A stretch of 64,000 nucleotides of DNA from an uncultured Bacilli bacterium (GTDB lineage: Bacteria > Bacillota_I > Bacilli_A > RF39 > UBA660), in contig CAKPHY010000006.1 of assembly GCA_934162285.1 (NCBI GenBank), forward strand, positions 288-64,287. Direction: 5' to 3'. The position numbers and the translations under genes were made by a program. The notes beneath the pieces were generated by a model. The model did no database searches. It had not been told where the DNA came from and was given only the letters and a program-made list of their open reading frames with translations. Shown here one piece after another: positions 1 to 64,000 of the stretch. Positions within the stretch are counted from its first letter, which is position 1, and every line of letters starts with the position of its first letter.

Positions 1-795
1 TGAATCAGTTATTTTAAATAAAATATTTTTAGTTTCATTTTTCTTATCAACTTTTAAGATTTCAATTGAAAATTTTTCAACTTTTTCATTATTCAAAACT
101 GTTAAAATACTTGCTTCACCAGTTTTTACATCATCACTTACACGGTACATTTTTTTAGCAAGTACATCTTTAGTATATTGACCAAAAACACCTTTTTTAG
201 TATTTTCCTTGATATTACCATATGTTACTTCTTGATCAAAATTTGCAACTTTTTCACCAGGTGCACCACTTTTACTTTTTACAATCCCGGTTACTTTAGA
301 TTTAAAAATATTACCTGCACTCGCTTCAAAAAGAGAACGTGTTGTTTTTTCAGTTATTTCATGACCTAAACAACCAAATATATTAGTTCCAGGATCAATA
401 TATGTAAGTGTTCCAATTCCCATAATGCTATCTTTAACGTATAATCCTGTTTTATATATTCCATCTTCATAACCTATTTTTAAGTTTGTTTTTAAAACTT
501 CATTTTTTCTTTTAAATTCTACTGATACATTGGTTTTGTTTTGTATTTTTTTAGTTAAATCACTGATATTAACTACTTCTTCCCCATCAATTGCAACAAT
601 TTTATCCCCAACTCTTAAACCAGCTTCTTTACCATTATTAGTTCCATTTATACTATATGTTCCCATTATTAAAATAGAATTACTTTCCAAATTAATACCA
701 ATTGATTCCCCGCCGGCATAGATATAGTTTGAATAAGCCAAAATCATGGGATTAAAGGCAAATAAGGCTATTAAAGAACATAAAATTTTTTTCAA
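1..795 (-). CDS. spoIVB: SpoIVB-type sporulation serine peptidase (S55), N-terminal 265 codons; the 3' end lies beyond the window start
   Basis: Absent from the ORF track because it runs off the window. Own minus-strand translation from TTG at 795, with RBS AAGGAAGTGA just upstream. It reads MKKILCSLIALFAF..., KEAGLRVGDKIVAIDGEEV (PDZ-like), GIGTLTYIDPGTNIFGCLGHEI and KSGAPGEKVANF. This pattern is typical of SpoIVB. Confidence 0.75.
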   Translation of the reverse strand, partial: MKKILCSLIALFAFNPMILAYSNYIYAGGESIGINLESNSILIMGTYSINGTNNGKEAGLRVGDKIVAIDGEEVVNISDLTKKIQNKTNVSVEFKRKNEVLKTNLKIGYEDGIYKTGLYVKDSIMGIGTLTYIDPGTNIFGCLGHEITEKTTRSLFEASAGNIFKSKVTGIVKSKSGAPGEKVANFDQEVTYGNIKENTKKGVFGQYTKDVLAKKMYRVSDDVKTGEASILTVLNNEKVEKFSIEILKVDKKNETKNILFKITDS

Positions 796-858
796 AATTA
801 TCACTTCCTTACTATTATTGTTGCTTTGAATTCAAATATTATAATTGGTAATTATAAC

Positions 859-887
859 CAAAAAAGATAAGAAATTGATCTTATCTT
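859..887 (-). terminator. Intrinsic terminator after the LRR surface protein gene
   Basis: On the minus strand AAGATAAGA-tcaatt-TCTTATCTT is followed by a T run. The hairpin starts at the stop codon. Confidence 0.6.
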
Positions 888-2817
888 ATTTTATATCATC
901 TAATTTTTCACCACATAAATAGCAATTTTCATTAGTTAAAACATTAACTGTTCCACAATGTGGGCAAACTCTTCTAAAGCGAATTGTTTTTTCTAAATAT
1001 GATTCATCTTTTGTACGATCTTTATGGTGAACATAAACCTTAGTGTCACTTACTGTTAAATCGACTTTTTTTGCACTAGACTTATTTTCTTCTTTTGCTA
1101 CTTCTTGTTTAACTTCTTTATTTTTAGTTTCTTTTTTACTAGTATTTTTTTCTTTTTTCTTTTTTCTATTATGTTTATTAATTAAAATAATACATAATAC
1201 AATAAGTAATCCTAAAGCTAAAAGTTCTAATGCAATAACTATTATATTAGAAATATCAGCCTTATTTTTTTCAATTACTATGGTATATGTTTCACTTGTA
1301 CCATCCAAAGCTGTAACTTTAACCTTTACTTCACTACCATTATGTAAATCACTATTGCCTATAACTTCAATAGTTGCTTGATCATCATTAGCTTTTGCTT
1401 TAATAACTAACTTCTTTAAGTCATCGGCTATTTTTAATTTATATGTTGTAATATTTTTATCAAAGTTTAATTGATAATTATCAACTGTTAATTCTTCTAA
1501 ATATATTATGGTTTTAGAAACTTCAGTTTCGCCTTCTTTAGATTTTCTAATTACATTTACTGTATATGTTTTAGTTGTTTTATCACTACCTGTAACCGTA
1601 ATTGTAACTGTATTACTACCAACTTCTAACTTTTCATTGCCTTTTATTTCGACTTTAGCACCTGCCACAGTCGCTTTAGCTAAAACTTCTACTGCTTCTA
1701 TATCGTTTTCTACAATTATCGTATATGATGTTTTACTAGCTTCAAAATCAATTGTATAATTCTTAATTTCTAAGCTTTCTAAATCATTATTTGCCACTTC
1801 AGCAACATAATTTAAAGTATATGTTTTTAAAACTTCACTACCATTAAGAACTTTTAATTTGTAATTGTTTTGAATATCACCACTTTGGACATATTTATTA
1901 TTTAGATTATAAATCATTAAACTGCAATTTGTTACTGTAATATTTTTTAAAATCGTAGCAATGCTTTTATCATTTAAATCAATTTTTTCATTAGTGTCAT
2001 CAATATTATATTTATCACTTTTAATACCAGCTATAGATGTGTCAAAAACAATAGAATAAACCCCATCCACTGTAGATTCAATATTTACTCTTCCTTCATT
2101 TGTAGCAATTACTGTTCCTTTTTGACTTACAGTTGCTAAATTAGCATTTTTTGTAAGCCACATAGGGTTTTGCCATTTCTTCATTGTTTCATTTAATTCT
2201 TTAGGCCAGGAAATTACTGTGCTAAAGTCTTTTGATTGACCTTTAAAAACTACCTTTGATATATTTTGAAAAGCACTTTGACTAGCCTTTAAATCAATTA
2301 ATTTAGAATTGTTTGATAAGTCTAAAGATGTCAAACGATTATTGTTTAAATTTACTACTAATAATTCTTTGTTGTTAGTTAAATCTATGTTAGTTAAACT
2401 ATTACCATTCACATACAAATTAGTAATAGTTGCGTTTTTTGATATATCAATACTGGATAACTTGTTATTAGAAATTAATAGGTCAAGTAATTTACTATTA
2501 CTTTTTAAATCAATTGTCGTGATATTATTATCACTCAAATTTAGAGTTTCAATATTTTTAATTTCTGATAAACCTTTTACACTATTAATTCCTTGATTAT
2601 TACATTCTAATTTTTTTATTGATAATAATTCTTCACTTGTAACTTTATAACTTTCACTAATTCGGTCATTCACGCCATTGAAACCATCTGTATTAAGTTT
2701 AACAACAATACAATTGTAGAAGTTATCATCATCAAAAGAAGAATTTAAAGGAGCAGCCTTTATATTAGTTAAAAATATTATTGGCACAATCAATAACATC
2801 TTTTTTATTCTTTTCAT
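886..2817 (-). CDS. Surface protein: signal peptide, leucine-rich repeats, two cadherin-like beta-sandwich repeats, one TM helix, Lys-rich cytoplasmic tail with a C-terminal CxxC...CxxC zinc ribbon
   Basis: 643-aa ORF. N-terminal hydrophobic signal. About 22-residue LRR units (LNLSDNNITTIDL, LLISNNKLSSIDIS, LYVNGNSLTNIDL, VNLNNNRLTSLDL). Two similar units of the form LESLEI..Y.I.F....Y.I.V......V.V. TM segment IIVIALELLALGLLIVLCIILI. Tail ends in CPHCGTVNVLTNENCYLCGEKL. Confidence 0.7.
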   Translation of the reverse strand: MKRIKKMLLIVPIIFLTNIKAAPLNSSFDDDNFYNCIVVKLNTDGFNGVNDRISESYKVTSEELLSIKKLECNNQGINSVKGLSEIKNIETLNLSDNNITTIDLKSNSKLLDLLISNNKLSSIDISKNATITNLYVNGNSLTNIDLTNNKELLVVNLNNNRLTSLDLSNNSKLIDLKASQSAFQNISKVVFKGQSKDFSTVISWPKELNETMKKWQNPMWLTKNANLATVSQKGTVIATNEGRVNIESTVDGVYSIVFDTSIAGIKSDKYNIDDTNEKIDLNDKSIATILKNITVTNCSLMIYNLNNKYVQSGDIQNNYKLKVLNGSEVLKTYTLNYVAEVANNDLESLEIKNYTIDFEASKTSYTIIVENDIEAVEVLAKATVAGAKVEIKGNEKLEVGSNTVTITVTGSDKTTKTYTVNVIRKSKEGETEVSKTIIYLEELTVDNYQLNFDKNITTYKLKIADDLKKLVIKAKANDDQATIEVIGNSDLHNGSEVKVKVTALDGTSETYTIVIEKNKADISNIIVIALELLALGLLIVLCIILINKHNRKKKKEKNTSKKETKNKEVKQEVAKEENKSSAKKVDLTVSDTKVYVHHKDRTKDESYLEKTIRFRRVCPHCGTVNVLTNENCYLCGEKLDDIK

Positions 2818-2933
2818 CTTATTACCTCACTATAAATATACTAGCACATATTGGTAAGATATTCAATAGCTCATTATTTTTATTGCATAATTTTTTTATT
2901 TTATGTCAATATATAATTGAATATCCGCGTATT

Positions 2934-2959
2934 CAAAAAAGAAAGCTTTAATCGCTTTC
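2934..2959 (-). terminator. Intrinsic terminator after pnp
   Basis: Minus strand GAAAGC-gattaaa-GCTTTC followed by TTTTTT. The pnp stop codon lies in the loop. Confidence 0.6.
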
Positions 2960-5119
2960 TTTTTCATTGTCTTTTGGTTTATTTTCTTTAAAAACTTCTT
3001 TTCGTGATAAATTTAAACGTCCTTTTTTATCATAACCCATTGCTTTTACAATTATTTCATCGCCTACCTTAACAACATCACTTGGTTTTTCAACTCTTTC
3101 AGTTGCTAGTTGTGATACATGTACTAAGCCTTCACAACCTGGCCATAATTCAACAAAACAACCAAAATCTTCAACTTTTACTACTTTTCCAGAATATATT
3201 TTTCCTTCTTCAACTTCACGAGCAATTGTTTGAATCATTTCTGCTGTTTTATTTATAATGTCTTTATTAGTATGATAAATAATTACGCGACCATCATCTT
3301 CTAATTCTACTTTTACAGCATTCATATCATTTACTGTTGCAACATTAGAAGCTTCACATATAATCTTAGTAATCATTTCGCCGCCCTTACCGATTACTTC
3401 TTTAATCTTATTAGGATTAATTGTAAATATCATAGTTTTAGGTGCATATTCACTTACTTCTTTACGTGGTTCTTTAATAGTTGCTTCCATTACATCTAAG
3501 ATTTCCATACGAGCTTCTTTAGCTTGAGCTAAAGCTTGTTTTAAAATTTCTTTAGTTATACCTTTTATTTTAATATCCATTTGTAAAGAACAAATTCCTT
3601 TTCGTGTTCCACCTACTTTGAAATCCATATCACCTAAGTGATCTTCCATACCTTGGATGTCCGTTAAAATAGTATAATCCTTGCCATCAGCTGCTGTTAT
3701 TAAGCCCATCGCAATACCAGCAACAGGAGCTTTAATTGGAACACCAGCTGCCATTAAACTCATACAACCTGCACAAATTGTTGCTTGACTTGACGAACCA
3801 TTAGATTCTAATATTTCGGATACAACACGAACAGTATAAGGGAATTCTTCTTCACTTGGCATTACTTGAGCTAAAGCTCTTTCACCTAAAGCACCGTGGC
3901 CAATTTCACGACGTCCTGGGCTGCCATAACGTCCTGTTTCTCCAACTGAGAAAGCTGGGAAATTATAATGTAACATAAAACGTTTTTCAGCTTCTAAACT
4001 TAAACCATCTAATATTTGATGTTCATGTAAGCCACCTAATGTTGTTACTGCTAATGCTTGAGTTTCACCTCTTGTAAATAGAGCTGATCCATGAGTACGT
4101 GGCAAAAGATCAACAGCGGCACTAAGTGGTCTAATTTCGTTCATTTTACGACCATCTGCACGTGTTTTTTCATTAACAACAATTTTTCTAAAGATTTCAT
4201 ATTCGATTGATTCTAAAACTAATTTAACTTTAGTTAATAAAACTTCTAGCTCTTCTTTGCTTAATGAAGCATTTTCTAAAGTATATTTATTAACAACGTC
4301 TTCTTTAACTTGATCTATAGCTGCATATTTTTCTAATTTTTCTTTAATGCGCATAGCAGCATCTAATTTAACACTTGCAAGATCATATATCTCATTACGT
4401 AGACTTTCTTCAATTTCTAAATGTTCATATTCCATTTTAGGAACACCAACTGCAGCAATAATTGTTTCTTCAAATTCACAAAGTTCTTTTACAGCTTCAT
4501 GACCAAACATTAAAGCTTCTAACATGTCTTCTTCAGATACTTCTTTAGAACCAGCTTCTACCATGTTAATAGCATTTTTAGTACCAGCTACTGTTAAATC
4601 AATATCTGATTCTTCTAATTCTGCTGGTGTTGGATTAATAATAAATTTACCATTAACACGACCAACTTTTACTCCAGCAATTGGACCATCAAATGGAATT
4701 TTACTAATTGAAGTAGCAAGTGAAGAACCAAGCATAGCAGTCAATTCAGGTGAATTATCAGTATCAACTGATAAAATTGTATTAACTACTTGAACTTCAT
4801 TTCTAAAGTTTTCTGGAAATAATGGACGCATTGGACGATCAATCATACGAGCTGCTAATGTTGCGGCATCAGTAGGACGGCCTTCTCTTTTAATAAATCC
4901 CCCCGGTATTTTACCAACAGAATATAGTTTTTCTTGATATAAAACCATAAGTGGAAAGAAATCAGATAAAATATTAGCAGTTTTAGAAACAACAGCTGTT
5001 GTTAAAACGACTGTATCACCATAACGTACTAAAACAGAACCATGAGCTTGTTTAGCAAGTTCACCAGTTTCTACTATAATTTCTCTTCCTCTAAAATTAT
5101 AATGAAATGTACTTTTCAT
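2948..5119 (-). CDS. pnp: Polynucleotide phosphorylase / polyribonucleotide nucleotidyltransferase
   Basis: 723 aa. Two RNase PH domains, then KH and S1 domains ([28 protein letters not shown]). Lies directly downstream of rpsO, as in most bacteria. Confidence 0.97.
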
Positions 5120-5135
5120 AACTCCTCCAAATCTC

Positions 5136-5162
5136 TAAAAAAGCACTCAAAAAAGAGTGCTT
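5136..5162 (-). terminator. rpsO-pnp intercistronic hairpin (terminator / processing site)
   Basis: Minus strand AAGCACTC-tttttt-GAGTGCTT followed by T residues, between the rpsO stop and the pnp RBS. Confidence 0.55.
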
Positions 5163-5173
5163 ACCTATATAAA

Positions 5174-5443
5174 TTATTTTCTTAATCCTAATTTCTTGAT
5201 TAATTCACGATATCTTTTAACATCTTCTTTTAATAAATAATCAAGTAAACTACGACGTTGTCCTACTTTCTTTAAAAGTCCACGACGTGAATGATAATCA
5301 TGAGTATGTTCTTTCAAATGAGCAGTTAATTGGTTAATTTCTTCAGTTAAAATTGCTACTTGAATTTCAGTTGAACCTGTATCTTTATTATTACGTGCGT
5401 ATTCTCTAACGATTTCAGATTTTCTTTCTTTTGTTAAAGCCAT
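5174..5443 (-). CDS. rpsO: 30S ribosomal protein S15
   Basis: 89 aa. [42 protein letters not shown] is the canonical S15 sequence pattern. Confidence 0.97.
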
Positions 5444-5525
5444 TTTATTTTCTCCTCTCTTAATAATTCGCTTATTCCTAGAAAAAAGTCAAGGATTCTT
5501 TTCTCCACGCATAAGTACTACATTA

Positions 5526-5553
5526 ATTATACATGAAATTATTTATTTTGCAA
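5526..5553 (-). promoter_or_regulatory. Sigma-A type promoter for rpsO (TTGCAA-N16-TATAAT), followed by an approximately 80-nt leader
   Basis: Read on the minus strand: TTGCAA at 5553-5548 and TATAAT at 5531-5526. The leader could be an S15 autoregulatory element, but I cannot verify that. Confidence 0.45.
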
Positions 5554-5555
5554 GC

Positions 5556-6410
5556 CTAAATTAAATATTTCCACATTTTTAATGTGTTATTTTCGTCTTT
5601 ATATAAAGCAATTATTTTATTATTATATTTAAACAAAACTTCTGATTGACCATAAATATTAGGTAAAGATCTACCATTTTTTATTTTAAAATATAAATCA
5701 TCATCGACATCGACTGTATATGTATTAAAACATTTCTCCAGCGGATAAAATTCATAATTATCTTCCAAAATATCTTCTAATTTATAAGCATCTTTTATAT
5801 CAAAGACTCCTTGTTTGATCCTTCTTAAACTATTCATTGTTCCATATGTATTCAATTTTTTAGCTATATCATTTATTAAAGCCCTGATATATGTTCCTTT
5901 AGAAACCGTCGTAATTATATCAAATATAACATGATTGTTTTTATATGTTATTTTACTAGATAATGCAATTTGGGAAACTTTTACCATTCTCTTTGGTAAA
6001 GTAACACTTTCACCATTTCTCGCATATTCATACAATTTTTTACCATTCACTTTAACTGCAGAATATATAGGAACTTCTTGCTCATAATAACCTAACATCG
6101 AATTTAAAACTTCTTTAATTTTATCTTCTTTAAAATATACATTCTCATTTTTTAAAACATTTCCTGTACGATCTAAAGTATCCGTAAGAAGTCCTAATTC
6201 TATTGTTGCTTGATATGTTTTTTCATATGCTGTTATATTTTCAACTAAAGTAGTATATTTACCTATTAAAACAACAAGTACACCTGTGGCCATAGGATCT
6301 AAAGTACCAGTATGTCCTACTTTCTTAGTTTGTAACTTTTTACTAATAATATTCACAACATCACGACTGGTATAATTTTCCTCTTTATCTACAACTAATA
6401 TTCCATCCAT
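5556..6410 (-). CDS. truB: tRNA pseudouridine(55) synthase TruB
   Basis: MDGILVVDKEENYTSRDVV...GHTGTLDPMATGVLVV matches the TruB catalytic-Asp motif. I moved the start to ATG 6410 (GGTGA RBS). The track ORF start at 6491 runs through the upstream terminator. Confidence 0.9.
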   Translation of the reverse strand: MDGILVVDKEENYTSRDVVNIISKKLQTKKVGHTGTLDPMATGVLVVLIGKYTTLVENITAYEKTYQATIELGLLTDTLDRTGNVLKNENVYFKEDKIKEVLNSMLGYYEQEVPIYSAVKVNGKKLYEYARNGESVTLPKRMVKVSQIALSSKITYKNNHVIFDIITTVSKGTYIRALINDIAKKLNTYGTMNSLRRIKQGVFDIKDAYKLEDILEDNYEFYPLEKCFNTYTVDVDDDLYFKIKNGRSLPNIYGQSEVLFKYNNKIIALYKDENNTLKMWKYLI

Positions 6411-6431
6411 AATTTCACCAATATTATTATA

Positions 6432-6458
6432 CAAAAATAAGATAGTTTTTGCTATCTT
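6432..6458 (-). terminator. Intrinsic terminator after the 6457-7857 gene
   Basis: Minus strand AAGATAG-caaaaa-CTATCTT followed by ATTTTT. It overlaps the stop codon. Confidence 0.5.
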
Positions 6459-7857
6459 ATTTATATGTTTTTTGATTGCCAAGTGCACCATTAGTAATTA
6501 ATTGTTCATAAATCCCAAGTCCAGGTAAATATACTATATTTCTAAAGTTGTCAACATCTTCGGCTAAAACAATACCATTTTTATATGAGTTGAATAAATT
6601 ATCATGGGTCTTACGACCTACTGTCATATAATCAATTAATGTTCCACCGCTGAAAGCATTATTTTCTTCAAGGAACTTAGTTGATGCTTCAACACCCTTA
6701 TTAATAGCATTAATAGCTGCATTTGAACAATCATAGTCATTTCTTAAACATTTTTCTTCTAATAAACAATCACCAGCATTAATATAATTAGAAATTTGGT
6801 CAATACTTAAACCAGCATAATTAGGATTACTTGCATTAAGAATAAATGTATATCCTTCAACAATATCATTATATGTATAACCATATTTTGCTAATGCTTG
6901 TTCATAATTACGATATGCATCATAATTTACAACCACATTATCTTGTTCTTGATAATTATTACTTCCATTATTATTTTGTTCATAATAATATGAATCATCA
7001 TTTGTAAATGTGTTATTATTGTCGTTGTAATTATAATCGTTATTAGTATTGTCATTGTAATTATAGTCATTATTGTCTGTCATTTGCTCTTGACGTGTAC
7101 TATTGGCTATATTATTACCATTTTTATTCTTTGAATTCAAAATATGATTAGCTGTAAAACCAATAACTCCAGCCACAGCTACAGCTATAACACCTTTTTT
7201 ATGATTTTTAACAAACACAAATGGTGCTTTCGCAACTTTTTTAACTCCATTAAAAACTTTAATTTTTGTAACTTTTGGAGTATCATTTGTTATATTTAAT
7301 CCTTCGTTTTTTTGAATTTGAACTAAAGCATCAAATGCTCTTTTAGATTCTTCGTTAGTATGAGTTGTTTTAGAATTAAATGAACGAACTTCATTCTTTA
7401 AATTGTTAGTTAATACTTCAACTTTTGATTTATAATCTACTGCACGTTCTTTTTTAGAAACTTTTAATGCTTCTTTTGCGACTTTAACTAACTTTTTATT
7501 AGCATCAGTCTTATCACGTTTATAGTTAATCTTAGCAATTTTTAAATCACCTTTTAAGTGAGCTTTTTCTTGAGCTTTATAAACTTCATAATCCATTTCT
7601 TCAGTTTGTACTGTTTTATTTATTAATGTTTTAATAATTTTTCTTACTTTGCCAGTACTGTCTAAAAATGGTAAGTAAGCAACTTTTTCTACTCCATTAT
7701 GAGCATAAGTTAACTTAATAACCGGTTGTGTTGATGAATCTGATATTGTTGTGCCATTTGTTAAATTAGATGTTAAATTTTTTAAATTATCTCCTTCAAC
7801 TAAATTAATTGTATTTCCAGCTGTATTAAATTTGTATTCTACTTTTTTAAATTCCAT
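6457..7857 (-). CDS. Hypothetical single-pass membrane protein with an Asn/Asp/Tyr-rich low-complexity linker
   Basis: Start set at ATG 7857 (RBS AAGGGGGAAG), because the track start at 7881 is only 3 nt from the -10 box. TM segment KGVIAVAVAGVIGFTANHIL. The low-complexity stretch DNNDYNYNDNTNNDYNYNDNNN is encoded by a 30-bp tandem duplication at 7021-7080. No recognisable catalytic motif. Confidence 0.6.
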   Translation of the reverse strand: MEFKKVEYKFNTAGNTINLVEGDNLKNLTSNLTNGTTISDSSTQPVIKLTYAHNGVEKVAYLPFLDSTGKVRKIIKTLINKTVQTEEMDYEVYKAQEKAHLKGDLKIAKINYKRDKTDANKKLVKVAKEALKVSKKERAVDYKSKVEVLTNNLKNEVRSFNSKTTHTNEESKRAFDALVQIQKNEGLNITNDTPKVTKIKVFNGVKKVAKAPFVFVKNHKKGVIAVAVAGVIGFTANHILNSKNKNGNNIANSTRQEQMTDNNDYNYNDNTNNDYNYNDNNNTFTNDDSYYYEQNNNGSNNYQEQDNVVVNYDAYRNYEQALAKYGYTYNDIVEGYTFILNASNPNYAGLSIDQISNYINAGDCLLEEKCLRNDYDCSNAAINAINKGVEASTKFLEENNAFSGGTLIDYMTVGRKTHDNLFNSYKNGIVLAEDVDNFRNIVYLPGLGIYEQLITNGALGNQKTYK

Positions 7858-7883
7858 ACTTTCTTCCCCCTTAATTGCCACGT

Positions 7884-7911
7884 ATTATAGCACAAATTTT
7901 TATTTTGTCAA
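7884..7911 (-). promoter_or_regulatory. Sigma-A promoter TTGACA-N16-TGcTATAAT
   Basis: -35 at 7911-7906 and -10 at 7889-7884 on the minus strand. Belongs to a promoter/5'UTR cassette also found at 10571-10598 and 10647-10674. Confidence 0.65.
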
Positions 7912-8164
7912 ATCAAGAATAAATATTAAATATTAGAGAACTATAATTTGTAAGTTGCAGATAATAATTCTTTTTATTTTGCTTTAATTTCTATTACAAT
8001 AGTTAATATCATCAACCACTAAAATTAATTCATTTCAAGAGCTTATTAGAATACTATTGTTTTCCAGTTTTTATTTTCAAAAATCAATTTTAGTAATTAA
8101 AAACATCATTTATATATTTTTAACTACCAAGTATACCATTACTGCAATTAATTATTTATAAAAT

Positions 8165-8347
8165 TCAATACCTAGCAAGTATAAAATCATCAATATCTGA
8201 CACTAAAGTTAAACCATTACAGCATAAGTCAAACAAATTTTCATGAACATTACCGACTACTGTCATATAATCAATTAATGATAAACTAGCAAACAGTATT
8301 ATTTTCTTCAAGAAATTTAATTGATGCTTCAATGTCAAAGTTTGCTA
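8165..8347 (-). pseudogene. Decayed 3' fragment of a paralogue of the 6457-7857 gene
   Basis: The minus-strand reading gives IEASIKFLEENN..(TAG, frameshift)..LIDYMTVVGNVHENLFDLCCNGLTLVSDIDDF. This parallels VEASTKFLEENNAFSGGTLIDYMTVGRKTHDNLFNSYKNGIVLAEDVDNF at the C-terminus of the intact gene. DNA identity is obvious, for example ctactgtcatataatcaattaatg in both copies. Confidence 0.65.
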
Positions 8348-8369
8348 GATATTATGTTATTAATATTAA

Positions 8370-9053
8370 TTAGCGACATTTCTTATTAGCAATGGCATTT
8401 ATATAAGTAATAATGTCAGCATTTTCACCATAACTACTAGCTATAGCATTTATTGATTCTTTATAGTCTTCCATATCATAAACTTCAACTAAAGCTTGGA
8501 TAAAATAAATATCGTTAGCCAATACTTGTTTACCACCAACGCTTAATAAATTAGTTGATAATTCTTGATCACGACCTACAAATACTCCTAAAAGTTTTTG
8601 TAAAGTTTCTTCAGATTTTGTTTTAGCAAAAGTGTCAACTAAGCTAGCAACACCATCTAAAATTTGTTTTTCTTGTTCATTATCCATATAAATTCCCATT
8701 GATAAATAATTGAAATTTTCAGGATTTTCAAATAATTGAATAACATTATAATTTAAAATGTTTTCACGCATTTGATTTACGTCACCTAAAACTAATGTTG
8801 GTTCCATTATTGTATCTTTATATTCTTCTGGAATTACACCATCTTTAGAAACAGTCATTAATACATCTTGGGCATTAACAACTAAATTAGTTGCTACACT
8901 ATCAGCTTGTTGATAAATAATTTGATTATCATCTAAAACCTTATTAGCAGTTGCTGTATCAGCTTTAGCAACTTTTGGAGCACCAACTAACATAAATCCT
9001 GCTAATAAAAGTGCACCTAATTTTTTATTGTTTAATATTTTTAAATTTTTCAT
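8370..9053 (-). CDS. Secreted hypothetical protein (signal peptide)
   Basis: 227 aa. N-terminus KKLGALLLAGFMLVGAPKVAKA. Lies 18 nt downstream of the Cys-rich protein gene, so probably in the same operon. Confidence 0.55.
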   Translation of the reverse strand: MKNLKILNNKKLGALLLAGFMLVGAPKVAKADTATANKVLDDNQIIYQQADSVATNLVVNAQDVLMTVSKDGVIPEEYKDTIMEPTLVLGDVNQMRENILNYNVIQLFENPENFNYLSMGIYMDNEQEKQILDGVASLVDTFAKTKSEETLQKLLGVFVGRDQELSTNLLSVGGKQVLANDIYFIQALVEVYDMEDYKESINAIASSYGENADIITYINAIANKKCR

Positions 9054-9071
9054 AATAATTAATCCCCCTTT

Positions 9072-10544
9072 TTATTTAGAACTAGAACTTACAGTTTTAG
9101 AAACTCCAGTATATTTATATCCTTGCTTAATTAATGTTTGATCATTACTTGATTTACTCCATTTAATTAAAGTTTCAGCTTCTGTTTTATGATAATCACG
9201 ATAACGATAATATGTTACATCAATATATTTTGGTTCAGTAATTGCACATTTAGTACCATTTAAAGTACCTGTTTTACATGAATAATTTTTTTCTTCAATT
9301 ACTTTACCATAAACAGTAGATGAAGTTGCTTTAATACAACTATCTCCAAATAATGTATAACTTTTATCTTCGCAATATTTGTTTGAAACAGCTGTTGCTG
9401 CTTTTGTTGAAGTTGAAGTTTTTACACATTCCTTACCAACTTCATTAATTCCACTTGCAGTATATCCACTTGGACAAGTTTGACTCTTAACTACTACAGT
9501 ACCAGTTGTTGTTTTATAACATTTTTTACCACTTAATTTGTAACCATCTGTTGAACAATAATAGTAATCAATTTTAGAAACTGTTTTACAAGGCCCATCT
9601 TCACAAGTGAATGAAACCTTTACATGAGGAGTAGCATCTTTCCATGAAGTTTTTGTACAAGTATTACTACTATTATATGTATAAGAACTATCTTCACAAC
9701 CATATGTTTTATCATATCCAACATAACTATATGTTTTCTTAACACATTTAGTTCCTTCTAAAGTATAATCAGGGTAGGCATTACAATTATAATTGTAACT
9801 TACTTTAGCAGGTTTAGTATCAGTTTCATTTTTAGTTGATACACATTTTTCTCCAACTAATGTATAACCAGTTTCACATTTTTTAGTTACTGTTACATCA
9901 GCATTAATATAAGAAGTAGTAGTACCATCTTGAACTTTTTCAGTCTTAGTTTCTACTTGTCTTGTACTAGTTGCTGTTACTTTAGTTTTACTCCAACTTG
10001 ACCAGTTAGTCCAACCTTCAGTTGCAGCTTTAATTTTTTTGTATTCATAAATTGTGTATTCAGTTGTTGTAGGAGTGTTATCTTTTTCACATAAACCACT
10101 ACCACAATAATTATAACAACCTACAGTTGTTTTAATTGTTTTAGTTACACCTGAACAAGTTAATGAAATAATCATTTCATATTCTTTATCTACTTTTGTT
10201 ACTTTAACATATGAAGCTTCAGTACTACATTTAGTACCATCACTACCAATTAAAGAAACTACCATTTGCTTTTCAATCATTTCACCTAAAGTCATCATTT
10301 TAGAATCTCCGTCTTTAGATGGCATTCTTGATACTGTATAGTATTCTCTAGCAGCATCTTTCATACTAAGCAAATTTTGATTAAATAATATTTCACTTGA
10401 TAAATCAGTGTTTGTTTCATTTTTAATATTATTGTTTAAATAATTCTTTGTTGGAAACAACCACATAAGAATAAAAATAACTAATAAAATAATTAAAACT
10501 TGAGCAATAAACCCAATTATACTAAATCCATTTCTTTCTTCCAT
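9072..10544 (-). CDS. N-terminally membrane-anchored protein with Cys-rich C-x3-Y-x-L-x-G-x-x-C repeats
   Basis: 490 aa. TM segment FSIIGFIAQVLIILLVIFILMWLF. Repeated modules CETGYTLVGEKCV, YPDYTLEGTKCV, CSTDGYKLSGKKCY, CPSGYTASG, CEDKSYTLFGDSCI, CKTGTLNGTKCA. The same module occurs in the 53078-54157 product. Confidence 0.65.
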   Translation of the reverse strand: MEERNGFSIIGFIAQVLIILLVIFILMWLFPTKNYLNNNIKNETNTDLSSEILFNQNLLSMKDAAREYYTVSRMPSKDGDSKMMTLGEMIEKQMVVSLIGSDGTKCSTEASYVKVTKVDKEYEMIISLTCSGVTKTIKTTVGCYNYCGSGLCEKDNTPTTTEYTIYEYKKIKAATEGWTNWSSWSKTKVTATSTRQVETKTEKVQDGTTTSYINADVTVTKKCETGYTLVGEKCVSTKNETDTKPAKVSYNYNCNAYPDYTLEGTKCVKKTYSYVGYDKTYGCEDSSYTYNSSNTCTKTSWKDATPHVKVSFTCEDGPCKTVSKIDYYYCSTDGYKLSGKKCYKTTTGTVVVKSQTCPSGYTASGINEVGKECVKTSTSTKAATAVSNKYCEDKSYTLFGDSCIKATSSTVYGKVIEEKNYSCKTGTLNGTKCAITEPKYIDVTYYRYRDYHKTEAETLIKWSKSSNDQTLIKQGYKYTGVSKTVSSSSK

Positions 10545-10570
10545 ATTCTTTTCCCCCTTAATTGCCGCAT

Positions 10571-10598
10571 ATTATAGCATTTTTTTAAATTTTGTCAA
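10571..10598 (-). promoter_or_regulatory. Sigma-A promoter TTGACA-N16-TGcTATAAT (proximal)
   Basis: -35 at 10598-10593 and -10 at 10576-10571. The leader GCGGCAATTAAGGGGGAAAAGAAT-ATG is nearly identical to that of the 7857 gene. Confidence 0.65.
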
Positions 10599-10646
10599 AT
10601 TGTAAATTGTGGCTACGTCTATCTATTACCCCACTAAACGCCACAT

Positions 10647-10674
10647 ATTATAGCATAAAAAAGCATTTTGTCAA
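10647..10674 (-). promoter_or_regulatory. Second, tandem TTGACA-N16-TGcTATAAT promoter copy (distal)
   Basis: -35 at 10674-10669 and -10 at 10652-10647. It directly abuts the stop of the sigma factor gene. Confidence 0.55.
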
Positions 10675-10675
10675 G

Positions 10676-11293
10676 TTAAACGCTTTTTTCCAAATATTTC
10701 TTTAATTTTGACTTAATTCTTTGAAGAGCATTATCAATAGCTTTAGGATCTTTTTCAAGTAATTCAGCTATTTCTTTATAATTAAAGCCATTAATACGCA
10801 TCACAAATACTTCTTCTTCTAAATTAGTCAATTCTTTTCTAAATTCATTAGTTATATCATCAATTCTTTCCTGATCAAACAAACAAACTTCGGGATTATA
10901 ACTATTATCTCCTAAGTGATCTTCAAGTTCTAAGTCTTCATCATAAGACGCATTTAAGGACACAGATTCATTTAATAAGCGATGTTTTTGCCTATTTGAA
11001 CCTATAACAAGACTTATAATTCTTCTTTTTATACAATGTTTAGCATACGTATAAAAAGAACTATCTTTATTATCACTATATGTTTTTATTGCTGAATCAA
11101 GACCAATCATTCCCTCTTGAACTAAATCATTTAATTCTAACCCACTATTCTTTGCATATTTTATTAAATCATTAGCAATAGAATTTATTAGGGGTGTGTA
11201 TTTATCAAACATTATGTTAGACGCTTCTTCATTATTTTCACTTATATAGAATAACAATTCATTGTCTTCATAATCGCGATGCATAACAATCAC
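10676..11293 (-). CDS. sigH: Sigma-70 family sigma factor, SigH-like
   Basis: LVQEGMIGLDSAIKTYSDNKDSSFYTYAKHCIKRRIISLVIGSNRQKHRLLNESVSL parallels the Bacillus SigH region 2 pattern VQEGMIGL...F..FA..CI.R.I......RQKH..LN. The mrnC-rlmB-sigH order matches Bacillus. The start is GTG 11293 or ATG 11284. Confidence 0.8.
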   Translation of the reverse strand: MIVMHRDYEDNELLFYISENNEEASNIMFDKYTPLINSIANDLIKYAKNSGLELNDLVQEGMIGLDSAIKTYSDNKDSSFYTYAKHCIKRRIISLVIGSNRQKHRLLNESVSLNASYDEDLELEDHLGDNSYNPEVCLFDQERIDDITNEFRKELTNLEEEVFVMRINGFNYKEIAELLEKDPKAIDNALQRIKSKLKKYLEKSV

Positions 11294-11988
11294 TACTTTC
11301 TTTGATTTATAGCTTCAAATATAACAATTCCAGCAGCTACCGATGCATTTAAACTATTAACAGTTCCATACATAGGAATCGAAGCGATAAAATCACAATT
11401 TTTAATAACTACATCAGAAATTCCTGTTCCTTCATTACCAATAACTATTGCTGTTTTGCCTTTATAATCAATATCATGATAATCAACACCATTCATATCA
11501 GTACCAACTACCCAATAATTATATTTTTTTAATTCACGAATAGTATTAGCTATATTCGCAACTTGAATAATGTTAACATTCCTAGTTGTTCCAGCACTAG
11601 TATGAACAACAGTCGAATTTACATTAACACTACGATCTGTTGGAATAATAATAGCATCAACTTTAGCTGCTTCACACGTTCTAATAATAGCTCCAAGATT
11701 ATGAGGATCTTCTAGATGATCTAAAATAACTAACAAAGCGGTTTCTAAATTAAAAACTGATTGCAATTCTTTATATTTGAAATCTTCAATATCTAATATT
11801 ATACCTTGATGATTACCATTTGTCTTTTTATTCATTTCAAATTTTGGTAAATTTTCAACTACAATTTCACGTTTTTTTATTAAAGAAATTATCTCTTTAT
11901 CGTTAAAATTTTCTTGTAAATATATTTTATTTACTTTTTTTTCATTTAATAGCATTTCTTTTGCTACGTTTCTTCCATATACTAACAT
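11293..11988 (-). CDS. rlmB: 23S rRNA (guanosine-2'-O)-methyltransferase RlmB (SpoU/TrmH family)
   Basis: 231 aa. HPHNLGAIIRTCEAAKVDAIII, IVIGNEGTGIS and SLNASVAAGIVIFE are SpoU methylase motifs. Synteny with mrnC supports the call. Confidence 0.85.
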   Translation of the reverse strand: MLVYGRNVAKEMLLNEKKVNKIYLQENFNDKEIISLIKKREIVVENLPKFEMNKKTNGNHQGIILDIEDFKYKELQSVFNLETALLVILDHLEDPHNLGAIIRTCEAAKVDAIIIPTDRSVNVNSTVVHTSAGTTRNVNIIQVANIANTIRELKKYNYWVVGTDMNGVDYHDIDYKGKTAIVIGNEGTGISDVVIKNCDFIASIPMYGTVNSLNASVAAGIVIFEAINQRK

Positions 11989-11990
11989 TT

Positions 11991-12371
11991 TTATTGTTCC
12001 TTTACTATTAATTCTAATATTTTATCTAAACGATCATATTGTTTATTTACATATAAATAGCCAATAATTGCTTCAAATGCCGTTGCATATTTATAAGTTA
12101 TTATATCTGTATTTTTAGGATGTCTCGTTCCTTTATGATTTCTAGCTCGATAACAAATATCTAATTCTTCTTTAGTTAAACTATTGATGCTTATTAAATA
12201 TTCTAACTTTTGTCTTTGAGCAACAGCCGAAACATACTTAATAGCTTCATGTTGAAGATTATTAACTTTAACTATACCCTTACTTACTAAATAATTACGA
12301 ATATATAATTCATAAACAGCATCACCAATATAAGCTAAAGTTAAAGAATTATAATCGATCAAAAGTAACAC
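11991..12371 (-). CDS. mrnC: Mini-ribonuclease 3
   Basis: 126 aa. LTLAYIGDAVYELYIRNYL is the RNase III-like signature. Size and position upstream of rlmB fit. Confidence 0.85.
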   Translation of the reverse strand: MLLLIDYNSLTLAYIGDAVYELYIRNYLVSKGIVKVNNLQHEAIKYVSAVAQRQKLEYLISINSLTKEELDICYRARNHKGTRHPKNTDIITYKYATAFEAIIGYLYVNKQYDRLDKILELIVKEQ

Positions 12372-13263
12372 CTCTTATAACACCTTGTTTAATATCAAGC
12401 ATTATCAAATTAATTACTTTATCATAATCAATTTCGCCACCTTTTATCAAACATCCGCGTTTTTTGCCAATTATTTCTAAAGTTTCGATAAAGTCATCAT
12501 TAACACTATCAATACCATATCTTTCTTTTAAAATATCAGGATATAGCTCATTTAATTTGCGAAGAGCATATTCACAGACATCATAAATTGGTAAAACTTC
12601 TTCTTTTATTGCAGTAAATGTAGCTAGATTAAAAGCAACATCACCAACGTCAATTTTAGGCCACAAAATTCCTGGACTATCCAATAACTCAATTTCTTCA
12701 TTAATTCTAATCCAATTCAATTCTTTAGTTACACCTGGTTTATTTCCAACATTAACAGCTTTTTTACCAACTAAGCGATTAATTAATGTTGACTTCCCTA
12801 CATTTGGTATACCAACAACTAAAACATGAGTTTTTTTCTTTAGTAAACCTTTCTCCAATCTATTTTCATTTTGTTCTTTCATTACTTCTTCAGTTAATTC
12901 GAGTAATGGTTTCATGTTAAATGTATGTTCAAGATCTAATGCAATTACCTTATAACCTTCATTTTCATAATGTTTCAACCATTTTTTAGTTTCTATTTTA
13001 TCAGCTAAATCAGCCTTATTCATAATTAAAATTCTTGGTTTATTACCTATATAATTATCTAAATCTGGTAATTTTGAAGATTTAGGAATACGTGCATCTA
13101 CTATTTCATATACTACATCTATTAAATCAATGTTTTCTGTAATCAATCTTTTAGTTTTAGCCATATGACCTGGATACCAGTTGATACTCGTTGATGGTAA
13201 ACTTTTTTCACTAACACTATTTTTCTTTTCTGCTCTCATTTTTCTTTTTTGGTACATATCCAT
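12349..13263 (-). CDS. rbgA: Ribosome biogenesis GTPase A (YlqF/RbgA, circularly permuted GTPase)
   Basis: INWYPGHMAKT, DARIP, NKADL, then GIPNVGKSTLINRL and LLDSPGILWP. Start set at ATG 13263 (RBS GGAAGTGA). Confidence 0.9.
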   Translation of the reverse strand: MDMYQKRKMRAEKKNSVSEKSLPSTSINWYPGHMAKTKRLITENIDLIDVVYEIVDARIPKSSKLPDLDNYIGNKPRILIMNKADLADKIETKKWLKHYENEGYKVIALDLEHTFNMKPLLELTEEVMKEQNENRLEKGLLKKKTHVLVVGIPNVGKSTLINRLVGKKAVNVGNKPGVTKELNWIRINEEIELLDSPGILWPKIDVGDVAFNLATFTAIKEEVLPIYDVCEYALRKLNELYPDILKERYGIDSVNDDFIETLEIIGKKRGCLIKGGEIDYDKVINLIMLDIKQGVIRGVTFDRL

Positions 13264-13264
13264 T

Positions 13265-14314
13265 TTAATCACTTCCATTCTCTATCATTCTTGTTTCATT
13301 TAAATATCTATTATAAAATTCATCCATTGAAGAAATATATTTTTGATCTTGTATAACTCTAAATTTTTCGTATTCTTTTTCTGCTTTTTCTACGGCTTCT
13401 TTATGAGATATGCCACTATTATTTAATACTTCTTTTCTTCTAAACTTTAATAAATCATCAGTTGCATTTATCCAATCCTTCATTGTCATAACATGTCTTT
13501 GTTTTGCTTCATCTTCAGCAAATACTAAAAACATATTTGTTAAATCTTTTAAATTATTCATTTCTTCTTCGTTTAAATAATTTTTTGCAATAACTACATC
13601 ATATTTATATATTAAACCATCAGGAGAATTTTTCCAATTAGTTAGTCCCATATGTTCTTTATCTGAGTTTGCTCTACTATATATTAATTCGGCAGCAGTA
13701 TGTCCGCTTATAGCATAGTGCAACTTATTTTGAACTATTTTAAAGAAAGTATATGCTTCTTCTGACTTAGGATTGTAATCTGCTGCTGTTGCAATAAATA
13801 AATCAGTGATTTTTTGATACGCCATTCTTTCACTTACTCTGATTGTTTTGATTCGTTCTAATAATTCATCAAAATATTTTGCATCATATTTATTTCCATT
13901 TATAAAACGTTCATCATTTAATACAAATCCCTTAGTCATATATTCTTTTAATATTTTTGTTGCCCATATTCTAAATTCTGTTGCTTTTTTAGAATTAATT
14001 CTATAACCCACAGCAATTATAGCATCAAGACTATAAACTTCAGTATTATAGTTTTTTCCGTCAGGTGCAGTTATTTCCATTTTGGAAACAACTGAATTTT
14101 TATCTAATTCGTTTTCTTCAAATATATTTTTTAAATGTTTTGATATTGCTGGTACACCAACCTCGAAAACTTTTGACATACCTTTTTGTGATAACCATAA
14201 AGTTTCATCTTTATAAATAGCATCTACTATAATATTACCTTCACTATTTTTATATATAATTAATTTATTATCTTCCATTAATAATCTCCTTTCCTTTAGT
14301 TTTTCATAAGTCAT
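13265..14314 (-). CDS. RhuM family virulence/DNA-binding-like protein
   Basis: 349 aa. The N-terminal segment LWLSQKGMSKVFEVGVPAISKHLKNIF...YSLDAIIAVGYRINSKKATEFRIWATKILKEY is the characteristic RhuM family pattern. Confidence 0.75.
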   Translation of the reverse strand: MTYEKLKERRLLMEDNKLIIYKNSEGNIIVDAIYKDETLWLSQKGMSKVFEVGVPAISKHLKNIFEENELDKNSVVSKMEITAPDGKNYNTEVYSLDAIIAVGYRINSKKATEFRIWATKILKEYMTKGFVLNDERFINGNKYDAKYFDELLERIKTIRVSERMAYQKITDLFIATAADYNPKSEEAYTFFKIVQNKLHYAISGHTAAELIYSRANSDKEHMGLTNWKNSPDGLIYKYDVVIAKNYLNEEEMNNLKDLTNMFLVFAEDEAKQRHVMTMKDWINATDDLLKFRRKEVLNNSGISHKEAVEKAEKEYEKFRVIQDQKYISSMDEFYNRYLNETRMIENGSD

Positions 14315-14474
14315 ACACTTATCAATTTTAATTAAAATTTATTAAAAAATGTCCCAAAATGTAAAAAGCATTTAGTAAAATTTCTTTTATTTTCAAAGAT
14401 TTAATAGTGTTTTTTCATAACTCCCCACTTACCAATTAATACTTGTTTTATTTTGTTTTTGTTCGTTTGTTTGA

Positions 14475-14730
14475 TTATTTTTTTACTTTACCAGTTTTTA
14501 TTGGCTTGTTGATCTCAACACCCCAATCTTCTTCGCCGGAAACACTTTTGGTTGCTGATAAAATTGCTTTATCTATTACTTTTTGAAAGTTTCACCAATC
14601 CTTGTTATTCAAATACCTTTTGTAATTCACGAGCACACCAATATTCATTTTCGTAATCATCAATGGGTTTTATATTTCCAAAAGTATTGTTAGAATATGT
14701 ATTTTCAATCATCGCTCTTGCTATCTCCAT
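14475..14730 (-). pseudogene. DinD-like (DNA-damage-inducible protein D family) gene fragment with a frameshift and an in-frame stop
   Basis: Own translation: MEIARAMIENTYSNNTFGNIKPIDDYENEYWCARELQKVFE(stop/frameshift)NNKDW(TGA)NFQKVIDKAILSATKSVSGEEDW. This follows the DinD pattern YW.ARELq..l.Y..W.nF..VI.KA. It is truncated relative to full-length family members. Confidence 0.5.
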
Positions 14731-14735
14731 TTCTA

Positions 14736-15131
14736 TTAATTATAAATGGTTTTTTCAGGTTCAACACCTAATGTTAATGTAGTATAGCCTTTATTTTTTA
14801 AATCTTCTTCCATAAATTTATACAATTTAGAAAAATATCCTTTTCCAACATATTCTTTGCTAGTCCTAAAAGCAGTCAAGTATGCAGTTGTATCATCTAC
14901 TAATTTATTACTATTTTGAACAATATCGCTAGTTAATACAGCAGTGGCTTCACATATTATTTGATCATTAAGTATTCCATAATAAGGAATAATTTTACCA
15001 TTTTTATAATTCTTAATGTTTTGTTCTTTCCAAATAATCCAATTTTCTTTTTTTGTTGCTATCAATATTTCATAATCCCATTTTTTATTCATTTCTTCAA
15101 CAGTAGCAATTTTGCATATATAGTTTTCCAT
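14736..15131 (-). CDS. GNAT family N-acetyltransferase, possibly C-terminally truncated
   Basis: 131 aa. FRTSKEYVGKGYFSKLYKFMEEDLKNKGYTTLTLGVEP resembles the GNAT acetyl-CoA (Q/R-x-x-G-x-G/A) region. The ORF ends right after this, where the last GNAT strands would be expected. Confidence 0.6.
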   Translation of the reverse strand: MENYICKIATVEEMNKKWDYEILIATKKENWIIWKEQNIKNYKNGKIIPYYGILNDQIICEATAVLTSDIVQNSNKLVDDTTAYLTAFRTSKEYVGKGYFSKLYKFMEEDLKNKGYTTLTLGVEPEKTIYN

Positions 15132-15170
15132 TAATTTAACTTCCTTGTACTATCGATGTATTCATTATTT

Positions 15171-15356
15171 TTAACTTTTATTTTCATTTAGATATTTATT
15201 ATAAAGTTCATCCGTTGAAGATATATATTTTTGTTCTTGTATAACCATAAATTTTTCATATTCTTTTTCAGCTTTTTCTAATTCTTCTTTATGAGATATA
15301 CTGTCACTATTATTTAATAGTTTTTTTGTTCTAAATTTTAATAAATTATCAGATGA
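15171..15356 (-). pseudogene. 3' fragment of a second rhuM paralogue
   Basis: The minus strand reads SSDNLLKFRTKKLLNNSDSISHKEELEKAEKEYEKFMVIQEQKYISSTDELYNKYLNENKS. The intact RhuM C-terminus reads TDDLLKFRRKEVLNNSGISHKEAVEKAEKEYEKFRVIQDQKYISSMDEFYNRYLNE. There is no upstream coding continuation. Confidence 0.7.
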
Positions 15357-15437
15357 TTAAATTTAAAAATTATTCTTCAGTAATTTCAGATAAGTTTTAC
15401 ATTTGTCTATTCCTTCACTTCTTTTAGTAATTATCTA

Positions 15438-15794
15438 CTATTTTTTCCATATTCTTTCTATATTCTCTTTTTCTTTGTCTTTTAAAGAAGAAAATAAATT
15501 TATATTTAGTTTATTACAAATTGTACATAATACAATGAAAACATCTGCAACTTCGCTTTCAATTGTATCATAATTTCTAATTTTATTATTGTCAATTGAC
15601 ATTGTTGTTTTTTCTTTTCTAATAGCTTTAGCAAGTTCACCAATTTCTTCTGTTAACAATAACATTGCCTGTTCGATACTTTGATTTGAAAAGCCTCTTA
15701 TTTCAATTACTTTCCTTATATATTCCTGCACTTCCTCAAGAGTATTATCTTCTTTTAAATTTTTCCATAATTCTAATTGTTCATTATTCATCAT
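15438..15794 (-). CDS. MazG-like nucleotide pyrophosphohydrolase domain protein
   Basis: 118 aa. LLLTEEIGELAKAIRK ... ESEVADVFIVLCTICNKL matches the MazG E-x-x-E ... E-x-x-D helix pattern. Confidence 0.65.
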   Translation of the reverse strand: MMNNEQLELWKNLKEDNTLEEVQEYIRKVIEIRGFSNQSIEQAMLLLTEEIGELAKAIRKEKTTMSIDNNKIRNYDTIESEVADVFIVLCTICNKLNINLFSSLKDKEKENIERIWKK

Positions 15795-16260
15795 TTAATA
15801 CCTCACATTAATTATTCTAAATACTTTTTATTCCATTTTTTATTACTAAATTCCATAATTTTTTCATTTGGTGAAGATCTTTATCTTTTTTTCTAAAATT
15901 TAAACATTATAAACTTCTAAGAGCTACTTCTACAACTTTCTCAATTTATAAGCAAAATAAATCGTGTTTATTATATCACAAATTATCCCTTTTTAGATAG
16001 TAAAATTAGCATTAATATTCTTTAAAATAAACATATGTAATAACTGATTAATAACTTTAACAAAATATACAAATTATTCATATTAAATTTAACAAAATAT
16101 CTTATTTTTTATTCTCTTTTAAAATTATAATTATTTTTTAATAATCATTTAAATATAAAAAAGCATACACTTTTTCGTGTACACTTTTTTAGTTTCATCT
16201 TAAACTTTATTCTTAATAATATTCAATTTATTGTTAAATGTTACTTTTTGCTTAACTTTT

Positions 16261-16932
16261 TTAATTCATTATTTTATCAATAAAGAAATAAATTATTACC
16301 ATTATTAAAGATACTACTAAACCTATATAAAACTCTGGAAAAGCTAATCTTATACTATCATAGATATTAATTTTACCTGTTATATTAGAAACATGCCAAG
16401 TAAAAAAGCTATATATTTCAGATATAACTATCCCAACTACTCCTAGGCTTCCTAGAAATTTATTTATTTTTTCATTTTTTAAAGGCATCCAAATACCAAG
16501 AATAAATAGTATAATTGATAATGCTCCAATCGGATTAAATAAATTGATTAAACCGCTTATTTCTTGGACACCTCTAAGACCACCATACTGGTTCAAGAGC
16601 ATTGGTGCTAAACTCATAAAATATAAAATAGTTAAGATTACTTTTTTATTTTTTTTATCAGCATATTTTCTATAATCAATCAAAGTTTGAATTGTCAACT
16701 TAGTTGATAGTTTTTTATTTTCTATTCTTTCTCCTTTAAGTAATTCATTAATTGAAATGTTTAATGCATCACATAAAGGTTCAAATAAAGAAATATCTGG
16801 CATAGTTCGCCCATTTTCCCATCTACTTATTGATTTATCAGTAACGCCTAATTTTTCTGCTAGTTGTTCTTGAGTTAATTTTTTCTCTTTACGGCATTTA
16901 GCAATAAAAACACCTATTTTTTCTTGATTCAT
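16261..16932 (-). CDS. XRE-family HTH regulator fused to a multi-pass membrane domain
   Basis: KLTQEQLAEKLGVTDKSISRWENGRTMPDISLFEPLCDALNISINELL is a Cro/C1 HTH. It is followed by about four hydrophobic helices. Confidence 0.8.
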   Translation of the reverse strand: MNQEKIGVFIAKCRKEKKLTQEQLAEKLGVTDKSISRWENGRTMPDISLFEPLCDALNISINELLKGERIENKKLSTKLTIQTLIDYRKYADKKNKKVILTILYFMSLAPMLLNQYGGLRGVQEISGLINLFNPIGALSIILFILGIWMPLKNEKINKFLGSLGVVGIVISEIYSFFTWHVSNITGKINIYDSIRLAFPEFYIGLVVSLIMVIIYFFIDKIMN

Positions 16933-17004
16933 TTTATCCCTCTTTCCAAGAACATCTTAACTTTTTAAATTATAAATTTGTAGGACAGAACCTGAGAATT
17001 TCAG

Positions 17005-17442
17005 TTAAATATTATTATGTATATAATAAAGAGTTAAAGTTTCAACATCAAAAAAATATACTGAATAATCATCAAACTTACAATATTTAGAATTTCCTAT
17101 TTCTTTACCTTCTTTAGTTTTGATCTTAACATAATCACCTTCAGTAATTAAAGTAATGTCAAAATCATATTCTTTTTCCCGTTCTTGTGAAATCATTATG
17201 TCTTCAAAATTAACAAAATACTCTTTGATATCATCGATTTCAGTATTTGAAATAATTTTATATTCATTATTATTGATTACTACATTTTCTTTATAAACAT
17301 ATTTAGCATAATCAGTATAATCTTGAAAATTACTACTAAAATATTCATTTTTAGATATATATCCTTTAGGTATATCCGAAACTTTTGCTGCACAACCAAT
17401 TAAGAAAAATGTAATAAATAGTGTTTGCCATATTTTTTTCAT
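17005..17442 (-). CDS. Putative lipoprotein
   Basis: 145 aa. Signal with lipobox FFLIGCAAK. Own TATAAT and AGGAGG signals upstream. Confidence 0.55.
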   Translation of the reverse strand: MKKIWQTLFITFFLIGCAAKVSDIPKGYISKNEYFSSNFQDYTDYAKYVYKENVVINNNEYKIISNTEIDDIKEYFVNFEDIMISQEREKEYDFDITLITEGDYVKIKTKEGKEIGNSKYCKFDDYSVYFFDVETLTLYYIHNNI

Positions 17443-17490
17443 AAATCCTCCTAAACGTTTATATTGTTATTATAACATAAAAAAGTTTTT

Positions 17491-17516
17491 AAAAAAAATA
17501 GGCTTATAAAAGCCTA
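17491..17516 (-). terminator. Intrinsic terminator closing the 21963-17533 operon
   Basis: Minus strand TAGGCTT-ttat-AAGCCTA followed by eight T. Confidence 0.7.
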
Positions 17517-17532
17517 CTTGTTATAATATAAT

Positions 17533-19068
17533 TTAATTTAACTTTTTTACCATAAAAATTTCATCTGGTAATTCATTGGTTACTTCAAAACCTAGTTTTT
17601 GATAACAATGAATAGCTCTTAAGTTATTTTTAAAAACTTTCAAGTTTACTTGAGTTAATTTTAAATGGTTAAAAGCATAATTCAAAATAGTTTCGATTGC
17701 TTCTGTACCTAAATGCTTATCTTGTTGATCTTTAGTTATGACAATTCCAAGTTCTACTGAATTATCTGCATCCATTAGTTCAATATTACCAATATAATCA
17801 TTCGTATCTTTTAGCATCATTGAAAAACATAAAGCATTAGTGTTTAATTTATCATTCACCCACTTTTTTTCATCTTCAAAAGAATAATTTTTAGGATTCC
17901 GGCTTAAATAACAAGAAATTTCAGGATCATTGACCATTTCTAGATATTCTCTTATTAAACTTTCACTTAAATTAACAAAATCAATATTTTTAGAAGAAAA
18001 AACTTTATTTAAATGTAACATATCTACTTTTAAACAATTATAAATTTTTCTTGAAATTGAAGCACGCATTAATATGTTTTTTCTATTATCTCTTGATGGA
18101 TGAATTCTATTAGTTAACATTATAATTATAACCTTATTAAGTAGATCAACAGAAATGCTTGGACCTGTAAAACCTGAAAATGATAGTGTTTGAGTATTGC
18201 CAAGAATAACATTAGGATTGTTTCCAATAACCCAAGTACAAGAACGATCGGTATTATTTTTAGAATTAAAAGTTTGTTTAGTTAACCACATATCGATTAA
18301 TTCTTCACTTAAATAACGTTTGCCATTAAACATTCCTTTATTTAAAATCATCGAAGCAAAATTATAAAGATCAGAAGTATTACTAAATAAACCCGCATTA
18401 CCAGCAACACCATTTAAAGAACAAGCTTTTTCGTCATGAACTACACCTTTAACTAATCCACGATTAAGGGTAACTTCTGTTGCTGCTATATTATCCTTAA
18501 ACTTGGGATTAAAACAAGTATTGTTCATTTCCAAAGGAACTTTTACTTCGATATTAAAAACTTCATCTAATGGTTTTTGATAAACTTTTTCAATTATTAA
18601 ACCAAGAAACATATAACCAATACAAGAGTAATTGAATTCTTTGGTTTCTCTAGTTGAAGCATATAATTTTTCTAAGGCTTCTTCTTTAGTAATTATATCT
18701 TTACTTGAAAAATCACTTACTAATCCTGAAATATGATTTAATAGATCATATATTGTAATATCTTCATACTTAAAATCTGGTAAATATTTTTTTACATTAT
18801 CAGTCAATTTTATTTTTTTCTGATCGATCATTCTAAATATAATAGTATTAGTGCAAACTATTTTAGTTAAAGATGCTATATCATATAAAGTATTAGAATC
18901 TGCTAATTCTTCTTTTTCAACTATTCGATTGTTTTCTAATCCATACTTTGTTTTATAACCTAAGGTATTAGAAAATATTTCTGCATCTTTACTAACTAAA
19001 TAACTTACACTAGGAGTTGCTCCTGACTCAATTAATTCATTAAATATATTATCTAGCATTACTATCAA
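17533..19068 (-). CDS. Beta-lactamase-fold serine hydrolase fused to a C-terminal GNAT (RimJ/RimL-like) acetyltransferase domain
   Basis: 511 aa. The S-x-x-K motif is in YDIASLTKIV; GFTGPSISVD lies near the end of the hydrolase part. The C-terminal approximately 150 aa contain IGNIELMD...LGIVITKDQQDKHLGTEAIETILNYAFNHLKL..VNLKVFKNNLRAIHCYQKLGFE. Overlaps the upstream gene by 20 nt. Confidence 0.7.
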   Translation of the reverse strand: MIVMLDNIFNELIESGATPSVSYLVSKDAEIFSNTLGYKTKYGLENNRIVEKEELADSNTLYDIASLTKIVCTNTIIFRMIDQKKIKLTDNVKKYLPDFKYEDITIYDLLNHISGLVSDFSSKDIITKEEALEKLYASTRETKEFNYSCIGYMFLGLIIEKVYQKPLDEVFNIEVKVPLEMNNTCFNPKFKDNIAATEVTLNRGLVKGVVHDEKACSLNGVAGNAGLFSNTSDLYNFASMILNKGMFNGKRYLSEELIDMWLTKQTFNSKNNTDRSCTWVIGNNPNVILGNTQTLSFSGFTGPSISVDLLNKVIIIMLTNRIHPSRDNRKNILMRASISRKIYNCLKVDMLHLNKVFSSKNIDFVNLSESLIREYLEMVNDPEISCYLSRNPKNYSFEDEKKWVNDKLNTNALCFSMMLKDTNDYIGNIELMDADNSVELGIVITKDQQDKHLGTEAIETILNYAFNHLKLTQVNLKVFKNNLRAIHCYQKLGFEVTNELPDEIFMVKKLN

Positions 19069-20302
19069 TCTCCGTTTTACTTAAATTAATTAACTTTTGG
19101 GTATTTTTTATAATATTATTTATTAATTCTTTAGTTTGATATTTATCAAGTAATTTCATATCTTCATAAACAGTATAAATAAGCATTCTTAAATCAAGAT
19201 ATTTAATATTTTCTAATTCTTTATAATACTTTTTTACATAATTAAATATATTTTGATAAATTTCTATATTTTCAATTAAAGAATTATTATATCGCCAAGG
19301 TTCTTCTTGAGTAATATATAATTTTCTAAACTCAAAATCAATTGGTGCTACTAAAGCATCCTTAAAATCGATTAATTTTAATGAACCATTATTGTAAATA
19401 ATATTATTAAATTGCAAATTATTATGAATATAAGCAAAATGGTTATCACTTAAACAAATATCATAAAGTTTTAATGATTCTAAAATTAACAAATAATCTT
19501 CTTGATTAAATAATGATTTATATTCGATAGCTTTATTTTTTACTTCATTTTTTATTTTACTTGACCAAGAATTAATTGGTTTAACATCAGTGTGATGAAT
19601 ACTTTTAAGAGCTAAAACTAATTTTTGAATTGTTTTTTCTCTTTCATCTTCATTCATTTTTAACCAAGAAAAATATAATGATTTTCCAGGTACTTTTTCT
19701 AATATTTCATACATGTAATCAAACTTAAACTTAGAAATATCATATCTATATAATTTAGGAATAATTTCTGAATTTTTATTTAATTGATAGAATTCTATTT
19801 CATTTTTTATTTTTTCCTCTAAAAAATGATTTAAACATATTTTTATAATATATTGATCATTTACTTCAAAAATAATGTTATTTATATTACTATCAATTTC
19901 TTTAATTTTTTCAACAGTTGAAAATATATCAATATTAGCTAATGCTATATTTTTACCTAATTCTAATCTTTCAACAACTAAATTTTTAACAACTTCAAAA
20001 ACTTCTACAATTATTTTTTTATTTGGTTCAAAAGTTGGATCAATACTTTCGAAAATAGATAAATATTTGGCACGCCATTTTTCTAAACTATAGCCTTCTA
20101 ATTTAGCTAATTCTTCAGTCATTTCCTTAAATGGTATTACATGGTATTCTTTTAATTGAATTACACATGCTGCTTTTTCATTAGGAAAATAAATTGTCCT
20201 TTCTTCATTTATTATCGGAGTTTTATTTTCATATATTGATGTTATTGCTTTTATTTTTCCATCTAAAATTGCTTTTATTAAATTTTCGTCTAAATTTTTC
20301 AT
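19049..20302 (-). CDS. ASCH domain fused to an aminoglycoside-phosphotransferase/protein-kinase-like domain lacking the catalytic Asp
   Basis: 417 aa. The N-terminal approximately 105 aa (ILDGKIKAITS...EELAKLEGYSLEKWRAKY) are ASCH-like. The C-terminal part has the APH layout, but the H-x-D-x4-N loop reads HNNLQFNN (19403-19426). The IDFKD metal-binding motif is kept. The start overlaps the stop of the upstream gene (ATGA). Confidence 0.65.
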   Translation of the reverse strand: MKNLDENLIKAILDGKIKAITSIYENKTPIINEERTIYFPNEKAACVIQLKEYHVIPFKEMTEELAKLEGYSLEKWRAKYLSIFESIDPTFEPNKKIIVEVFEVVKNLVVERLELGKNIALANIDIFSTVEKIKEIDSNINNIIFEVNDQYIIKICLNHFLEEKIKNEIEFYQLNKNSEIIPKLYRYDISKFKFDYMYEILEKVPGKSLYFSWLKMNEDEREKTIQKLVLALKSIHHTDVKPINSWSSKIKNEVKNKAIEYKSLFNQEDYLLILESLKLYDICLSDNHFAYIHNNLQFNNIIYNNGSLKLIDFKDALVAPIDFEFRKLYITQEEPWRYNNSLIENIEIYQNIFNYVKKYYKELENIKYLDLRMLIYTVYEDMKLLDKYQTKELINNIIKNTQKLINLSKTEIDSNAR

Positions 20303-21963
20303 CTTGTCATACCTCTTTTATTTTCAAAATATTCATGGATTATTTGGGAACTATTTACAATTAATAAAGCGAAATCTTTTAATTCTACTCGTGCTGAAAA
20401 TGTTAGATTTCCTTCATAAATGTCTTTAAATGTTATAAATATTTGAGTATTTTCATCTTCAGTCTTAGCTTCAACCTCAAAGTTACCATGAGAAATAGAA
20501 TTTCTAATGCCTTCAATTATTCTTTCGTTTCTTAAGTAAGTTTGGTTATTATTGAGATAGTTTTTAGCTATAGTCAAATCACTATTAATTTGATTAAGTT
20601 TTGCTGTTGTTAGTTCTTTAGATTGAATTAACTCATATAAATTGTTTTCAACTTTAGCTAATGCAACTTGATTATGTTTAGTTTTTAAAGCATCTCTACT
20701 ATTAGTGTACTTATCAATATTAGCTTGAATATTGTTTATTTCATTTTCTCTTCCTCTTTTTTGATTTTCTAATTCTTGAATTTTATTAGTATCTATTTCC
20801 ATACAATTCACATGAACTTTGGATAAATCTAAACAACTATAATCTAAACCATTACAAGCTTCAGCAGTGAATTTATTAGTATTTTCATAAAATTTATCAA
20901 GTCCATAAGAAAATAAAGAATTAAACATCGCGATAGCACTAGCAACTAAATTATCATAATTCATATATATGTTGCCGTATTCTTTACTTATTTCACTAGA
21001 AATTAAGCTAGGATTAACTGTACGATTTTTATATACAATTTCTAAAAATATTAAATTTGATAGATTTGCAGCAATTGGATTAAACCTATTGAAGCCATTA
21101 ACTACACGATCTAGTTCCCTTCCTATTATTTCTACTTGTGAAGCATAATCACGAGTTGCTGTATTATTAACTAAGAATTCAGCTAAAGAATCTAGTTGCA
21201 TATTTTTAATAGATTCTTCACGATAATCAAAATCATACTCAGGAGCTACAAGCTTTTTAAACTTTTCATAATAAGCATAATAATCACTCTTATCTTTATT
21301 GTTAGCAATTAAAAGTTCTAATGATTGTTTAATATTTTCATTGATCAAGCTTCCATCTTTGCGTTTTAAAGTAATTTTAACCTTTTTAAATTTATGCAAA
21401 AATCTTAACATTTCATCTTTACTTTTGATAGATGCATGACGATAAGTTTCGATTTTATTATTCAAAATATACTTTCTTTCATAAGTGTCACTATTATTAA
21501 CTTTGCTAAAACTTTTTAAAGCTGATGATACAAACGTCGATAATCTTATTATATTTAAAGAAATAGGAGTATTATTATGTTCAATTATAATTTTGCTATT
21601 TGAAAAATCGGTTATAAAATCACCATGGCCGATTTTATTTCTAATTACAGCCACTACTTCCGAAGCATTACTAAAATGCGAATTACCTATAGCATAACCA
21701 TTTGTTTCTTTTCTAGCTATATAATCAACTGAATTTTCTAATTCTTTTGTAAATATTCTAGAAGAATAACCGGCTTCTTTAGAAACTAAACTTTCCTTTA
21801 TACTTAATAAAATTGTACTTATCAAACCAATTCGTGCTGCCATATTTACTTCTTTAGTAATTATAGTTTTATCTGGAGTAGTTCTTGAAAAAAGATCAAT
21901 AAGGAAGCTATAAAAACTATAGTTTCCTATATAATATTCCAAAAGCATATTTTCATCTTTCAT
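20299..21963 (-). CDS. Hypothetical protein with two RNxxxH (HEPN-type) motifs and a central coiled coil; candidate RNase effector
   Basis: Start set at ATG 21963 (RBS AGGTGA), because the track start at 21978 lies 3 nt from the -10 box. IRNKIGHGDF is at 21625-21642 and IRNSISHGNF at 20488-20505. Coiled-coil stretch NKIQELENQKRGRENEINNIQANIDKY... The CDS itself is solid; the HEPN assignment rests on motifs only. Confidence 0.5.
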   Translation of the reverse strand: MKDENMLLEYYIGNYSFYSFLIDLFSRTTPDKTIITKEVNMAARIGLISTILLSIKESLVSKEAGYSSRIFTKELENSVDYIARKETNGYAIGNSHFSNASEVVAVIRNKIGHGDFITDFSNSKIIIEHNNTPISLNIIRLSTFVSSALKSFSKVNNSDTYERKYILNNKIETYRHASIKSKDEMLRFLHKFKKVKITLKRKDGSLINENIKQSLELLIANNKDKSDYYAYYEKFKKLVAPEYDFDYREESIKNMQLDSLAEFLVNNTATRDYASQVEIIGRELDRVVNGFNRFNPIAANLSNLIFLEIVYKNRTVNPSLISSEISKEYGNIYMNYDNLVASAIAMFNSLFSYGLDKFYENTNKFTAEACNGLDYSCLDLSKVHVNCMEIDTNKIQELENQKRGRENEINNIQANIDKYTNSRDALKTKHNQVALAKVENNLYELIQSKELTTAKLNQINSDLTIAKNYLNNNQTYLRNERIIEGIRNSISHGNFEVEAKTEDENTQIFITFKDIYEGNLTFSARVELKDFALLIVNSSQIIHEYFENKRGMTR

Positions 21964-21980
21964 TTTGATCACCTGCATAT

Positions 21981-22008
21981 ATTATAGCATTTTTTTATAG
22001 TATTTAAA
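21981..22008 (-). promoter_or_regulatory. Extended -10 promoter (TGcTATAAT) of the three-gene operon
   Basis: TATAAT at 21986-21981 on the minus strand, preceded by TGC. The -35 (TTTAAA) is weak, 16 nt upstream. Confidence 0.5.
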
Positions 22009-22153
22009 AAGTATCAAAAAGATCCTTTAATCAAGTTGATAAATTGTCGTGTAACTATTAGCATCAATTTCAGCCTTTTGTTAGCAAGGGCAAAGAAACA
22101 CTTGAAATATCTTTTCTATTATAAAATCTAATTTATTAAAACAAATATTTCAA

Positions 22154-22184
22154 CAAAAAAAGCAACCTATTTATTATGGTTGCC
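22154..22184 (-). terminator. Intrinsic terminator downstream of the collagen-like gene
   Basis: Minus strand GGCAACC-ataataaata-GGTTGC followed by eight T. Confidence 0.6.
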
Positions 22185-22393
22185 TTCATATTTTAGAACT
22201 TGATTACAAACAATTTTTTAAGCTATACTCAATTATTTTTTGATAATCTTCTTCTAATATTATTAAATAAATTGGATTTTGTTAGATGTAATAAATATTT
22301 TCTTAAAAGACAAGGTAATTAAGCTTAATTCAGACTGAGTTTTATTTTGAATAAAATCCAAAGTAATAACAATTTATCAATTAATCAAATATT

Positions 22394-23227
22394 TTAACCT
22401 GCTGCTCCAGTTGGTCCAGTTGGCCCAGTCGGTCCAGTTGGTCCAGTTGGTCCAGTTGCGCCTTCAGTCCCTGCTACGCCTTGTGGTCCTGTTGGTCCAG
22501 TTGCTCCGGCTTCTCCTGCTGCTCCCGTTGGTCCAGTTGGCCCAGTCGGTCCAGTTGGTCCTGTTGGTCCAGTTGCTCCGACTTCTCCTGCTACGCCTTG
22601 TGGTCCTGTTGGTCCAGTTGCTCCGGCTTCTCCTGCTGCTCCCGTTGGTCCTGTTGGTCCAGTTGCTCCGGCTTCTCCTGCTACGCCTTGTGGTCCTGTT
22701 GGTCCAGTTACTCCGGCTTCTCCTGCTGCTCCCGTTGGTCCTGTTGGTCCAGTTGCTCCGGCTTCTCCTGCTACGCCTTGTGGTCCTGTTGGTCCAGTTG
22801 CTCCTGTCGCACCTGTCGCTCCAGCCGGTATTGTTAAATTCAATACAAAATTAGGACTAGTTCCGGTTATTGTTGCAACAACTGGTGTTCCAGGATCACC
22901 TGTTGTTACTGTTCCTATAGTTAAATTAGGAGATGCTCCAGTTTCTCCGGTTGGGCCGGTTGCTCCGGTTGGTCCGATTGCTCCGATTGCTCCGGTTGCT
23001 CCGGTTGCTCCGGTTGGTCCGGTTGGTCCGGTTGCTCCGGTTGGTCCGGTTGGTCCGGTTGGTCCGGTTGCTCCGGTTGGTCCTGTTGCTCCAGTTGCTC
23101 CAGTTGCTCCAGTTGCACCACCAGATGGTCCGGTTGGCCCTGTTGGGCCAATTAACACCATATTTTGTTTACATCGTAATCCTTCTGCTAAAATTTCTTG
23201 AATTTTTTTAGAATATCCGTTATTCAT
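22394..23227 (-). CDS. Collagen-like triple-helix repeat (G-X-T) protein, BclA-like
   Basis: 277 aa. Two blocks of [10 protein letters not shown]-type repeats are separated by a 45-aa non-repeat segment ([38 protein letters not shown]). The protein ends inside the repeat. Good RBS (AAGGAGAA). The gene is strikingly GC-rich relative to its surroundings. Confidence 0.85.
22474..22800. repeat. Tandem 90-bp repeat (about 3.5 copies) built from 9-bp GXT units
   Basis: The string ctacgccttgtggtcctgttggtccag recurs at 22474, 22591, 22681 and 22771. The last three are spaced exactly 90 bp apart. A second 9-bp-unit block (ggtccggtt / gctccggtt) spans 22925-23150. Confidence 0.85.
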
Positions 23228-23316
23228 AAAGTTCTCCTTTCCTTTATATTTTATGAATTTTTAAAAATATGGTAATGGTTAATATCATAAAAAAATTATA
23301 TGTTGCCATATAATTT

Positions 23317-24669
23317 TCAATTTCTATTAAGAACTTTAATTTTACTTTTCTCTAATTTTTCTTCCATTTGATCTAATGTAATTTTTTTACTTTGTAATCC
23401 TTTTTCTAAAAGTTCTATTCTTTTTAAATATTCTTCATACTTTGGATCATTTCCAAAATAATACTTTAGCTTAATTTTAGTATCCTCTAAATTTTCTAAA
23501 GCATCATTTAATAAAAATGTGGTACTTTTCAACCAATCATTATGTTCTTTAATATCGAATGGAGTAATTTCATAATTTCTTACCATTTCCTCTTTAGAAT
23601 CTAATTTTACATTATTTTTTATACCAGCAACCGATGATCTAATTAAATTTGTTCCTAACGCTACTGATCTAACTCCTGAAAATGGTATTGTTAAAAGACC
23701 AAAACCAATACCAAGAAAATTACTTATTAATTTTTCTAAACCAACTAATTGGTATTTTTTATTTTTAAATTCTCTAAATTTATCAATTTGCTTTAAAGCA
23801 TCTTCTAATGATTTGTCTTGCTCTTTCAATAATTTGTTTAATTCCTTTAAAGCTAACTCATTTAATTTCAATTCTCGTTCAAATTGTTCTTGCAAACGAT
23901 CAGGTTTAGCATTCCTTTCTTGAACATTATTAATTTTATTTGTTAATTCTTCTTCACTTTTTAATTCTTTTTCGTTACCCAATTCTTCTTTATTTTTCAA
24001 ATCTTCTTCATTTTTTACTGAATCTATCTCTTGCTTATCAATTATATTTAATACATCAATATATTTTTCAGAATTTATAATATCATTAGTTACAGCTTTT
24101 ACTTCTTCTAAAGAAACTTCTTCACCAAATATAATATCTGAATAATATCTTAAAATAAGTGTTTGATAGATTATTTCTGGTGTAACATATTTTAATTCAT
24201 ACTTATCTTTAATATCATCATAATTACCATAAGATTTAATAAATTCAATTGTTTCATAATAACTAGGAATGCCATTTTGACTAGGTAAAGCATTAGTATC
24301 GCGATTATTTTTTATTACTTCTTCTAATGAACCTATTCCCTTTTTAAATTTCCTTTCACTTTTAAAAGTAACTGTTGCTTCAATTTGTTTATTTTCTTTA
24401 CTAACTTTATAGTTATAATCACATTTTGAACCAGCAAAAACACTCATCTTTTTAATTTTAAGAACTGGTCTTATTAAAAGTTTGATAGGATTATAGAAAA
24501 AAAGTGTCAATTTGGTTTTGTTCATCAGTTTTAATTCGTTTATACTCATGATTTTTAATCTTTGTTTTTTGGCAATTTTATTTAAGATTGCCCTAAATCT
24601 CAAGCGATCTTTTACATTACCTTTAGCAACACCACTATTATTTTCCTCTTCCATAAAATCACCAAGCAT
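23317..24669 (-). CDS. Hypothetical protein with an acidic coiled-coil region and a hydrophobic segment
   Basis: 450 aa. Glu/Lys-rich helix (NEEDLKNKEELGNEKELKSEEELTNK...), then LISNFLGIGFGLLTIPFSGV. No recognisable motif. Confidence 0.45.
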   Translation of the reverse strand: MLGDFMEEENNSGVAKGNVKDRLRFRAILNKIAKKQRLKIMSINELKLMNKTKLTLFFYNPIKLLIRPVLKIKKMSVFAGSKCDYNYKVSKENKQIEATVTFKSERKFKKGIGSLEEVIKNNRDTNALPSQNGIPSYYETIEFIKSYGNYDDIKDKYELKYVTPEIIYQTLILRYYSDIIFGEEVSLEEVKAVTNDIINSEKYIDVLNIIDKQEIDSVKNEEDLKNKEELGNEKELKSEEELTNKINNVQERNAKPDRLQEQFERELKLNELALKELNKLLKEQDKSLEDALKQIDKFREFKNKKYQLVGLEKLISNFLGIGFGLLTIPFSGVRSVALGTNLIRSSVAGIKNNVKLDSKEEMVRNYEITPFDIKEHNDWLKSTTFLLNDALENLEDTKIKLKYYFGNDPKYEEYLKRIELLEKGLQSKKITLDQMEEKLEKSKIKVLNRN

Positions 24670-24707
24670 ATTTTAGCAAATAATCATAATAAAGTAAATA
24701 AAAAGAA

Positions 24708-26018
24708 CTATTTAGCTTGTTCTTTAGCTAATAGTTCTTCATATTTATCTTTATAAACATAAATAGCTTTACTACTCATAAATAGTATAACAGCATTTTT
24801 GTGTTTTAATAATTTATCAACAGTTTCAAGACTTATATGTTCACAATTATTTGTTTTATCCATAATATCTTTATATGTTACGCCATCATAACCTTCTTCA
24901 GGGCGATCAGTATAAATATCTGTTATATAAGCTTTATCTGCTAAATTTAAAGCATCAGCAAACTCTTGAGCAAATATTTTAGCTCTTGATAATGTGTGAA
25001 CCATAAGTACTGCTACTATTTCTTTATCTGGATACTTTTGGCGAGCACCTTTAATAGTAACTTTAACTTCTGTTGGATGATGAGCATAGTCATCTATAGT
25101 AACAATATCTCCTATTACTTTTTCTTTAAATCTTCTTTTAGCACCTTCAAATGTTTTTAAGTACTTAGCAACTTCACGAGCATCTAATCTTTCATAATAG
25201 CAAACACCGATTACAGCTAATGAATTAAGTAACATATGTTTTCCATATAAAGGTAAATCAAAATGACCATAATAATTATCTTCTACGAAAACGTCAAAAC
25301 TTGTTCCTTCGTTATGATATTCTACATTACGTGCTTGAATATCATTATCATCATCTAAACCATAAAAGAAAATTGGGGGTTTTACTTCTAAAGAATGAGT
25401 ATATGGATCATCACCACAAGCAATAATCATCTTTTCAGCATGATTAGCATATTCTTGATAAGCATCAACAATATCTGAAATATCTTTATAATAATCCATA
25501 TGATCTAATTCAATATTAGTTATAATAGCATAATAAGGTTTGTAAGCTAAAAAATGTCTTTGCCATTCACATGCTTCTAAAGCAAAATATTTGTTATCTT
25601 TATTAGCATAGCCAGTTCCATCTCCTATTAAATAATTACAACCTGTTATATTTTTTAGAACATGAGATAGCATCGAAGTTGTTGTTGTTTTACCATGGCA
25701 GCCAGCAATAGTAATTGTTTCAAATCTTTCTGTCAATTTGGCAATCATTTCTTGATATGAATATATTTTCAAACCAAGTTCTTTTGCTCGTACAACCTCT
25801 TCATGTGTATCTTTAAAGGCATTACCTTTAACAATTATCATGTCTTCCTTAATATTATCAGCACTGAAAGGTAAAATTTTTATTCCAGCAGCTCTCACTT
25901 CATCTTCTGTAAATAAGTGTTCATCGATATCACTACCTTGAACTTCAAAACCTAATCCATGAAGTATTAAAGCAAGTGAAGCCATACCAGACCCTTTTAT
26001 TCCAATAAAATGATACAT
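24708..26018 (-). CDS. murC: UDP-N-acetylmuramate--L-alanine ligase
   Basis: MYHFIGIKGSGMASLALILHGLGFEVQGSD, GCHGKTTTTSML and DDYAHHPTEV are MurC hallmarks. Confidence 0.95.
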   Translation of the reverse strand: MYHFIGIKGSGMASLALILHGLGFEVQGSDIDEHLFTEDEVRAAGIKILPFSADNIKEDMIIVKGNAFKDTHEEVVRAKELGLKIYSYQEMIAKLTERFETITIAGCHGKTTTTSMLSHVLKNITGCNYLIGDGTGYANKDNKYFALEACEWQRHFLAYKPYYAIITNIELDHMDYYKDISDIVDAYQEYANHAEKMIIACGDDPYTHSLEVKPPIFFYGLDDDNDIQARNVEYHNEGTSFDVFVEDNYYGHFDLPLYGKHMLLNSLAVIGVCYYERLDAREVAKYLKTFEGAKRRFKEKVIGDIVTIDDYAHHPTEVKVTIKGARQKYPDKEIVAVLMVHTLSRAKIFAQEFADALNLADKAYITDIYTDRPEEGYDGVTYKDIMDKTNNCEHISLETVDKLLKHKNAVILFMSSKAIYVYKDKYEELLAKEQAK

Positions 26019-26129
26019 TTAATCATCTCCTATTTCTATTACATTATACAATATTTAAATTTGATAATGCAAGTAATTACATCAAAATTATAAAAATTCA
26101 ACAATAAAAAAATCTCATCAGAGATTTTT

Positions 26130-26798
26130 CTAATCACCAAATTCATTTTGGTATGAAACAAGACTTGCAACTAAAATATTTTCATCATTTAAGAAATTAT
26201 TCATAAATTTTGTATCTTCATTTTTAACTTCAACTTCATAAGTAACTTCTGTTACTTTTTTGGCACTTGTTTTTGTTTTTAGTTTATGTTTAGGTAAAGA
26301 TTTTAATAATTTATTTACTTCACTTTCATTATTACTATCATATTTTAATACTAGTAAATATTTTGACTTTGATTTGAAACCAAACAAATAACCAATAAAA
26401 TATAAAACTCCAAGTAATATTGAGGCAACAATAGCAATTAAATATAAACCAGCCCCAGCCATAATACCAGCAGATATACCCCAGAACATAAAACCAGTAT
26501 CAATTGGTTCTTTTACGGCTGTTCTAAAACGAACAATTGATAAAGCACCAACCATACCTAAAGAAAGTGATAAATTGGCATTAACAGTTCTAATTATCAA
26601 AGCTGTTACCATAGATAACATTAATAAACAAAGAGAAAATGTTTTGGAATATAAAACACCTGAATATGTTTTTTTATAAACAAAAATGATAAAAATACTT
26701 ATAAGAAATGCGGTTAAAAGTGACAAGCCAACATCAGCTAATGTAAGTGTTCCTGTAAATTGATTTAGAACACTATCTTTAATAATACTTAAATACAT
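26130..26798 (-). CDS. DUF4956 family membrane protein
   Basis: GALSIVRFRTAVKEPIDTGFMFWGISAGIMAGAG matches the DUF4956 core. Lies in the usual CotH-VTC-DUF4956 arrangement. Confidence 0.7.
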   Translation of the reverse strand: MYLSIIKDSVLNQFTGTLTLADVGLSLLTAFLISIFIIFVYKKTYSGVLYSKTFSLCLLMLSMVTALIIRTVNANLSLSLGMVGALSIVRFRTAVKEPIDTGFMFWGISAGIMAGAGLYLIAIVASILLGVLYFIGYLFGFKSKSKYLLVLKYDSNNESEVNKLLKSLPKHKLKTKTSAKKVTEVTYEVEVKNEDTKFMNNFLNDENILVASLVSYQNEFGD

Positions 26799-26808
26799 AA
26801 AATACCTC

Positions 26809-27492
26809 CTATTTTATTGCACGACATAATGCAAATTTTGAAACTGCTTGGCGAAATGATGGAATTGTAGTTAAAATAATGGCTAAACTTTCAGGCAAGT
26901 AGTCATTAAACTTTACTTCTAATATAACTTGATTGGGATCAAGAACACTAAATGTTTCCAAATTTTCTGAAAATAAATCATAATTGTATCTTCCACTTCG
27001 AACTGAAGAATCAAAAGTAATCCGAACATCCGAAATGGGATAAGTTAAAGCCAAACGTTTATATTCAACGATCACCGATGGTCGCAAACACTTTATTCGC
27101 ATATCTTTAATAAATTCATTATATAACTTATCATTCGTCATGGCAATTTCATTTATATCACCATTAATAATTTTATAAAATGTTTCTTTAGATATTTTTG
27201 TTTGATCTTTACTTGTCATATTTTCATGCTTTAATTTCCGCTCTAATCTAATAAAAGAATCATCATAATCATAAACTCTAATTCGATATTTAGTACGATA
27301 TAAAACCCCATCTAATTTTTCAAAATAAGCTGTTGATGCTAAATCATCAAAATATAAACTACTTATGGTATATCCATTCTTACCACCACTAGCAAGAGAA
27401 TCAATATCCATTATAGTCAGCAAGCGGTTTTTTAAAATTGTAGCCATTTTTGGTGTAATAATATACTTTAATTCATAACGATATTTTCTCAT
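26809..27492 (-). CDS. VTC (polyphosphate polymerase-like) domain protein
   Basis: 227 aa. The N-terminal RYELKY motif plus YRTKYRIRVY and LERK are typical of bacterial VTC/CYTH-like domains. Confidence 0.7.
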   Translation of the reverse strand: MRKYRYELKYIITPKMATILKNRLLTIMDIDSLASGGKNGYTISSLYFDDLASTAYFEKLDGVLYRTKYRIRVYDYDDSFIRLERKLKHENMTSKDQTKISKETFYKIINGDINEIAMTNDKLYNEFIKDMRIKCLRPSVIVEYKRLALTYPISDVRITFDSSVRSGRYNYDLFSENLETFSVLDPNQVILEVKFNDYLPESLAIILTTIPSFRQAVSKFALCRAIK

Positions 27493-30371
27493 AGATCACC
27501 AAAATATCTTTCTATTTCATCTTTCGACATGTGAAAATAACTTATTGCTTGATTTTTCATAATAACATCACGCTTTTTAGCATAGTTTTTAAGTGCATTT
27601 ATTTCACTTTCCCAAGTAGACATTGTTAAATTCCACCTTTTTTGGTTGCGTTCCATCTCAGGATAATATAATTTATATAATTCATCAATTCTTGCTAAAA
27701 CTCTTTTAGAATTCCAAACATTTTTTAATTGATAGCCTATTCTTTCTAAGTAAAGAGCTCTAAATTCTTTATTCTTGAGTAAACTTCTTAAGATCGTTGT
27801 CGAATAACCATGTTCAGTCATACCTTCTGGATCAGTTGAAAATGCAAAATAATTATGCCCAACATTATACATGGCATAATCCATATCAAACATGATTGCA
27901 TGCCAGCGATTATTATCAAAATAAGCATTCTGATAATATCTAGTATTAACAATATCATTATTAGTTGCCCAAGTTTCAGCAATCCAAAAATCAGCAATAT
28001 CTTGAACATTAACAATTGTTTTAATATAATCGTAGTTTTCTTTCAATGCCATATTATGCGTCTCAAGATAATTTAATAATTCATCATAACTTTTGATACT
28101 ACCACTTCTAACTTCACGATCAATTTTTATAATATTAGTAGTATCTTTAGAAACATTTTGACGATTAGAAATAAATGAATCATCTATTCTTTCACGTAAA
28201 TTATAAACACCATAATAATTACCATTAATATATAAAACTACTGGTTTATATGCTTGAACTAAAACCGAAGTTTGACCATCTAAAAGACCAGTCATCAATA
28301 CATCCCTTATTAAAGCATGTTCATAGTCTTGAGAGCCTGATCTTAAAACTAAAGAATCATAAGAAGAATAATCACGATTTGAAAAAACTTGATAATTAAG
28401 TTTTCCTGCTCCATACTCTTTTTTAAACTTTAAGGCATAACTTTTTTTATTTAAATATCTCGCTGATCCTCCAAATAATTTAATACCACATGGTATCTCA
28501 AATGAAGAACCATTTTGTTCGTAAAGAGAAGCGAAAGCGGCTTTTTCAAAAGACAAAGCACTTGGATTAGCTTGTAAAGCTTTAAAGTCACTAGGATCCA
28601 TACTTAACATAAATACATCCATTTGATGATCTTCATTAATGACATAATTATATGTTTGAACTTCACTACTAAATTTTTTATCTTCTAAAGCCATTACCTT
28701 TAAAACGGTTGTTTTTGATAAAGAAAGAGGACTTTTATATACTTTAGAACTAGTTGTTGGATTGGATCCATCTAAAGTATAATAAATAGTCCCGTGAGCA
28801 TTTAAAGTAACTTTAAAATCTTGAACATTATTATAGATCCCTGATGCCATCGAAGAAGATGGTGCATATGAAATTTCAAATTTACCATTTGTATTTTTTT
28901 GATAAGGAGTTGGTGTCTTAAAATAATAAATTCCATTTTCAAGACGACCAATACTATAATTTAAAGGAATGTTAGCAACAAACATACTATCAACTATTTG
29001 GTTATCTTTTACTAAGTAAATAGATTCATTATCACCTATTTTGAAATTAGCATGCTTATATTTTTCAGTAGATAAATTAATATCTCCAGAAGCCATTATT
29101 ACATAATATTCACCAGATTTTAAACTGACATCCGGTAAAGCAAATTTAGTTAAATCATCAGTATTAGTTGTTAAATAATATTCTTTCAAATTAATTGTTT
29201 CTTTTGAATTATTATATAATTCAATCCAATCATAATGGCTATTACCATTATGTGGTAAATAAATTCCATTATAATTCATTACTTCATTTATTACTAAAGT
29301 TTCATTACGTTTTAAATATTCATTAGAAAATGTTTTAATACCACTTTCATTATTGGCATATCCAGGACTTAAAACATTATTATTTTCATAAGTATCATCA
29401 ACTTTAATTAAAGCTATACCATTTGGTAAATTTTTGTATTCAACTTTATTAACTATTTTATTATTTTTGGATAAAGTTACAACTCCATTAGTAGCATCCA
29501 GCTTAAATGAAGCATGAATTTCACCATTGATAGTATCATTTTTACCACTTGTATAAATAGCAATACTTTCACCACTCTTAAGTTTTACATCAGGTAATTT
29601 ATAAAGAAATGGTTGATTTAATGATGGACCTAAAGTATAAGTACTTAAATCAATTGTAGCAGCACTTTTATTAGTTATTTCAATATATCCAGAATAAATA
29701 CCAGCTTTAGTTAAAAAATTTCCTTTATTTCGTGGTAAGATTTCTGTTATTTCTAGATCACTATTTTCTTCATACAAGGAATCTTGATATTCTTTTAGTC
29801 CTTCTAAAGTATTGGCATATCCTGGTGTTGCATTTTTACTTCGATACCAAGTACCATCGTTGTTACGAAACATTACCTCATTTTTTTCTAAAGCAACAGT
29901 ATTGACACCATCAACAATTTTTCCAGCAGGATTTATTAAAACAACATCTTCACCACCGGAGCTTTTTAACTTGAAATTAGTATATAAACCTTCAGATTTT
30001 ATGCCTGCTAAATAGACTATCAAATAACTATGAGCTTCAACTCGAACTTCCGGGAAAACCCATTTTACTGTTTTTTTAGTATCAGATAAAGCATAGTTTT
30101 TTAAATTAACTTCATGATCTTTGCCATTATATATTTCTACCCAATCGTAATTATGACCAGTTGGATCCATAAAGGCTCCTTTATTTGAAGACATTATTTC
30201 ACTTATTATTATTTTGTCAGTTACTATTTCTCCGTTTTCATCTAATTCTGCTTCTTTTAATGATGATTGAGGTTGATTTAAAAATTCTGAAATGATAAAA
30301 AATATTATTATAATTACTATTGAACTGATTAAAAAAAGCATATTTTTTTTGAGTTCTTCTTTATTTATCAT
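27489..30371 (-). CDS. CotH kinase family protein with three lamin-tail (LTD) domains and a chitobiase/Fn3-like module
   Basis: 960 aa. N-terminal TM helix. Three copies of the pattern I.EIM..N...(D/H)..YDW(V/I)E(I/L)YN. GTIYYTLDGSNPTTSSKVY module. The C-terminal approximately 450 aa are CotH-like. Confidence 0.75.
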   Translation of the reverse strand: MINKEELKKNMLFLISSIVIIIIFFIISEFLNQPQSSLKEAELDENGEIVTDKIIISEIMSSNKGAFMDPTGHNYDWVEIYNGKDHEVNLKNYALSDTKKTVKWVFPEVRVEAHSYLIVYLAGIKSEGLYTNFKLKSSGGEDVVLINPAGKIVDGVNTVALEKNEVMFRNNDGTWYRSKNATPGYANTLEGLKEYQDSLYEENSDLEITEILPRNKGNFLTKAGIYSGYIEITNKSAATIDLSTYTLGPSLNQPFLYKLPDVKLKSGESIAIYTSGKNDTINGEIHASFKLDATNGVVTLSKNNKIVNKVEYKNLPNGIALIKVDDTYENNNVLSPGYANNESGIKTFSNEYLKRNETLVINEVMNYNGIYLPHNGNSHYDWIELYNNSKETINLKEYYLTTNTDDLTKFALPDVSLKSGEYYVIMASGDINLSTEKYKHANFKIGDNESIYLVKDNQIVDSMFVANIPLNYSIGRLENGIYYFKTPTPYQKNTNGKFEISYAPSSSMASGIYNNVQDFKVTLNAHGTIYYTLDGSNPTTSSKVYKSPLSLSKTTVLKVMALEDKKFSSEVQTYNYVINEDHQMDVFMLSMDPSDFKALQANPSALSFEKAAFASLYEQNGSSFEIPCGIKLFGGSARYLNKKSYALKFKKEYGAGKLNYQVFSNRDYSSYDSLVLRSGSQDYEHALIRDVLMTGLLDGQTSVLVQAYKPVVLYINGNYYGVYNLRERIDDSFISNRQNVSKDTTNIIKIDREVRSGSIKSYDELLNYLETHNMALKENYDYIKTIVNVQDIADFWIAETWATNNDIVNTRYYQNAYFDNNRWHAIMFDMDYAMYNVGHNYFAFSTDPEGMTEHGYSTTILRSLLKNKEFRALYLERIGYQLKNVWNSKRVLARIDELYKLYYPEMERNQKRWNLTMSTWESEINALKNYAKKRDVIMKNQAISYFHMSKDEIERYFGDL

Positions 30372-30419
30372 AATGTCACTTCCATTTTAATTCTATTCTA
30401 AAATTTTCTTAATTTTACA

Positions 30420-32324
30420 TTATATTTCGTAATTGTCTTCTAAAGAAAATTCCACGTTTTCTTCAATCCACTCTTTACGTGGTTCAACCTTATCCCCCAT
30501 TAAAACACTTACTCTTTTTTCAGCCAAAGCAGCATCATTAATTGTCACCTTTATGAGATTACGACGTTCAGGATCCATTGTTGTTTCCCATAGTTGCTCA
30601 CTATTCATTTCACCTAAACCTTTATATCTCGACACTAATGCTTTATTTTTATATTCACTAGTAATACTATTTTTTTCTTCATCACTCCACGCATAACGAA
30701 CATTTTTACCATTCGTTATTTTATATAATGGAGGCATCGCAATATAAAGTTTGCCAGCTTCGATTAATGGTTTCATATATCGATAAAAGAAAGTCAAAAG
30801 TAAAATTTGAATATGTGCACCATCATCATCAGCATCGGTCATAATTATAACTTTATCATAATTAGATTCAGTTATATCAAAATTACTACCACAGCCAGCA
30901 CCTACAGTATAAATAATAGTATTAATTTCTTCATTTTTTAAGATTTCTTCCATACGTGTTTTTTCAGCATTAATTACTTTACCTCTTAAAGGTAAAATAG
31001 CTTGGAATTTACGATCGCGACCTTGCTTAGCTGAACCACCGGCTGAATCTCCTTCGACTAAAAATAATTCATTTTTATTAGGATTTTTAAACTGAGCAGG
31101 AGTTAATTTACCACTTATAAGGCGTTCTTTTTTGCCTTTATCAGTGCCTTTTCTAGCTTCATCACGTGCTTTTTTAGCCGCTTCACGAACTACTTTACTT
31201 TTTAACATTTTATTTAAAATGTTAGTAGCTATTTCCTTATTTTCTTCTAAGAAAAAGGCTAGTTTTTCCGTTACAATACTATCAACAACATTTCTAGCTT
31301 CAGGTGTTCCTAATTTTGATTTAGTTTGACCCTCAAACTGTAATAAAGCTTCTGGAATTTGTAAACTTAAAATAGCTGTTAAACCTTCACGTGTATCGTT
31401 TCCTTCAAAATTTTTATCTTTGTCTTTTAATAACTTATTAGAACGTGCATAATCATTAAATACTCGTGTTAAAGCTGTTTTTAAACCAACTTCATGACTA
31501 CCACCATCGCCTGTTTTAACATTGTTTACAAAAGAAATGATGTTTTCTGAATAAGTTTCAGTGTATTGAAAAGCCAAGTCTACTTTGATGTTGTCTTTAA
31601 TTCCTTCAAAATTAACTACAGGATGGATAACGTCTTTATCATCATCTAAATATTCAACAAAACTTTTTAAACCATTTTCATAATGATATATTTCTTGCTT
31701 TTTTTCAATTTCACTATAAACTTCTACAGTTAAATCACTTAAAAGAAAAGCATCTTCTTGCATCCTTTCACATATAGTACTAAAAGAAAATTGAATATTA
31801 CCAAATATTTCTGAATCAGGTAAAAAGCGAACCTTAGTACCAGTCTTACTAGTCTTATCAAGTTTCTTTAAAGGAATGCTTACTTTACCGCCATTTTCAA
31901 AGCGAATATAGTATTCATATCCATCTCTTTTTATATTTACTTCCATCCATTTAGATAAAGCGTTTACTACCGAAGCTCCTACTCCGTGCAAGCCGCCTGA
32001 TACTTTGTAACCACTCGTTTCAAACTTGCCACCCGCATGTAAAACAGTATAGATTACTTCTGGAGTTGACATACCACTTGAATGCATACCTACCGGTACT
32101 CCACGGCCTTCATCTTCAATAGAAATACTTTGATCAGCATGCAAAATTATTTTTATTTTATGTCCAAAGCCATTAATTACTTCATCAATTGAGTTATCAA
32201 CGATTTCCCACACTAGATGATGTAATCCACGCTTGTCAGTAGAACCAATATACATTCCTGGTCTTTTTCTAACAGCATCTAAGCCTTCTAATATTTTAAT
32301 TGAACTTTCGTCGTATTTTACCAT
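30420..32324 (-). CDS. Type IIA DNA topoisomerase subunit B (GyrB/ParE family)
   Basis: SIKILEGLDAVRKRPGMYIGS, GGLHGVGASVVNALS, EGDSAGGSAKQGRDR and PLRGKVINAEK. Start moved to ATG 32324. No A subunit is adjacent, so I do not decide between gyrB and parE. Confidence 0.9.
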   Translation of the reverse strand: MVKYDESSIKILEGLDAVRKRPGMYIGSTDKRGLHHLVWEIVDNSIDEVINGFGHKIKIILHADQSISIEDEGRGVPVGMHSSGMSTPEVIYTVLHAGGKFETSGYKVSGGLHGVGASVVNALSKWMEVNIKRDGYEYYIRFENGGKVSIPLKKLDKTSKTGTKVRFLPDSEIFGNIQFSFSTICERMQEDAFLLSDLTVEVYSEIEKKQEIYHYENGLKSFVEYLDDDKDVIHPVVNFEGIKDNIKVDLAFQYTETYSENIISFVNNVKTGDGGSHEVGLKTALTRVFNDYARSNKLLKDKDKNFEGNDTREGLTAILSLQIPEALLQFEGQTKSKLGTPEARNVVDSIVTEKLAFFLEENKEIATNILNKMLKSKVVREAAKKARDEARKGTDKGKKERLISGKLTPAQFKNPNKNELFLVEGDSAGGSAKQGRDRKFQAILPLRGKVINAEKTRMEEILKNEEINTIIYTVGAGCGSNFDITESNYDKVIIMTDADDDGAHIQILLLTFFYRYMKPLIEAGKLYIAMPPLYKITNGKNVRYAWSDEEKNSITSEYKNKALVSRYKGLGEMNSEQLWETTMDPERRNLIKVTINDAALAEKRVSVLMGDKVEPRKEWIEENVEFSLEDNYEI

Positions 32325-32384
32325 GTGTATCACCATAAACATTATAGCAAATATTTTACTTTTTTCAAACAAAAAAAGACTTTT

Positions 32385-32561
32385 TTAGTCTTCATAATAA
32401 ATTATCATTGCTGAAAAGCAATATATTTGCTCTTCTGAAAAAACACCAACTGCGGTTTGATATTTAATATCAATAACTTCTCCAGAAGTCTTACCTAAAA
32501 AATCATTTATATCTTTTTCTAAATCTAATTCATGATTTTCATCAAATATTTTAACTTTCAT
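32385..32561 (-). CDS. cse60: Sporulation protein Cse60 (58 aa)
   Basis: Below the ORF-track size cutoff. Own translation: MKVKIFDENHELDLEKDINDFLGKTSGEVIDIKYQTAVGVFSEEQIYCFSAMIIYYED. This follows the Cse60 pattern (KxFD...H...LE..vN.FL.....vIDIKYQ....EEQIYCFSAM). A terminator, AAGACT-aaaaa-AGTCTT plus T run, overlaps the stop codon. Confidence 0.7.
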   Translation of the reverse strand: MKVKIFDENHELDLEKDINDFLGKTSGEVIDIKYQTAVGVFSEEQIYCFSAMIIYYED

Positions 32562-32615
32562 ATTATCACCATTTATATTATAGAAATATTAAAATATTTT
32601 TTTTGTCAAAATATG

Positions 32616-33290
32616 TTAAATATCACGCCCAGTATAACTATTACCTAAAGCTGGAAAATCAAGTAAATCACGAGGATTTATTAAATTACTACGCCAAGTA
32701 GTATAATTACTTTTACTTATTGCTAAATGAAGATGTTGACCGGTTGAACATTTATCATTTTTTTCAATACTAGGACTACCACCCATATAAGCAATTACAG
32801 TATCTGTATTAACTAAATCACCAGTTTTTACAAAAATTTTTCTTAAATGCATATAAATACTTGTATATTCTTGACCTTTAATAGTGTGAGAAATAAATAC
32901 TACTTGACCACCACAACTCCAACTATTTTGACCACTTACAACTTTTACTACTTTACCTTCACCAATAGCATAAATTGGTACTTTAGAACCACTTGTTGCA
33001 ATGTCTAAACCATAATGAAATCCACAATTTTTTTTACCATTTAAGTAATAGCAACGATAATGATAATTGCTTGTTATTTTAGCTGCTTCAACTGGTCTTT
33101 TTAAAATTAACTCTGCTGGCTCTACAACAATATTATCAGTAGTTTCTTTATAACTATAAGTTGAACTATTAGTTGCCTTTGGTGCTTCAGATGTAAAAAT
33201 ACTTATAAAGCAAATAACAACAATAAAAGTACAGAAAAATATATATGTTTTATTTCTTATTAATTCCTCTTTACTAAACATATAAATCAC
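32616..33290 (-). CDS. M23 family metallopeptidase (LytM domain), membrane anchored
   Basis: HYGLDIAT and STGQHLHLAI are the H-x-x-x-D and H-x-H zinc motifs. N-terminal TM helix. Confidence 0.85.
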   Translation of the reverse strand: MIYMFSKEELIRNKTYIFFCTFIVVICFISIFTSEAPKATNSSTYSYKETTDNIVVEPAELILKRPVEAAKITSNYHYRCYYLNGKKNCGFHYGLDIATSGSKVPIYAIGEGKVVKVVSGQNSWSCGGQVVFISHTIKGQEYTSIYMHLRKIFVKTGDLVNTDTVIAYMGGSPSIEKNDKCSTGQHLHLAISKSNYTTWRSNLINPRDLLDFPALGNSYTGRDI

Positions 33291-33349
33291 CTGAGGAACT
33301 ATTTTAACATTTTTTTTAAATGTGTCAAATTAAAAAAGCCTAAAAGGCT

Positions 33350-34549
33350 TTAAAATTTAGTTACACGATCATACCAAGTTGTATGTAATTTAGGAAAATT
33401 TACTACTGTAATAGGATTAACAAGATTAGCTTTAGCTTTTGCCCAAGTCGTAAACATTCCTTCAGAAATACCAAAATGAAGATGTTGACCGGTTGAACAT
33501 GAATCCCATGTTTCAATACTAGGGCTACCACCCATATAAGCTATTACTGTATTTTTATCAACATGATCTCCTTTTTTAACAAAAACTTTTCTTAAATGCA
33601 TATAAACACTTGTATAATACTTACCATTAACGTTGTGACTGATAAAAATAACTTGACCACCACAACTCCAAGCATATGGTTGAACAACCGTTCCAACAAC
33701 TACACCAACACCAGCTGCATAAACAGGAACTTCCATACCAACTTTATTTAAATCTATTCCAGCGTGAACGTCGCATCTATACTTACCATTTAACCAATAA
33801 CAACGTGGACCATAAGCTGTTCCAAAATATCCGGTTTCTAAAGGACGATATAAAACAGTAGTTGGTGGAAGTAAATTTTTACCACAATTATTAATATCGT
33901 CATCAAGTTCACAACCTAGATCAACATAAAATTTATATGTTTCTCTTTGAAGTTTTAAGGCTTCTTCTAAACTAGGTTCAGCTTCAGCAGTTTGTTTCAA
34001 AACATCACTTAATTCACTATATTGTTTTTCTAATTCTGCTCTCTTTTTCACTAGTTCTGCTTTTTTAGTCTCCATGTCTTTTTTATCTTGTTCACTTTTC
34101 AAAAGCATACTATTATATTCATCAACCAATTTACTATTATAGCTAGACAATTGTTCAGCTACTGCCGTTCGATATATTAAATCGGCAAAATCTTCGGCTC
34201 CAAAAATATATTCTAAATAAGCATTACTTCCTTCAGTTTTTTGTACAAAATTGATTAAACGTTTTATTTCTTCTTCTTTTAAAGAAATATTATTATTAAG
34301 TTCTTCAATTTCATCTTCCAATACTTTTATTTTACGAACTAATTCATCAGCAGACACTTCATTATTATAAACACGATTTTGAATATCTTTCATTTCAGCT
34401 TCGGTCATATTTTGTTTATTTTGATTTTCTTGAATAGCTTTTTCAGCAGCTTCAAGTTCATTTTTAATATCTCTTAATGTTTTACCCGTAATCTTTAATG
34501 GCATAAATAAAGAAACTAATATTAAAAGAAAAATAATTTTATCTTTCAT
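33350..34549 (-). CDS. M23 family metallopeptidase with an N-terminal coiled coil (EnvC-like architecture)
   Basis: Start set at ATG 34549 (RBS AGGTGA). The long coiled coil is followed by VHAGIDL and STGQHLHFGI. Paralogue of the 32616 gene. Confidence 0.85.
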   Translation of the reverse strand: MKDKIIFLLILVSLFMPLKITGKTLRDIKNELEAAEKAIQENQNKQNMTEAEMKDIQNRVYNNEVSADELVRKIKVLEDEIEELNNNISLKEEEIKRLINFVQKTEGSNAYLEYIFGAEDFADLIYRTAVAEQLSSYNSKLVDEYNSMLLKSEQDKKDMETKKAELVKKRAELEKQYSELSDVLKQTAEAEPSLEEALKLQRETYKFYVDLGCELDDDINNCGKNLLPPTTVLYRPLETGYFGTAYGPRCYWLNGKYRCDVHAGIDLNKVGMEVPVYAAGVGVVVGTVVQPYAWSCGGQVIFISHNVNGKYYTSVYMHLRKVFVKKGDHVDKNTVIAYMGGSPSIETWDSCSTGQHLHFGISEGMFTTWAKAKANLVNPITVVNFPKLHTTWYDRVTKF

Positions 34550-34596
34550 TTTTTCACCTACTCTAAAGATATTATAACATAGTTTTTTCAAAAAAA

Positions 34597-35229
34597 CTAA
34601 TCTTTTAAGAGTTTACGAATTTCTTTATATCTCGGTGAATATTTACTAACTTCAGTCCAAAAAGCTTTTGAATGATCAAAATGAACAAAGTGAGATAATT
34701 CATGAATAATTACATAATCAAGAGCTTCTAAAGGGTATCTTATTAATAAAGAATTTAAAGTAACTCTTTTTAGCTTTCGATTACATACTCCCCATCTTGT
34801 TGACATTTTTCTTATCGTTAAAGACGGAAAAGGAATTTTTTCTTGGAAAAGATTATAATTATATTCTAAACGCGATAAAAAAATTTTTTCAGTTTCTTTT
34901 TTTATTAATTTATCAACTTGCTTTAAATCTTTAGCATATACTTTATGATTTTTATAATCTATTTCATTAAGACTATTACTAATAATAATTGAAAATTCAT
35001 TATCTAAAATATAAATTTTAGTTGCTTTTTCCTTATTTTTTTCTTCTTTAGCTATAACTTTTTTTAAAAATTCAGTATTTTCCGAAAGAATTTTTTTTAT
35101 TTGATTATTAGTAACAAAATATGAAGTAGTGACTACTATTTCACCATTTTTAAAACGGACATATGTATTTTTATTACTTTTTCTTATCACTTTTATATAA
35201 TATTTTTTATTCTCATATTCAAAATTCAT
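34597..35229 (-). CDS. YgjP-like (DUF45 / M48 superfamily) metallopeptidase
   Basis: 210 aa. RWGVCN... and the HELSHFVHFDHSKAFW zinc motif are typical of DUF45. Confidence 0.8.
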   Translation of the reverse strand: MNFEYENKKYYIKVIRKSNKNTYVRFKNGEIVVTTSYFVTNNQIKKILSENTEFLKKVIAKEEKNKEKATKIYILDNEFSIIISNSLNEIDYKNHKVYAKDLKQVDKLIKKETEKIFLSRLEYNYNLFQEKIPFPSLTIRKMSTRWGVCNRKLKRVTLNSLLIRYPLEALDYVIIHELSHFVHFDHSKAFWTEVSKYSPRYKEIRKLLKD

Positions 35230-35252
35230 GTTACCACCATTAACAATTATAA

Positions 35253-35277
35253 CAAAAAAAACAAGAAAAATCTTGTT
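35253..35277 (-). terminator. Intrinsic terminator after the XRE gene
   Basis: Minus strand AACAAGA-tttt-TCTTGTT followed by seven T. Confidence 0.6.
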
Positions 35278-35288
35278 CCTACCTTATT

Positions 35289-35639
35289 CTACCCTACTTT
35301 TTTGCTTATTAATAATGCTGTTCTTTTAGGATCATCATTAATTAAACGATAAACATCGTTATATTTTCTGATTTCCTTAATAAAAGCAATTTCTTCATTC
35401 GACATTTTCACACTACAGTCTTTACTATCGCTAACTACTGTTTTATCTTGACCAACCAAATAATCTAAAGATACATCAAGATTTTCTGCAATAACTAAAA
35501 GCTTATCAATTGATGCTTTTCTGGTGCCTCTTTCGTAGTTACAAATTGTCGCATCAGTGACATTCATTAAATTTGCAAGTTCTAGTTGAGACAATCCTTT
35601 TGCAAGTCGTGCTTTTTTAATTCTTTCACCCGAAATCAT
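35289..35639 (-). CDS. XRE-family HTH transcriptional regulator
   Basis: Start ATG 35639 (RBS AGGAGG). ERIKKARLAKGLSQLELANLMNVTDATICNYERGTRKASIDKLLVIAENLDVSLDYL. Confidence 0.8.
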   Translation of the reverse strand: MISGERIKKARLAKGLSQLELANLMNVTDATICNYERGTRKASIDKLLVIAENLDVSLDYLVGQDKTVVSDSKDCSVKMSNEEIAFIKEIRKYNDVYRLINDDPKRTALLISKKVG

Positions 35640-35789
35640 ACATTCCTCCTTATACAATTATTTGCTAGTACAATCTTTATTAAAGATTATAGCAATTATA
35701 TTTCAAAAAAAGCACATTATTGACGAAATGTTAGTGAATTACATTCCTGTTTTTCATTCTATTTTATCTTTTTTATAGACATTTAAAGA

Positions 35790-35816
35790 CAAAAAAAAGC
35801 AGGTTTTATTCTGCTT
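35790..35816 (-). terminator. Intrinsic terminator after ssb exon 2
   Basis: Minus strand AGCAG-aataaaac-CTGCT followed by eight T. The stop codon lies in the loop. Confidence 0.6.
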
Positions 35817-35996
35817 CTTTAGCTCTGTTATTTGATAAAAATGTAACTTTTTCAGCTACTAGTTCCATTACATGTTGATTATGATCTTCAAGTTCTATTG
35901 TTCGTGTTTGAAGTCTTCCTTTTATTCCGACTAGATCACCTTTTCGAACGTATTCTACTGTATTTTCAGCTACTCCTTTCCACAAAACGCAAGAGA
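35806..35996 (-). CDS. ssb: Single-stranded DNA-binding protein, exon 2 (codons 49-111 after splicing)
   Basis: (I)SCVLWKGVAENTVEYVRKGDLVGIKGRLQTRTIELEDHNQHVMELVAEKVTFLS is the second half of an SSB OB fold. There is no acidic DDDxPF tail. The first 11 codons of the track ORF 35806-36030 are intron sequence. Confidence 0.8.
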
Positions 35997-38632
35997 ATAG
36001 CGATAGGTAAATTTTTGATATAATCTCCAATTTTTCCCCCGCTCCACACCGTACGTGAGACTTTCACCTCATACGGCGTTCCATCAAAAATTTAATTATT
36101 TATTGTTTTAATATTAACTTAATATATTTTTCTTTATCTTATATAGGCTGCAGCCCAGCCTGATTTCTTAATTTATTAACCTTATCAGTTTGTTCTTTAT
36201 TCAAAGAATATTCTTTTAAATAACGGTTAATTGTATTTTTATCCTTGGCATGAATTAATTTATGAATATCTTCATGTAATATTATCAAATTTTCATATTT
36301 GTCGGTTCCACCTAAATGTTTAGGAATTTTATGATGACAATGTATTTCATCATATTCAAGTGTAGTTTTAAGAACTGCACATTTCCCATATTGAGATGTA
36401 TATTTTGATATTCTATTATCCATATATTCAACTGACTCAAACTCATTTATATTACTTGCAAGTTTATGCATAATAGTTGTATTTAATTCTAATTCCTTAT
36501 GTATTAAAGACCTACCTTCTTCAGTATATTTGTTTATTAGCTTATTTTTATACATCGGATGTTTAGTTTTAATATAACCAATCGGACATATTACTCTATT
36601 ATTTATATATCTAATTTGAGCACTCTTACCATATCTTCGTTTTATATACCCATTTTCGATTTTTCCATATTTTGATAACCTATCACCCAGTCTTATTTTC
36701 AATATGTTATTTATCTGATATGAAATATTATCACAATCTTCATTTATATCAGTTGCATATTGATAATAATTATGAATTCCCCATACTGTAGAATTATATA
36801 AATTTACATATTTATATTCATCTTTAGTATGTTTAACCTTTTCCAACTTAATAATTATGTGTTTTAATTCAGTAATAATTCTTTCTTTAGATTTGTTATT
36901 CATACATGACTTTACGACATAACTATTTCTTTTTGGAATAACTTTCAATTTAAACCCTAGAAATTCTGAATAATTCATCTTTAAATTAGTTATTTTTGAT
37001 TTTTCCATAGATATGTCAAGTTTTAATCTATCTTTTAACCATAATTTAGTAGCTACAAATATTTTCTTGGCTTCATTATAATTTTTGCAAAAGATTTTGA
37101 AATCATCTGCATATCTTACAATATACATTTCTTTTAAATTGCTTCTTCTTAACGCTCTATATTGATTACTCTTAATTAAAACACCTTTATTATTAACTCC
37201 ACAACTATAATCATTTTTGACAGGAAAACTTTCCCATTGACTAGATATCCACCAATCTAATTCATTCAAAACAATATTCGATAGAAGTGGTGACAAAATT
37301 CCTCCTTGTGGAGTTCCTTTATCACTTTTAATTATTGCTCCATCTGGCATATGGATTGGAGTTTTTAAAATTATTTTTAAGATTTTTAATAATTTTTTAT
37401 CTCTTATTCCAAATCGCCAAATTTGTCTTAATAATTTATTGTGATTTACATTATCAAAGAAACTTTTTATATCTATATCAACTACATAATGCAATTGTTG
37501 CTGTTGCATCATTCTATAACATTGAGCAAGTGCATGTTCTATACTTCTATTCGGTCTAAATCCATTACTTCTTTCGTGAAATTTAGCCTCGCAAATAGGT
37601 TCCAAAACCTGCAAAATACATTGTTGTATTATTCTATCCCATATTGTTGGAATACCTAAAGGTCTTAATTTCCCATTATGTTTGGGAATTTCTATTCTTC
37701 TTATTGCTTTTGGTATATAATTTTTAAATTTTTTCTTCACATAATAAATATATTTATCTTGAGATAATTTTTCAATATCTTTTATTGTTCTATTATCAGT
37801 ACCACTAGTATTAATACCAGTATTCTTTTTAATATTCCGATAAGCCAATAATATATTTTCTTTACTTGTTATTAAGTCCATCAAGTTATTAAACTTTCTA
37901 TTATTACAGCTATCTTGATATAATTTATCAAAAATATTTATCAAATTATAATATTCATTATGCCTTATTTTTGATTTTATTTGTCTTACTCGAATCTATA
38001 TTTATTAATATTTCAAATTCTATAATTAAAATTTGACTTGTGGCTATCCCTCCATTATTTATTAACATACTTCATAGGTACTATGCCACTACTCTCACTT
38101 TGATTAAGATAATTTATGTATTCATTATCAATACTTCATAGATTTGTAATCATCTCCGTATTCAAAGCTTTCCACGTTCCAATATTTCTATCTTTACATA
38201 TACCCTTAGGTGCTTTCTTTAAGCCTGTATGCTTGATAGTGCCTATAACACTATATGGATTTTCATAACTTCAATTTTTACTAATCCACACATACTGCAA
38301 ATTATTGCAATATACATTTCTATATATTAACCGTTTAGACCCGTACATTCAAAAGTTCGTCAGTATTAAATACATCCTCACCATAGATATTTTATAGACA
38401 TCCGGCCTATCAATTACACCATCTACCTCTAGATAGCTTTCGTAAGATAAATCTTTTACGGTAATTTTCAACCGACTTCACCGAGCTTTTAACATTTATT
38501 TATTACACAACAAATGCTAATCGGAGTATTAATGAGTCATTTCAAGGCGTTACCCTATCATTCTAACATTCGAAATATCAGTTTTCCTATTATAAATAGT
38601 AATTAAGCTTTTCACTTAATAACGTGTCGCAC
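35997..38632 (-). mobile_element. Group II intron (2636 nt) inserted in ssb
   Basis: The 5' end is GTGCGACACG at 38632. Domain V, GCCGTATGAGGTGAAAGTCTCACGTACGGT, is at 36048-36077. The 3' end reads ...CGCTAT at 35997. The RT/maturase ORF sits in the domain IV position. Joining 38633 to 35996 restores an in-frame ATC codon and the SSB sequence ...DTDF-I-SCVLW. Confidence 0.85.
36139..37944 (-). CDS. Group II intron-encoded protein: reverse transcriptase / maturase / HNH endonuclease
   Basis: 601 aa. RT motifs (GTPQGGILSPLLSNI, RYADDFKIF), maturase X region, and a C-terminal HNH (HCHHKIPKHLGGTDKYENLIILHEDIHKLIH). Confidence 0.9.
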   Translation of the reverse strand: MINIFDKLYQDSCNNRKFNNLMDLITSKENILLAYRNIKKNTGINTSGTDNRTIKDIEKLSQDKYIYYVKKKFKNYIPKAIRRIEIPKHNGKLRPLGIPTIWDRIIQQCILQVLEPICEAKFHERSNGFRPNRSIEHALAQCYRMMQQQQLHYVVDIDIKSFFDNVNHNKLLRQIWRFGIRDKKLLKILKIILKTPIHMPDGAIIKSDKGTPQGGILSPLLSNIVLNELDWWISSQWESFPVKNDYSCGVNNKGVLIKSNQYRALRRSNLKEMYIVRYADDFKIFCKNYNEAKKIFVATKLWLKDRLKLDISMEKSKITNLKMNYSEFLGFKLKVIPKRNSYVVKSCMNNKSKERIITELKHIIIKLEKVKHTKDEYKYVNLYNSTVWGIHNYYQYATDINEDCDNISYQINNILKIRLGDRLSKYGKIENGYIKRRYGKSAQIRYINNRVICPIGYIKTKHPMYKNKLINKYTEEGRSLIHKELELNTTIMHKLASNINEFESVEYMDNRISKYTSQYGKCAVLKTTLEYDEIHCHHKIPKHLGGTDKYENLIILHEDIHKLIHAKDKNTINRYLKEYSLNKEQTDKVNKLRNQAGLQPI

Positions 38633-38777
38633 TAAAATCTGTATCATATTCACCATTAACATTTTTATAACTCCTTGGTACTGCTAATGTTAAATTAGTT
38701 ACCTTATTTCCATTTTCAGTTTCCTTTAATTCGGGATCACGTACTACTCTTCCAACAATAACTGATTGATTTAACAT
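38633..38777 (-). CDS. ssb: Single-stranded DNA-binding protein, exon 1 (48 codons plus 1 nt)
   Basis: Own translation: MLNQSVIVGRVVRDPELKETENGNKVTNLTLAVPRSYKNVNGEYDTDF, the canonical SSB N-terminus. RBS AAAGGAGGAAAA. Confidence 0.8.
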
Positions 38778-38931
38778 TGTTTTCCTCCTTTCAACAATAG
38801 TTTAGCATTATAAATAATGTTAATCAAAAGACAATTTTCGTCTTTTTTTGACGTTTTTTCAACAAAAAAAGTTTATCTTTTTAGCAAAAATAAACTTCGT
38901 ATCTTTTTTTATAACCAATAAATTAAAACTG

Positions 38932-40242
38932 TTAAAAATAACTTTTCATTAAAGAATTTAATTCAACAGCATATTCCATTGGTAATTCTTCTTTAAATTT
39001 CTCAATAAAACCCATTATTAATAATTCTTTGGCTTTTTCTTCACTAATACCTCTACTCATTAAGTAAAATAGCTTTTCTTCACTTATTCTTGAAACAGTT
39101 GCCTCATGTTCAATACTTGATGAACATGAATTATCAATATTTTTAGGAATAGTGTCACTCTTAGATAAAGGATCTAATATTAATGTATCACATTTTACAT
39201 AAGCTATAGAGTTTTGAGCTTTACTGCTAATGTTTACTATTCCACGGTATGTCGAATTACCACCATTTAAAGCAATAGACTTGCTAATGATTGAACTTTT
39301 AGTATCCGGTGCCAAATGAATCATTTTAGCACCAGCATCTTGAATTTGACCATTAGTAGCAACGGCAATAGAAATACAGTTACCACTAGCTCCACGACCA
39401 TTTAAAATACAAGATGGATATTTCATATTGACTTTAGAACCAACATTACCATCTATCCATTCCATTACACCATTTTCAGAAACTATAGCCCGTTTAGTCA
39501 CTAGATTATAAACATCTTTCGACCAGTTTTGAATAGTTGTATAACGACATCTAGCATTCTTTTTAACATATATTTCAACTACGGCTGCATGCAAAGAATC
39601 ACTTGTATAAGTAGGTGCAGTACAACCTTCCATATAATGAAGATCACTATTTTCATCTACTATAATGATAGTTCTTTCAAACTGTCCCATGTTTTTAGTA
39701 TTAATTCTAAAATAACTCTGAAGAGGACGATCAATTTTAGTATTTGGTGGTATATATATAAATGTTCCCCCACTCCATACAGCACTATTTAAAGCTGTAT
39801 ACTTGTTTTCATCATATTTTACTAAATTATTAAAATATTCTTTAAAAAGCTCAGGATATTTTTTTAAAGCCGTATCCGTATCACAAAAAATAACATTTTT
39901 TTCATCAAGTTCTTTTAACATGTTATGATAAATAACTTCACTTTCGTATTGAGCTTTAACACCATCTAAATACTTTTTTTCAGCATCTATTAAACCAATT
40001 TTATCAAATGTTTCATGAATATTACTAGGAAGTTCATCCCAAGAATCTTTAATACCATCAACAACTTTTTTATAATAATTAATATCATCAAAATCAATTT
40101 TCAATTCTGGTCCAAATGTAGGATTACTAAGTTCTAGAAATTTTTTATAAGCATTGATTCTAAAATCAAGCATCCATTTAGGTTCACCTTTGATTTTAGA
40201 AATTTCTCTTATTTTTTTCTGTGAAAGTCCAAGATCATTCAT
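38932..40242 (-). CDS. sufB: Fe-S cluster assembly protein SufB
   Basis: Start moved to ATG 40242 (RBS GGGAAGTGA inside the end of sufU). Typical SufB length and C-terminal pattern ([34 protein letters not shown]). Confidence 0.9.
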
Positions 40243-40247
40243 AAGTT

Positions 40248-40673
40248 TCACTTCCCTAACTCTTCTAAAACTCTTTTTATTCCCCACCAAGGAAGTAAAG
40301 CACATTTTTTACGATTTGGTTGTTTGGCTATGTCTTCATAAACTAAAGCTTCTTCTAATTCTTCACTATTAAATTCTTCTTCGTTAATCATTTTTTCATA
40401 ATTAGTTAATATACTTTTTACATCTTCAAGTTTTTTACCAATTAAAGTATTAATCATAATTGAAGTAGCACTAGTGCAAATAGCACAAGCTTCGCCATCA
40501 AAACGTATATCCTCTATTTTATTATCAACTACTTTAACCATTAAATTGATTTCATCAATGCAGCTTTCATTATTCATGTTTACTTTTATATAAGAATCAT
40601 CATCTATAAGACCACGATTAGTTGGATTTTGATAATTTTCTAAAATAATTGTTCTTTTTAAATTTTGATCCAT
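40248..40673 (-). CDS. sufU: SUF system Fe-S scaffold SufU (NifU/IscU-like)
   Basis: 141 aa. [32 protein letters not shown] and KKCALLPW provide the conserved Cys ligands. Ends with TGA. Confidence 0.85.
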
Positions 40674-40825
40674 TTAAATCACCAAAAACATTATAGTATA
40701 ATAATCAAGTTTTATCAAGAAAAAAGCCTTGAATTTATTATATAAAATTATATAATATGTAATGAGGTGATAAAACGAAAAAAGCTTATCTTGAAATTAA
40801 AGAAGAATTTTTAAAAGAAAAGAAA

Positions 40826-41557
40826 TTGAAAAAAAGTTTTAAGGAAAAAATTCCCAACATATTAACACTGTCGAGAGGCTTTGCCCCTTTAGTTGTTGTA
40901 CCCTTAATTATGACTGGAAATATCGTTCCCGGATTAATTGCTGGCTGTTTATTCGCAAGTACCGACTTTTTTGATGGGCTTTTAGCAAGGAAATTCAATG
41001 CATCTTCGACATTCGGGCAAAAATTAGATCCTATATGTGATAAAATTTTTGCCGTATCGCTTCTAGGTAGTGCTGCTATTATTAACCCTTTATTAATGCT
41101 AAATATTGTCCTAGAAGTATTAATAAGTGCTATAAATATTAAATCATTAGAAAAAGACAACAAACCTAAAACTACTATCCTCGGTAAAATTAAAACGTTC
41201 TTGTTATCTTTAAATATTCTTGCAACCTTAATTCCTGGAGTAAGTAAAATTACTTCTGATGTTCTAATTGCAATAACATTATTATGCCAAATGGCAACAG
41301 CTGCCGAATATGCGAAGATTGATAAACAAAAAGACATAACTAAAAACTCCAAAAACAGTATAAATACTTCTAATGAAGATAAAAAAGAAAAAGTTAAAAC
41401 TAAAGAAAAAGAAATGACAAATTCGAAGTCAAAAACCCCTTCCAAGAAAATAATTAGAAGAAAGCAAAAAATTGAATTGTTAAAATATAAAAAATCATTA
41501 CTGGTCCCCGAAAAAGAAAAAGTTTATACAAAACATCATGAAAAAAACAGATCTTAA
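40826..41557 (+). CDS. CDP-alcohol phosphatidyltransferase (PgsA-like) with a Lys-rich C-terminal tail
   Basis: DFFDGLLARKFNASSTFGQKLDPICDK is the D-x2-D-G-x2-A-R...G-x3-D-x3-D motif. TTG start as in the track. The approximately 80-aa tail is K/E/S-rich. Confidence 0.8.
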   Translation: MKKSFKEKIPNILTLSRGFAPLVVVPLIMTGNIVPGLIAGCLFASTDFFDGLLARKFNASSTFGQKLDPICDKIFAVSLLGSAAIINPLLMLNIVLEVLISAINIKSLEKDNKPKTTILGKIKTFLLSLNILATLIPGVSKITSDVLIAITLLCQMATAAEYAKIDKQKDITKNSKNSINTSNEDKKEKVKTKEKEMTNSKSKTPSKKIIRRKQKIELLKYKKSLLVPEKEKVYTKHHEKNRS

Positions 41558-41574
41558 ATTTTAGATCTGTTTTT
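41541..41574 (+). terminator. Bidirectional intrinsic terminator
   Basis: A run, ACAGATCT-taaatttt-AGATCTGT, then T run. Lies between convergent genes. Confidence 0.65.
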
Positions 41575-41612
41575 AGTTTGAAATAAATATTATAAGTTTA
41601 GATTTTTATATT

Positions 41613-42326
41613 TTAACTAATATATTCCGAATAATAGTTTTTTAGAAATTCTTGATATGCGTTTTCTTCTAAATTTAAAGGTATTTTTTTGATAGTAAAA
41701 TTAGGATCTTTAAATTTTATTAGTTCCTTTATAAAATATCTTAAAAACTCAGGATTTCTTGCTAATAAAGGCCCTAGTAAATAAGTGCCATAAAAATGAT
41801 ATTCATTATAACCTTCATTAACATCATTTTGATTATTTCCTGCACCCTTAATGCTTTGAAAAAAAGGATGTTGATTATTTACTATAAAACTATTTCTATT
41901 ATTAAATCCAAGAATATAAGAAGAAATCAAAACTGTTTTGTACAAAGCTTCATCAACAATTCGTTTGTCACTTGTTTTTGCAGAATAAGAAAATACTTCT
42001 AAAGCCTTTATTTGATCTATTTCTTTACCAAATAATTCTATAGCATTTCCTGTTGCTAAAACAAATTTTCCACTTAATATAAATTCTTTCATTTCTTCTT
42101 TATATTTTTTCAAATGTTCTAAAGCTAATAGTTGATTTTTCTCACTACCTGATCCCACATAAATTAAATCGACATCAGTTAAATCAATTTCATCATCTAA
42201 AGTAGAAAATTTTAAGGAAACGTCAATATCTAGTGATTCTAATGATTTTTTTAAAACTTTTACATTTCCACTTTCACCATATAAATTTAAAAGATCATAA
42301 TATAAATATAAAATAGTTATTTTCAT
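41613..42326 (-). CDS. GatD-like CobB/CobQ-type glutamine amidotransferase homologue lacking the nucleophile Cys and catalytic His (copy 1)
   Basis: 237 aa. Alignable along its length to GatD (LNLYGESGN, DLIYVGSGSEKNQ, GTYLLGPLLARNP). It has LATGNAIELFG where the Cys motif is expected, Leu instead of His, and no Cys anywhere. ATGA overlap with the upstream MurT-like gene. Confidence 0.75.
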   Translation of the reverse strand: MKITILYLYYDLLNLYGESGNVKVLKKSLESLDIDVSLKFSTLDDEIDLTDVDLIYVGSGSEKNQLLALEHLKKYKEEMKEFILSGKFVLATGNAIELFGKEIDQIKALEVFSYSAKTSDKRIVDEALYKTVLISSYILGFNNRNSFIVNNQHPFFQSIKGAGNNQNDVNEGYNEYHFYGTYLLGPLLARNPEFLRYFIKELIKFKDPNFTIKKIPLNLEENAYQEFLKNYYSEYIS

Positions 42327-43645
42327 TTATTTGCACCTTCACTCATCAAATCATAAAATGGTTGAACATAATCAAAATTTACAATAGCATATATGCTTCC
42401 ACGAGTTTTATTTTCTATATATCGAGTTGCTTCATCCAATTTTTCAAATGTTACTACCTTATCTTCAAGATCTGCATACTTTAATCTTGTAGCAATATCA
42501 TAGCGATTAATACCTACACATATTATTTTCTCAATTTCTTCTTTTTTCAATAGCTCAAATTCAATATCATATAGCCAAGATAAATCATCAAATTTGTATC
42601 GTCTAGATATTTCTTTCCAACCAATTAGTATTACTTTTTGTCCTTTAAAACGACTAACATATAATAGGGATTGATTGAATGTTGAAGAATTTTCATTTTT
42701 ATTGTTTAAAATTGTAATACTTCTATTTTTATAATTGTATTTATTTAATAATTTTTTATTTTTATATATATTATTTATACTAATTCCAATTCTATCATTA
42801 GATATTCCTAATAAAGAGCACATCGTAAAAGCCGCTGCGATATTCGTTATAGCAAATAAAATATTATATGGTATATTTACAATTGTACCATTTATTTTTA
42901 TATAACATTTATCATAATCTATTTTTTCAACTAAATATTCTATTTGAGGTCTTTTGAAATCACATTTTGGGCAGTAGTAATCACCACTATCTTCAAAATC
43001 ATAATAATTATACTCTAACTTAGAGTGACACTTTGGACAATAATTAGTATTTAAACTATTGAATTTTGATACTTTATAAGAGTATTTATTTTTAGCTATA
43101 CCATAATATGTTACCTCGTTTTCTTGTACAAATTGCCTTAAGTTTGGTTCGTCACCATTTAATATTAAGTGCATATCATTGGTTAAAGCTTTTTTTATTT
43201 CGTTGGCTACAATATCTGTATTTCCTTGTCTTGGCGGTTGATCTCTTGTAATGTTGGTAATTATCACGTAATTTGGTTTTACCTCTTTAAAAACATATTT
43301 TGTGTATCTTTCATCTACTTCATAAACTATAATGTCAGCATCAATTTCACCACGTAAATTAGAATTTTCTAAAAGAAGTGTCAATATGCCATATAGTAAA
43401 TTGGCACCAGATTCGTTATGCACAACTCGATAGCCATTTTGCCTTAAAACATTAGCAATTGTTGATGAAGTGCTCCCTTTCCCACTGCTACCTGTGACGG
43501 CAATTATTGTCTTTGGCATCTTAAAATATTTGAATATATTTTTATTAATTTTTAGGGCAAATTTACCTGGTAATGAACTACCCTTATGACAAACTCTTCC
43601 TACTAAAATAATTAATTTACTCATTAATATTGTTAAAAAATTCAT
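42323..43645 (-). CDS. MurT-like Mur ligase family protein (DUF1727 C-terminal domain), copy 1
   Basis: 440 aa. P-loop AVTGSSGKGSTSS, VYEVDERY, ITNITRDQ, four-Cys ribbon CPKCHSKL...CPKCDF, DLSWLYD. Confidence 0.85.
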   Translation of the reverse strand: MNFLTILMSKLIILVGRVCHKGSSLPGKFALKINKNIFKYFKMPKTIIAVTGSSGKGSTSSTIANVLRQNGYRVVHNESGANLLYGILTLLLENSNLRGEIDADIIVYEVDERYTKYVFKEVKPNYVIITNITRDQPPRQGNTDIVANEIKKALTNDMHLILNGDEPNLRQFVQENEVTYYGIAKNKYSYKVSKFNSLNTNYCPKCHSKLEYNYYDFEDSGDYYCPKCDFKRPQIEYLVEKIDYDKCYIKINGTIVNIPYNILFAITNIAAAFTMCSLLGISNDRIGISINNIYKNKKLLNKYNYKNRSITILNNKNENSSTFNQSLLYVSRFKGQKVILIGWKEISRRYKFDDLSWLYDIEFELLKKEEIEKIICVGINRYDIATRLKYADLEDKVVTFEKLDEATRYIENKTRGSIYAIVNFDYVQPFYDLMSEGANK

Positions 43646-43781
43646 ATTACCACTTCCATATAAAATATTATAGCATAAATTTTAATATTTTAATTTTTTT
43701 TCTAATTATAGCTTATTTTGTCGAAACCATAATTTTTGTTTTTGAATTGTGTTATAGTGTTTTTGGTGAAAAGGTGAAAAT

Positions 43782-44027
43782 ATGATTAAAGATATAATCT
43801 TAAAAAAAGATAACTTAAATATTTATTTAGAAAACGAAATTAATGACTCTTTAATGGAGATTCTAAGGAAAAGATTATCGTGTATCATTAGAAATTTTAA
43901 AATTTTAAATATCACATTTTTTTTAAAAAATATCGATGAAGCTGATCTTAATAAATTTAACAATTTTTCTTATCAATACCCAGATATTAATATTTCCTTT
44001 ATAGCATCAAGTCTAGCAAATAATTAA
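43782..44027 (+). CDS. Small hypothetical protein (81 aa) immediately upstream of MurT-like copy 2
   Basis: ORF with RBS GGTGAAAAGGTGA. Ends 12 nt before the MurT-like GTG start. No recognisable motif. Confidence 0.35.
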   Translation: MIKDIILKKDNLNIYLENEINDSLMEILRKRLSCIIRNFKILNITFFLKNIDEADLNKFNNFSYQYPDINISFIASSLANN

Positions 44028-44039
44028 GGAGTTGATAAT

Positions 44040-45362
44040 GTGTTTGCCATATTAGTTGGAAAAGTATTTTCTTTTGTAGGAGGAGTAATTCATAGAGGAA
44101 GTTCATTACCAGGAAGTATTGCCTTAAAACTAAACAAAAACCTCTTAAGAAAATTTAAATTACCTAAAAATATTATTGCTGTTACGGGTTCTTCAGGAAA
44201 AGGAACTACTTCTAAAATGATCGCTTCTGTTTTAAGAAACCAAGGTTTAAAGGTTGTACATAATTATCGTGGTGGCAACCTAAAAGCTGGTATTACAACA
44301 ATGTTAGTTGAGGCATCAACATTAACTGGTAAAATAAAAGCTGATTATCTTGTCTATGAAATTGATGAAAGATATTTTAAACAGGTTTGCAAAATTTTAA
44401 AACCAGGAACTATTGTAATAACTAATCTTGTTCGTGATCAACCACCAAGACAAGGTCACACTGATTTTGTATACGAAGATATAAAAATGTGTTTAACAGA
44501 TAAAACACACCTAATTTTAAATGCCGATGATCCTTATTTGCAAAAATTTGCTTTAGAAATAAAGTGTCCTATAACTTATTATGGTATTGAAAAAAGTAAG
44601 TATTCATATTTAAAAAATCATTATGAAAATTTAGTAATGGAATATTGCCCTGTTTGTCATAATAAATTAAAGTACAATTATTATCATTTTGAAATTTATG
44701 GTGATTATTATTGTCCACACTGTGACTTTAAACGTCCAAATCCTAAATACAAAGTAAATAATATTGATTATGAAAAAGGAATAATGACTGTAAATGGTAA
44801 ATATAACATAAATATTTTAAATAATATCTTATATAATATTTATAATATATTAGCAACAATCACAACTTTGGGAAGCTTAAATTTTAAACTTGATGATTTT
44901 ATTCCTTACATAAATAAAAGTGAATATGATCATAAACTTTGCAATCATTTTAAAATTAAAAATAGAGATGCTTTTGTCTTTTATAGTAAAAATGAAAATA
45001 GTACATCATTTAATCAAGCTTTAAATTATATGGACAGATCCGATGATTTAAAAACTGTTGTTGTAGGATGGGAAACAATAAGTCATCGTTACCCTTACAA
45101 TGATATTTCTTGGATTTATGATATTAATTTTGAAATCTTAAAAAATAATAATGTAAATGAAGTTATTTGTGTTGGTCCTACTTGCTATGATATTGCTACT
45201 CGTATAGAAATTGCTGGCATTGGTAAAGAAAAAATAGTAACTTTTAAAAATTTTAATGATTCTTTAGATAAAATTTTAAACAATACTAAAGGAAATATTT
45301 ATTTTATCGTTAACCCTGACTATGTAATTCCCCTATTGAAAATCTTAAAAGGAGGAAAATAA
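44040..45362 (+). CDS. MurT-like Mur ligase family protein, copy 2
   Basis: 440 aa. GTG start with AAGGAG RBS. AVTGSSGKGTTSK, VYEIDERY, ITNLVRDQ, CPVCHNKL...CPHCDF, DISWIYD. Roughly half the residues are identical to copy 1 by eye. Confidence 0.85.
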   Translation: MFAILVGKVFSFVGGVIHRGSSLPGSIALKLNKNLLRKFKLPKNIIAVTGSSGKGTTSKMIASVLRNQGLKVVHNYRGGNLKAGITTMLVEASTLTGKIKADYLVYEIDERYFKQVCKILKPGTIVITNLVRDQPPRQGHTDFVYEDIKMCLTDKTHLILNADDPYLQKFALEIKCPITYYGIEKSKYSYLKNHYENLVMEYCPVCHNKLKYNYYHFEIYGDYYCPHCDFKRPNPKYKVNNIDYEKGIMTVNGKYNINILNNILYNIYNILATITTLGSLNFKLDDFIPYINKSEYDHKLCNHFKIKNRDAFVFYSKNENSTSFNQALNYMDRSDDLKTVVVGWETISHRYPYNDISWIYDINFEILKNNNVNEVICVGPTCYDIATRIEIAGIGKEKIVTFKNFNDSLDKILNNTKGNIYFIVNPDYVIPLLKILKGGK

Positions 45363-46093
45363 TGAAAATAGTTATTGCTTATTTATATTATGATCTTCTT
45401 AACCTATATGGTGAAAAAGGTAATTTAAAAGAAATAATTAAAGAATTAAAAAATCAAGATATTAATTATGAAATTAAGTATTTATCCATTAATGATGATT
45501 TAAAATTTGAAAATTATGATTTAGTTATCATGAATGCTGGTACTGAAAATAATCAAGAAATTGTTATTAAGCATTTAAAAAAATATAAAAAAGAGCTAAA
45601 AAAAGCTATTGAAAATAACAAGTTTTTCTTAATCACCGGAAATGCTATTGATTTGTTTGGAAGAAATTTACTTAAAAATAAAAAGAAATTTTTAGGAATT
45701 TTTAAATATGATATAGTTAAAACTAATAAAAGAGTTGTTAATGATGCTTTGTTTAAAGATCAAAATGATAATTTAATTATTGGTTTTCAAAATCAAAGTA
45801 GTTATTTGACTAATATAAAATACCCATTATTTACAAAAGTAATTGGTTTTGGATCAAATAGTAAAGTAGAAGGAATTCATTATAAAAATTTTTATGGAAC
45901 TTATTTATTAGGTCCTTTACTAATTAGAAATCCTTTATTTTTTGAAAGTTTCTTAAAGAATCTTATATTATCTAAGGTGAAAAATTTTGATTTTAAAGAT
46001 TTCAATTTAGAGTTGGAAATAGAAGCCTATAAAACCTTCGTAGAATTACATTATAGTCAATATATAACAGATGTAAATAGTTTTATTTCCTAA
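45362..46093 (+). CDS. GatD-like amidotransferase homologue lacking Cys and His (copy 2)
   Basis: 243 aa. LITGNAIDLFG and GTYLLGPLLIRNP. No Cys in the whole protein. Start overlaps the MurT-like stop (TAATG). Confidence 0.75.
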   Translation: MKIVIAYLYYDLLNLYGEKGNLKEIIKELKNQDINYEIKYLSINDDLKFENYDLVIMNAGTENNQEIVIKHLKKYKKELKKAIENNKFFLITGNAIDLFGRNLLKNKKKFLGIFKYDIVKTNKRVVNDALFKDQNDNLIIGFQNQSSYLTNIKYPLFTKVIGFGSNSKVEGIHYKNFYGTYLLGPLLIRNPLFFESFLKNLILSKVKNFDFKDFNLELEIEAYKTFVELHYSQYITDVNSFIS

Positions 46094-46153
46094 CAATATT
46101 TTTATTTATAATTTAAAAGAAACTGAATTTACTCAGTTTCTTTATTAAAAAAT

Positions 46154-47803
46154 CTATTTTGTAAGTTTTTTATGTTTAAATATCTTATTAAAGATATCCT
46201 TCAAATCAAACCCAAACATTTTTTTTAGTAGTCTATTATCATTAGCTAAATAAATATATATTACGCCTCCTACAATAGCATATAACATAGATAGTAATAT
46301 GTAATTAATTTTTGTTGTTTGAATTGAAACTGGAACAAATAGTTCAAGTATTAAAAGCGATACAAACATTATTAAAGAAATTAAAATGGTTTTTAAGACT
46401 GGATTTATACTTTGACGATAACTAATTTTATATTTTTTTATTTGAACAAAAATGATTATAAATGCTGTTAAAAAATGTAAAATTATATTTAAAATAATTG
46501 GTCCATATCCAGCATTTATCCCTATTAAAGAACATAATCGCATGAATGGTGTATTTAATAAAGCTTTAAGAGTAAAACTTATAAATAATGTTCCTAAAGC
46601 TAATTTAGTCTTACCTAATACTTGAGAAGAATCAATAGCTAGTGAATAAAAGCTAAAACTAATTGCTTGAAAAACATATAATTTGAAAATAGATATTCCT
46701 AGTTCATTATATCCATAAAATAAGGTCCATACTGGTGTTGCAAGCATATATAATCCTATAACTAATGGTAGATTAACAAATAAAATTATTTGAAAGCTTT
46801 GATTTAATTTATTATTTACATCCTCAAGATCTCCTTTAACATAACTAGTTGTTATTGTTGGAATTAAAGATAATGTTAATCCTGATACAAAAGCAATAAC
46901 TATCATATTTATTTTTGAACCCCAAGTAGAAATAACACTCAAGATATACTCAGAATCACTTAAGCTATATCCTAAACTGGTCAATGTTGAATTTACCGTA
47001 AAGGTATCAACAATCGAATAAATAGACCTAACAAATTCAATTACCACAAATGGCAAAGATGTTAAAATAATTCTTTTTAAAATAGTTTTAGTTGTATTAT
47101 TCTTTTCCTCTATCGTTTTACGTGCATTAGTTTTAAATAAACTTTTATTTTTATCTCGTTTAACTACTAAATATAAATATGCTGCAAAAGCACCAACGGT
47201 TGCCCCAAATACGGCTACGCCAACCGTTATAGCAATTGGAAAATTAAATACACGTGCTGCTATATAACTCCCAATAAGAACGAATAAAACACGAACAATC
47301 TGTTCTATAACATTAGAAATAGCACACAAAGAAATATACTTATGTCCGCTCAAATATCCTTTTATAGTTGAAAGAAATGGAACAATAATTAAAGCACTAG
47401 AAATACATCTAATTACCAAAGCAACATCGGCAATAGTATTTCCACCTTCAACATTGCCAATTATTAAATAGGCAATTTTTTCAGCAAAGAGCATCATAAC
47501 AATGAACCAAAGTGTTCCTAAAGCAACCATTAAATTACGAACTATACGATATGCTTTTTCTTTCGACCATTGATAATTTTTGGTATTATATTCGCTTACA
47601 ATTTTACTCATAGCTGCAGGAATTCCTTGACTAGAAAGAGTTAAAAATAGTGAATAAATAGTATAAGCATAGCTATACAATGCTCCACCTTGACTACCAA
47701 TTATTTGATAAAAAGGGATTACATACAAAAGACCTACTATCTTGCAAATTATAACTCCGGCTGTTGAAACAAATGCCCCACTTAAAAAGCCATTCTTTTT
47801 CAC
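46154..47803 (-). CDS. MOP-superfamily flippase (polysaccharide biosynthesis protein; SpoVB/YtgP/MurJ-like)
   Basis: About 14 predicted TM helices. N-terminus KKNGFLSGAFVSTAGVIICKIVGLLYVIPF is typical of this family. Start set at GTG 47803 (RBS GGAGG). Confidence 0.75.
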   Translation of the reverse strand: MKKNGFLSGAFVSTAGVIICKIVGLLYVIPFYQIIGSQGGALYSYAYTIYSLFLTLSSQGIPAAMSKIVSEYNTKNYQWSKEKAYRIVRNLMVALGTLWFIVMMLFAEKIAYLIIGNVEGGNTIADVALVIRCISSALIIVPFLSTIKGYLSGHKYISLCAISNVIEQIVRVLFVLIGSYIAARVFNFPIAITVGVAVFGATVGAFAAYLYLVVKRDKNKSLFKTNARKTIEEKNNTTKTILKRIILTSLPFVVIEFVRSIYSIVDTFTVNSTLTSLGYSLSDSEYILSVISTWGSKINMIVIAFVSGLTLSLIPTITTSYVKGDLEDVNNKLNQSFQIILFVNLPLVIGLYMLATPVWTLFYGYNELGISIFKLYVFQAISFSFYSLAIDSSQVLGKTKLALGTLFISFTLKALLNTPFMRLCSLIGINAGYGPIILNIILHFLTAFIIIFVQIKKYKISYRQSINPVLKTILISLIMFVSLLILELFVPVSIQTTKINYILLSMLYAIVGGVIYIYLANDNRLLKKMFGFDLKDIFNKIFKHKKLTK

Positions 47804-47915
47804 TTTAATTACGCCTCCAATATAGTAAATTATAACAATTTTAAATAATTTAGTAAATGATTTATTGTCTTTTAACAATGATTTTGCAATATTTTTAATA
47901 AAGGAGAATTGAGTT

Positions 47916-48923
47916 ATGAAAAGATTAAAATATTTATGTAAAAAGGTATTTACTTGGAATTATAAAGACGCATATACTAGAGCAAAAATATTAAAGAAAA
48001 AATATGGTGGTAATGCATTTTTTATATGGTGTGATATGATAATATGCGGTGCTTTATATGGAGCTGGTTATATCGACTACGATGAATTCGAATTTAATCT
48101 GTTAAGTAAGAAACAAAGAGAAACATATTTAACAACTGAAATTAATAATAAAATTGTAAAAAAATATAACGCTCCTAATTATCGTTACATTTTTAAGGAC
48201 AAAATTGAATTTAATTGCTTATTTAAAGATTATATTAAAAGAGATTTTTTATCTATTCGTGATAATGATACTACAGTTGAAGAATTTAAGGCTTTTTCTT
48301 TAAAACATAAAAAAATTGTTGCTAAGGCTGTAGATGCTATGCATGGATTAGGTATTGATTTTTATGACGTTGACGAAACAACAAATTTTGAAGAATTATA
48401 TAATAAGTTAAGAAAAAACAAACAATATCTTATCGAAGAATGTATTGTTCAACATTCCGAAATGGCTAAATTATATAAAGGTAGTGTCAATAGTTTAAGA
48501 GTTATAACATTCTTAACTGATGATGGAAATGTTGTAATATTAAGAATGGTCTTAAAAATTGGCAATAAAGAAGGTATTGATAATTGTCGTAATGGTGGTA
48601 TGTATACATTTTTAGATGATAATGGCGTTGTTCTTCTTCCAGCTTTTGATGAAAACAACAATATTTATGAAAAACATCCAAAAAGTGGAACTGAAATCGT
48701 CGGCTTTAAAGTACCATATTATAAAGAAATTCAAGAATTAGTTAGCAAAGCTGGAAAAGTAGTACCTGAAATACGTTATGTTGGCTGGGATATTGCCATA
48801 ACAGAAAAAGGTCCAATTATCATTGAGGGTAATGAATATAGTGGAATTTTCCAAATGAAAGCTAGTATGAATCCAACTAAGATTGGTGATTTACCTCGAT
48901 TTAGAAAATACATGGATATTTAA
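47916..48923 (+). CDS. ATP-grasp enzyme of the sugar-transfer-associated (ATPgrasp_ST) type
   Basis: 335 aa. LIEECIVQHSEMAKLY..SVNSLRVITF...GIDNCRNGGM...VGWDIAITEKGPIIIEGN matches my recollection of that family. Confidence 0.65.
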   Translation: MKRLKYLCKKVFTWNYKDAYTRAKILKKKYGGNAFFIWCDMIICGALYGAGYIDYDEFEFNLLSKKQRETYLTTEINNKIVKKYNAPNYRYIFKDKIEFNCLFKDYIKRDFLSIRDNDTTVEEFKAFSLKHKKIVAKAVDAMHGLGIDFYDVDETTNFEELYNKLRKNKQYLIEECIVQHSEMAKLYKGSVNSLRVITFLTDDGNVVILRMVLKIGNKEGIDNCRNGGMYTFLDDNGVVLLPAFDENNNIYEKHPKSGTEIVGFKVPYYKEIQELVSKAGKVVPEIRYVGWDIAITEKGPIIIEGNEYSGIFQMKASMNPTKIGDLPRFRKYMDI

Positions 48924-48958
48924 GCACTTTTAAGTGCTTTTTTTATTAAAAAAACTAA

Positions 48959-49219
48959 TTATCGACTTTCGACAATTAGTTTAATTGCAGTTTTTTCTTC
49001 TCCTTCAACTTCTATATCTGTAAATGTTGGTGTGCAAACCAAATTTTTACCACTAGGTGCAACGAATCCCCTGGCGATCGCGATTGCTTTTATTCCTTGA
49101 TTTAGAGCCCCAGCTCCAATTGTTTGAACTTCTACAGTATTATTTTCCCTTAAAATATTAGCAAGAGCTCCAGCTACTGAGTTAGGGTTTGATTTTGATC
49201 CTACTTTTATTATTTCCAT
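48959..49219 (-). CDS. spoVS: Stage V sporulation protein S
   Basis: MEIIKVGSKSNPNSVAGALANILRENNTVEVQTIGAGALNQGIKAIAIARGF is near-canonical SpoVS. Start moved to ATG 49219. Confidence 0.9.
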   Translation of the reverse strand: MEIIKVGSKSNPNSVAGALANILRENNTVEVQTIGAGALNQGIKAIAIARGFVAPSGKNLVCTPTFTDIEVEGEEKTAIKLIVESR

Positions 49220-49268
49220 ATTTTTTCTTCCTTTCATTTAATTATATTTAAACAAAAGAAAAATAGAA

Positions 49269-50060
49269 CTATTTTGTGATCGTTCTATCATTTCCTACTA
49301 CGCAGTTGCGATTAATCTTAGCCTTATATAATTGTTCGTCTGCTAGTTCAATTAATTTTATTATTAAGTCTTCTGGCTTTATATTTTGATTTTCTTGAAT
49401 AAAAGAATGAGAAATATGAAATAAACCAAAAGACATTGTTACACTTTTACTATCAACTTCATTGGTTTCAATAGCAACTCGCAGTTTTTCACAGACATTA
49501 TAAGCATTATCAGCAGTTAAGTTTTTTAAAACAATCAAAAATTCTTCACCACCATAGCGACCGACTAAATCTTTAGAGCGTACTTCACTATTTCTAACAT
49601 TTTCATTTAAAACATTGGCTACACTTACAAGTACTTTATCACCAAAAATATGGCCGTAGGTATCATTAAATTTTTTAAAGTAATCAATATCAGCCATTAT
49701 TACAGCAAATTCTTCATCATATGTAAATGCATATTTTAAATATTCAAAATATTTTTCAAACAAAATTTTTCTTGATAGTACTTGAGTCAAGTCATCTAAA
49801 CAATCTTCAATATTACATGCATTAATATAATTTTTATAAATACTATTAATATCAAGCATTTCATAGTTTTTACCTTGTTTTATTATTTTATAATATTTTA
49901 AATCTTTCAAATTGAAACAAACATCAGATGAAACAAGTTGAAAATCTTCTAATTTAAAATCTGTTAAACTTACAACATCAATTTCACTTCTAAATATTTG
50001 TTCGTTATTTATTATTAATCTAGAACTATTTTTAATTTTTTCTAAATCTTTTAATTTCAT
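49269..50060 (-). CDS. GGDEF diguanylate cyclase with an intact active site and I-site
   Basis: ADIDYFKKFNDTYGHIFGD and RSKDLVGRYGGEEF (R-x-x-D five residues before GGEEF). The approximately 95-aa N-terminal domain is of unknown type. Confidence 0.85.
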   Translation of the reverse strand: MKLKDLEKIKNSSRLIINNEQIFRSEIDVVSLTDFKLEDFQLVSSDVCFNLKDLKYYKIIKQGKNYEMLDINSIYKNYINACNIEDCLDDLTQVLSRKILFEKYFEYLKYAFTYDEEFAVIMADIDYFKKFNDTYGHIFGDKVLVSVANVLNENVRNSEVRSKDLVGRYGGEEFLIVLKNLTADNAYNVCEKLRVAIETNEVDSKSVTMSFGLFHISHSFIQENQNIKPEDLIIKLIELADEQLYKAKINRNCVVGNDRTITK

Positions 50061-50062
50061 AT

Positions 50063-50983
50063 TTACCCCTTAAACATTGCCTCAATTGCATCTTTATAAA
50101 CTTTATAGGCTTTATTATACCCATTTGTAACCAAATTAACATAATTAGATATCATAACACCACTATTTATTTCCATAATCATTATTTTACCATCAGTTGT
50201 TCTAATAACATCAACACTACAGAATCTTAAACCACTTACTTTATAAGCTTCTAATGCTAAAGTAATTATTTCATTATCTATCGTTTCTTCTACTATAGCT
50301 CCTTTTGATAAATTAAATAACCAACTATACTCCACTTTCTCATTTTGATTTGGTATATAATTTAAATCTATATTTTCGTTATAAAAATGTTCGTCTTTAT
50401 TAAAATAATTGGGATTAAATTTATTTAATAATTCCTTTATAGTCGACTTACCATCACCGACAACAACAGGTTTTTGTTTGGCATAACTTAATTCAACTTT
50501 ACCATCTAAAACAATAACACGATATTCTTTTTCTATATGATAGTAAGGGCAAAGAGAAATAGAAAAGTTTTTAACTAAAACTTTTTCTAATTTTTCTTTT
50601 AAAGATTCTTCATCATTAATGCGAAAAACATTATTACCACACGTTCCTTTATTAGGTTTTAAAACAATATCTTTATTGTGAGCTAAGAAATAATTATAAG
50701 TATCTAAATAAGTATTATGTCCTACTGCATAATCATCTTTATTATTAAATTCATAGAATATTTCATGTTCTATAACAGGAATATTATTTAATTTTAATAG
50801 TTTATATAAAGCATACTTGTCATCAGCAACTAGACCGGCTGCCATATTGTTTAAATCAAACTTATACCCTACTATTAAATGTTTACATTTACCATTATCT
50901 AATAAAAAAGCATAGTTCATTGAAAATGATTGAATCTTTATATTTAATTTTTGACATACATCTTTAATTAATTGTTCAAACAT
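50063..50983 (-). CDS. ATP-grasp domain protein (RimK / cyanophycin-synthetase-N-like)
   Basis: 306 aa. VLKPNKGTCGNNV, EKEYRVIVLDG, FNLSKGA, VDVIRTTDGKIMIMEINSG. Its stop lies 3 nt from the GGDEF start. Confidence 0.65.
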   Translation of the reverse strand: MFEQLIKDVCQKLNIKIQSFSMNYAFLLDNGKCKHLIVGYKFDLNNMAAGLVADDKYALYKLLKLNNIPVIEHEIFYEFNNKDDYAVGHNTYLDTYNYFLAHNKDIVLKPNKGTCGNNVFRINDEESLKEKLEKVLVKNFSISLCPYYHIEKEYRVIVLDGKVELSYAKQKPVVVGDGKSTIKELLNKFNPNYFNKDEHFYNENIDLNYIPNQNEKVEYSWLFNLSKGAIVEETIDNEIITLALEAYKVSGLRFCSVDVIRTTDGKIMIMEINSGVMISNYVNLVTNGYNKAYKVYKDAIEAMFKG

Positions 50984-51065
50984 AAAATCAGTCCTTCTTT
51001 GGTCAATTATAACATATCTCCTTACTCAATGAAAATATGTGATATAATATTTTTGGTGAACTTTT

Positions 51066-51899
51066 ATGAGTTTTTTAAAGAAAAACTGGCAAATAATTAC
51101 AATCTGGTTAATATTTGAAATAGTAGCAATATCTTTAACACTTTTTACTAAGAATAAATTTTATTTATTCAATTTCACTTATATAGGAAGTTGTATAGCT
51201 ATTGGTCTTTATTTATATAGCAATCATGTAAAATTTGCAAGAAATATGGTACAAATAGCTGTTGGTCTATATATGTTAGTTTACTTGGGAATTTTATCTA
51301 ATGAAAATATGCAGATTGAAGGATTTTGGTATTACTTATTTTTAGGTGTTTTTGAAGCAGCAGTTATTCACTACTTAGTTGCTAAAATCGCTGGTCCTTT
51401 ATTCTTTGGTCGTGGTTGGTGTGGGTATGCTTGCTGGACTGCCATGATTTTAGATTTGCTTCCTTATAAAACGCCTAAGAATCCTCGATTAAAAATTGGA
51501 TTTATACGCTATATTATGTTTATTATTTCCCTTACATTTGTTTCATTGCTATTTATTTTAAAAATTACTAATTTAGAAAAAATAATGTTTTATTCTTTTA
51601 TAATTGGGAATATTATTTACTACCTTATAGGAATTACTTTAGCTTTAATTTTAAAAGATAATCGAGCTTTTTGTAAATATATCTGCCCTATTACATTATT
51701 TTTAAAACCTGCAAGTTATTTTGCTATAATGCGAGTTAAATGTGATGACACTAAATGTATAAAATGTAAAAAGTGTCTTAGAAATTGTCCTATGAATGTT
51801 GATATGCTTGATAATAAACGTTCTAGAAAGAATGGAACAGAATGTATTTTATGTATGAAGTGTATTGATGAATGTCCTAAAAAAGCCTTACATTTGTAA
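51066..51899 (+). CDS. Membrane-bound 4Fe-4S ferredoxin-type protein (NapH/MauN-like)
   Basis: Six hydrophobic helices. Cys motifs GWCGYACW, CKYICP, CIKCKKCLRNCP and CILCMKCIDECP. Confidence 0.7.
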   Translation: MSFLKKNWQIITIWLIFEIVAISLTLFTKNKFYLFNFTYIGSCIAIGLYLYSNHVKFARNMVQIAVGLYMLVYLGILSNENMQIEGFWYYLFLGVFEAAVIHYLVAKIAGPLFFGRGWCGYACWTAMILDLLPYKTPKNPRLKIGFIRYIMFIISLTFVSLLFILKITNLEKIMFYSFIIGNIIYYLIGITLALILKDNRAFCKYICPITLFLKPASYFAIMRVKCDDTKCIKCKKCLRNCPMNVDMLDNKRSRKNGTECILCMKCIDECPKKALHL

Positions 51900-51903
51900 G
51901 GTT

Positions 51904-52512
51904 TTATTTTATTATAGAATATGGAATATCTAAAGATATAATGCCTGAACTATAAGGAGCAATTTGATATTCATTAAAAATAATTATTAAATTATTAGAA
52001 AAAACAAAGTTTTTAAAATTATCAATATTAGGTTTCGTTCCTTCCAATAACATACTTGTATCAACTATCCTTGAATCTTTTAATAATTTTTCACGACTAT
52101 ACTTAGAAATTTTTTGCAAATTTTCATCGTTAAAAATATCGTTAGCAGTTATAAATTTATCATTTCTAGTATCAAATACAAAAGTTAAAATATCATGAGT
52201 AGGATGTGCTCCACCAGTATACGTTTCTATAAAAAAAGCATATGATAAATAATCTTCGTATTTATATTCTTTATAATCAATATATAAAGTATATGTGTGA
52301 TAAATATCTTCTTCAGAAGCTATCCTCTTAAAATCTTTTACAACTTTATTTATTTTATAATCAATTAAACTACTTAATTTTTGATATTTAGAGTTAGGCA
52401 CTTTAACAGAAACTTTATATTCATCCACTTCTTTAATAACTGAATGAGTTTTATTTATAGAAACTGTGGTTACAAACATTAAGGTTAAAATTAATATTAA
52501 ATATTTTTTCAT
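51904..52512 (-). CDS. DUF3298/DUF4163 domain protein (RsiV/PdaC C-terminal-like), secreted
   Basis: Signal peptide. ETYTGGAHPTHD and QIAPYSSG motifs. Confidence 0.65.
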   Translation of the reverse strand: MKKYLILILTLMFVTTVSINKTHSVIKEVDEYKVSVKVPNSKYQKLSSLIDYKINKVVKDFKRIASEEDIYHTYTLYIDYKEYKYEDYLSYAFFIETYTGGAHPTHDILTFVFDTRNDKFITANDIFNDENLQKISKYSREKLLKDSRIVDTSMLLEGTKPNIDNFKNFVFSNNLIIIFNEYQIAPYSSGIISLDIPYSIIK

Positions 52513-52554
52513 ACTATTATTTATTAAATTATTAAAGATTTATGATAAAATATG

Positions 52555-52582
52555 TTGACAAAGTATAGGAAAAGAGTATAAT
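52555..52582 (+). promoter_or_regulatory. Sigma-A promoter (TTGACA-N16-TATAAT) for tRNA-Gly
   Basis: TTGACA at 52555-52560 and TATAAT at 52577-52582, 19 nt before the mature tRNA 5' end. Confidence 0.6.
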
Positions 52583-52601
52583 TAAAAGTGCTTACCGATA
52601 T

Positions 52602-52675
<74 letters not shown>

Positions 52676-52676
52676 A

Positions 52677-52742
52677 AAGATAAAATCGTCGCACCAAACG
52701 ACGTTAATGATTAAATCAATCAGAAATGATTGATTTTTTTGT
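52677..52742 (+). repeat. Direct repeat copy 1 (66 nt), pairs with 60657-60723
   Basis: aagataaaatcgtcgcaccaaa (22 nt identical), a 5/6-nt variable patch, then ttaatgattaaatcaatcagaaatgattgatttttttgt (39 nt identical). Weaker similarity continues for about 60 nt further. Confidence 0.85.
52713..52740 (+). terminator. Intrinsic terminator after tRNA-Gly
   Basis: AAATCAATCA-gaaa-TGATTGATTT followed by T residues. Confidence 0.75.
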
Positions 52743-52768
52743 CGCTTAAGAAAGGTGTTGATGATATT

Positions 52769-53056
52769 ATGATAAAAATAATCAAACAAGAAATTAAAAT
52801 AAGTCATGAACTCAAATGCAAAGTTGAATGAGCTTGTAAACTTAATAGTACTAAACCTATTTTCATTAATGGTAGTTTATTAAAGTTAGAACCTACTAAT
52901 ATAGGATATTTAGAACCTCATAGAGCAATTATTAATAACAAGACATATCTTTTTCAATGGACACGAATTTGTTTATTACAGAGATTTAAATACAAAAAAA
53001 CTATCAATTATAATTTAATTGAAAAATGTTTTAAAATAAATAATTTTCTAATATAA
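52769..53056 (+). pseudogene. 95-codon reading frame interrupted by one in-frame TGA (52829-52831)
   Basis: MIKIIKQEIKISHELKCKVE(TGA)ACKLNSTKPIFINGSLLKLEPTNIGYLEPHRAIINNKTYLFQWTRICLLQRF... Its first codons (MI.IIKQEI) are duplicated at 60763. No RBS of note. Product unknown. Confidence 0.3.
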
Positions 53057-53077
53057 TATATTTAAGGAGGAACGATT

Positions 53078-54157
53078 ATGTCTAAAAATGACAAAAAAAG
53101 AAGGATTATTATTGAAATAATAGGAGGTTTTATATTACTTGCAATAATTATTTTTTTAGTATTTTTTTTGAATCGTAAGTATGAGGTAAGTTTTTATCTA
53201 GATAATGGTTCAGATGTTCAGGTAGTATATGTTAAACATAATAAAATAATAAATTCAAGTAATATTAAAGGTAAGGAAGATTTAGGAGAATCATTTGTTG
53301 ATTGGTATGAAATTGTTGATGTTAAAGATGGAAAAGACATTTTAGCAGAAAAACCATTTGATCTTAAAACTAAAATTAATAGAAATGTTAAATTAAAAGC
53401 AGTTTTTAATGATGATGTAAAAACAATTACTATTAAATTTGATTCAAAAGGAGGAAGTGAGGTTAAAGACATTGTTATTCATGAAAATGTTAAATTAAAA
53501 CTTCCAACTGAGCCAAGTAAAACAGGTTATAAGTTTGTCGGATGGGAAGATAAAAATGGAACACCAATTTATAACGATGCTCTATTAAGTGAAGATACAA
53601 CTCTATATGCAAAATGGAAAAAAATAGAAGAAAATAAAACTTCAAGTAAAGAACAAACACAAACAGATAATAAAAATACAGTATCTTATTATTGTGAAAG
53701 TGGCTATGTTTTAAATGGAACTAAATGTACTAAAACTGAAACTAAAAATGCAACTGGTAGATGTCCACAAGGTTATAGTGCAGGAGCATGGGATTATGAT
53801 TATTGTAAAACTGAAATAGATCCAGAAGAAGAATACAGATGCACAGATATAGATAAAACGAGTTACAAAGCAAGTGAAGCTGTTCTTGATTCAACAACAA
53901 ATGATTGCTATTATAGAAAAGATTATGCTGAATCAGATCCACTTTATTGTTCAAAGCATGGTAGAGTATATTATAATGGTTATTGTTATTATGCTTCATT
54001 TGATGCTAATAAAGTTAAATATTGTTCTTCAGGAACATTAAATTCTAGTGGTATGTGTGATCTACAAATAAAAAAAGTATTTAAGTGCGAAAACGGATGG
54101 AAATTGGAAAATAAAAAATGTACTAAGACAACAGTTGTAGATGCTAAGAAAAAATAA
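53078..54157 (+). CDS. Membrane-anchored surface protein with a Listeria-Bacteroides (Flg_new) repeat and Cys-rich C-x3-Y-x-L-x-G-x-x-C modules
   Basis: 359 aa. TM segment IIIEIIGGFILLAIIIFLVFFL. TIKFDSKGGSEVKDIVIHENVKLKLPTEPSKTGYKFVGWEDKNGTPIYNDALLSEDTTLYAKW is the Flg_new repeat. CESGYVLNGTKCT, CPQGYSAG and CENGWKLENKKCT resemble the modules of the 9072-10544 product. Confidence 0.7.
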   Translation: MSKNDKKRRIIIEIIGGFILLAIIIFLVFFLNRKYEVSFYLDNGSDVQVVYVKHNKIINSSNIKGKEDLGESFVDWYEIVDVKDGKDILAEKPFDLKTKINRNVKLKAVFNDDVKTITIKFDSKGGSEVKDIVIHENVKLKLPTEPSKTGYKFVGWEDKNGTPIYNDALLSEDTTLYAKWKKIEENKTSSKEQTQTDNKNTVSYYCESGYVLNGTKCTKTETKNATGRCPQGYSAGAWDYDYCKTEIDPEEEYRCTDIDKTSYKASEAVLDSTTNDCYYRKDYAESDPLYCSKHGRVYYNGYCYYASFDANKVKYCSSGTLNSSGMCDLQIKKVFKCENGWKLENKKCTKTTVVDAKKK

Positions 54158-54181
54158 AAATTTTAAAAACTAATGTAAAAA

Positions 54182-54229
54182 AATCAAGGTCTAATGAATA
54201 ATCTAGTTCATCTAAGCCTTGATTTTTTT
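54182..54229 (+). terminator. Intrinsic terminator after the 53078 gene
   Basis: AATCAAGG ... CCTTGATT with inner pairing, followed by seven T. Confidence 0.6.
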
Positions 54230-54391
54230 GTTTAATTTACTTTTTTAATTTAAATATATTTAAATTAGTATAAATATTTATATTAAAAAAGTTATAATAT
54301 GAGTTATATTATTAATAGATTGATTTAATCAATTACTTGTTTTTGTTTCTATTTTTCGTAAATGTTCCATGTCATTGCTCCAATCGAAATC

Positions 54392-54419
54392 AACTTACGG
54401 ACTTAAAAGTTCGTAAGTT
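54392..54419 (+). other. 13-bp inverted repeat (one mismatch): candidate oriT or recombinase site, or a terminator
   Basis: AACTTACGGACTT-aa-AAGTTCGTAAGTT followed by a T-rich tract. Lies between cargo and the recombinase stub/relaxase. Confidence 0.35.
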
Positions 54420-54471
54420 TTTATTTTTATATAAAACTTCAAAAGTTCTCTTTCTTTCAAGGAGAAAAAAT

Positions 54472-54543
54472 ATGAGATGTGGTATTTATGTAAGAGTATC
54501 TACTGACGACCAAAAAGAGGAAAAAATTATCAGAATAATTTAA
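54472..54543 (+). pseudogene. Serine recombinase gene stub (23 codons)
   Basis: RBS AAGGAGAA, then MRCGIYVRVSTDDQKEEKIIRII-stop. (A/G)IY.RVST..Q is the N-terminal catalytic-Ser motif of resolvase/large serine recombinases. The remainder of the gene is missing. Confidence 0.6.
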
Positions 54544-54643
54544 TCCTCTTTTTGTTTTTTTTTGAATATGGGAATAAAATATATGTCTAGCGAGCAACGG
54601 GCTGGTACTCCCACCACCCCAAAATAAAGGAGAAACCATATAA

Positions 54644-55945
54644 ATGACGACAACATCAATCTGGAGTATTAAGAATAATTTAAAGCAGTCTATAAATTAT
54701 ATTATCAACCCTGAAAAAACAACTAATGAAAATTATGGTGAAGTTGATTATGATTATTTAGAAGGTAAAAAAGATTATAATTTCAAAAAAGAAAAAGTTT
54801 GTTATGTAAGTACACTAAATTGTGATGAGAGTAATCCCTATGATGATATGTGTGACACAAAGGATTATTTCAGAAAGAAAGATGGCATTTTAGCATTTCA
54901 TGGTTATCAATCATTTAAAGAAGGAGAAGTTACTCCAGATATTGCTCATGAGATAGGAGTTAAGTTTGTTAGTGAAATGTTTAAAGATTATGAAGTGGTT
55001 GTTGCAACACATCAAAATACTAACCACATACACAATCATTTCATAATCAACTCTGTTTCCTGTAAAGATGGTAAGAAATATAATAACAATAGAACTAATT
55101 TAGCAAAATTAAGACATATATCAGATTCAATATGTGCTGAATATGGGCTATCTGTTTTAGATGAAGATATTAGTTATAAAAGCACCTATAATCATAAAGT
55201 TATTAATAACGATTATTATAAAAAACTTAAAGAAGATTTAGATAATTCTATAAGTTATTCAGTTACTTTAAAACAATTATTTGATAGAATGAGAACTATC
55301 GGTTATAAAGTATACTATCGTAATGGTGTAATAACTATTTATAGAGATGGTGAAGATAAGGTTAGAATAGAAAAAGCATTTGGTGAAGAATACTCAAAAG
55401 ATAGATTAAGTGAAAGGCTTTATTCATCAAGTCAAATAATATTTAAGCCTATGTCACAAAAATCTATCTTTGAAGAATACTGTAAAACTAATAAACCTAA
55501 TAAAGGAATCTATGGATTGTATTTATACTATTGTTATTTATTAGGAATATTTTCAAAGAAACACCCTAAGCAATATCTTCCTTATTCCATTAGAAAAGAA
55601 GTCTATAAATTAGAGCAAACATCACAACAAGTTAGATTTATGCACGAGAATAATATCGTTACAAAAGAAGATTTAGATAATTTTGCTAAAAGTAATAATG
55701 AACAGTTAAGTGAATTAAAAGGTAAAAGAGAAAACCTTTGGAAAAGATACCATAGAGCAAAAACTGAAGATAAGAAAAATAAAATACTTGCTGAAATAAA
55801 TGATATACAACCCAAAATCAAAGAACTCTATAAGTATGATAAGTATTGTAAAGAAATAATTAAGCGAGCTGAAGGCATACAAAATAACCTTAATAATTTT
55901 GATAAAGATATCCAAAAAGAAAAAGACAATTCTAGGTCAATGTGA
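54644..55945 (+). CDS. Relaxase/mobilization nuclease (MOB) protein
   Basis: 433 aa. ATHQNTNHIHNHFIINSV is the relaxase His-rich metal motif. The N-terminus IWSIKNNLKQSINYIINPEKT is typical of this Firmicute MOB family. RBS AAAGGAGAA. Confidence 0.8.
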   Translation: MTTTSIWSIKNNLKQSINYIINPEKTTNENYGEVDYDYLEGKKDYNFKKEKVCYVSTLNCDESNPYDDMCDTKDYFRKKDGILAFHGYQSFKEGEVTPDIAHEIGVKFVSEMFKDYEVVVATHQNTNHIHNHFIINSVSCKDGKKYNNNRTNLAKLRHISDSICAEYGLSVLDEDISYKSTYNHKVINNDYYKKLKEDLDNSISYSVTLKQLFDRMRTIGYKVYYRNGVITIYRDGEDKVRIEKAFGEEYSKDRLSERLYSSSQIIFKPMSQKSIFEEYCKTNKPNKGIYGLYLYYCYLLGIFSKKHPKQYLPYSIRKEVYKLEQTSQQVRFMHENNIVTKEDLDNFAKSNNEQLSELKGKRENLWKRYHRAKTEDKKNKILAEINDIQPKIKELYKYDKYCKEIIKRAEGIQNNLNNFDKDIQKEKDNSRSM

Positions 55946-55959
55946 CTTAAATTGTCTTT

Positions 55960-57048
55960 TTATTTCATTGTTGGACCATTATCCCTTTTAGATTCCATAT
56001 ATATAAAAGATATACCACCATCACTAGCCCAATATTTTTCGTGTTGTGCAATAGATTTTGTAATTCTTTGGTCATATATTCTTTCGCTTTGTAATGAGGC
56101 ATTATCATAACTTAAATGTTGCTCATACATTACTTCTGAAGTTTTAACATTTTTTATTGCTCTTGTTAATTCTTCTGGTGTAAATGGCTGAGAAATATTA
56201 GTATAATATTCATACATCGCTCTATATATATTAATTAATTGATTACCTTCAATACCATTAAATTCAATATTCATTCTAAAAAATTTATTTAATTCAATTA
56301 AATTATTTTTTAAAACACTGAAGTGGTCATTAATTATTTCCTCGTCTGTTTTTCCAGAAATCATTTGTTCTATTGGATTAACTTGAGTTAATAACGAAAT
56401 GGATTGTTCAAATGCTTGTTCTGATAAAAAGTTATTATAAAATACAGAAATACTATTTCCAGAAGGAATTTGTTTATGATAATATCGATTAATATCATTA
56501 TCTTGAATTAAAAAGGCATTATATCCTAATATATCTCCCTCATTTTTAGGAGCATCAATAGTTGGATCACAATGTAAACAATGGTTAAATCCATTTTCGT
56601 CTTGGATAATAACTTCAAAATTTCCGTGTGAACCTAATGAATTTTTGTTTTCATCAAATGTTTCAGTATGCTTATATAAAAATGGTATATTAAATGTTTC
56701 ACACAAAAAACTCATTAATTGACAATATCCTTGACAAACTCCCTTATTTGTAATTAATGTACCAATTAAATCATGACTAGTATCTTGCTCAACATAAACT
56801 CTATCAGAAACAAATTCATAAATTGCAACAAACAATTCTAAATTATTTAATTTTCTAGGAATATTATTTTCGTATATTACCATATTATTTAATTTACTTA
56901 AAAAACTATAAATTTGTGTTGCAGCAAGTGTTAATTGTTCATCAGTATATGGTATATTTGGACTATTATGTTTAATATAAGCATCTAACAATCTCTGTTT
57001 AATTTTTTCTAATCCATATACTTGATTATTAAATTGTTCCATATACAT
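55960..57048 (-). CDS. Hypothetical protein with a transglutaminase-like Cys-His-Asp core
   Basis: 362 aa. KGVCQGYCQLMSFLCETFNIPF (G-x-C..f..l), then SHGNFEV and HCDPT, in the order expected for the papain-like transglutaminase fold. Motif-level call only. Confidence 0.45.
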   Translation of the reverse strand: MYMEQFNNQVYGLEKIKQRLLDAYIKHNSPNIPYTDEQLTLAATQIYSFLSKLNNMVIYENNIPRKLNNLELFVAIYEFVSDRVYVEQDTSHDLIGTLITNKGVCQGYCQLMSFLCETFNIPFLYKHTETFDENKNSLGSHGNFEVIIQDENGFNHCLHCDPTIDAPKNEGDILGYNAFLIQDNDINRYYHKQIPSGNSISVFYNNFLSEQAFEQSISLLTQVNPIEQMISGKTDEEIINDHFSVLKNNLIELNKFFRMNIEFNGIEGNQLINIYRAMYEYYTNISQPFTPEELTRAIKNVKTSEVMYEQHLSYDNASLQSERIYDQRITKSIAQHEKYWASDGGISFIYMESKRDNGPTMK

Positions 57049-57053
57049 TCTCC

Positions 57054-57626
57054 TTATATTCCTAAATTCATACCAATAATTTCATCCATTGATATAATTT
57101 TTTTACTTCTCTCATTTATATTATATTTTGTGAATAATGGTGGATAAAATGATATTCCTTTATCTAAACTTATACTACTTACATCATCTTTCCAATTATC
57201 CCATCTATATAATTCATAAAATTTTTTTACATTATCTTTTGAATTAATTAACCAATCTATATAATTTGCATAATAGATATTTAGGTTTTCCCATCTTAAA
57301 GTATCTGGAGCAAAATAATATATTATTCCATCTTTTAATGCAAATAATCCACCAATAACATCTTCTCCAAGTATAATATCTACTACATCGTTTTTATTAT
57401 ATTTTTTATTTTTTTCAATCACATTTAACTGCCCACAACCATATAACCTTATCCAATTGTCAATAATAATACCTCCGCAGTTTTCCATAACTGAGAAAAA
57501 TAATTTGTCAGCATATTGACTATAATTATTTTTAAAATCAATAATAATATTTTCCTTTTTTTCTAAAATTTTTACATTATCTTTTTTTAATAAATCTTCA
57601 AATAAAAGTTTTGACTTCATATTCAT
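57054..57626 (-). CDS. Hypothetical protein, DUF2625-like
   Basis: 190 aa. EDVIGGLFALKDGIIYYFAPDTLRWENLNIYYANYIDWL resembles my recollection of DUF2625. Low certainty. Confidence 0.35.
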   Translation of the reverse strand: MNMKSKLLFEDLLKKDNVKILEKKENIIIDFKNNYSQYADKLFFSVMENCGGIIIDNWIRLYGCGQLNVIEKNKKYNKNDVVDIILGEDVIGGLFALKDGIIYYFAPDTLRWENLNIYYANYIDWLINSKDNVKKFYELYRWDNWKDDVSSISLDKGISFYPPLFTKYNINERSKKIISMDEIIGMNLGI

Positions 57627-57642
57627 TTAACTCCTCGTATAA

Positions 57643-58437
57643 TTATTTTTTTACTGTCCATCTACCATTTTTGTTAGCACCAGTTCTTTCAATATAATCA
57701 TTATCAATTAAGTATTTTATATGATTTCTAATAGTTCTTGGTGTAACGCCTAATAAGTTGGACATTTCATCCTGCGTAATTGTTGGTCTATCTAACATTA
57801 ATCCTATAATACCTTTTTGAATATTATTTAGCTCTGATTTAGAATAATCTAAATTTCTATCTTTTGTATTAATCTTATTATCATACTCAAATTCATTTTG
57901 ATTATATTTAATGCTTACCCTTATAAAATGAGGATAAAAATGATATATACTTTTGTCATATCTTTTAAGTATTCTTCTTATACCAGTTCCTAAATGTTCT
58001 ACTAGTTCTAAATCTCTAAATACTCTCATTAACTCTGGATTTTTTGGAGCAGAATATCCTTGTAAAAACTCTTCTTCCGTAAATTCACTTTTTATTCCTC
58101 CGAATGATGATATTTCTAATCTATCACTAAAAATTTCAAATTTTGGAGGATATTCTGTAGACCAATCATTATGAACAATAGCATTAATAACTGCCTCTCT
58201 AACAGCAGTATAATCATACATAGATTGTTCTTTTCTATCAGGATAAGTAATTTTAGCATAAACCTTATTTTCTGTTCTAAATTTTTCTAAAACTCTATAT
58301 GTTGCCTTAATTAATGAGCAATTACCAAATTCATAATTTTCCATTAATTCATCAACATCATCACCTGCATATTTTGTTTTTTTGTGTACCTGACTCTCAC
58401 ATTTAAGCTTGGAAGTCATACAAAGACTATCCTGCAA
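57643..58437 (-). CDS. RecG-like C-terminal HATPase_c_4 domain plus winged-HTH regulator, apparently missing the usual N-terminal AlbA_2/Schlafen domain
   Basis: REAVINAIVHNDWS...FEIFSDRLEISSFGG...NPELMRVFRDLELVEHLGTGIRRI, then TQDEMSNLLGVTPRTIRNHIKYLIDNDYIERTG. TTG or ATG start without a convincing RBS, only 17 nt after the upstream stop. Confidence 0.55.
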   Translation of the reverse strand: MQDSLCMTSKLKCESQVHKKTKYAGDDVDELMENYEFGNCSLIKATYRVLEKFRTENKVYAKITYPDRKEQSMYDYTAVREAVINAIVHNDWSTEYPPKFEIFSDRLEISSFGGIKSEFTEEEFLQGYSAPKNPELMRVFRDLELVEHLGTGIRRILKRYDKSIYHFYPHFIRVSIKYNQNEFEYDNKINTKDRNLDYSKSELNNIQKGIIGLMLDRPTITQDEMSNLLGVTPRTIRNHIKYLIDNDYIERTGANKNGRWTVKK

Positions 58438-58454
58438 AGGAAGTAAAAAAGAAG

Positions 58455-60293
58455 TTAGATACAGATACTACTTTCAGCTGGCATAGCAATCATTTCTTTA
58501 GAGAATTTTCTGGGTATAATTTGAATTCTAGATGTCTCATAGTCATAAGCTTTATGTTCTATTTTCTTGCTTGGTAATTCAACAATTTCTTTTCTTTTTG
58601 GATATACATATATTGGTATCTCAAACTCCTTAGCAATTTTTATTTCTAAATCACTTGGTTTTCTATCCACACATAATATATAAGAAGGTTTAATAGGCCT
58701 ATTATTTATTAAATATGCAAGTTCATTATAACTATTTTGATCAGTATTATCCATAAATTGTTCAATTGGGATTAAATCACTATTATATTGTCTCAATAAT
58801 GATGTTCTTTGATTAGTTTGACCATCACTTACAGTTGCTGAATATAATTGATTTTCTATATTTAAATAACCAAATACAATGCCTCTTAAAAATGTATTTG
58901 TATGATTTGCATCTAGTAAACTCATACAAATTTTGCCATAATTTTTTGATTTTTCACTAAACTTTTGATAATAATCTTCATCACAATCACTTGTAGAATG
59001 AATTAGAAACATACATTCATTTGTATTATCTAGATGGTAAATTACAACTCCATTCTTTTCTTCAGAAGTTGCATTTTTTAAAACTTTTTCAGAATTTGTA
59101 GCTTTATTAACGTCTTGATTAAATAAATTATACATTCTATTCATAATTTCATTAATAGTATTAGAATTAATAGAAGTATCTTTCATAATTTCCATTGGAT
59201 TTATATTTTGATTTCCATTCAAATAATTATATATTATTTCTAATTCTTCACTTAATGTGCCTAATATTTTTTTTGCTTCTTTATTACTATTTGCATACTT
59301 TAATATTACATTAATATTAATCACTGTATTTGAAGCAATTTCTTCAAAATAATATAGAGAAAACACATTTTTTAATGTATCTAAACTATAATCTTCATAA
59401 TTATTCAATATATGTAAAAAACAATTTTTTCTCATATTCTGTATCTCTGGATTTAATTCTAAAATTTGTGATATTTTTTCAAATTTATCCATTTTAAAAA
59501 TAGACAATAAAATTTCCATTCCTACATCTGTACTTATTAAATCTTTTACATTGCTAATAGTTTCTTCGCTCGAATTTTTGTTAAGTCCTTCTAAAAGTTT
59601 ACCTATTTTATTCTTTCTTATCTCATTTTCATATATTTTATAAGTTTCTTGTAAATAATATGGCTCACCCTTTTCTGAATCATAATATTTTGTCAACACT
59701 TCAATAGTTTGATTATAATCTAAACTATTAAGTTTTTTATTTAGATATTCTATACCTACAATATCTAACCCTAATTTGTTTATATTATAAAAAAATATAT
59801 CATAGTTTACATAAAAATACACATTTTTCCAAACAGAATCAATTAACATATTTTTTAATTTATCTGTAGATTGATATTCTAACATTCTTACAAAAAATGA
59901 AATATTATTTTGTGATAGTGGTTTTAGCAATTCTAATGTTCTATTGTCATTTAATAGTTTATGAAAATTTAAATCTTCTATATCATTATTTATAATTTTA
60001 TGTGAAATATAATTAAACAAATTGCTATTATTTACAAGCAATTCATAAAAATTACTACTATCAATTTGTGTAGAAAAAGAATTTAATAAAAGATGAATAG
60101 TTTTATTAAACAATATTGGATCTCTTAATAATTCTTCAAAATCAATATAATTTATTTCTATAAAACCATATTTGTTTTTTAATAAATAATCTAAAAATTC
60201 ATCATTAAAAAAATCTTTTGCCTTCATTTCATCAGGCAATCCATTTTCTTCATAATAACGTTCATAGTATTCAATTTTTTGTTCTAAACTCAT
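58455..60293 (-). CDS. Hypothetical 612-aa protein, no recognisable motif
   Basis: Long uninterrupted ORF with RBS AGAGAGGTAAA, first gene of a tight four-gene minus-strand cluster. Helical-repeat-like N-terminal two thirds. The C-terminal approximately 190 aa are more conserved-looking (CMFLIHSTSDCDEDYY...GIVFGYLN...PSYILCVDRKPSD). Confidence 0.5.
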   Translation of the reverse strand: MSLEQKIEYYERYYEENGLPDEMKAKDFFNDEFLDYLLKNKYGFIEINYIDFEELLRDPILFNKTIHLLLNSFSTQIDSSNFYELLVNNSNLFNYISHKIINNDIEDLNFHKLLNDNRTLELLKPLSQNNISFFVRMLEYQSTDKLKNMLIDSVWKNVYFYVNYDIFFYNINKLGLDIVGIEYLNKKLNSLDYNQTIEVLTKYYDSEKGEPYYLQETYKIYENEIRKNKIGKLLEGLNKNSSEETISNVKDLISTDVGMEILLSIFKMDKFEKISQILELNPEIQNMRKNCFLHILNNYEDYSLDTLKNVFSLYYFEEIASNTVININVILKYANSNKEAKKILGTLSEELEIIYNYLNGNQNINPMEIMKDTSINSNTINEIMNRMYNLFNQDVNKATNSEKVLKNATSEEKNGVVIYHLDNTNECMFLIHSTSDCDEDYYQKFSEKSKNYGKICMSLLDANHTNTFLRGIVFGYLNIENQLYSATVSDGQTNQRTSLLRQYNSDLIPIEQFMDNTDQNSYNELAYLINNRPIKPSYILCVDRKPSDLEIKIAKEFEIPIYVYPKRKEIVELPSKKIEHKAYDYETSRIQIIPRKFSKEMIAMPAESSICI

Positions 60294-60485
60294 ATATTTA
60301 CCTCTCTTATCATATTAATTAAAAAAATAAGCTAAAAACCACTATTATTTATAAACCTATAATAATTATAACATTATTTTTGTATTTTTTTTATTTATAT
60401 TGGAAATAATTTAAATTTATGGTAATCTATTTATAGAAGTTAGTTGTATTAACTTATACCCGAGTTTTGTAGTTTATTTTATAAT

Positions 60486-60528
60486 AAAACGTCGCAATGC
60501 CTTGTAATTATTTGGTTTGCGACGTTTT
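60486..60528. terminator. Long perfect hairpin (12-bp stem) flanked by A and T runs: bidirectional terminator/insulator near the right-hand repeat
   Basis: AAAACGTCGCAA-(18-nt loop)-TTGCGACGTTTT. Confidence 0.5.
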
Positions 60529-60580
60529 ATATTTTCCACAACGAAAACACCTAAATTTTTGAAAAAATTATATACTGTCA

Positions 60581-60609
60581 TTGAAATTCGTGAAAATTTT
60601 GTATATAAT
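60581..60609 (+). promoter_or_regulatory. Sigma-A promoter TTGAAA-N17-TATAAT
   Basis: TTGAAA at 60581-60586 and TATAAT at 60604-60609. Drives an approximately 110-nt transcript ending at the 60694-60721 terminator. Confidence 0.5.
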
Positions 60610-60656
60610 ATTTTTAGAAAGAGAGCTTAGTTCGTAACTTGTATGTGATTCACCAT

Positions 60657-60723
60657 AAGATAAAATCGTCGCACCAAAGCGATGTTAATGATTAAATCAA
60701 TCAGAAATGATTGATTTTTTTGT
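60657..60723 (+). repeat. Direct repeat copy 2 (67 nt), pairs with 52677-52742
   Basis: See copy 1. The variable patch keeps hairpin potential in both copies (CGTCG..CGACG versus CGC..GCG). Confidence 0.85.
60694..60721 (+). terminator. Intrinsic terminator (identical to the tRNA-Gly terminator)
   Basis: AAATCAATCA-gaaa-TGATTGATTT followed by T residues. Confidence 0.7.
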
Positions 60724-60762
60724 GTCTTACAAAGAAATCATCCTAAAGAAAGGATGGTGTTT

Positions 60763-60876
60763 ATGATTAATATTATCAAACAAGAAATACCTATTGATGA
60801 ATCGCTTAAAAATTTTTATATTTTGACAATTTTGATTATTGAAAAAATTTTAAAAAATAGTATAATTTATTCATAA
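60763..60876 (+). CDS. Possible 37-codon upstream ORF / leader peptide
   Basis: MINIIKQEIPIDESLKNFYILTILIIEKILKNSIIYS. GGA-rich RBS. Ends 15-20 nt before the second terminator hairpin. It could equally be a remnant of the duplicated ORF start seen at 52769. Confidence 0.25.
   Translation: MINIIKQEIPIDESLKNFYILTILIIEKILKNSIIYS
60839..60866 (+). promoter_or_regulatory. Sigma-A promoter TTGAAA-N16-TATAAT proximal to the MATE gene
   Basis: TTGAAA at 60839-60844 and TATAAT at 60861-60866. Confidence 0.45.
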
Positions 60877-60894
60877 GACGAGTAGTTTTCAAAA

Positions 60895-60934
60895 AAGAGG
60901 CGTAAATCCAGTTTATGGATTTTGCCTCTTTTTT
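60895..60934 (+). terminator. Terminator-like hairpin (attenuator) 20 nt upstream of the MATE gene RBS
   Basis: AAGAGGC-gt-AAATCCA-gttta-TGGATTT-t-GCCTCTT followed by TTTT. Lies between the proximal promoter and the ATG at 60954. Confidence 0.6.
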
Positions 60935-60953
60935 CTCGTTAAAAGGAGGATTT

Positions 60954-62891
60954 ATGAAAGAAGAAAGACAAAATAAAATGGCAATTGCTCCTATGAATAA
61001 ACTTATTTTGAAAATGGGACTTCCAATGATTATATCTATGGTTTTACAAGCTTTATATAATGTCATTGATAGCATTTTTGTTGCTAATATGGGAACAACT
61101 GGAGCTATTGCCAATCAAGCTTTAACTTACGCTTTTCCAATTCAAATAATGATCATTGCTATTGGAGTTGGAACTGGAGTTGGATTAAATGCTTTATTAT
61201 CTAAAAGTTTGGGCGAAAATGATAATGAAAAAGTAAATAAAATTGCTGGCAATGGAATATTTTTGAGTGTATGTATTTATATTATTTTCTTATTGTTTGG
61301 TCTATTGGGTTCTAAGTGGTTTATTTCTCTATTTACCAGTGATAAAGAAATAATCGAAATGGGAACTACTTATTTAAAGATATGCACTTGTTTATCATTA
61401 GGAGCTATTGGTTATACGGTATATGAAAGATTTTTACAAGCAACAGGAAAAACAATGCTATCTACTATTTCACAAATAGCTGGGGCTATAATTAATATAG
61501 TATTAGATTATGTTTTTATTTATCCGTTAAATATGGGCGTTGCCGGAGCCGCCTGGGCTACTATAATCGGACAATTTATATCTTTGTTTATTGCAATATA
61601 TTTCCATTATAAAAGTAATAAAGAAATAGATGGTAATATAAAATATATAATCCCAGATAAAACAATAATTAAAGGAATTTATAGTATTGGTATTTCAGCA
61701 GCTTTAATGCAAGCATTACTTGCTGTCATGATGGCTGGGATGAACGCTATCTTAGGTCTGGCTCAAGTAAATCAAACTATTTTGATTGGTTCATTTGGTA
61801 TCTATTACAAAATCCAACAAATTGCATTATTCTCGGCCTTTGGATTATCTAACACTATTATTTCTATATTATCATTTAATTATGGAATGCAAGATAAAAA
61901 AAGAATTGATGATTGTATTAAATATGGAATAACTGATACTATCATTGTTACTTTAATAATAAGCATTTTATTTGAAATTTTTGCTTATCCCTTAGCTAAT
62001 TTGTTTGGGCTTGCCGGTAGAACTACCAAAGAAATAATTAAAGTATGTGTAACGGCATTAAGAATTTCAAGTATTGGATTTATATTTATGGGTATTTCTG
62101 TTGCCATTCAAGGTATTCTGCAATCAATAAGATATGCTTTTAGACCTCTAATTATTTCTTTATTAAGGTTAGTTGTTTTCGTTTTTCCAATCGCATATTT
62201 ATTTACAAAATCGAGTAATGTAACTGAAATTGTTTGGTGGACATTCCCGATAGCAGAAATTCTAACCGCATTTATTTCATTATTAATACTCAAAAATTCT
62301 TATGATAAAAAGATTAAAATTATTAAAAAAGTTCAAACTAAAGATAATTTAATTATATCTATTTCAAGGGAACATGGAACTAATGGAAAAGAAATTGGTA
62401 GACTTGTTGCTGCTAAATTAAATATACCTTTCTATGATAAAGAAGAAATAAAAGATTTTGCTATAAAAAACGGGATGATTACTAATAATTATTCTAAAGA
62501 AGAAATATATGATAATTTTTTAACACTAGATGTTAGTAAAGAAGCCATAATTAATCAAACTAAAGTAATTAAAAAAATCGCGAATAATGATGATGCTGTT
62601 ATTGTAGGAAGAGCTGCTGACTATATATTAGAAGGAAATAAGAACTTAATAAAAGTATTTATCTATGCGCCAATCGACTATAAAATTAAAAATATAATGA
62701 AGAATTATGGTGATGATAGTACTCAAGCTAAAAACCATATATTAGCATCAGATAAATCACGATCAAATTATTATAGTGCTATTGCTAATAGGAATTGGGG
62801 AGATAAAAATAATTATGATTTGTGTATTGATGCTAAAATAGGAAATGAAAATGTAGTTAAAATTATCTGTAATTATGTAAAAAATAGATAA
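60954..62891 (+). CDS. MATE family efflux transporter fused to a C-terminal cytidylate-kinase-like (Cytidylate_kin2) domain
   Basis: Start set at ATG 60954 (RBS AAAGGAGGA). Twelve TM helices with the MATE N-terminus LILKMGLPMIISMVLQALYNVIDSIFV. The last approximately 190 aa read LIISISREHGTNGKEIGRLVAAKLNIPFYDKEEI...VIVGRAADYIL...SDKSRSNYY...WGDKNNYDLCID. Confidence 0.8.
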   Translation: MKEERQNKMAIAPMNKLILKMGLPMIISMVLQALYNVIDSIFVANMGTTGAIANQALTYAFPIQIMIIAIGVGTGVGLNALLSKSLGENDNEKVNKIAGNGIFLSVCIYIIFLLFGLLGSKWFISLFTSDKEIIEMGTTYLKICTCLSLGAIGYTVYERFLQATGKTMLSTISQIAGAIINIVLDYVFIYPLNMGVAGAAWATIIGQFISLFIAIYFHYKSNKEIDGNIKYIIPDKTIIKGIYSIGISAALMQALLAVMMAGMNAILGLAQVNQTILIGSFGIYYKIQQIALFSAFGLSNTIISILSFNYGMQDKKRIDDCIKYGITDTIIVTLIISILFEIFAYPLANLFGLAGRTTKEIIKVCVTALRISSIGFIFMGISVAIQGILQSIRYAFRPLIISLLRLVVFVFPIAYLFTKSSNVTEIVWWTFPIAEILTAFISLLILKNSYDKKIKIIKKVQTKDNLIISISREHGTNGKEIGRLVAAKLNIPFYDKEEIKDFAIKNGMITNNYSKEEIYDNFLTLDVSKEAIINQTKVIKKIANNDDAVIVGRAADYILEGNKNLIKVFIYAPIDYKIKNIMKNYGDDSTQAKNHILASDKSRSNYYSAIANRNWGDKNNYDLCIDAKIGNENVVKIICNYVKNR

Positions 62892-63115
62892 TTTAAAATG
62901 TTATTAAGATTAGTTTAAATTATAACTAGTCTTTTTCTTTTGCTAAATTCTTCAAATATAAATAAATTGACTATTTTAGTATTTAACTTTTTTAAATTTA
63001 GAAATATTAACAAAATATTGTAAATGTTAAAAGCTTTTGACAAATTTCCAAAGCTATTTGGTAGATCTAGTTAAGATAATATTCTATAATTATAGTTATG
63101 AAAAGGAGTGATAGT

Positions 63116-63670
63116 ATGTCATTAGGAAATAAGATTTTAGAACTAAGAAAAAAGGAAGGATATTCACAAGAAGAATTAGGTGAAAAAATTGGTGTTACAA
63201 GACAAACCATTTCCAATTGGGAACTTGATGAAACTGCACCTAATCCAGAGCAATTAAAACTTTTATCTAAGGAGTTAAAAATCAGTATTGATGAATTATT
63301 AAGTAATGATATCAATAATGTATTAGTTAATAAAGTAAATAGTACTGAAAAACTTTCAAAATTAATTTTAACTTTTTTAAAGTGTGGTGCCGTAGTACTT
63401 ACTATATTTGTTATATTTATAATTGTAAGTTTAATTAGATTAACTTCTTCAATGAAAAAATCAGGTGCTGAATTTAATTCTATTAACTATTGCAAAATTG
63501 GTGAAACTAACTACGAAATCGAATTTGATTCTAATAAATATTTTAATTGTAAAAATTGTTCTAATGAAATGAATAATGAAATAAAAAATTTGATTGATTT
63601 TAACAACATTAATGATAGTGCTGATAAAGTCAATAATTATTTTAATTCACATAATGGTAGTTGTGAGTAA
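63116..63670 (+). CDS. XRE-family HTH regulator with a TM helix and a Cys-containing extracytoplasmic tail
   Basis: Start ATG 63116 (RBS AAAGGAG). ILELRKKEGYSQEELGEKIGVTRQTISNWELDETAPNPEQLKLLSKELKISIDELL. TM segment ILTFLKCGAVVLTIFVIFIIVSLI. Confidence 0.75.
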   Translation: MSLGNKILELRKKEGYSQEELGEKIGVTRQTISNWELDETAPNPEQLKLLSKELKISIDELLSNDINNVLVNKVNSTEKLSKLILTFLKCGAVVLTIFVIFIIVSLIRLTSSMKKSGAEFNSINYCKIGETNYEIEFDSNKYFNCKNCSNEMNNEIKNLIDFNNINDSADKVNNYFNSHNGSCE

Positions 63671-63674
63671 CATT

Positions 63675-63705
63675 TAAAAAATTGATCCTAGAGATCAATT
63701 TTTTT
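63675..63705. terminator. Bidirectional intrinsic terminator between convergent genes
   Basis: A run, AATTGATC-ctaga-GATCAATT, then T run. Confidence 0.65.
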
Positions 63706-63710
63706 ATATT

Positions 63711-64000
63711 CTATTTAATTGTTAAATTTAAATAATTAATAATTTTAGGTATAAATATAATACTTCCTATAATTGCTGAACCAATAGCAAAAACTAAAAC
63801 GCCACCAGCAGCAACATCTTTTGCTTTTTTAGCTCTTTCATCCTTTTTAGGCATAGCGATATCAACAACAGTTTCAATTGCTGTATTAAACATTTCAGCC
63901 CCTATCACCATTGCAAAGCAAACTATACAAGCTAGCCATTCATAAGTACTAATTTGTAAAAATATACCAAATAATATTACAAGTATAGCTACTGCTATAT
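63711..64000 (-). CDS. dgkA: Diacylglycerol/undecaprenol kinase (DgkA family), C-terminal part; the 5' end lies beyond the window end
   Basis: EMFNTAIETVVDIAMPKKDERAKKAKDVAAGGVLVFAIGSAIIG matches the prokaryotic DAGK pattern (E..NTAIE..VD ... KD.AAGAVL). The frame stays open upstream to position 64000. Confidence 0.8.
   Translation of the reverse strand, partial: IAVAILVILFGIFLQISTYEWLACIVCFAMVIGAEMFNTAIETVVDIAMPKKDERAKKAKDVAAGGVLVFAIGSAIIGSIIFIPKIINYLNLTIK

Follow-up and report, generated by a model that had tools for sequence, protein, structure and literature searches.

A variably present gene of uncultured gut Bacilli encodes a probable double-HEPN protein outside any three-gene system

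Results

Organization of the locus

The window, i.e. the whole stretch of 64,000 nucleotides that we analysed from an uncultured Bacilli bacterium, carries three consecutive genes on its minus strand, here called A, B and C. Gene A (20299..21963, minus strand) encodes a 554-aa protein with two probable HEPN domains, a predicted RNase, and appears to be a variably present cargo gene. Counted from the first ATG, its open reading frame covers 20299..21978 (559-aa numbering). The true start is almost certainly the ATG at 21963, giving 554 aa, because the ribosome-binding site AGGTGA (21969..21974, minus strand) lies 5 nt upstream of it and because homologues begin with MKDEN or MKKDN. Gene B (19049..20302, minus strand; 417 aa) encodes a fusion of an ASCH domain (E 6.6e-11) with an APH-type kinase domain (E 1.5e-8). 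The product of gene C (17533..19068, minus strand; 511 aa from a TTG codon) is a fusion of a beta-lactamase-fold domain (PBP4B-like; Beta-lactamase, E 1.9e-35) with a GNAT domain (Acetyltransf_3, E 1.9e-18). The stop of A and the start of B overlap as ATGA, and B and C overlap by 20 nt, or by 11 nt if C begins at ATG. In a syntenic relative (L104), C is called three codons later at this in-frame ATG (508 aa), which corresponds by counting to position 19059 of the window and is likely the start of C.

A sigma-70-type promoter with an extended -10 element (TTTAAA, a 16-nt spacer and TG-n-TATAAT; 21981..22008, minus strand) lies upstream of A. At the other end of the A-B-C unit lies an intrinsic terminator with a 10-bp stem and a T-run (17496..17519, minus strand). 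The preliminary description of this DNA had proposed such a unit, with its own promoter and terminator and with both gene overlaps, and all of these elements were found. With Rfam, no leader or regulatory RNA was found in the unit.

The window also encodes RhuM (family search, E 2e-96), MazG (family search, E 2e-8) and an XRE HTH protein. The unit is located between an rbgA-like open reading frame (12349-13278) and a murC-like one (24708-26018), both identified by reading their translations and not by family search. This context agrees with the one initially described, as does the lack of a CRISPR array: our repeat search detected no CRISPR-like array in the window, the sole repeat arrays being collagen-type coding repeats.

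Occurrence of genes B and C without gene A

The preliminary description had considered the three genes as a self-contained operon in which B and C would sense, license or restrain A. The search for their co-occurrence argues against this view. Among the 103 fetched loci, tblastn located B and C beside A in L023-L026 alone, all from the same species as the window, and the triad is not co-conserved outside the species. The syntenic relative L104, whose gene order follows that of the window with a nucleotide identity of 81-90%, has B-C without A: the same promoter, ribosome-binding site and ATG run straight into B-C, and A is exactly absent. Its promoter region is 88% identical to that of the window and its ribosome-binding site AGGTGA, directly before B, is identical. 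The promoter that has A-B-C downstream of it in the window would thus have a counterpart in L104 that drives B-C alone. Homologues of B at 46-49% identity (L105-L108) have neither A nor C nearby, and their neighbours are housekeeping genes. Moreover, a GNAT domain is fused to some members of the B family, which ties B to the chemistry of C and not to A. Judging from these comparisons, B and C form a pair of enzymes that is older than their association with A and independent of it, so that they do not qualify as its partners; most likely, they are small-molecule-modifying enzymes unrelated to its function. Overlapping reading frames in an operon are here no guide to a functional system.

In a second lineage, the presence of A also differs between the loci of two relatives, L112 and L109, which are distinguished by a clean 2.1-kb indel carrying A and a NUDIX gene. 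Because of this difference, and because A is absent from L104 under the same promoter and ribosome-binding site, A is best described, on comparative grounds, as variably present single-gene accessory cargo. It may have been lost in the L104 lineage instead of inserted in the genome of the window.

Distribution and neighbours of the A family

The A family is small and unannotated, with proteins of about 540-600 aa from uncultured human-gut Bacillota, and its records are mostly labelled 'Bacilli' or 'Tenericutes' MAGs. It counts 309 representatives among 1.84 billion proteins, and a motif-pattern scan detected it in 19 of 185,579 species genomes. Tandem A paralogues are present in three lineages. 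The genes around A differ across 31 lineages; its neighbours within two genes on either side are mostly housekeeping genes, and core neighbours include tRNA synthetases, RecG (the helicase matches near A are RecG genes), PBP2, a P-type ATPase, YebC and a U32 peptidase. A is co-directional with these host operons and tightly packed inside them. Synteny around A is conserved in three species (L003, L008 and L009), which suggests vertical inheritance in this clade. No phage or plasmid copy of A was found by a pattern scan of IMG/VR or by tblastn against phage and plasmid collections. In addition, no PADLOC model matched A, in line with the initial statement that it does not belong to a described defence system.

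The mostly core neighbours, the synteny kept across three species, the packing in host operons and the searches against phages, plasmids and PADLOC would all suit a protein with a housekeeping or RNA-processing function, or a structural coiled-coil protein, in gut Bacilli with small genomes. Such a role is nevertheless unlikely, since at two independent loci A is present in one close relative and missing from another, tandem paralogues exist, the contexts are highly variable and the family is small and patchy, as the above counts indicate.

No antitoxin or immunity gene for A was evident in the neighbourhoods: no neighbour cluster was common to more than 5 of the 31 lineages, and no nucleotidyltransferase of the HEPN-MNT type was among the recurrent neighbour families listed. 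The sole clear defence gene within two genes of A in these lineages is a retron-type reverse transcriptase, in one species. We rejected a general link in which A would be the effector of this adjacent reverse transcriptase (L002/L031), given that close relatives of A (L029 and L033) do not have it and that no Rfam RNA was found. With mostly housekeeping neighbours, a defence role of A receives no contextual support.

Kinase-fold neighbours of gene A

Another possibility is that kinase-fold and ASCH proteins encoded next to A cooperate with it and would sense, license or restrain the RNase. Such an arrangement would resemble Ire1 and RNase L, which are fusions of a kinase and a KEN domain. It would also resemble Las1-Grc3, a precedent for a HEPN nuclease that works with a kinase (PMC10942766). 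In the window, A, B and C are probably co-transcribed, judging from the promoter and the terminator, and their reading frames overlap. Moreover, a 245-aa gene, c5, lies directly upstream of A in four other lineages, overlapping it in three of them. The c5 protein carries GxGxxG, VxK, DxxxN and ID motifs, and Foldseek aligned its AF2 model (pLDDT 92.8) with protein kinases (best E 8.4e-7; 1092 matches at E <= 1e-3). Its kinase fold was settled by this structure search only, the sequence-level tests of c5 as a kinase, or as a relative of the kinase domain of B, being negative. In L001, the order kinase-fold gene, A, 131-aa ASCH gene provides the same domain set as A and B of the window.

However, each kinase-fold gene is also present without A at a syntenic site (B in L104 and c5 in L109), and at least 25 of the 31 A lineages have neither a kinase-fold nor an ASCH neighbour. 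The c5 protein shows no specific similarity to the kinase domain of B (hhalign 0.5%), the four c5 lineages may reflect one ancestral arrangement, and C was not found with A outside the species of the window. As in Las1-Grc3 and Ire1/RNase L, a HEPN RNase would be linked to a kinase fold (B here and c5 in four lineages). In contrast to these systems, the kinases near A are separate proteins, also found without it, and there is no family-wide pairing. We consider a partnership with these proteins improbable.

Motifs, domain layout and internal duplication of protein A

The two RNxxxH motifs first described in A were both located: RNKIGH (motif 1, R108..H113 in the 554-aa numbering; 21625..21642, minus strand) and RNSISH (motif 2, R487..H492 in the same numbering; 20488..20505, minus strand). 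Only three RNxxxH occurrences exist in the 20,439 residues of the window open reading frame segments of at least 100 aa, two of them in A, and this pair exceeds chance expectation. Among 117 representatives of the family (full-length members at 50% identity), motif 1 keeps its R in 113, its N in 104 and its H in 114 sequences, and motif 2 in 116, 109 and 115 sequences, respectively. The two R and the two H are the sole invariant columns of the A5 alignment (41 sequences, down to 19% identity).

According to the AF2 model of A (pLDDT 78.5, pTM 0.71), the protein consists of two HEPN-like portions and a large intervening part. The N-terminal half (about residues 1-153; 21505..21963, minus strand), delimited by AF2 secondary structure, weak HEPN-clan Pfam matches and an hhalign match to the C half, comprises helices, RNKIGH at a helix end, a three-strand beta meander and a helix. 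It is followed by a central alpha/beta and helical region (about residues 160-390; 20794..21486, minus strand; AF2 secondary structure), in which no recognisable family was detected by Pfam, NCBIfam and fragment searches. Then, a long antiparallel, coiled-coil-like helical hairpin (about residues 393-472; 20548..20787, minus strand) leads into the C-terminal HEPN half. Its two helices (398-434 and 437-477 in the 559-aa numbering) are predicted with a pLDDT of 85-97, and profile matches in this region are of coiled-coil type only; helical and coiled-coil segments lie between the motifs, as noticed in the preliminary description. The C-terminal core (about residues 474-553; 20302..20544, minus strand; AF2 and Pfam fragment matches) comprises a helix ending in RNSISH, a beta meander and a terminal helix.

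When the two halves were compared by hhalign, they matched each other with a probability of 94.5-95.7% (E 8e-8 to 9e-9) over 71 columns covering helix, motif, strands and helix, while either half against the middle region of A, used as a control, gave 0.5%. This match points to an internal duplication, as had been suspected from the sequence alone.

HEPN assignment

[quoted passage not shown] Their helix-2 has a conserved acidic residue, typically in an Ex3[KR] motif. In the AF2 prediction, helices 105-117 and 479-496 of A end in the motifs and are followed by strands, then by a final helix, which places each motif at the helix-3 end as in this description. In most members of the family, the residue right after R is N, one of the polar residues (N/D/H) expected at this place in a conserved Rx4-6H motif. 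In the N half, the long helix 42-65 contains a near-invariant K-E pair (K56 E57, 554-aa numbering), for which no clear equivalent was found in the C half.

We also searched fragments of A against Pfam. The C-terminal fragment matched PF18736 (HEPN pEK499_p136) with an E of 5e-4 and 20.2 bits, below the 26.6 cutoff. From 30 diverse C-half fragments, 9 matched MAE_28990 and 6 pEK499_p136, whereas 30 N-half fragments matched RiboL-PSP (3), MAE_28990 (3), pEK499_p136 (2), Abi_2 (1) and Apea (1), all of these matches being sub-threshold. HEPN families were the sole families matched by more than one member among the N-half fragments, and the sole non-coiled-coil families in more than a few members among the C-half fragments. 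No HEPN Pfam match of A reached the gathering score, the whole protein gave no HEPN match, and whole-protein scans against Pfam, NCBIfam and PADLOC returned nothing useful. Foldseek found no match at E <= 1e-3 for the full-length AF2 model in PDB and BFVD, and a four-helix up-down bundle was not recognised in this full-model comparison. Searches of PDB sequences by phmmer and profiles, with A, its N half or its C half, returned coiled-coil noise only.

The dual-HEPN reading of the preliminary description is thus upheld by motif conservation, the match between halves, the helix position and the recurrent HEPN Pfam matches, and falls short of the curated thresholds. A is very likely a single chain with two HEPN-type halves born by internal duplication. 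That the RNxxxH(G) motifs instead mark a duplicated non-HEPN domain, e.g. a non-catalytic or differently catalytic helix/beta module with motif-driven false HEPN matches, would agree with Pfam scores that all lie below the gathering score, with the lack of Foldseek or PDB-profile matches to HEPN structures and with a post-motif beta meander foreign to the canonical all-helical HEPN core, but is very unlikely, since several different HEPN families and no other enzyme family recur in both halves, since the place of the motif, the polar residue that follows R and the K-E pair of the long helix before it agree with what is described for HEPN domains, and since some HEPN families, e.g. Csx1, are known to contain beta-hairpin inserts (PMC3710099).

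Comparison with known systems

The families pEK499_p136 (PF18736) and MAE_28990 (PF18737) are predicted to be RNases and occur in Abi, R-M and conflict contexts (Anantharaman et al. 2013, PMC3710099). Like A, they have R-N-x3-H at a helix end and are stand-alone proteins with no fused sensor of known type, and they show a weak but recurrent profile similarity to both halves of A, below curated thresholds. A differs from them by its two HEPN copies per chain, the beta meander after each motif, the central region of about 230 residues and the long helical hairpin. The R-M, ParB and ART/Macro neighbours reported for these families are absent around A.

Like A, Cas13 carries one Rx4H HEPN motif towards either end of a single chain. 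In contrast, no CRISPR array or cas gene accompanies A in the window, no crRNA-binding lobe is recognisable in A, and its halves are clear duplicates of each other. PADLOC, which presumably includes Cas13 models, gave no Cas13 match for A, and none was among the top neighbour families listed. With its 554 aa, A is also smaller than the Cas13 proteins known to us.

[quoted passage not shown] CnuE has an N-terminal wHTH and a second HEPN with a shortened RxH, and its gene accompanies McrB/McrC-like genes and a helicase gene (PMC11090510), whereas both motifs of A are full RNxxxH and no wHTH match was found. Of the families listed for 112 A neighbours in the 31 lineages, the 25 most frequent included none of McrBC type.

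Finally, Butters gp57r and AbiJ/AbiU2 are, like A, stand-alone HEPN proteins without an obvious antitoxin. The gp57r protein of mycobacteriophage Butters is constitutively expressed, non-toxic and sufficient for defence (bioRxiv 10.1101/2023.01.03.522681). Each of these proteins contains a single HEPN domain and is encoded on a prophage or plasmid, whereas the A family was found on no phage or plasmid record.

Discussion

HEPN enzymes cleave RNA independently of metals and leave 2',3'-cyclic phosphate ends. We favour, with a probability of about 0.6, the reading of A as duplicated double-HEPN, single-gene accessory cargo, most likely a conflict-type RNase, outside any three-gene system. In each half, R-N-x-x-x-H-G would close the third helix, and a small beta meander and a last helix would come after it; the central region and the long helical hairpin would join the two HEPN halves. 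By analogy with characterised HEPN enzymes, the two Rx4H motifs may form one composite metal-independent endoRNase site in a single chain, as in Cas13. The central region, proposed as a regulatory or sensor region, would keep A inactive, together with the hairpin, until some signal. A sits exactly between the probably pre-existing promoter and ribosome-binding site and the start codon of the older B-C operon, a position that suggests that it borrows the B-C expression signals. The role of A would most likely be that of a conflict-type RNase, in abortive infection or toxin-like.

A bolder view, which we regard as doubtful, is that the A family consists of autonomous, guide-independent, single-chain double-HEPN RNases with a minimal Cas13-like scaffold, acting as one-gene abortive-infection effectors in gut Bacillota, some of them maybe gated by an adjacent minimal kinase. 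A kinase-gated A would, if true, be a bacterial counterpart of the kinase-gated HEPN RNases.

The comparison with a sister genome presents A as a gene that either entered the leader of an existing operon or was lost from it. An RNase activity of A, if real, would make it a compact double-HEPN enzyme (about 550 aa) built from one chain and found outside CRISPR, and would illustrate how simple internal duplication can give rise to an enzyme with two HEPN domains. The HEPN proteins catalogued in human-gut Bacillota would then gain an unannotated family, with a bearing on how Cas13-like effectors evolved and on the search for one-gene defence or toxin modules outside defence islands.

Transcription unit and its surroundings

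In this Bacillota chromosome segment, which has a G+C content of 26%, three co-directional minus-strand ORFs take up positions 17533-21978. The gene A extends over 20299..21978 when taken from its first ATG. Its start is almost certainly the ATG at 21963, giving a protein of 554 aa, because AGGTGA precedes this codon with a spacing of 5 nt and homologues have matching N-termini. The start codon of B (19049..20302; 417 aa) lies inside the stop codon of A (ATGA overlap), and its product combines two domains, ASCH (E = 6.6e-11) and an APH-type kinase (E = 1.5e-8). The reading frame of C (17533..19068) overlaps B and encodes a protein in which a beta-lactamase fold (E = 1.9e-35; PBP4B-like, E = 5e-43) is fused to a GNAT domain (E = 1.9e-18). 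C is listed from TTG 19068; the 508-aa gene call in L104, a syntenic relative, begins three codons later at an in-frame ATG, which is 19059 by our own counting and reduces the overlap with B from 20 nt to 11 nt. A promoter with an extended -10 (22008..21981) and a terminator (17519..17496) are found on the same minus strand. Inspection of the sequence confirmed these ORFs, overlaps and signals as given in the preliminary description, and the RNKIGH and RNSISH motifs of A lie exactly where it had placed them. Across the long ORF segments of the window (20,439 residues in all), RNxxxH occurs only three times, twice within A.

The accessory context reported around this unit was also recovered (RhuM, GNAT fragment, MazG, XRE HTH protein), with rbgA-like and murC-like ORFs, identified by reading translations, at the edges of the patch. 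A 131-aa ORF (14736-15131, minus strand) has the N-terminal GNAT part only (profile positions 55-103 of 116) and is probably a truncated gene, which fits a decaying accessory patch. The gene at 22394-23227 (minus strand) encodes a collagen-like protein with G-x-T repeats, which we take to resemble BclA-type exosporium proteins; it shows 9-, 45-, 90- and 117-nt periodic repeats, and its repeat region varies between strains (~70% identity in L026, a locus of the same species). Two 31-nt direct repeats, 81% identical and 76 nt apart, occupy the intergenic positions 10550-10656 between ORFs 9072-10544 and 10676-11293.

A as a putative double-HEPN protein

The arginine and histidine of both motifs are kept in 113-116 of the 117 full-length representatives of the A family. 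An alignment of 41 sequences, with identities to the window protein as low as 19%, has no invariant columns other than R108, H113, R487 and H492. Using hhalign, the N-terminal and C-terminal blocks of A match each other over 71 columns (probability 94.5-95.7%; E from 8e-8 to 9e-9), spanning the motif helix, the strands after the motif and the closing helix, whereas controls with the middle region gave 0.5%. The internal duplication suspected earlier is therefore borne out, and the two halves are, by profile comparison, homologous to each other. In an AlphaFold2 model (pLDDT 78.5, pTM 0.71), helices 105-117 and 479-496 (559-aa numbering) each carry a motif at their C-terminal end and lead into a meander of three strands and one last helix.

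The similarity of A to curated HEPN families is weak but coherent. The C-terminal 160 residues of the window protein match PF18736 (HEPN pEK499_p136) with E = 5e-4 and 20 bits, below the gathering score of 26.6. From 30 diverse C-half fragments, 9 match HEPN_MAE_28990 and 6 match pEK499_p136, the remaining matches being mostly typical coiled-coil noise. With 30 N-half fragments, we found RiboL-PSP (3), MAE_28990 (3), pEK499_p136 (2), Abi_2 (1) and Apea (1); the families matched more than once are HEPN families only. Against a HEPN assignment, Foldseek found no match to the whole model in PDB and BFVD at E <= 1e-3, and profile searches of PDB sequences gave nothing relevant. We predict that A is a double-HEPN, RNase-like protein, with a probability of about 0.7.

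Pfam, NCBIfam and PADLOC scans of the whole protein found no curated family for A, which belongs to a distinct protein family. An indexed search identified 197 relatives. When 1.84 billion cluster representatives were searched exhaustively with an HMM, 309 were recovered, and among the 150 listed most are full-length (530-607 aa). Where records are named, they are MAGs labelled 'Bacilli', 'Tenericutes' or 'Clostridiales'; metagenome records with a title are human-gut assemblies. No relatives were found in IMG/VR, GenBank phages or PLSDB plasmids.

B and C independently of A

While the double-HEPN part of the preliminary description is probably right, its proposal that A, B and C form a three-gene system does not hold. 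By tblastn of 103 loci encoding A relatives, B and C were found beside A only in L023-L026, which belong to the same species as the window (96-98% identity). L104 aligns collinearly with the window at 81-90% nucleotide identity and contains B (86% identical) and C (88% identical) without A. In the alignment, L104 shares the promoter and the AGGTGATCAAA ribosome-binding region with the window, and the ATG leads directly into B (MKNLDENLIK). A thus represents a precise indel located between the expression signals of the operon and the start codon of B; short similar stretches (ATGAAA and GAYGAAAAT) are present at both junctions. B is a member of an ASCH-APH fusion family, and its homologues at 46-49% identity stand alone among housekeeping genes, without A and without C. 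Thus, B-C is an older, independent unit whose transcript A only shares.

The B family includes one fusion with GNAT domains and several with Peptidase_S51, which connects B to chemistry of the C type and not to an RNase. Such fusions of the B-type kinase domain (P0317, P0313 and P0326; ASCH-APH-GNAT of 562 aa, or with Peptidase_S51, ~565-640 aa) point to a putative small-molecule or peptide-modifying role of the B-C pair.

A comparison of window 21955-23031 with L104:1044-5893 shows ~4.8 kb in L104 that the window lacks. This DNA lies between the collagen-like gene and the promoter of B-C and encodes DUF5305, a protein similar to S26 signal peptidases and a 626-aa unknown. The whole stretch is therefore a hot spot of gene gain and loss.

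Genomic neighbours of A

The A loci were sorted into 31 lineages (at least 60% identity within each), among which the neighbours of A differ. The 112 neighbours at ±2 are mostly housekeeping genes; a retron-type RT, found in one species, is the sole unambiguous defence gene among them, and no McrBC-type, MNT or cas effector family is among the families listed. This RT (PADLOC RT_Ec107-like, E = 5e-125; L002:5950-6927 and L031:4950-5927) is separated by 74 nt from the A homologue downstream of it and is preceded by a 208-nt structured gap; no Rfam RNA was found at these loci, and the close A relatives L029 and L033 are without the RT.

Three lineages carry a tandem pair of A paralogues (L037:5968-9324, L066:5968-9301, L074:2828-5961; separated by 5-10 nt at both loci checked), which could form hetero-oligomeric double-HEPN pairs. 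Amidoligase_2-like genes of ~570 aa are often found downstream.

In four lineages, A is directly preceded by c5, a gene of 245 aa, which overlaps it in three (L001:6247-6990, L006:6286-7023, L034:5205-5990, L037:5193-5936; none in the window). This unannotated family (~245 aa, 236 relatives) has no match in Pfam or PDB sequences; it carries conserved GxGxxG, VxK, DxxxN and ID motifs, and by Foldseek its AlphaFold2 model (pLDDT 92.8) resembles protein kinases (best E = 8.4e-7; 1092 matches at E <= 1e-3), so c5 is predicted to have a minimal protein-kinase fold. A is variably present: L112 contains c5-A-NUDIX, and in L109, which is collinear with it (82% identity), c5 stands without the other two. 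The loci differ cleanly by 2.1 kb, and nothing of A remains in L109.

What survives of the three-gene idea is a possible functional link between A and adjacent kinase-fold or ASCH genes. Besides the position of c5, the order kinase-fold gene, A, small ASCH gene in L001 repeats the domain set of window A plus B, and a HEPN nuclease coupled to a kinase is known from Las1-Grc3 (PMC10942766). The stand-alone 131-aa ASCH-domain gene (L001:8924-9319) follows the A homologue at a distance of ~250 nt. However, both kinase genes also exist without A (B in L104, c5 in L109), and such neighbours are missing from most A lineages; this link is therefore improbable.

Proposed mechanism and relation to known systems

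The duplicated halves of A with their invariant R and H, the location of both motifs at the ends of helices in the model, the co-transcription signals and the indel relative to a sister genome are established. By analogy with HEPN enzymes (PMC3710099), both Rx4H motifs would pair into one metal-independent RNase site, in this case in a single polypeptide as for Cas13. The central region and the helical hairpin would gate this site and, once activated, A would degrade RNA of the cell or of an invader.

The closest known relatives of A are the pEK499_p136 and MAE_28990 HEPN families, at sub-threshold similarity, whereas Cas13 and the CoCoNuT III-A CnuE effectors are closest in architecture. The CRISPR array of Cas13 was not found in the window, in agreement with the preliminary description, and CnuE has McrBC with helicase and wHTH, partners absent from A and its listed neighbours. 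A is not part of a three-gene system; it is probably an unannotated new variant inside the well-known HEPN superfamily rather than a new kind of system, and it may act in defence, as a toxin or in RNA processing.

What the first reader, a model, noticed from the sequence alone, without database searches (positions are those of the whole stretch)
41613..46093. Two divergently arranged MurT/GatD-like pairs in which both GatD homologues are cysteine-free
Seen in sequence. Two head-to-head copies of a MurT-like Mur ligase are each translationally coupled (ATGA / TAATG overlaps) to a GatD-like CobQ-type amidotransferase. The ligases keep an intact P-loop (GSSGKGST / GSSGKGTT), the four-Cys ribbon, and DLSWLYD / DISWIYD. 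Neither GatD-like protein contains a single Cys. Where characterised GatD has the nucleophile (..CGG(Y/F)Q.LG..), these read LATGNAIELFG and LITGNAIDLFG. The His of ..GTYLHGP.. is Leu in both (GTYLLGP). The MurT-like partners share GWKEISRRYKFD / GWETISHRYPYN in place of the acidic DNAADG-type segment that, from memory, precedes the SW motif and completes the glutaminase site. Established knowledge. MurT/GatD amidates the alpha-carboxyl of D-isoglutamate of lipid II with glutamine-derived ammonia, and class I amidotransferases need a Cys-His pair. Inference. Glutamine hydrolysis is impossible here. The same substitutions are kept in two diverged copies (about half identical), which argues for selection rather than decay. 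The ligases may use free ammonia, or attach another nucleophile (an amino acid or diamine) to a stem-peptide carboxylate. That could serve Glu alpha-carboxyl substituents or B-type cross-links known in some low-GC lineages. The GatD-like subunit would then be only a scaffold. An 81-codon ORF of unknown function sits between the pairs and precedes copy 2.
Basis: partly seen in the sequence, partly recalled or inferred. Interest (0 to 1): 0.75.

Follow-up and report, generated by a model that had tools for sequence, protein, structure and literature searches.

The report
MurT ligases paired with dead glutaminases
This gut spore-former carries two copies of the cell-wall enzyme pair MurT/GatD in which the glutamine-splitting partner has lost its whole catalytic machinery, and the same remodelled form turns out to be a large, undescribed family in gut Firmicutes that probably works with free ammonia or another amine.

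Summary
Window 41613-46093 holds two divergent, translationally coupled MurT-like/GatD-like pairs and an 81-codon ORF.

- **Dead glutaminase.** In both GatD-like proteins, S. aureus Cys94 is Gly (motif T-G-N), His189 is Leu, and both oxyanion-hole glycines are replaced.
- **Intact ligase.** The MurT-like partners keep every ATP, Mg and acceptor-carboxylate residue, and the zinc ribbon.
The triad Asp (S. aureus MurT D349) is kept. What is replaced is the adjacent DNAAD motif, by an invariant S-x-[RK]-Y with a two-residue insertion.
- **A clade, not a quirk.** 204 of 211 sampled homologues and 76 of 80 species loci share T-G-N. The GatD-like gene always lies directly downstream of a co-varying MurT-like gene. 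Hosts are gut Bacilli, Erysipelotrichaceae, Oscillospirales, Lachnospiraceae, [Eubacterium] siraeum and some Actinomycetota.
- **Selection.** dN/dS is 0.09-0.37.
- **The second pair is recent.** Pair 1 plus the small ORF is a 2.5 kb insertion that a 94%-identical relative lacks.

Best explanation (0.45): a glutamine-independent, ammonia-using amidation of a peptidoglycan precursor, with GatD-like as an obligatory non-catalytic partner. The engineered S. aureus C94G mutant behaves this way. Attachment of another amine (0.25) is not excluded. No paper describing the clade was found.

The parts
41613..42326 (-). G1: GatD-like subunit without a glutaminase site (T92-G93-N94 at the nucleophile elbow, Leu184 at the His position, Arg122 kept)
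   Evidence: ORF. GATase_3. PDB alignments. AF2 pLDDT 96.8 and TM 0.87 to S. aureus GatD 6gs2_A. Position table. dN/dS 0.16 against L005.
42323..43645 (-). T1: MurT-like ATP-dependent ligase. It has P-loop G52-K56, Asn82, Glu109, a Cys4 ribbon, S347-R-R-Y350 in place of DNAAD, and Asp354 equivalent to S. aureus D349. Its stop overlaps the G1 start (ATGA).
   Evidence: dN/dS 0.09 against L005.
43782..44027 (+). 81-codon ORF, possibly STAS-like. In relatives it lies divergently upstream of pair-1-type MurT-like genes.
   Evidence: Homologues sit in the same divergent position in L005, L006, L010, L011, L012, L017, L019 and L021. Two homologues give sub-threshold STAS hits, E 0.0015 and 0.014. 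An AAGGTGA ribosome-binding site precedes the ATG.
44040..45362 (+). T2: the resident MurT-like ligase (GTG start, S348-H-R-Y351, Asp355). Its stop overlaps the G2 start (TAATG).
   Evidence: Syntenic orthologues in L087, L088 and L090. dN/dS 0.09.
45362..46093 (+). G2: the resident GatD-like subunit without a glutaminase site (T92-G93-N94, Leu183, Arg124)
   Evidence: dN/dS 0.37 against L090, with no window-specific acceleration.
41548..44023 (.). A 2.48 kb insertion (G1, T1 and the small ORF) relative to close relatives, which have 53 nt here
   Evidence: blastn collinearity with L090: window 40800-41547 and 44024-46200 align at 94-95% identity and nothing aligns between them. L087, L088 and L090 carry a single pair. 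No flanking repeats were found.

Best explanation
Each MurT-like/GatD-like pair forms a heterodimeric, ATP-dependent carboxylate-amine ligase. It acts on a peptidoglycan precursor, most likely the alpha-carboxyl of D-isoglutamate of lipid II.

- **Ligase step.** The MurT-like subunit binds ATP and makes the acyl-phosphate, as in Mur ligases.
- **Partner subunit.** The GatD-like subunit cannot hydrolyse glutamine. It is kept as an obligatory structural partner. Its remodelled polar pocket (Thr93, Gly94, Asn95, Glu/Asp98, Asn65 in S. aureus numbering), together with the retained MurT Asp349, plausibly captures ammonium and passes NH3 to the ligase site.
- **Net reaction.** The enzyme is therefore a glutamine-independent, ammonia-dependent isoglutaminyl synthase, suited to ammonia-rich gut and rumen habitats. 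This parallels carbamoyl-phosphate synthetase I, which keeps a dead glutaminase domain.

Shown here: the loss of the glutaminase apparatus, the integrity of the ligase, clade-wide conservation, strict gene pairing, and purifying selection. Inferred: the substrate (lipid II D-iGlu), the use of ammonia, and the role of the pocket.

The window organism has the resident pair (T2/G2) plus a recently inserted second pair (T1/G1 with a small STAS-like ORF) from a related lineage.
For: - **Glutaminase apparatus lost, clade-wide.** In 204 non-Cys homologues, C94 is G in 203, G95 is N in 183, I93 is T in 192, G60 is S/A/C, and H189 is I/L/T.
- **Fold and interface kept.** AF2 pLDDT is 96.8 and TM is 0.87 to GatD 6gs2_A. 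Interface and loop residues D12, N15, L16, Y17, G18, D/E19, G21, N22, R128, G190, P191 and N196 are kept.
- **Ligase intact.** In 79 of 79 MurT-like partners these are kept: GxxGK, N80, N85 (the acceptor-carboxylate Asn; its S. pneumoniae counterpart, also numbered N85, is essential per PMC6085368), E108, D110, E111, R133, D134, Q135, R138, S351, W352 and D355. D349 is D or E in all 79. Three ribbon Cys are invariant and the fourth (C226) is kept in 68 of 79.
- **Strict pairing.** The GatD-like gene lies directly downstream of a MurT-like gene in all 80 species loci.
- **Experimental precedent.** S. aureus GatD C94G loses Gln-dependent amidation but keeps NH3-dependent lipid II amidation at pH 8.5. 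MurT alone is inactive with any donor (PMC3266927).
- **Analogy.** CPS I keeps an inactive glutaminase domain and uses ammonia.
- **Purifying selection.** dN/dS is 0.09 for T1 and T2, 0.16 for G1 and 0.37 for G2.
- **The organism makes peptidoglycan.** MurC scores above its equivalog cutoff, at 376 against 335.
- **Housekeeping context.** Neighbours include era-recO-ybeY-pheST or sufBU.
- **Habitat.** The identifiable sample sources of the loci recovered are mostly gut or rumen metagenomes.
Against: - In S. aureus the NH3-dependent activity needed pH 8.5. Nothing shows that it suffices in vivo.
- A plain loss of glutaminase does not explain why the MurT DNAAD motif is replaced by an invariant S-x-[RK]-Y with a two-residue insertion. 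It also does not explain the co-ordinated changes G112R, D137T/P/A, E141H and NPAG to N-S-x-S. These suggest altered substrate or nucleophile recognition.
- One 'negative gate' residue (S. aureus E198) is Asn in T1 and Val in T2.
- Two pairs in one genome are not needed for a single amidation.
- I could not test whether genomes with this clade lack a canonical MurT/GatD.
- No muropeptide data exist for any host.
Confidence: 0.45

Rival explanations
1. Neofunctionalised ligase. The MurT-like subunit attaches a nucleophile other than ammonia (glycine or another amino acid, a D-amino-acid amide, or a diamine such as cadaverine, putrescine, Lys or Orn) to a stem-peptide carboxylate. The GatD-like subunit is a scaffold or helps bind the amine. 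Different subclades, and the two pairs in this window, could differ in nucleophile.
For: - The segment that in MurE binds the incoming amino acid (DNPR/DNPA, matched by MurT DNAAD; PMC3266927, PMC6113224) is replaced by an invariant S-x-[RK]-Y with an insertion. S is 79/79, [RK] 79/79 and Y 79/79. A basic motif could bind a carboxylate.
- Several subclades have distinct motif variants.
- This genome holds two pairs that are 50% identical.
- The new GatD pocket residues are themselves conserved, which suggests a ligand site rather than a dead site.
- No gene for the D-Glu alpha-carboxyl polyamine linkage is named in the papers read.
Against: - There is no direct evidence for any alternative nucleophile.
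- Hosts are mostly ordinary gut Clostridia and Bacilli. They are not taxa known for D-Glu alpha-substituents, and no Negativicutes or Microbacteriaceae appear among the hits.
- The interface and gate residues facing the former glutaminase site are kept (D349, D355, the Y17 loop). A ligase that binds its amine directly in the C-terminal domain would not need them.
- The second pair is a recent strain-level insertion, not a fixed two-enzyme pathway.
Confidence: 0.25
2. Same chemistry, different acceptor. The pair amidates or ligates another carboxylate, for example the epsilon-carboxyl of meso-diaminopimelate, a soluble UDP-MurNAc-peptide, a spore-cortex or germ-cell-wall precursor, or a non-peptidoglycan polymer.
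For: - The DNAAD motif, proposed to contact the third stem residue, is replaced.
- NCBIfam MurT and GatD equivalog scores are far below cutoff: about 201-212 against 800 for the MurT-likes, and 95 and 92 against 400 for G1 and G2.
- Hosts are spore-formers. In the window's lineage the resident pair is syntenic with a SpoVB/MurJ-like flippase, an ATP-grasp ligase and SpoVS.
Against: - The Asn that contacts the acceptor carboxylate and the whole central domain are conserved as in MurT.
- Synteny with the flippase and ATP-grasp genes is confined to one lineage. Across 80 species loci no neighbour recurs in more than 10.
- Known mDAP amidation uses unrelated AsnB/LtsA enzymes (established knowledge).
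Confidence: 0.15
3. The GatD-like subunit is still an amidohydrolase with a non-cysteine mechanism, for example the conserved Thr next to the elbow with Asn and Glu as helpers. It would supply ammonia from glutamine or another amide.
For: - Thr93, Asn95 and Glu/Asp98 are newly and strongly conserved in the old active site.
- Arg128, which captures glutamine in S. aureus GatD (PMC5871853), is kept in 184 of 204.
Against: - The elbow position itself is Gly.
- In the AF2 model Thr92 is the last residue of strand 88-92 and Gly93 starts the helix.
- The general base His and both oxyanion-hole glycines are lost.
- S. aureus C94S and C94G are inactive with glutamine (PMC6113224, PMC3266927).
- No class I amidotransferase with such a mechanism is known to me (own knowledge).
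Confidence: 0.05
4. Decaying or non-functional remnants of MurT/GatD.
For: - Catalytic residues are lost.
- G2 evolves faster than T2, with dN/dS 0.37 against 0.09.
Against: - The ORFs are intact and translationally coupled.
- Hundreds of divergent homologues share the same replacement residues.
- dN/dS is below 1 for all four genes.
- The identical G2 protein is recorded in 97 blocks of the assembly index.
Confidence: 0.02

Closest known systems
Lipid II isoglutaminyl synthase MurT/GatD (EC 6.3.5.13) of S. aureus, S. pneumoniae, S. pyogenes and M. tuberculosis
   Same: - Two-gene murT-gatD operon with overlapping genes.
- MurT central domain with P-loop, Mg-binding Glu, acceptor-binding Asn and Cys4 ribbon.
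- MurT_C domain with the D-x-S-W-x-[YW]-D interface motif, including the D349 equivalent.
- GatD fold including the extra C-terminal helix (TM 0.87).
- The Y17 loop, R128 and G-P after the His position.

   Different: - GatD lacks Cys94 (Gly), His189 (Ile/Leu/Thr), the oxyanion glycines 60 and 95, Q98, E65 and H149.
- MurT lacks DNAAD (now S-x-[RK]-Y plus two residues), D137, E141 and NPAG.
- Scores are 4- to 5-fold below the NCBIfam equivalog cutoffs.
- It therefore cannot be glutamine-hydrolysing.
S. aureus GatD C94G mutant complex (Munch et al. 2012, PMC3266927)
   Same: It carries the very substitution seen in nature here, Cys to Gly at the nucleophile. Glutamine-dependent activity is lost, NH3-dependent lipid II amidation is retained, and GatD is still required by MurT.
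   Different: It is an engineered single mutant that is active with NH3 only at pH 8.5. The natural clade has many further co-ordinated changes in both subunits.
Carbamoyl-phosphate synthetase I (ammonia-dependent, with an inactive glutaminase-like domain)
   Same: A class I amidotransferase module has lost its catalytic Cys but is retained. The synthetase has switched from glutamine to free ammonia (papers listed; PDB 5dou also appears among the fold matches).
   Different: It is an unrelated synthetase in a fused polypeptide from eukaryotes. It is an analogy of evolutionary logic, not homology of the whole system.
Mur ligases MurE, MurF and MurD, and the archaeal pMur ligases
   Same: They share the ATP-dependent acyl-phosphate mechanism and the central domain. 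MurE's incoming-amino-acid motif (DNPR/DNPA) corresponds in position to the motif replaced here.
   Different: There is no N-terminal UDP-binding domain. The zinc ribbon and MurT_C domain are present, and a GatD-like partner is obligatory.

Membership tests
MurT/GatD lipid II isoglutaminyl synthase (glutamine-hydrolysing) | GatD catalytic nucleophile Cys94 at the strand-helix elbow | tested here: not met
   Gly in G1, G2 and 203 of 204 clade members. The AF2 model puts Gly93 at the elbow.
MurT/GatD lipid II isoglutaminyl synthase (glutamine-hydrolysing) | GatD His189 in the H-G-P motif | tested here: not met
   Leu in G1 and G2. Ile, Leu or Thr across the clade.
MurT/GatD lipid II isoglutaminyl synthase (glutamine-hydrolysing) | Oxyanion-hole glycines Gly60 and Gly95 | tested here: not met
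   Gly60 is Ser/Ala/Cys and Gly95 is Asn in 183 of 204.
MurT/GatD lipid II isoglutaminyl synthase (glutamine-hydrolysing) | MurT Asp349 as third triad residue in the D-x-S-W motif | tested here: met
   T1 D354 and T2 D355. Asp in 58 and Glu in 21 of 79.
MurT/GatD lipid II isoglutaminyl synthase (glutamine-hydrolysing) | MurT DNAAD motif | tested here: not met
   Replaced by WKEISRRY (T1) and WETISHRY (T2). The clade consensus is S-x-[RK]-Y with a two-residue insertion.
MurT/GatD lipid II isoglutaminyl synthase (glutamine-hydrolysing) | MurT ATP P-loop, Mg-binding Glu108, acceptor-binding Asn, Cys4 ribbon and MurT_C domain | tested here: met
MurT/GatD lipid II isoglutaminyl synthase (glutamine-hydrolysing) | GatD fold with C-terminal helix, and interface residues (Y17 loop, Gly21, and the MurT aromatic residue at S. 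aureus position 354, S. pneumoniae W360) | tested here: met
   TM 0.87 to 6gs2_A over 234 columns. The residues are conserved.
MurT/GatD lipid II isoglutaminyl synthase (glutamine-hydrolysing) | Score above the NCBIfam equivalog cutoffs (NF045635, NF052464, NF045636, NF052463) | tested here: not met
   T proteins score 174-212 against a cutoff of 800. G proteins score 84-95 against cutoffs of 400 and 450.
MurT/GatD lipid II isoglutaminyl synthase (glutamine-hydrolysing) | Glutamine- and ATP-dependent amidation of lipid II D-iGlu | not testable with these tools
   Needs enzymology or muropeptide analysis.
Mur ligase superfamily | Central ATP-binding domain (PF08245) with GxxGK[TS] and catalytic acidic residues | tested here: met
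   PF08245 at E 8e-11 and 2e-12. The residues are present.
Ammonia-dependent derivatives of amidotransferases with a retained dead glutaminase module (CPS I type) | Glutaminase module retained under selection although the nucleophile is lost | tested here: met
Ammonia-dependent derivatives of amidotransferases with a retained dead glutaminase module (CPS I type) | Free ammonia is the physiological nitrogen donor | not testable with these tools
   Only the precedent of the S. aureus C94G mutant is available.
STAS domain (for the 81-codon ORF) | Pfam PF01740 at or above the gathering score | tested here: inconclusive
   The window ORF gives no hit. Two homologues score 18.7 and 15.5 bits against a cutoff of 22.6.

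The most novel reading that the evidence does not exclude
The T-G-N clade is a widespread family of peptidoglycan-precursor ligases in gut Firmicutes, and some Actinomycetota, that no longer makes isoglutamine from glutamine. Instead it installs a different substituent (an amino acid or polyamine) on a stem-peptide carboxylate. The former glutaminase pocket and the new S-x-[RK]-Y motif would select the amine. That would be an unrecognised cell-wall chemistry in abundant human gut commensals, with consequences for NOD1/NOD2 sensing and cross-linking.
Probability: 0.25. Interest if true: 0.85.

Novelty: new variant of a known kind. Interest (0 to 1): 0.6.

Why it matters
- **Drug target and immune sensing.** MurT/GatD is an essential drug target in pathogens, and its product (iGln versus iGlu) shapes recognition by the innate immune system.
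- **Misannotation.** A large clade in gut commensals cannot use glutamine, yet annotation pipelines name its members 'glutamine amidotransferase', and one member 'lipid II isoglutaminyl synthase (glutamine-hydrolysing)'. These annotations are wrong in mechanism and perhaps in product.
- **If ammonia is the donor.** This would be a natural case of an amidotransferase adapting to ammonia-rich habitats while keeping a pseudo-glutaminase as scaffold.
- **If another amine is used.** It would reveal new peptidoglycan chemistry, and possibly the long-sought type of enzyme that decorates the D-Glu alpha-carboxyl.
- **Testability.** The clade has a cultured, sequenced host, [Eubacterium] siraeum, so the question can be tested directly.

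Tried and rejected
- **Conserved neighbours.** Clustering all ORFs within 10 kb either side in 80 species loci found nothing shared by more than 10 loci beyond the pair itself. The shared genes are housekeeping: pheST, era, recO, ybeY, dgkA, cdd, yqfD. There is no separate glutaminase or amine-biosynthesis partner.
- **Named cultured hosts.** Three homologue searches returned almost only MAG names. The single cultured hit was [Eubacterium] siraeum V10Sc8a. One cluster look-up gave no names.
- **Co-occurrence with a canonical Cys/His pair.** This was not possible.
- **Promoters and terminators.** The scan of the divergent region is uninformative in 25% GC DNA: 55 sites against 42 expected, and no terminator.
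- **Insertion boundaries.** Flanking repeats around the 2.5 kb insertion are only AT-rich chance matches.
- **Relaxation of G2 after gain of pair 1.** Rejected. Polarised changes are 8 in each lineage.
- **Literature.** Searches on DUF1727, MurT paralogues, pseudo-glutaminase, B-type peptidoglycan, and cadaverine-peptidoglycan ligase found no description of this clade. They also found no named gene for D-Glu alpha-carboxyl substituents.
- **Thr as a shifted nucleophile.** Considered and judged unlikely from the ungapped alignments and the model's secondary structure.

Full report
**1. What is in the sequence**

Window 41613-46093 contains five ORFs:
- G1, 41613-42326(-), 237 aa
- T1, 42323-43645(-), 440 aa
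- an 81-codon ORF, 43782-44027(+)
- T2, 44040-45362(+), 440 aa, GTG start behind an AAGGAG site
- G2, 45362-46093(+), 243 aa

The T1/G1 junction reads AAATAAATGAAA (ATGA overlap). The T2/G2 junction reads AAATAATGAAA (TAATG).

Pfam gives Mur_ligase_M plus MurT_C for T1 and T2, and GATase_3 for G1 and G2. The best NCBIfam models are the MurT and GatD equivalogs, but scores are far below their cutoffs: 174-212 against 800, and 84-95 against 400-450.

T1 and T2 are 50% identical. G1 and G2 are 46% identical. G1 and G2 contain no cysteine.

The host is a 26% GC human-gut bacterium; identical proteins occur on Hadza metagenome contigs. It has sporulation genes (SpoIVB peptidase, Cse60, CotH, SpoVS). 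It has a bona fide MurC, scoring 376 bits against a cutoff of 335. So it makes peptidoglycan.

**2. Catalytic residues**

Alignments to solved GatD chains are ungapped around the active site. The chains are S. aureus 5n9m and 6gs2, S. pneumoniae 6fqb and S. pyogenes 9sq9.
- S. aureus L-T-I-C94-G-G-Y-Q-F-L-G-K aligns with L-A-T-G-N-A-I-E-L-F-G-K. Cys94 is therefore Gly, Gly95 (oxyanion hole) is Asn, and Ile93 is Thr.
- G-T-Y-L-H189-G-P aligns with G-T-Y-L-L-G-P.
- An AlphaFold model of G1 (pLDDT 96.8) has strand 88-92 followed by helix 93-99. This puts Gly93 at the nucleophile elbow.
- The model matches S. aureus GatD with TM 0.87 over 234 columns. The next-best folds are HisH and PdxT glutaminases.

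In the MurT-like proteins the S. aureus segment N-D-N-A-A-D-G-R-D349-T-S-W aligns with K-E-I-S-R-R-Y-K-F-D-D354-L-S-W in T1 and E-T-I-S-H-R-Y-P-Y-N-D355-I-S-W in T2.
- According to Noldeke et al. (PMC6113224), D349 is the third triad residue. DNAAD is a separate motif implicated in stem-peptide binding.
The Asp is kept and DNAAD is replaced.

**3. It is a clade, not a quirk**

- All 120 closest database homologues of G2 have T-G-N and lack the His.
- An exhaustive HMMER search of 1.84 billion 50%-identity cluster representatives found 780 clusters at E<=1e-10. Among the best 150, only six carry the canonical C-G-G/H-G-P.
Of the best 80 loci, 76 are T-G-N type.
- In every one of the 80 loci, the GatD-like gene lies directly downstream of a MurT-like gene.

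Position-by-position statistics in S. aureus numbering compare 204 non-Cys GatD-like proteins with 7 canonical ones.
- Changed: C94 to G (203), I93 to T (192), G95 to N (183), G96 to S/A, Q98 to E/D, G60 to S/A/C, E65 to N, H149 to K/R/Q, H189 to I/L/T.
- Kept: D12, N15, L16, Y17, G18, D/E19, G21, N22, G59, G61, R128, N148, G190, P191, N196.

For 79 partner MurT-like proteins:
- Kept in all 79: GxxGK, N80, N85, E108, D110, E111, N130, R133, D134, Q135, R138, K315, S351, W352, D355, and three of the four ribbon Cys.
- Kept in most: G83 (77 of 79) and the fourth ribbon Cys, C226 (68 of 79).
- D349 is D (58) or E (21).
- Changed together: G112 to R, D137 to T/P/A, E141 to H, N-P-A-G to N-S-x-S/T, and DNAAD to an invariant S-x-[RK]-Y with two extra residues.

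A neighbour-joining tree of concatenated pairs, rooted on the four canonical pairs, leaves all T-G-N pairs ingroup, with several subclades that have distinct motif variants.

Hosts named in the records are uncultured gut Bacilli ('Tenericutes', 'Mollicutes'), Erysipelotrichaceae, Solobacterium, Oscillospiraceae, Acutalibacteraceae, Ruminococcus and Lachnospiraceae. There is one cultured species, [Eubacterium] siraeum V10Sc8a (locus L089). A divergent subgroup occurs in Coriobacteriia and Actinomycetes MAGs.

**4. Selection**

Nei-Gojobori dN/dS values:

| Gene | Compared with | dN/dS |
|---|---|---|
| T2 | L090 | 0.09 |
| G2 | L090 | 0.37 |
| T1 | L005 (dS saturated) | 0.09 |
| G1 | L005 (dS saturated) | 0.16 |
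| neighbouring flippase | L090 | 0.09 |
| neighbouring ATP-grasp | L090 | 0.12 |

The GatD-like subunits evolve faster than the ligases but are clearly constrained. G2 shows no extra change on the window lineage: 8 polarised changes against 8.

**5. History of the two pairs**

- Relatives with G2 orthologues at 57-59% identity (L087, L088) and at 89-91% identity (L090, about 94% at the nucleotide level) share the synteny around the pair. On one side lie sufB, sufU and, except in L087, a CDP-alcohol phosphatidyltransferase. On the other lie a flippase, ATPgrasp_ST and SpoVS. Each has a single MurT-like/GatD-like pair.
- The window aligns with L090 up to 41547 and again from 44024. The 2.48 kb between these points (G1, T1 and the small ORF) replaces 53 nt.
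- T1/G1 group with L005 (77% and 71% identity) and a set of other uncultured Bacilli. T2/G2 group with L087 and L088.
- The second pair is therefore a recent, strain- or species-level acquisition from a related lineage. It is not an old tandem duplication.
- The small ORF travels with pair 1. Homologues lie divergently upstream of the MurT-like gene in at least eight loci. In L005 no second pair follows it. Two homologues give sub-threshold STAS hits.

**6. Mechanism**

Shown:
- The ligase half is catalytically complete.
- The glutaminase half cannot use the Cys-His mechanism.
- The two genes are obligately paired and co-evolving.

Established knowledge from papers:
- In S. aureus, MurT alone is inactive with any nitrogen donor.
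- GatD C94G, the same substitution, abolishes glutamine-dependent amidation of lipid II but leaves NH3-dependent amidation at pH 8.5 intact (PMC3266927).
- C94S and D349N are inactive with glutamine (PMC6113224).
- R128 captures glutamine (PMC5871853).
- The MurT opening that faces GatD is lined by acidic residues including the D349 and D355 equivalents (PMC6085368).

Inference:
- The most economical reading is a glutamine-independent enzyme that uses free ammonia, with GatD-like as the required partner.
- The newly conserved polar and acidic residues (Thr93, Asn95, Glu/Asp98, Asn65) and the retained MurT Asp may form an ammonium site. This step is speculative.
- The logic parallels CPS I, which keeps a dead glutaminase domain.
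- Gut and rumen habitats are ammonia-rich (own knowledge). The identifiable sample sources of the recovered loci are mostly gut or rumen.

What this does not explain is the co-ordinated replacement of DNAAD by S-x-[RK]-Y and the other MurT changes. In MurE the equivalent motif helps bind the incoming amino acid. A switch of nucleophile (amino acid or diamine) or of acceptor therefore remains a serious rival.

I could not test whether hosts also carry a canonical pair. That test would separate these readings.

**7. Comparison with what is known, and novelty**

By homology and architecture this is a MurT/GatD relative. By the defining catalytic features of the glutamine-hydrolysing enzyme it fails membership: Cys, His, the oxyanion hole, DNAAD and the equivalog cutoffs.

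Eight literature searches found no description of a Cys-less GatD clade. Surveys of murT-gatD distribution treat all homologues as one family (PMC6085368; PMC11915815). Databases name members 'glutamine amidotransferase', and one 'lipid II isoglutaminyl synthase (glutamine-hydrolysing)'.

I rate it a new variant of a known kind. It is of moderate to high interest because it is widespread in abundant gut taxa, experimentally tractable and mis-annotated. Its function is still inferred.

Noticed in passing
window 35997-38586 (-), with ssb fragments on either side: A group II intron interrupts the single-strand-binding protein gene. Rfam finds domains D1-D4 at 38391-38586 and the 3' end at 35997-36081, and the reverse-transcriptase ORF is at 36139-37944. 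On matching contigs SSB is called as 53-aa and 74-aa pieces. Relatives L003, L087, L088 and L090 have an intact 111-aa ssb.
   Followed up: partly
window 46154-50983: A block is conserved next to the resident pair in this lineage: a SpoVB/MurJ-like flippase (46154-47878, -), a 'sugar-transfer associated' ATP-grasp ligase (47916-48923, +) and SpoVS. Closer relatives also have a GGDEF protein and a second RimK/cyanophycin-synthetase-like ATP-grasp (50063-50983, -). ATP-grasp ligases next to a flippase could be further cell-wall peptide-modifying enzymes. ATPgrasp_ST homologues also lie near the pair in L020, L024, L040 and L073.
   Followed up: partly
window 45362-46093 compared with 44040-45362: G2 has a four-fold higher dN/dS than its ligase partner T2 (0.37 against 0.09) over the same divergence. 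This fits a less constrained, non-catalytic subunit.
   Followed up: yes
proteins P0216 and P0256 (from the representative search): A divergent T-G-N subgroup of 267-367 aa has the motif S-S-V-L-G in place of G-T-Y-x-x-G-P. The two members looked up are from Coriobacteriia and Actinomycetes MAGs. The loss of the Cys is therefore not confined to Firmicutes.
   Followed up: no
protein P0520 (cluster of P0147): JGI names a member of a cluster whose representative (P0147) has Gly at the nucleophile position 'lipid II isoglutaminyl synthase (glutamine-hydrolysing)'. NCBI names many clade members 'glutamine amidotransferase'. These are likely mechanistic mis-annotations.
   Followed up: no
window 22394-23227 (-): A collagen-like Gly-rich repeat protein (Scl/Lcl-type hits) lies under the local GC peak of 0.36 against about 0.26 elsewhere.
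   Followed up: no
window 26130-30371 (-): A 960-aa CotH-kinase-like protein with LTD and Fn3-associated domains is followed by VTC-domain and DUF4956 proteins. This is a spore-coat or polyphosphate-related trio, conserved in relative L088.
   Followed up: no
window 53078-55945 and the matching parts of L003, L004 and L090: A strain-variable mobile region lies downstream. It holds a relaxase in the window, L001 and L003, a phage-type integrase in L004, and a resolvase/recombinase plus Mob_Pre in L090. L090 also has an IS-like transposase between sufU and the phosphatidyltransferase gene.
   Followed up: no
protein P0249 (726 aa): A canonical (C-G-G/H-G-P) GatD domain occupies residues 477-714 of a 726-aa protein. 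This is presumably a MurT-GatD fusion.
   Followed up: no
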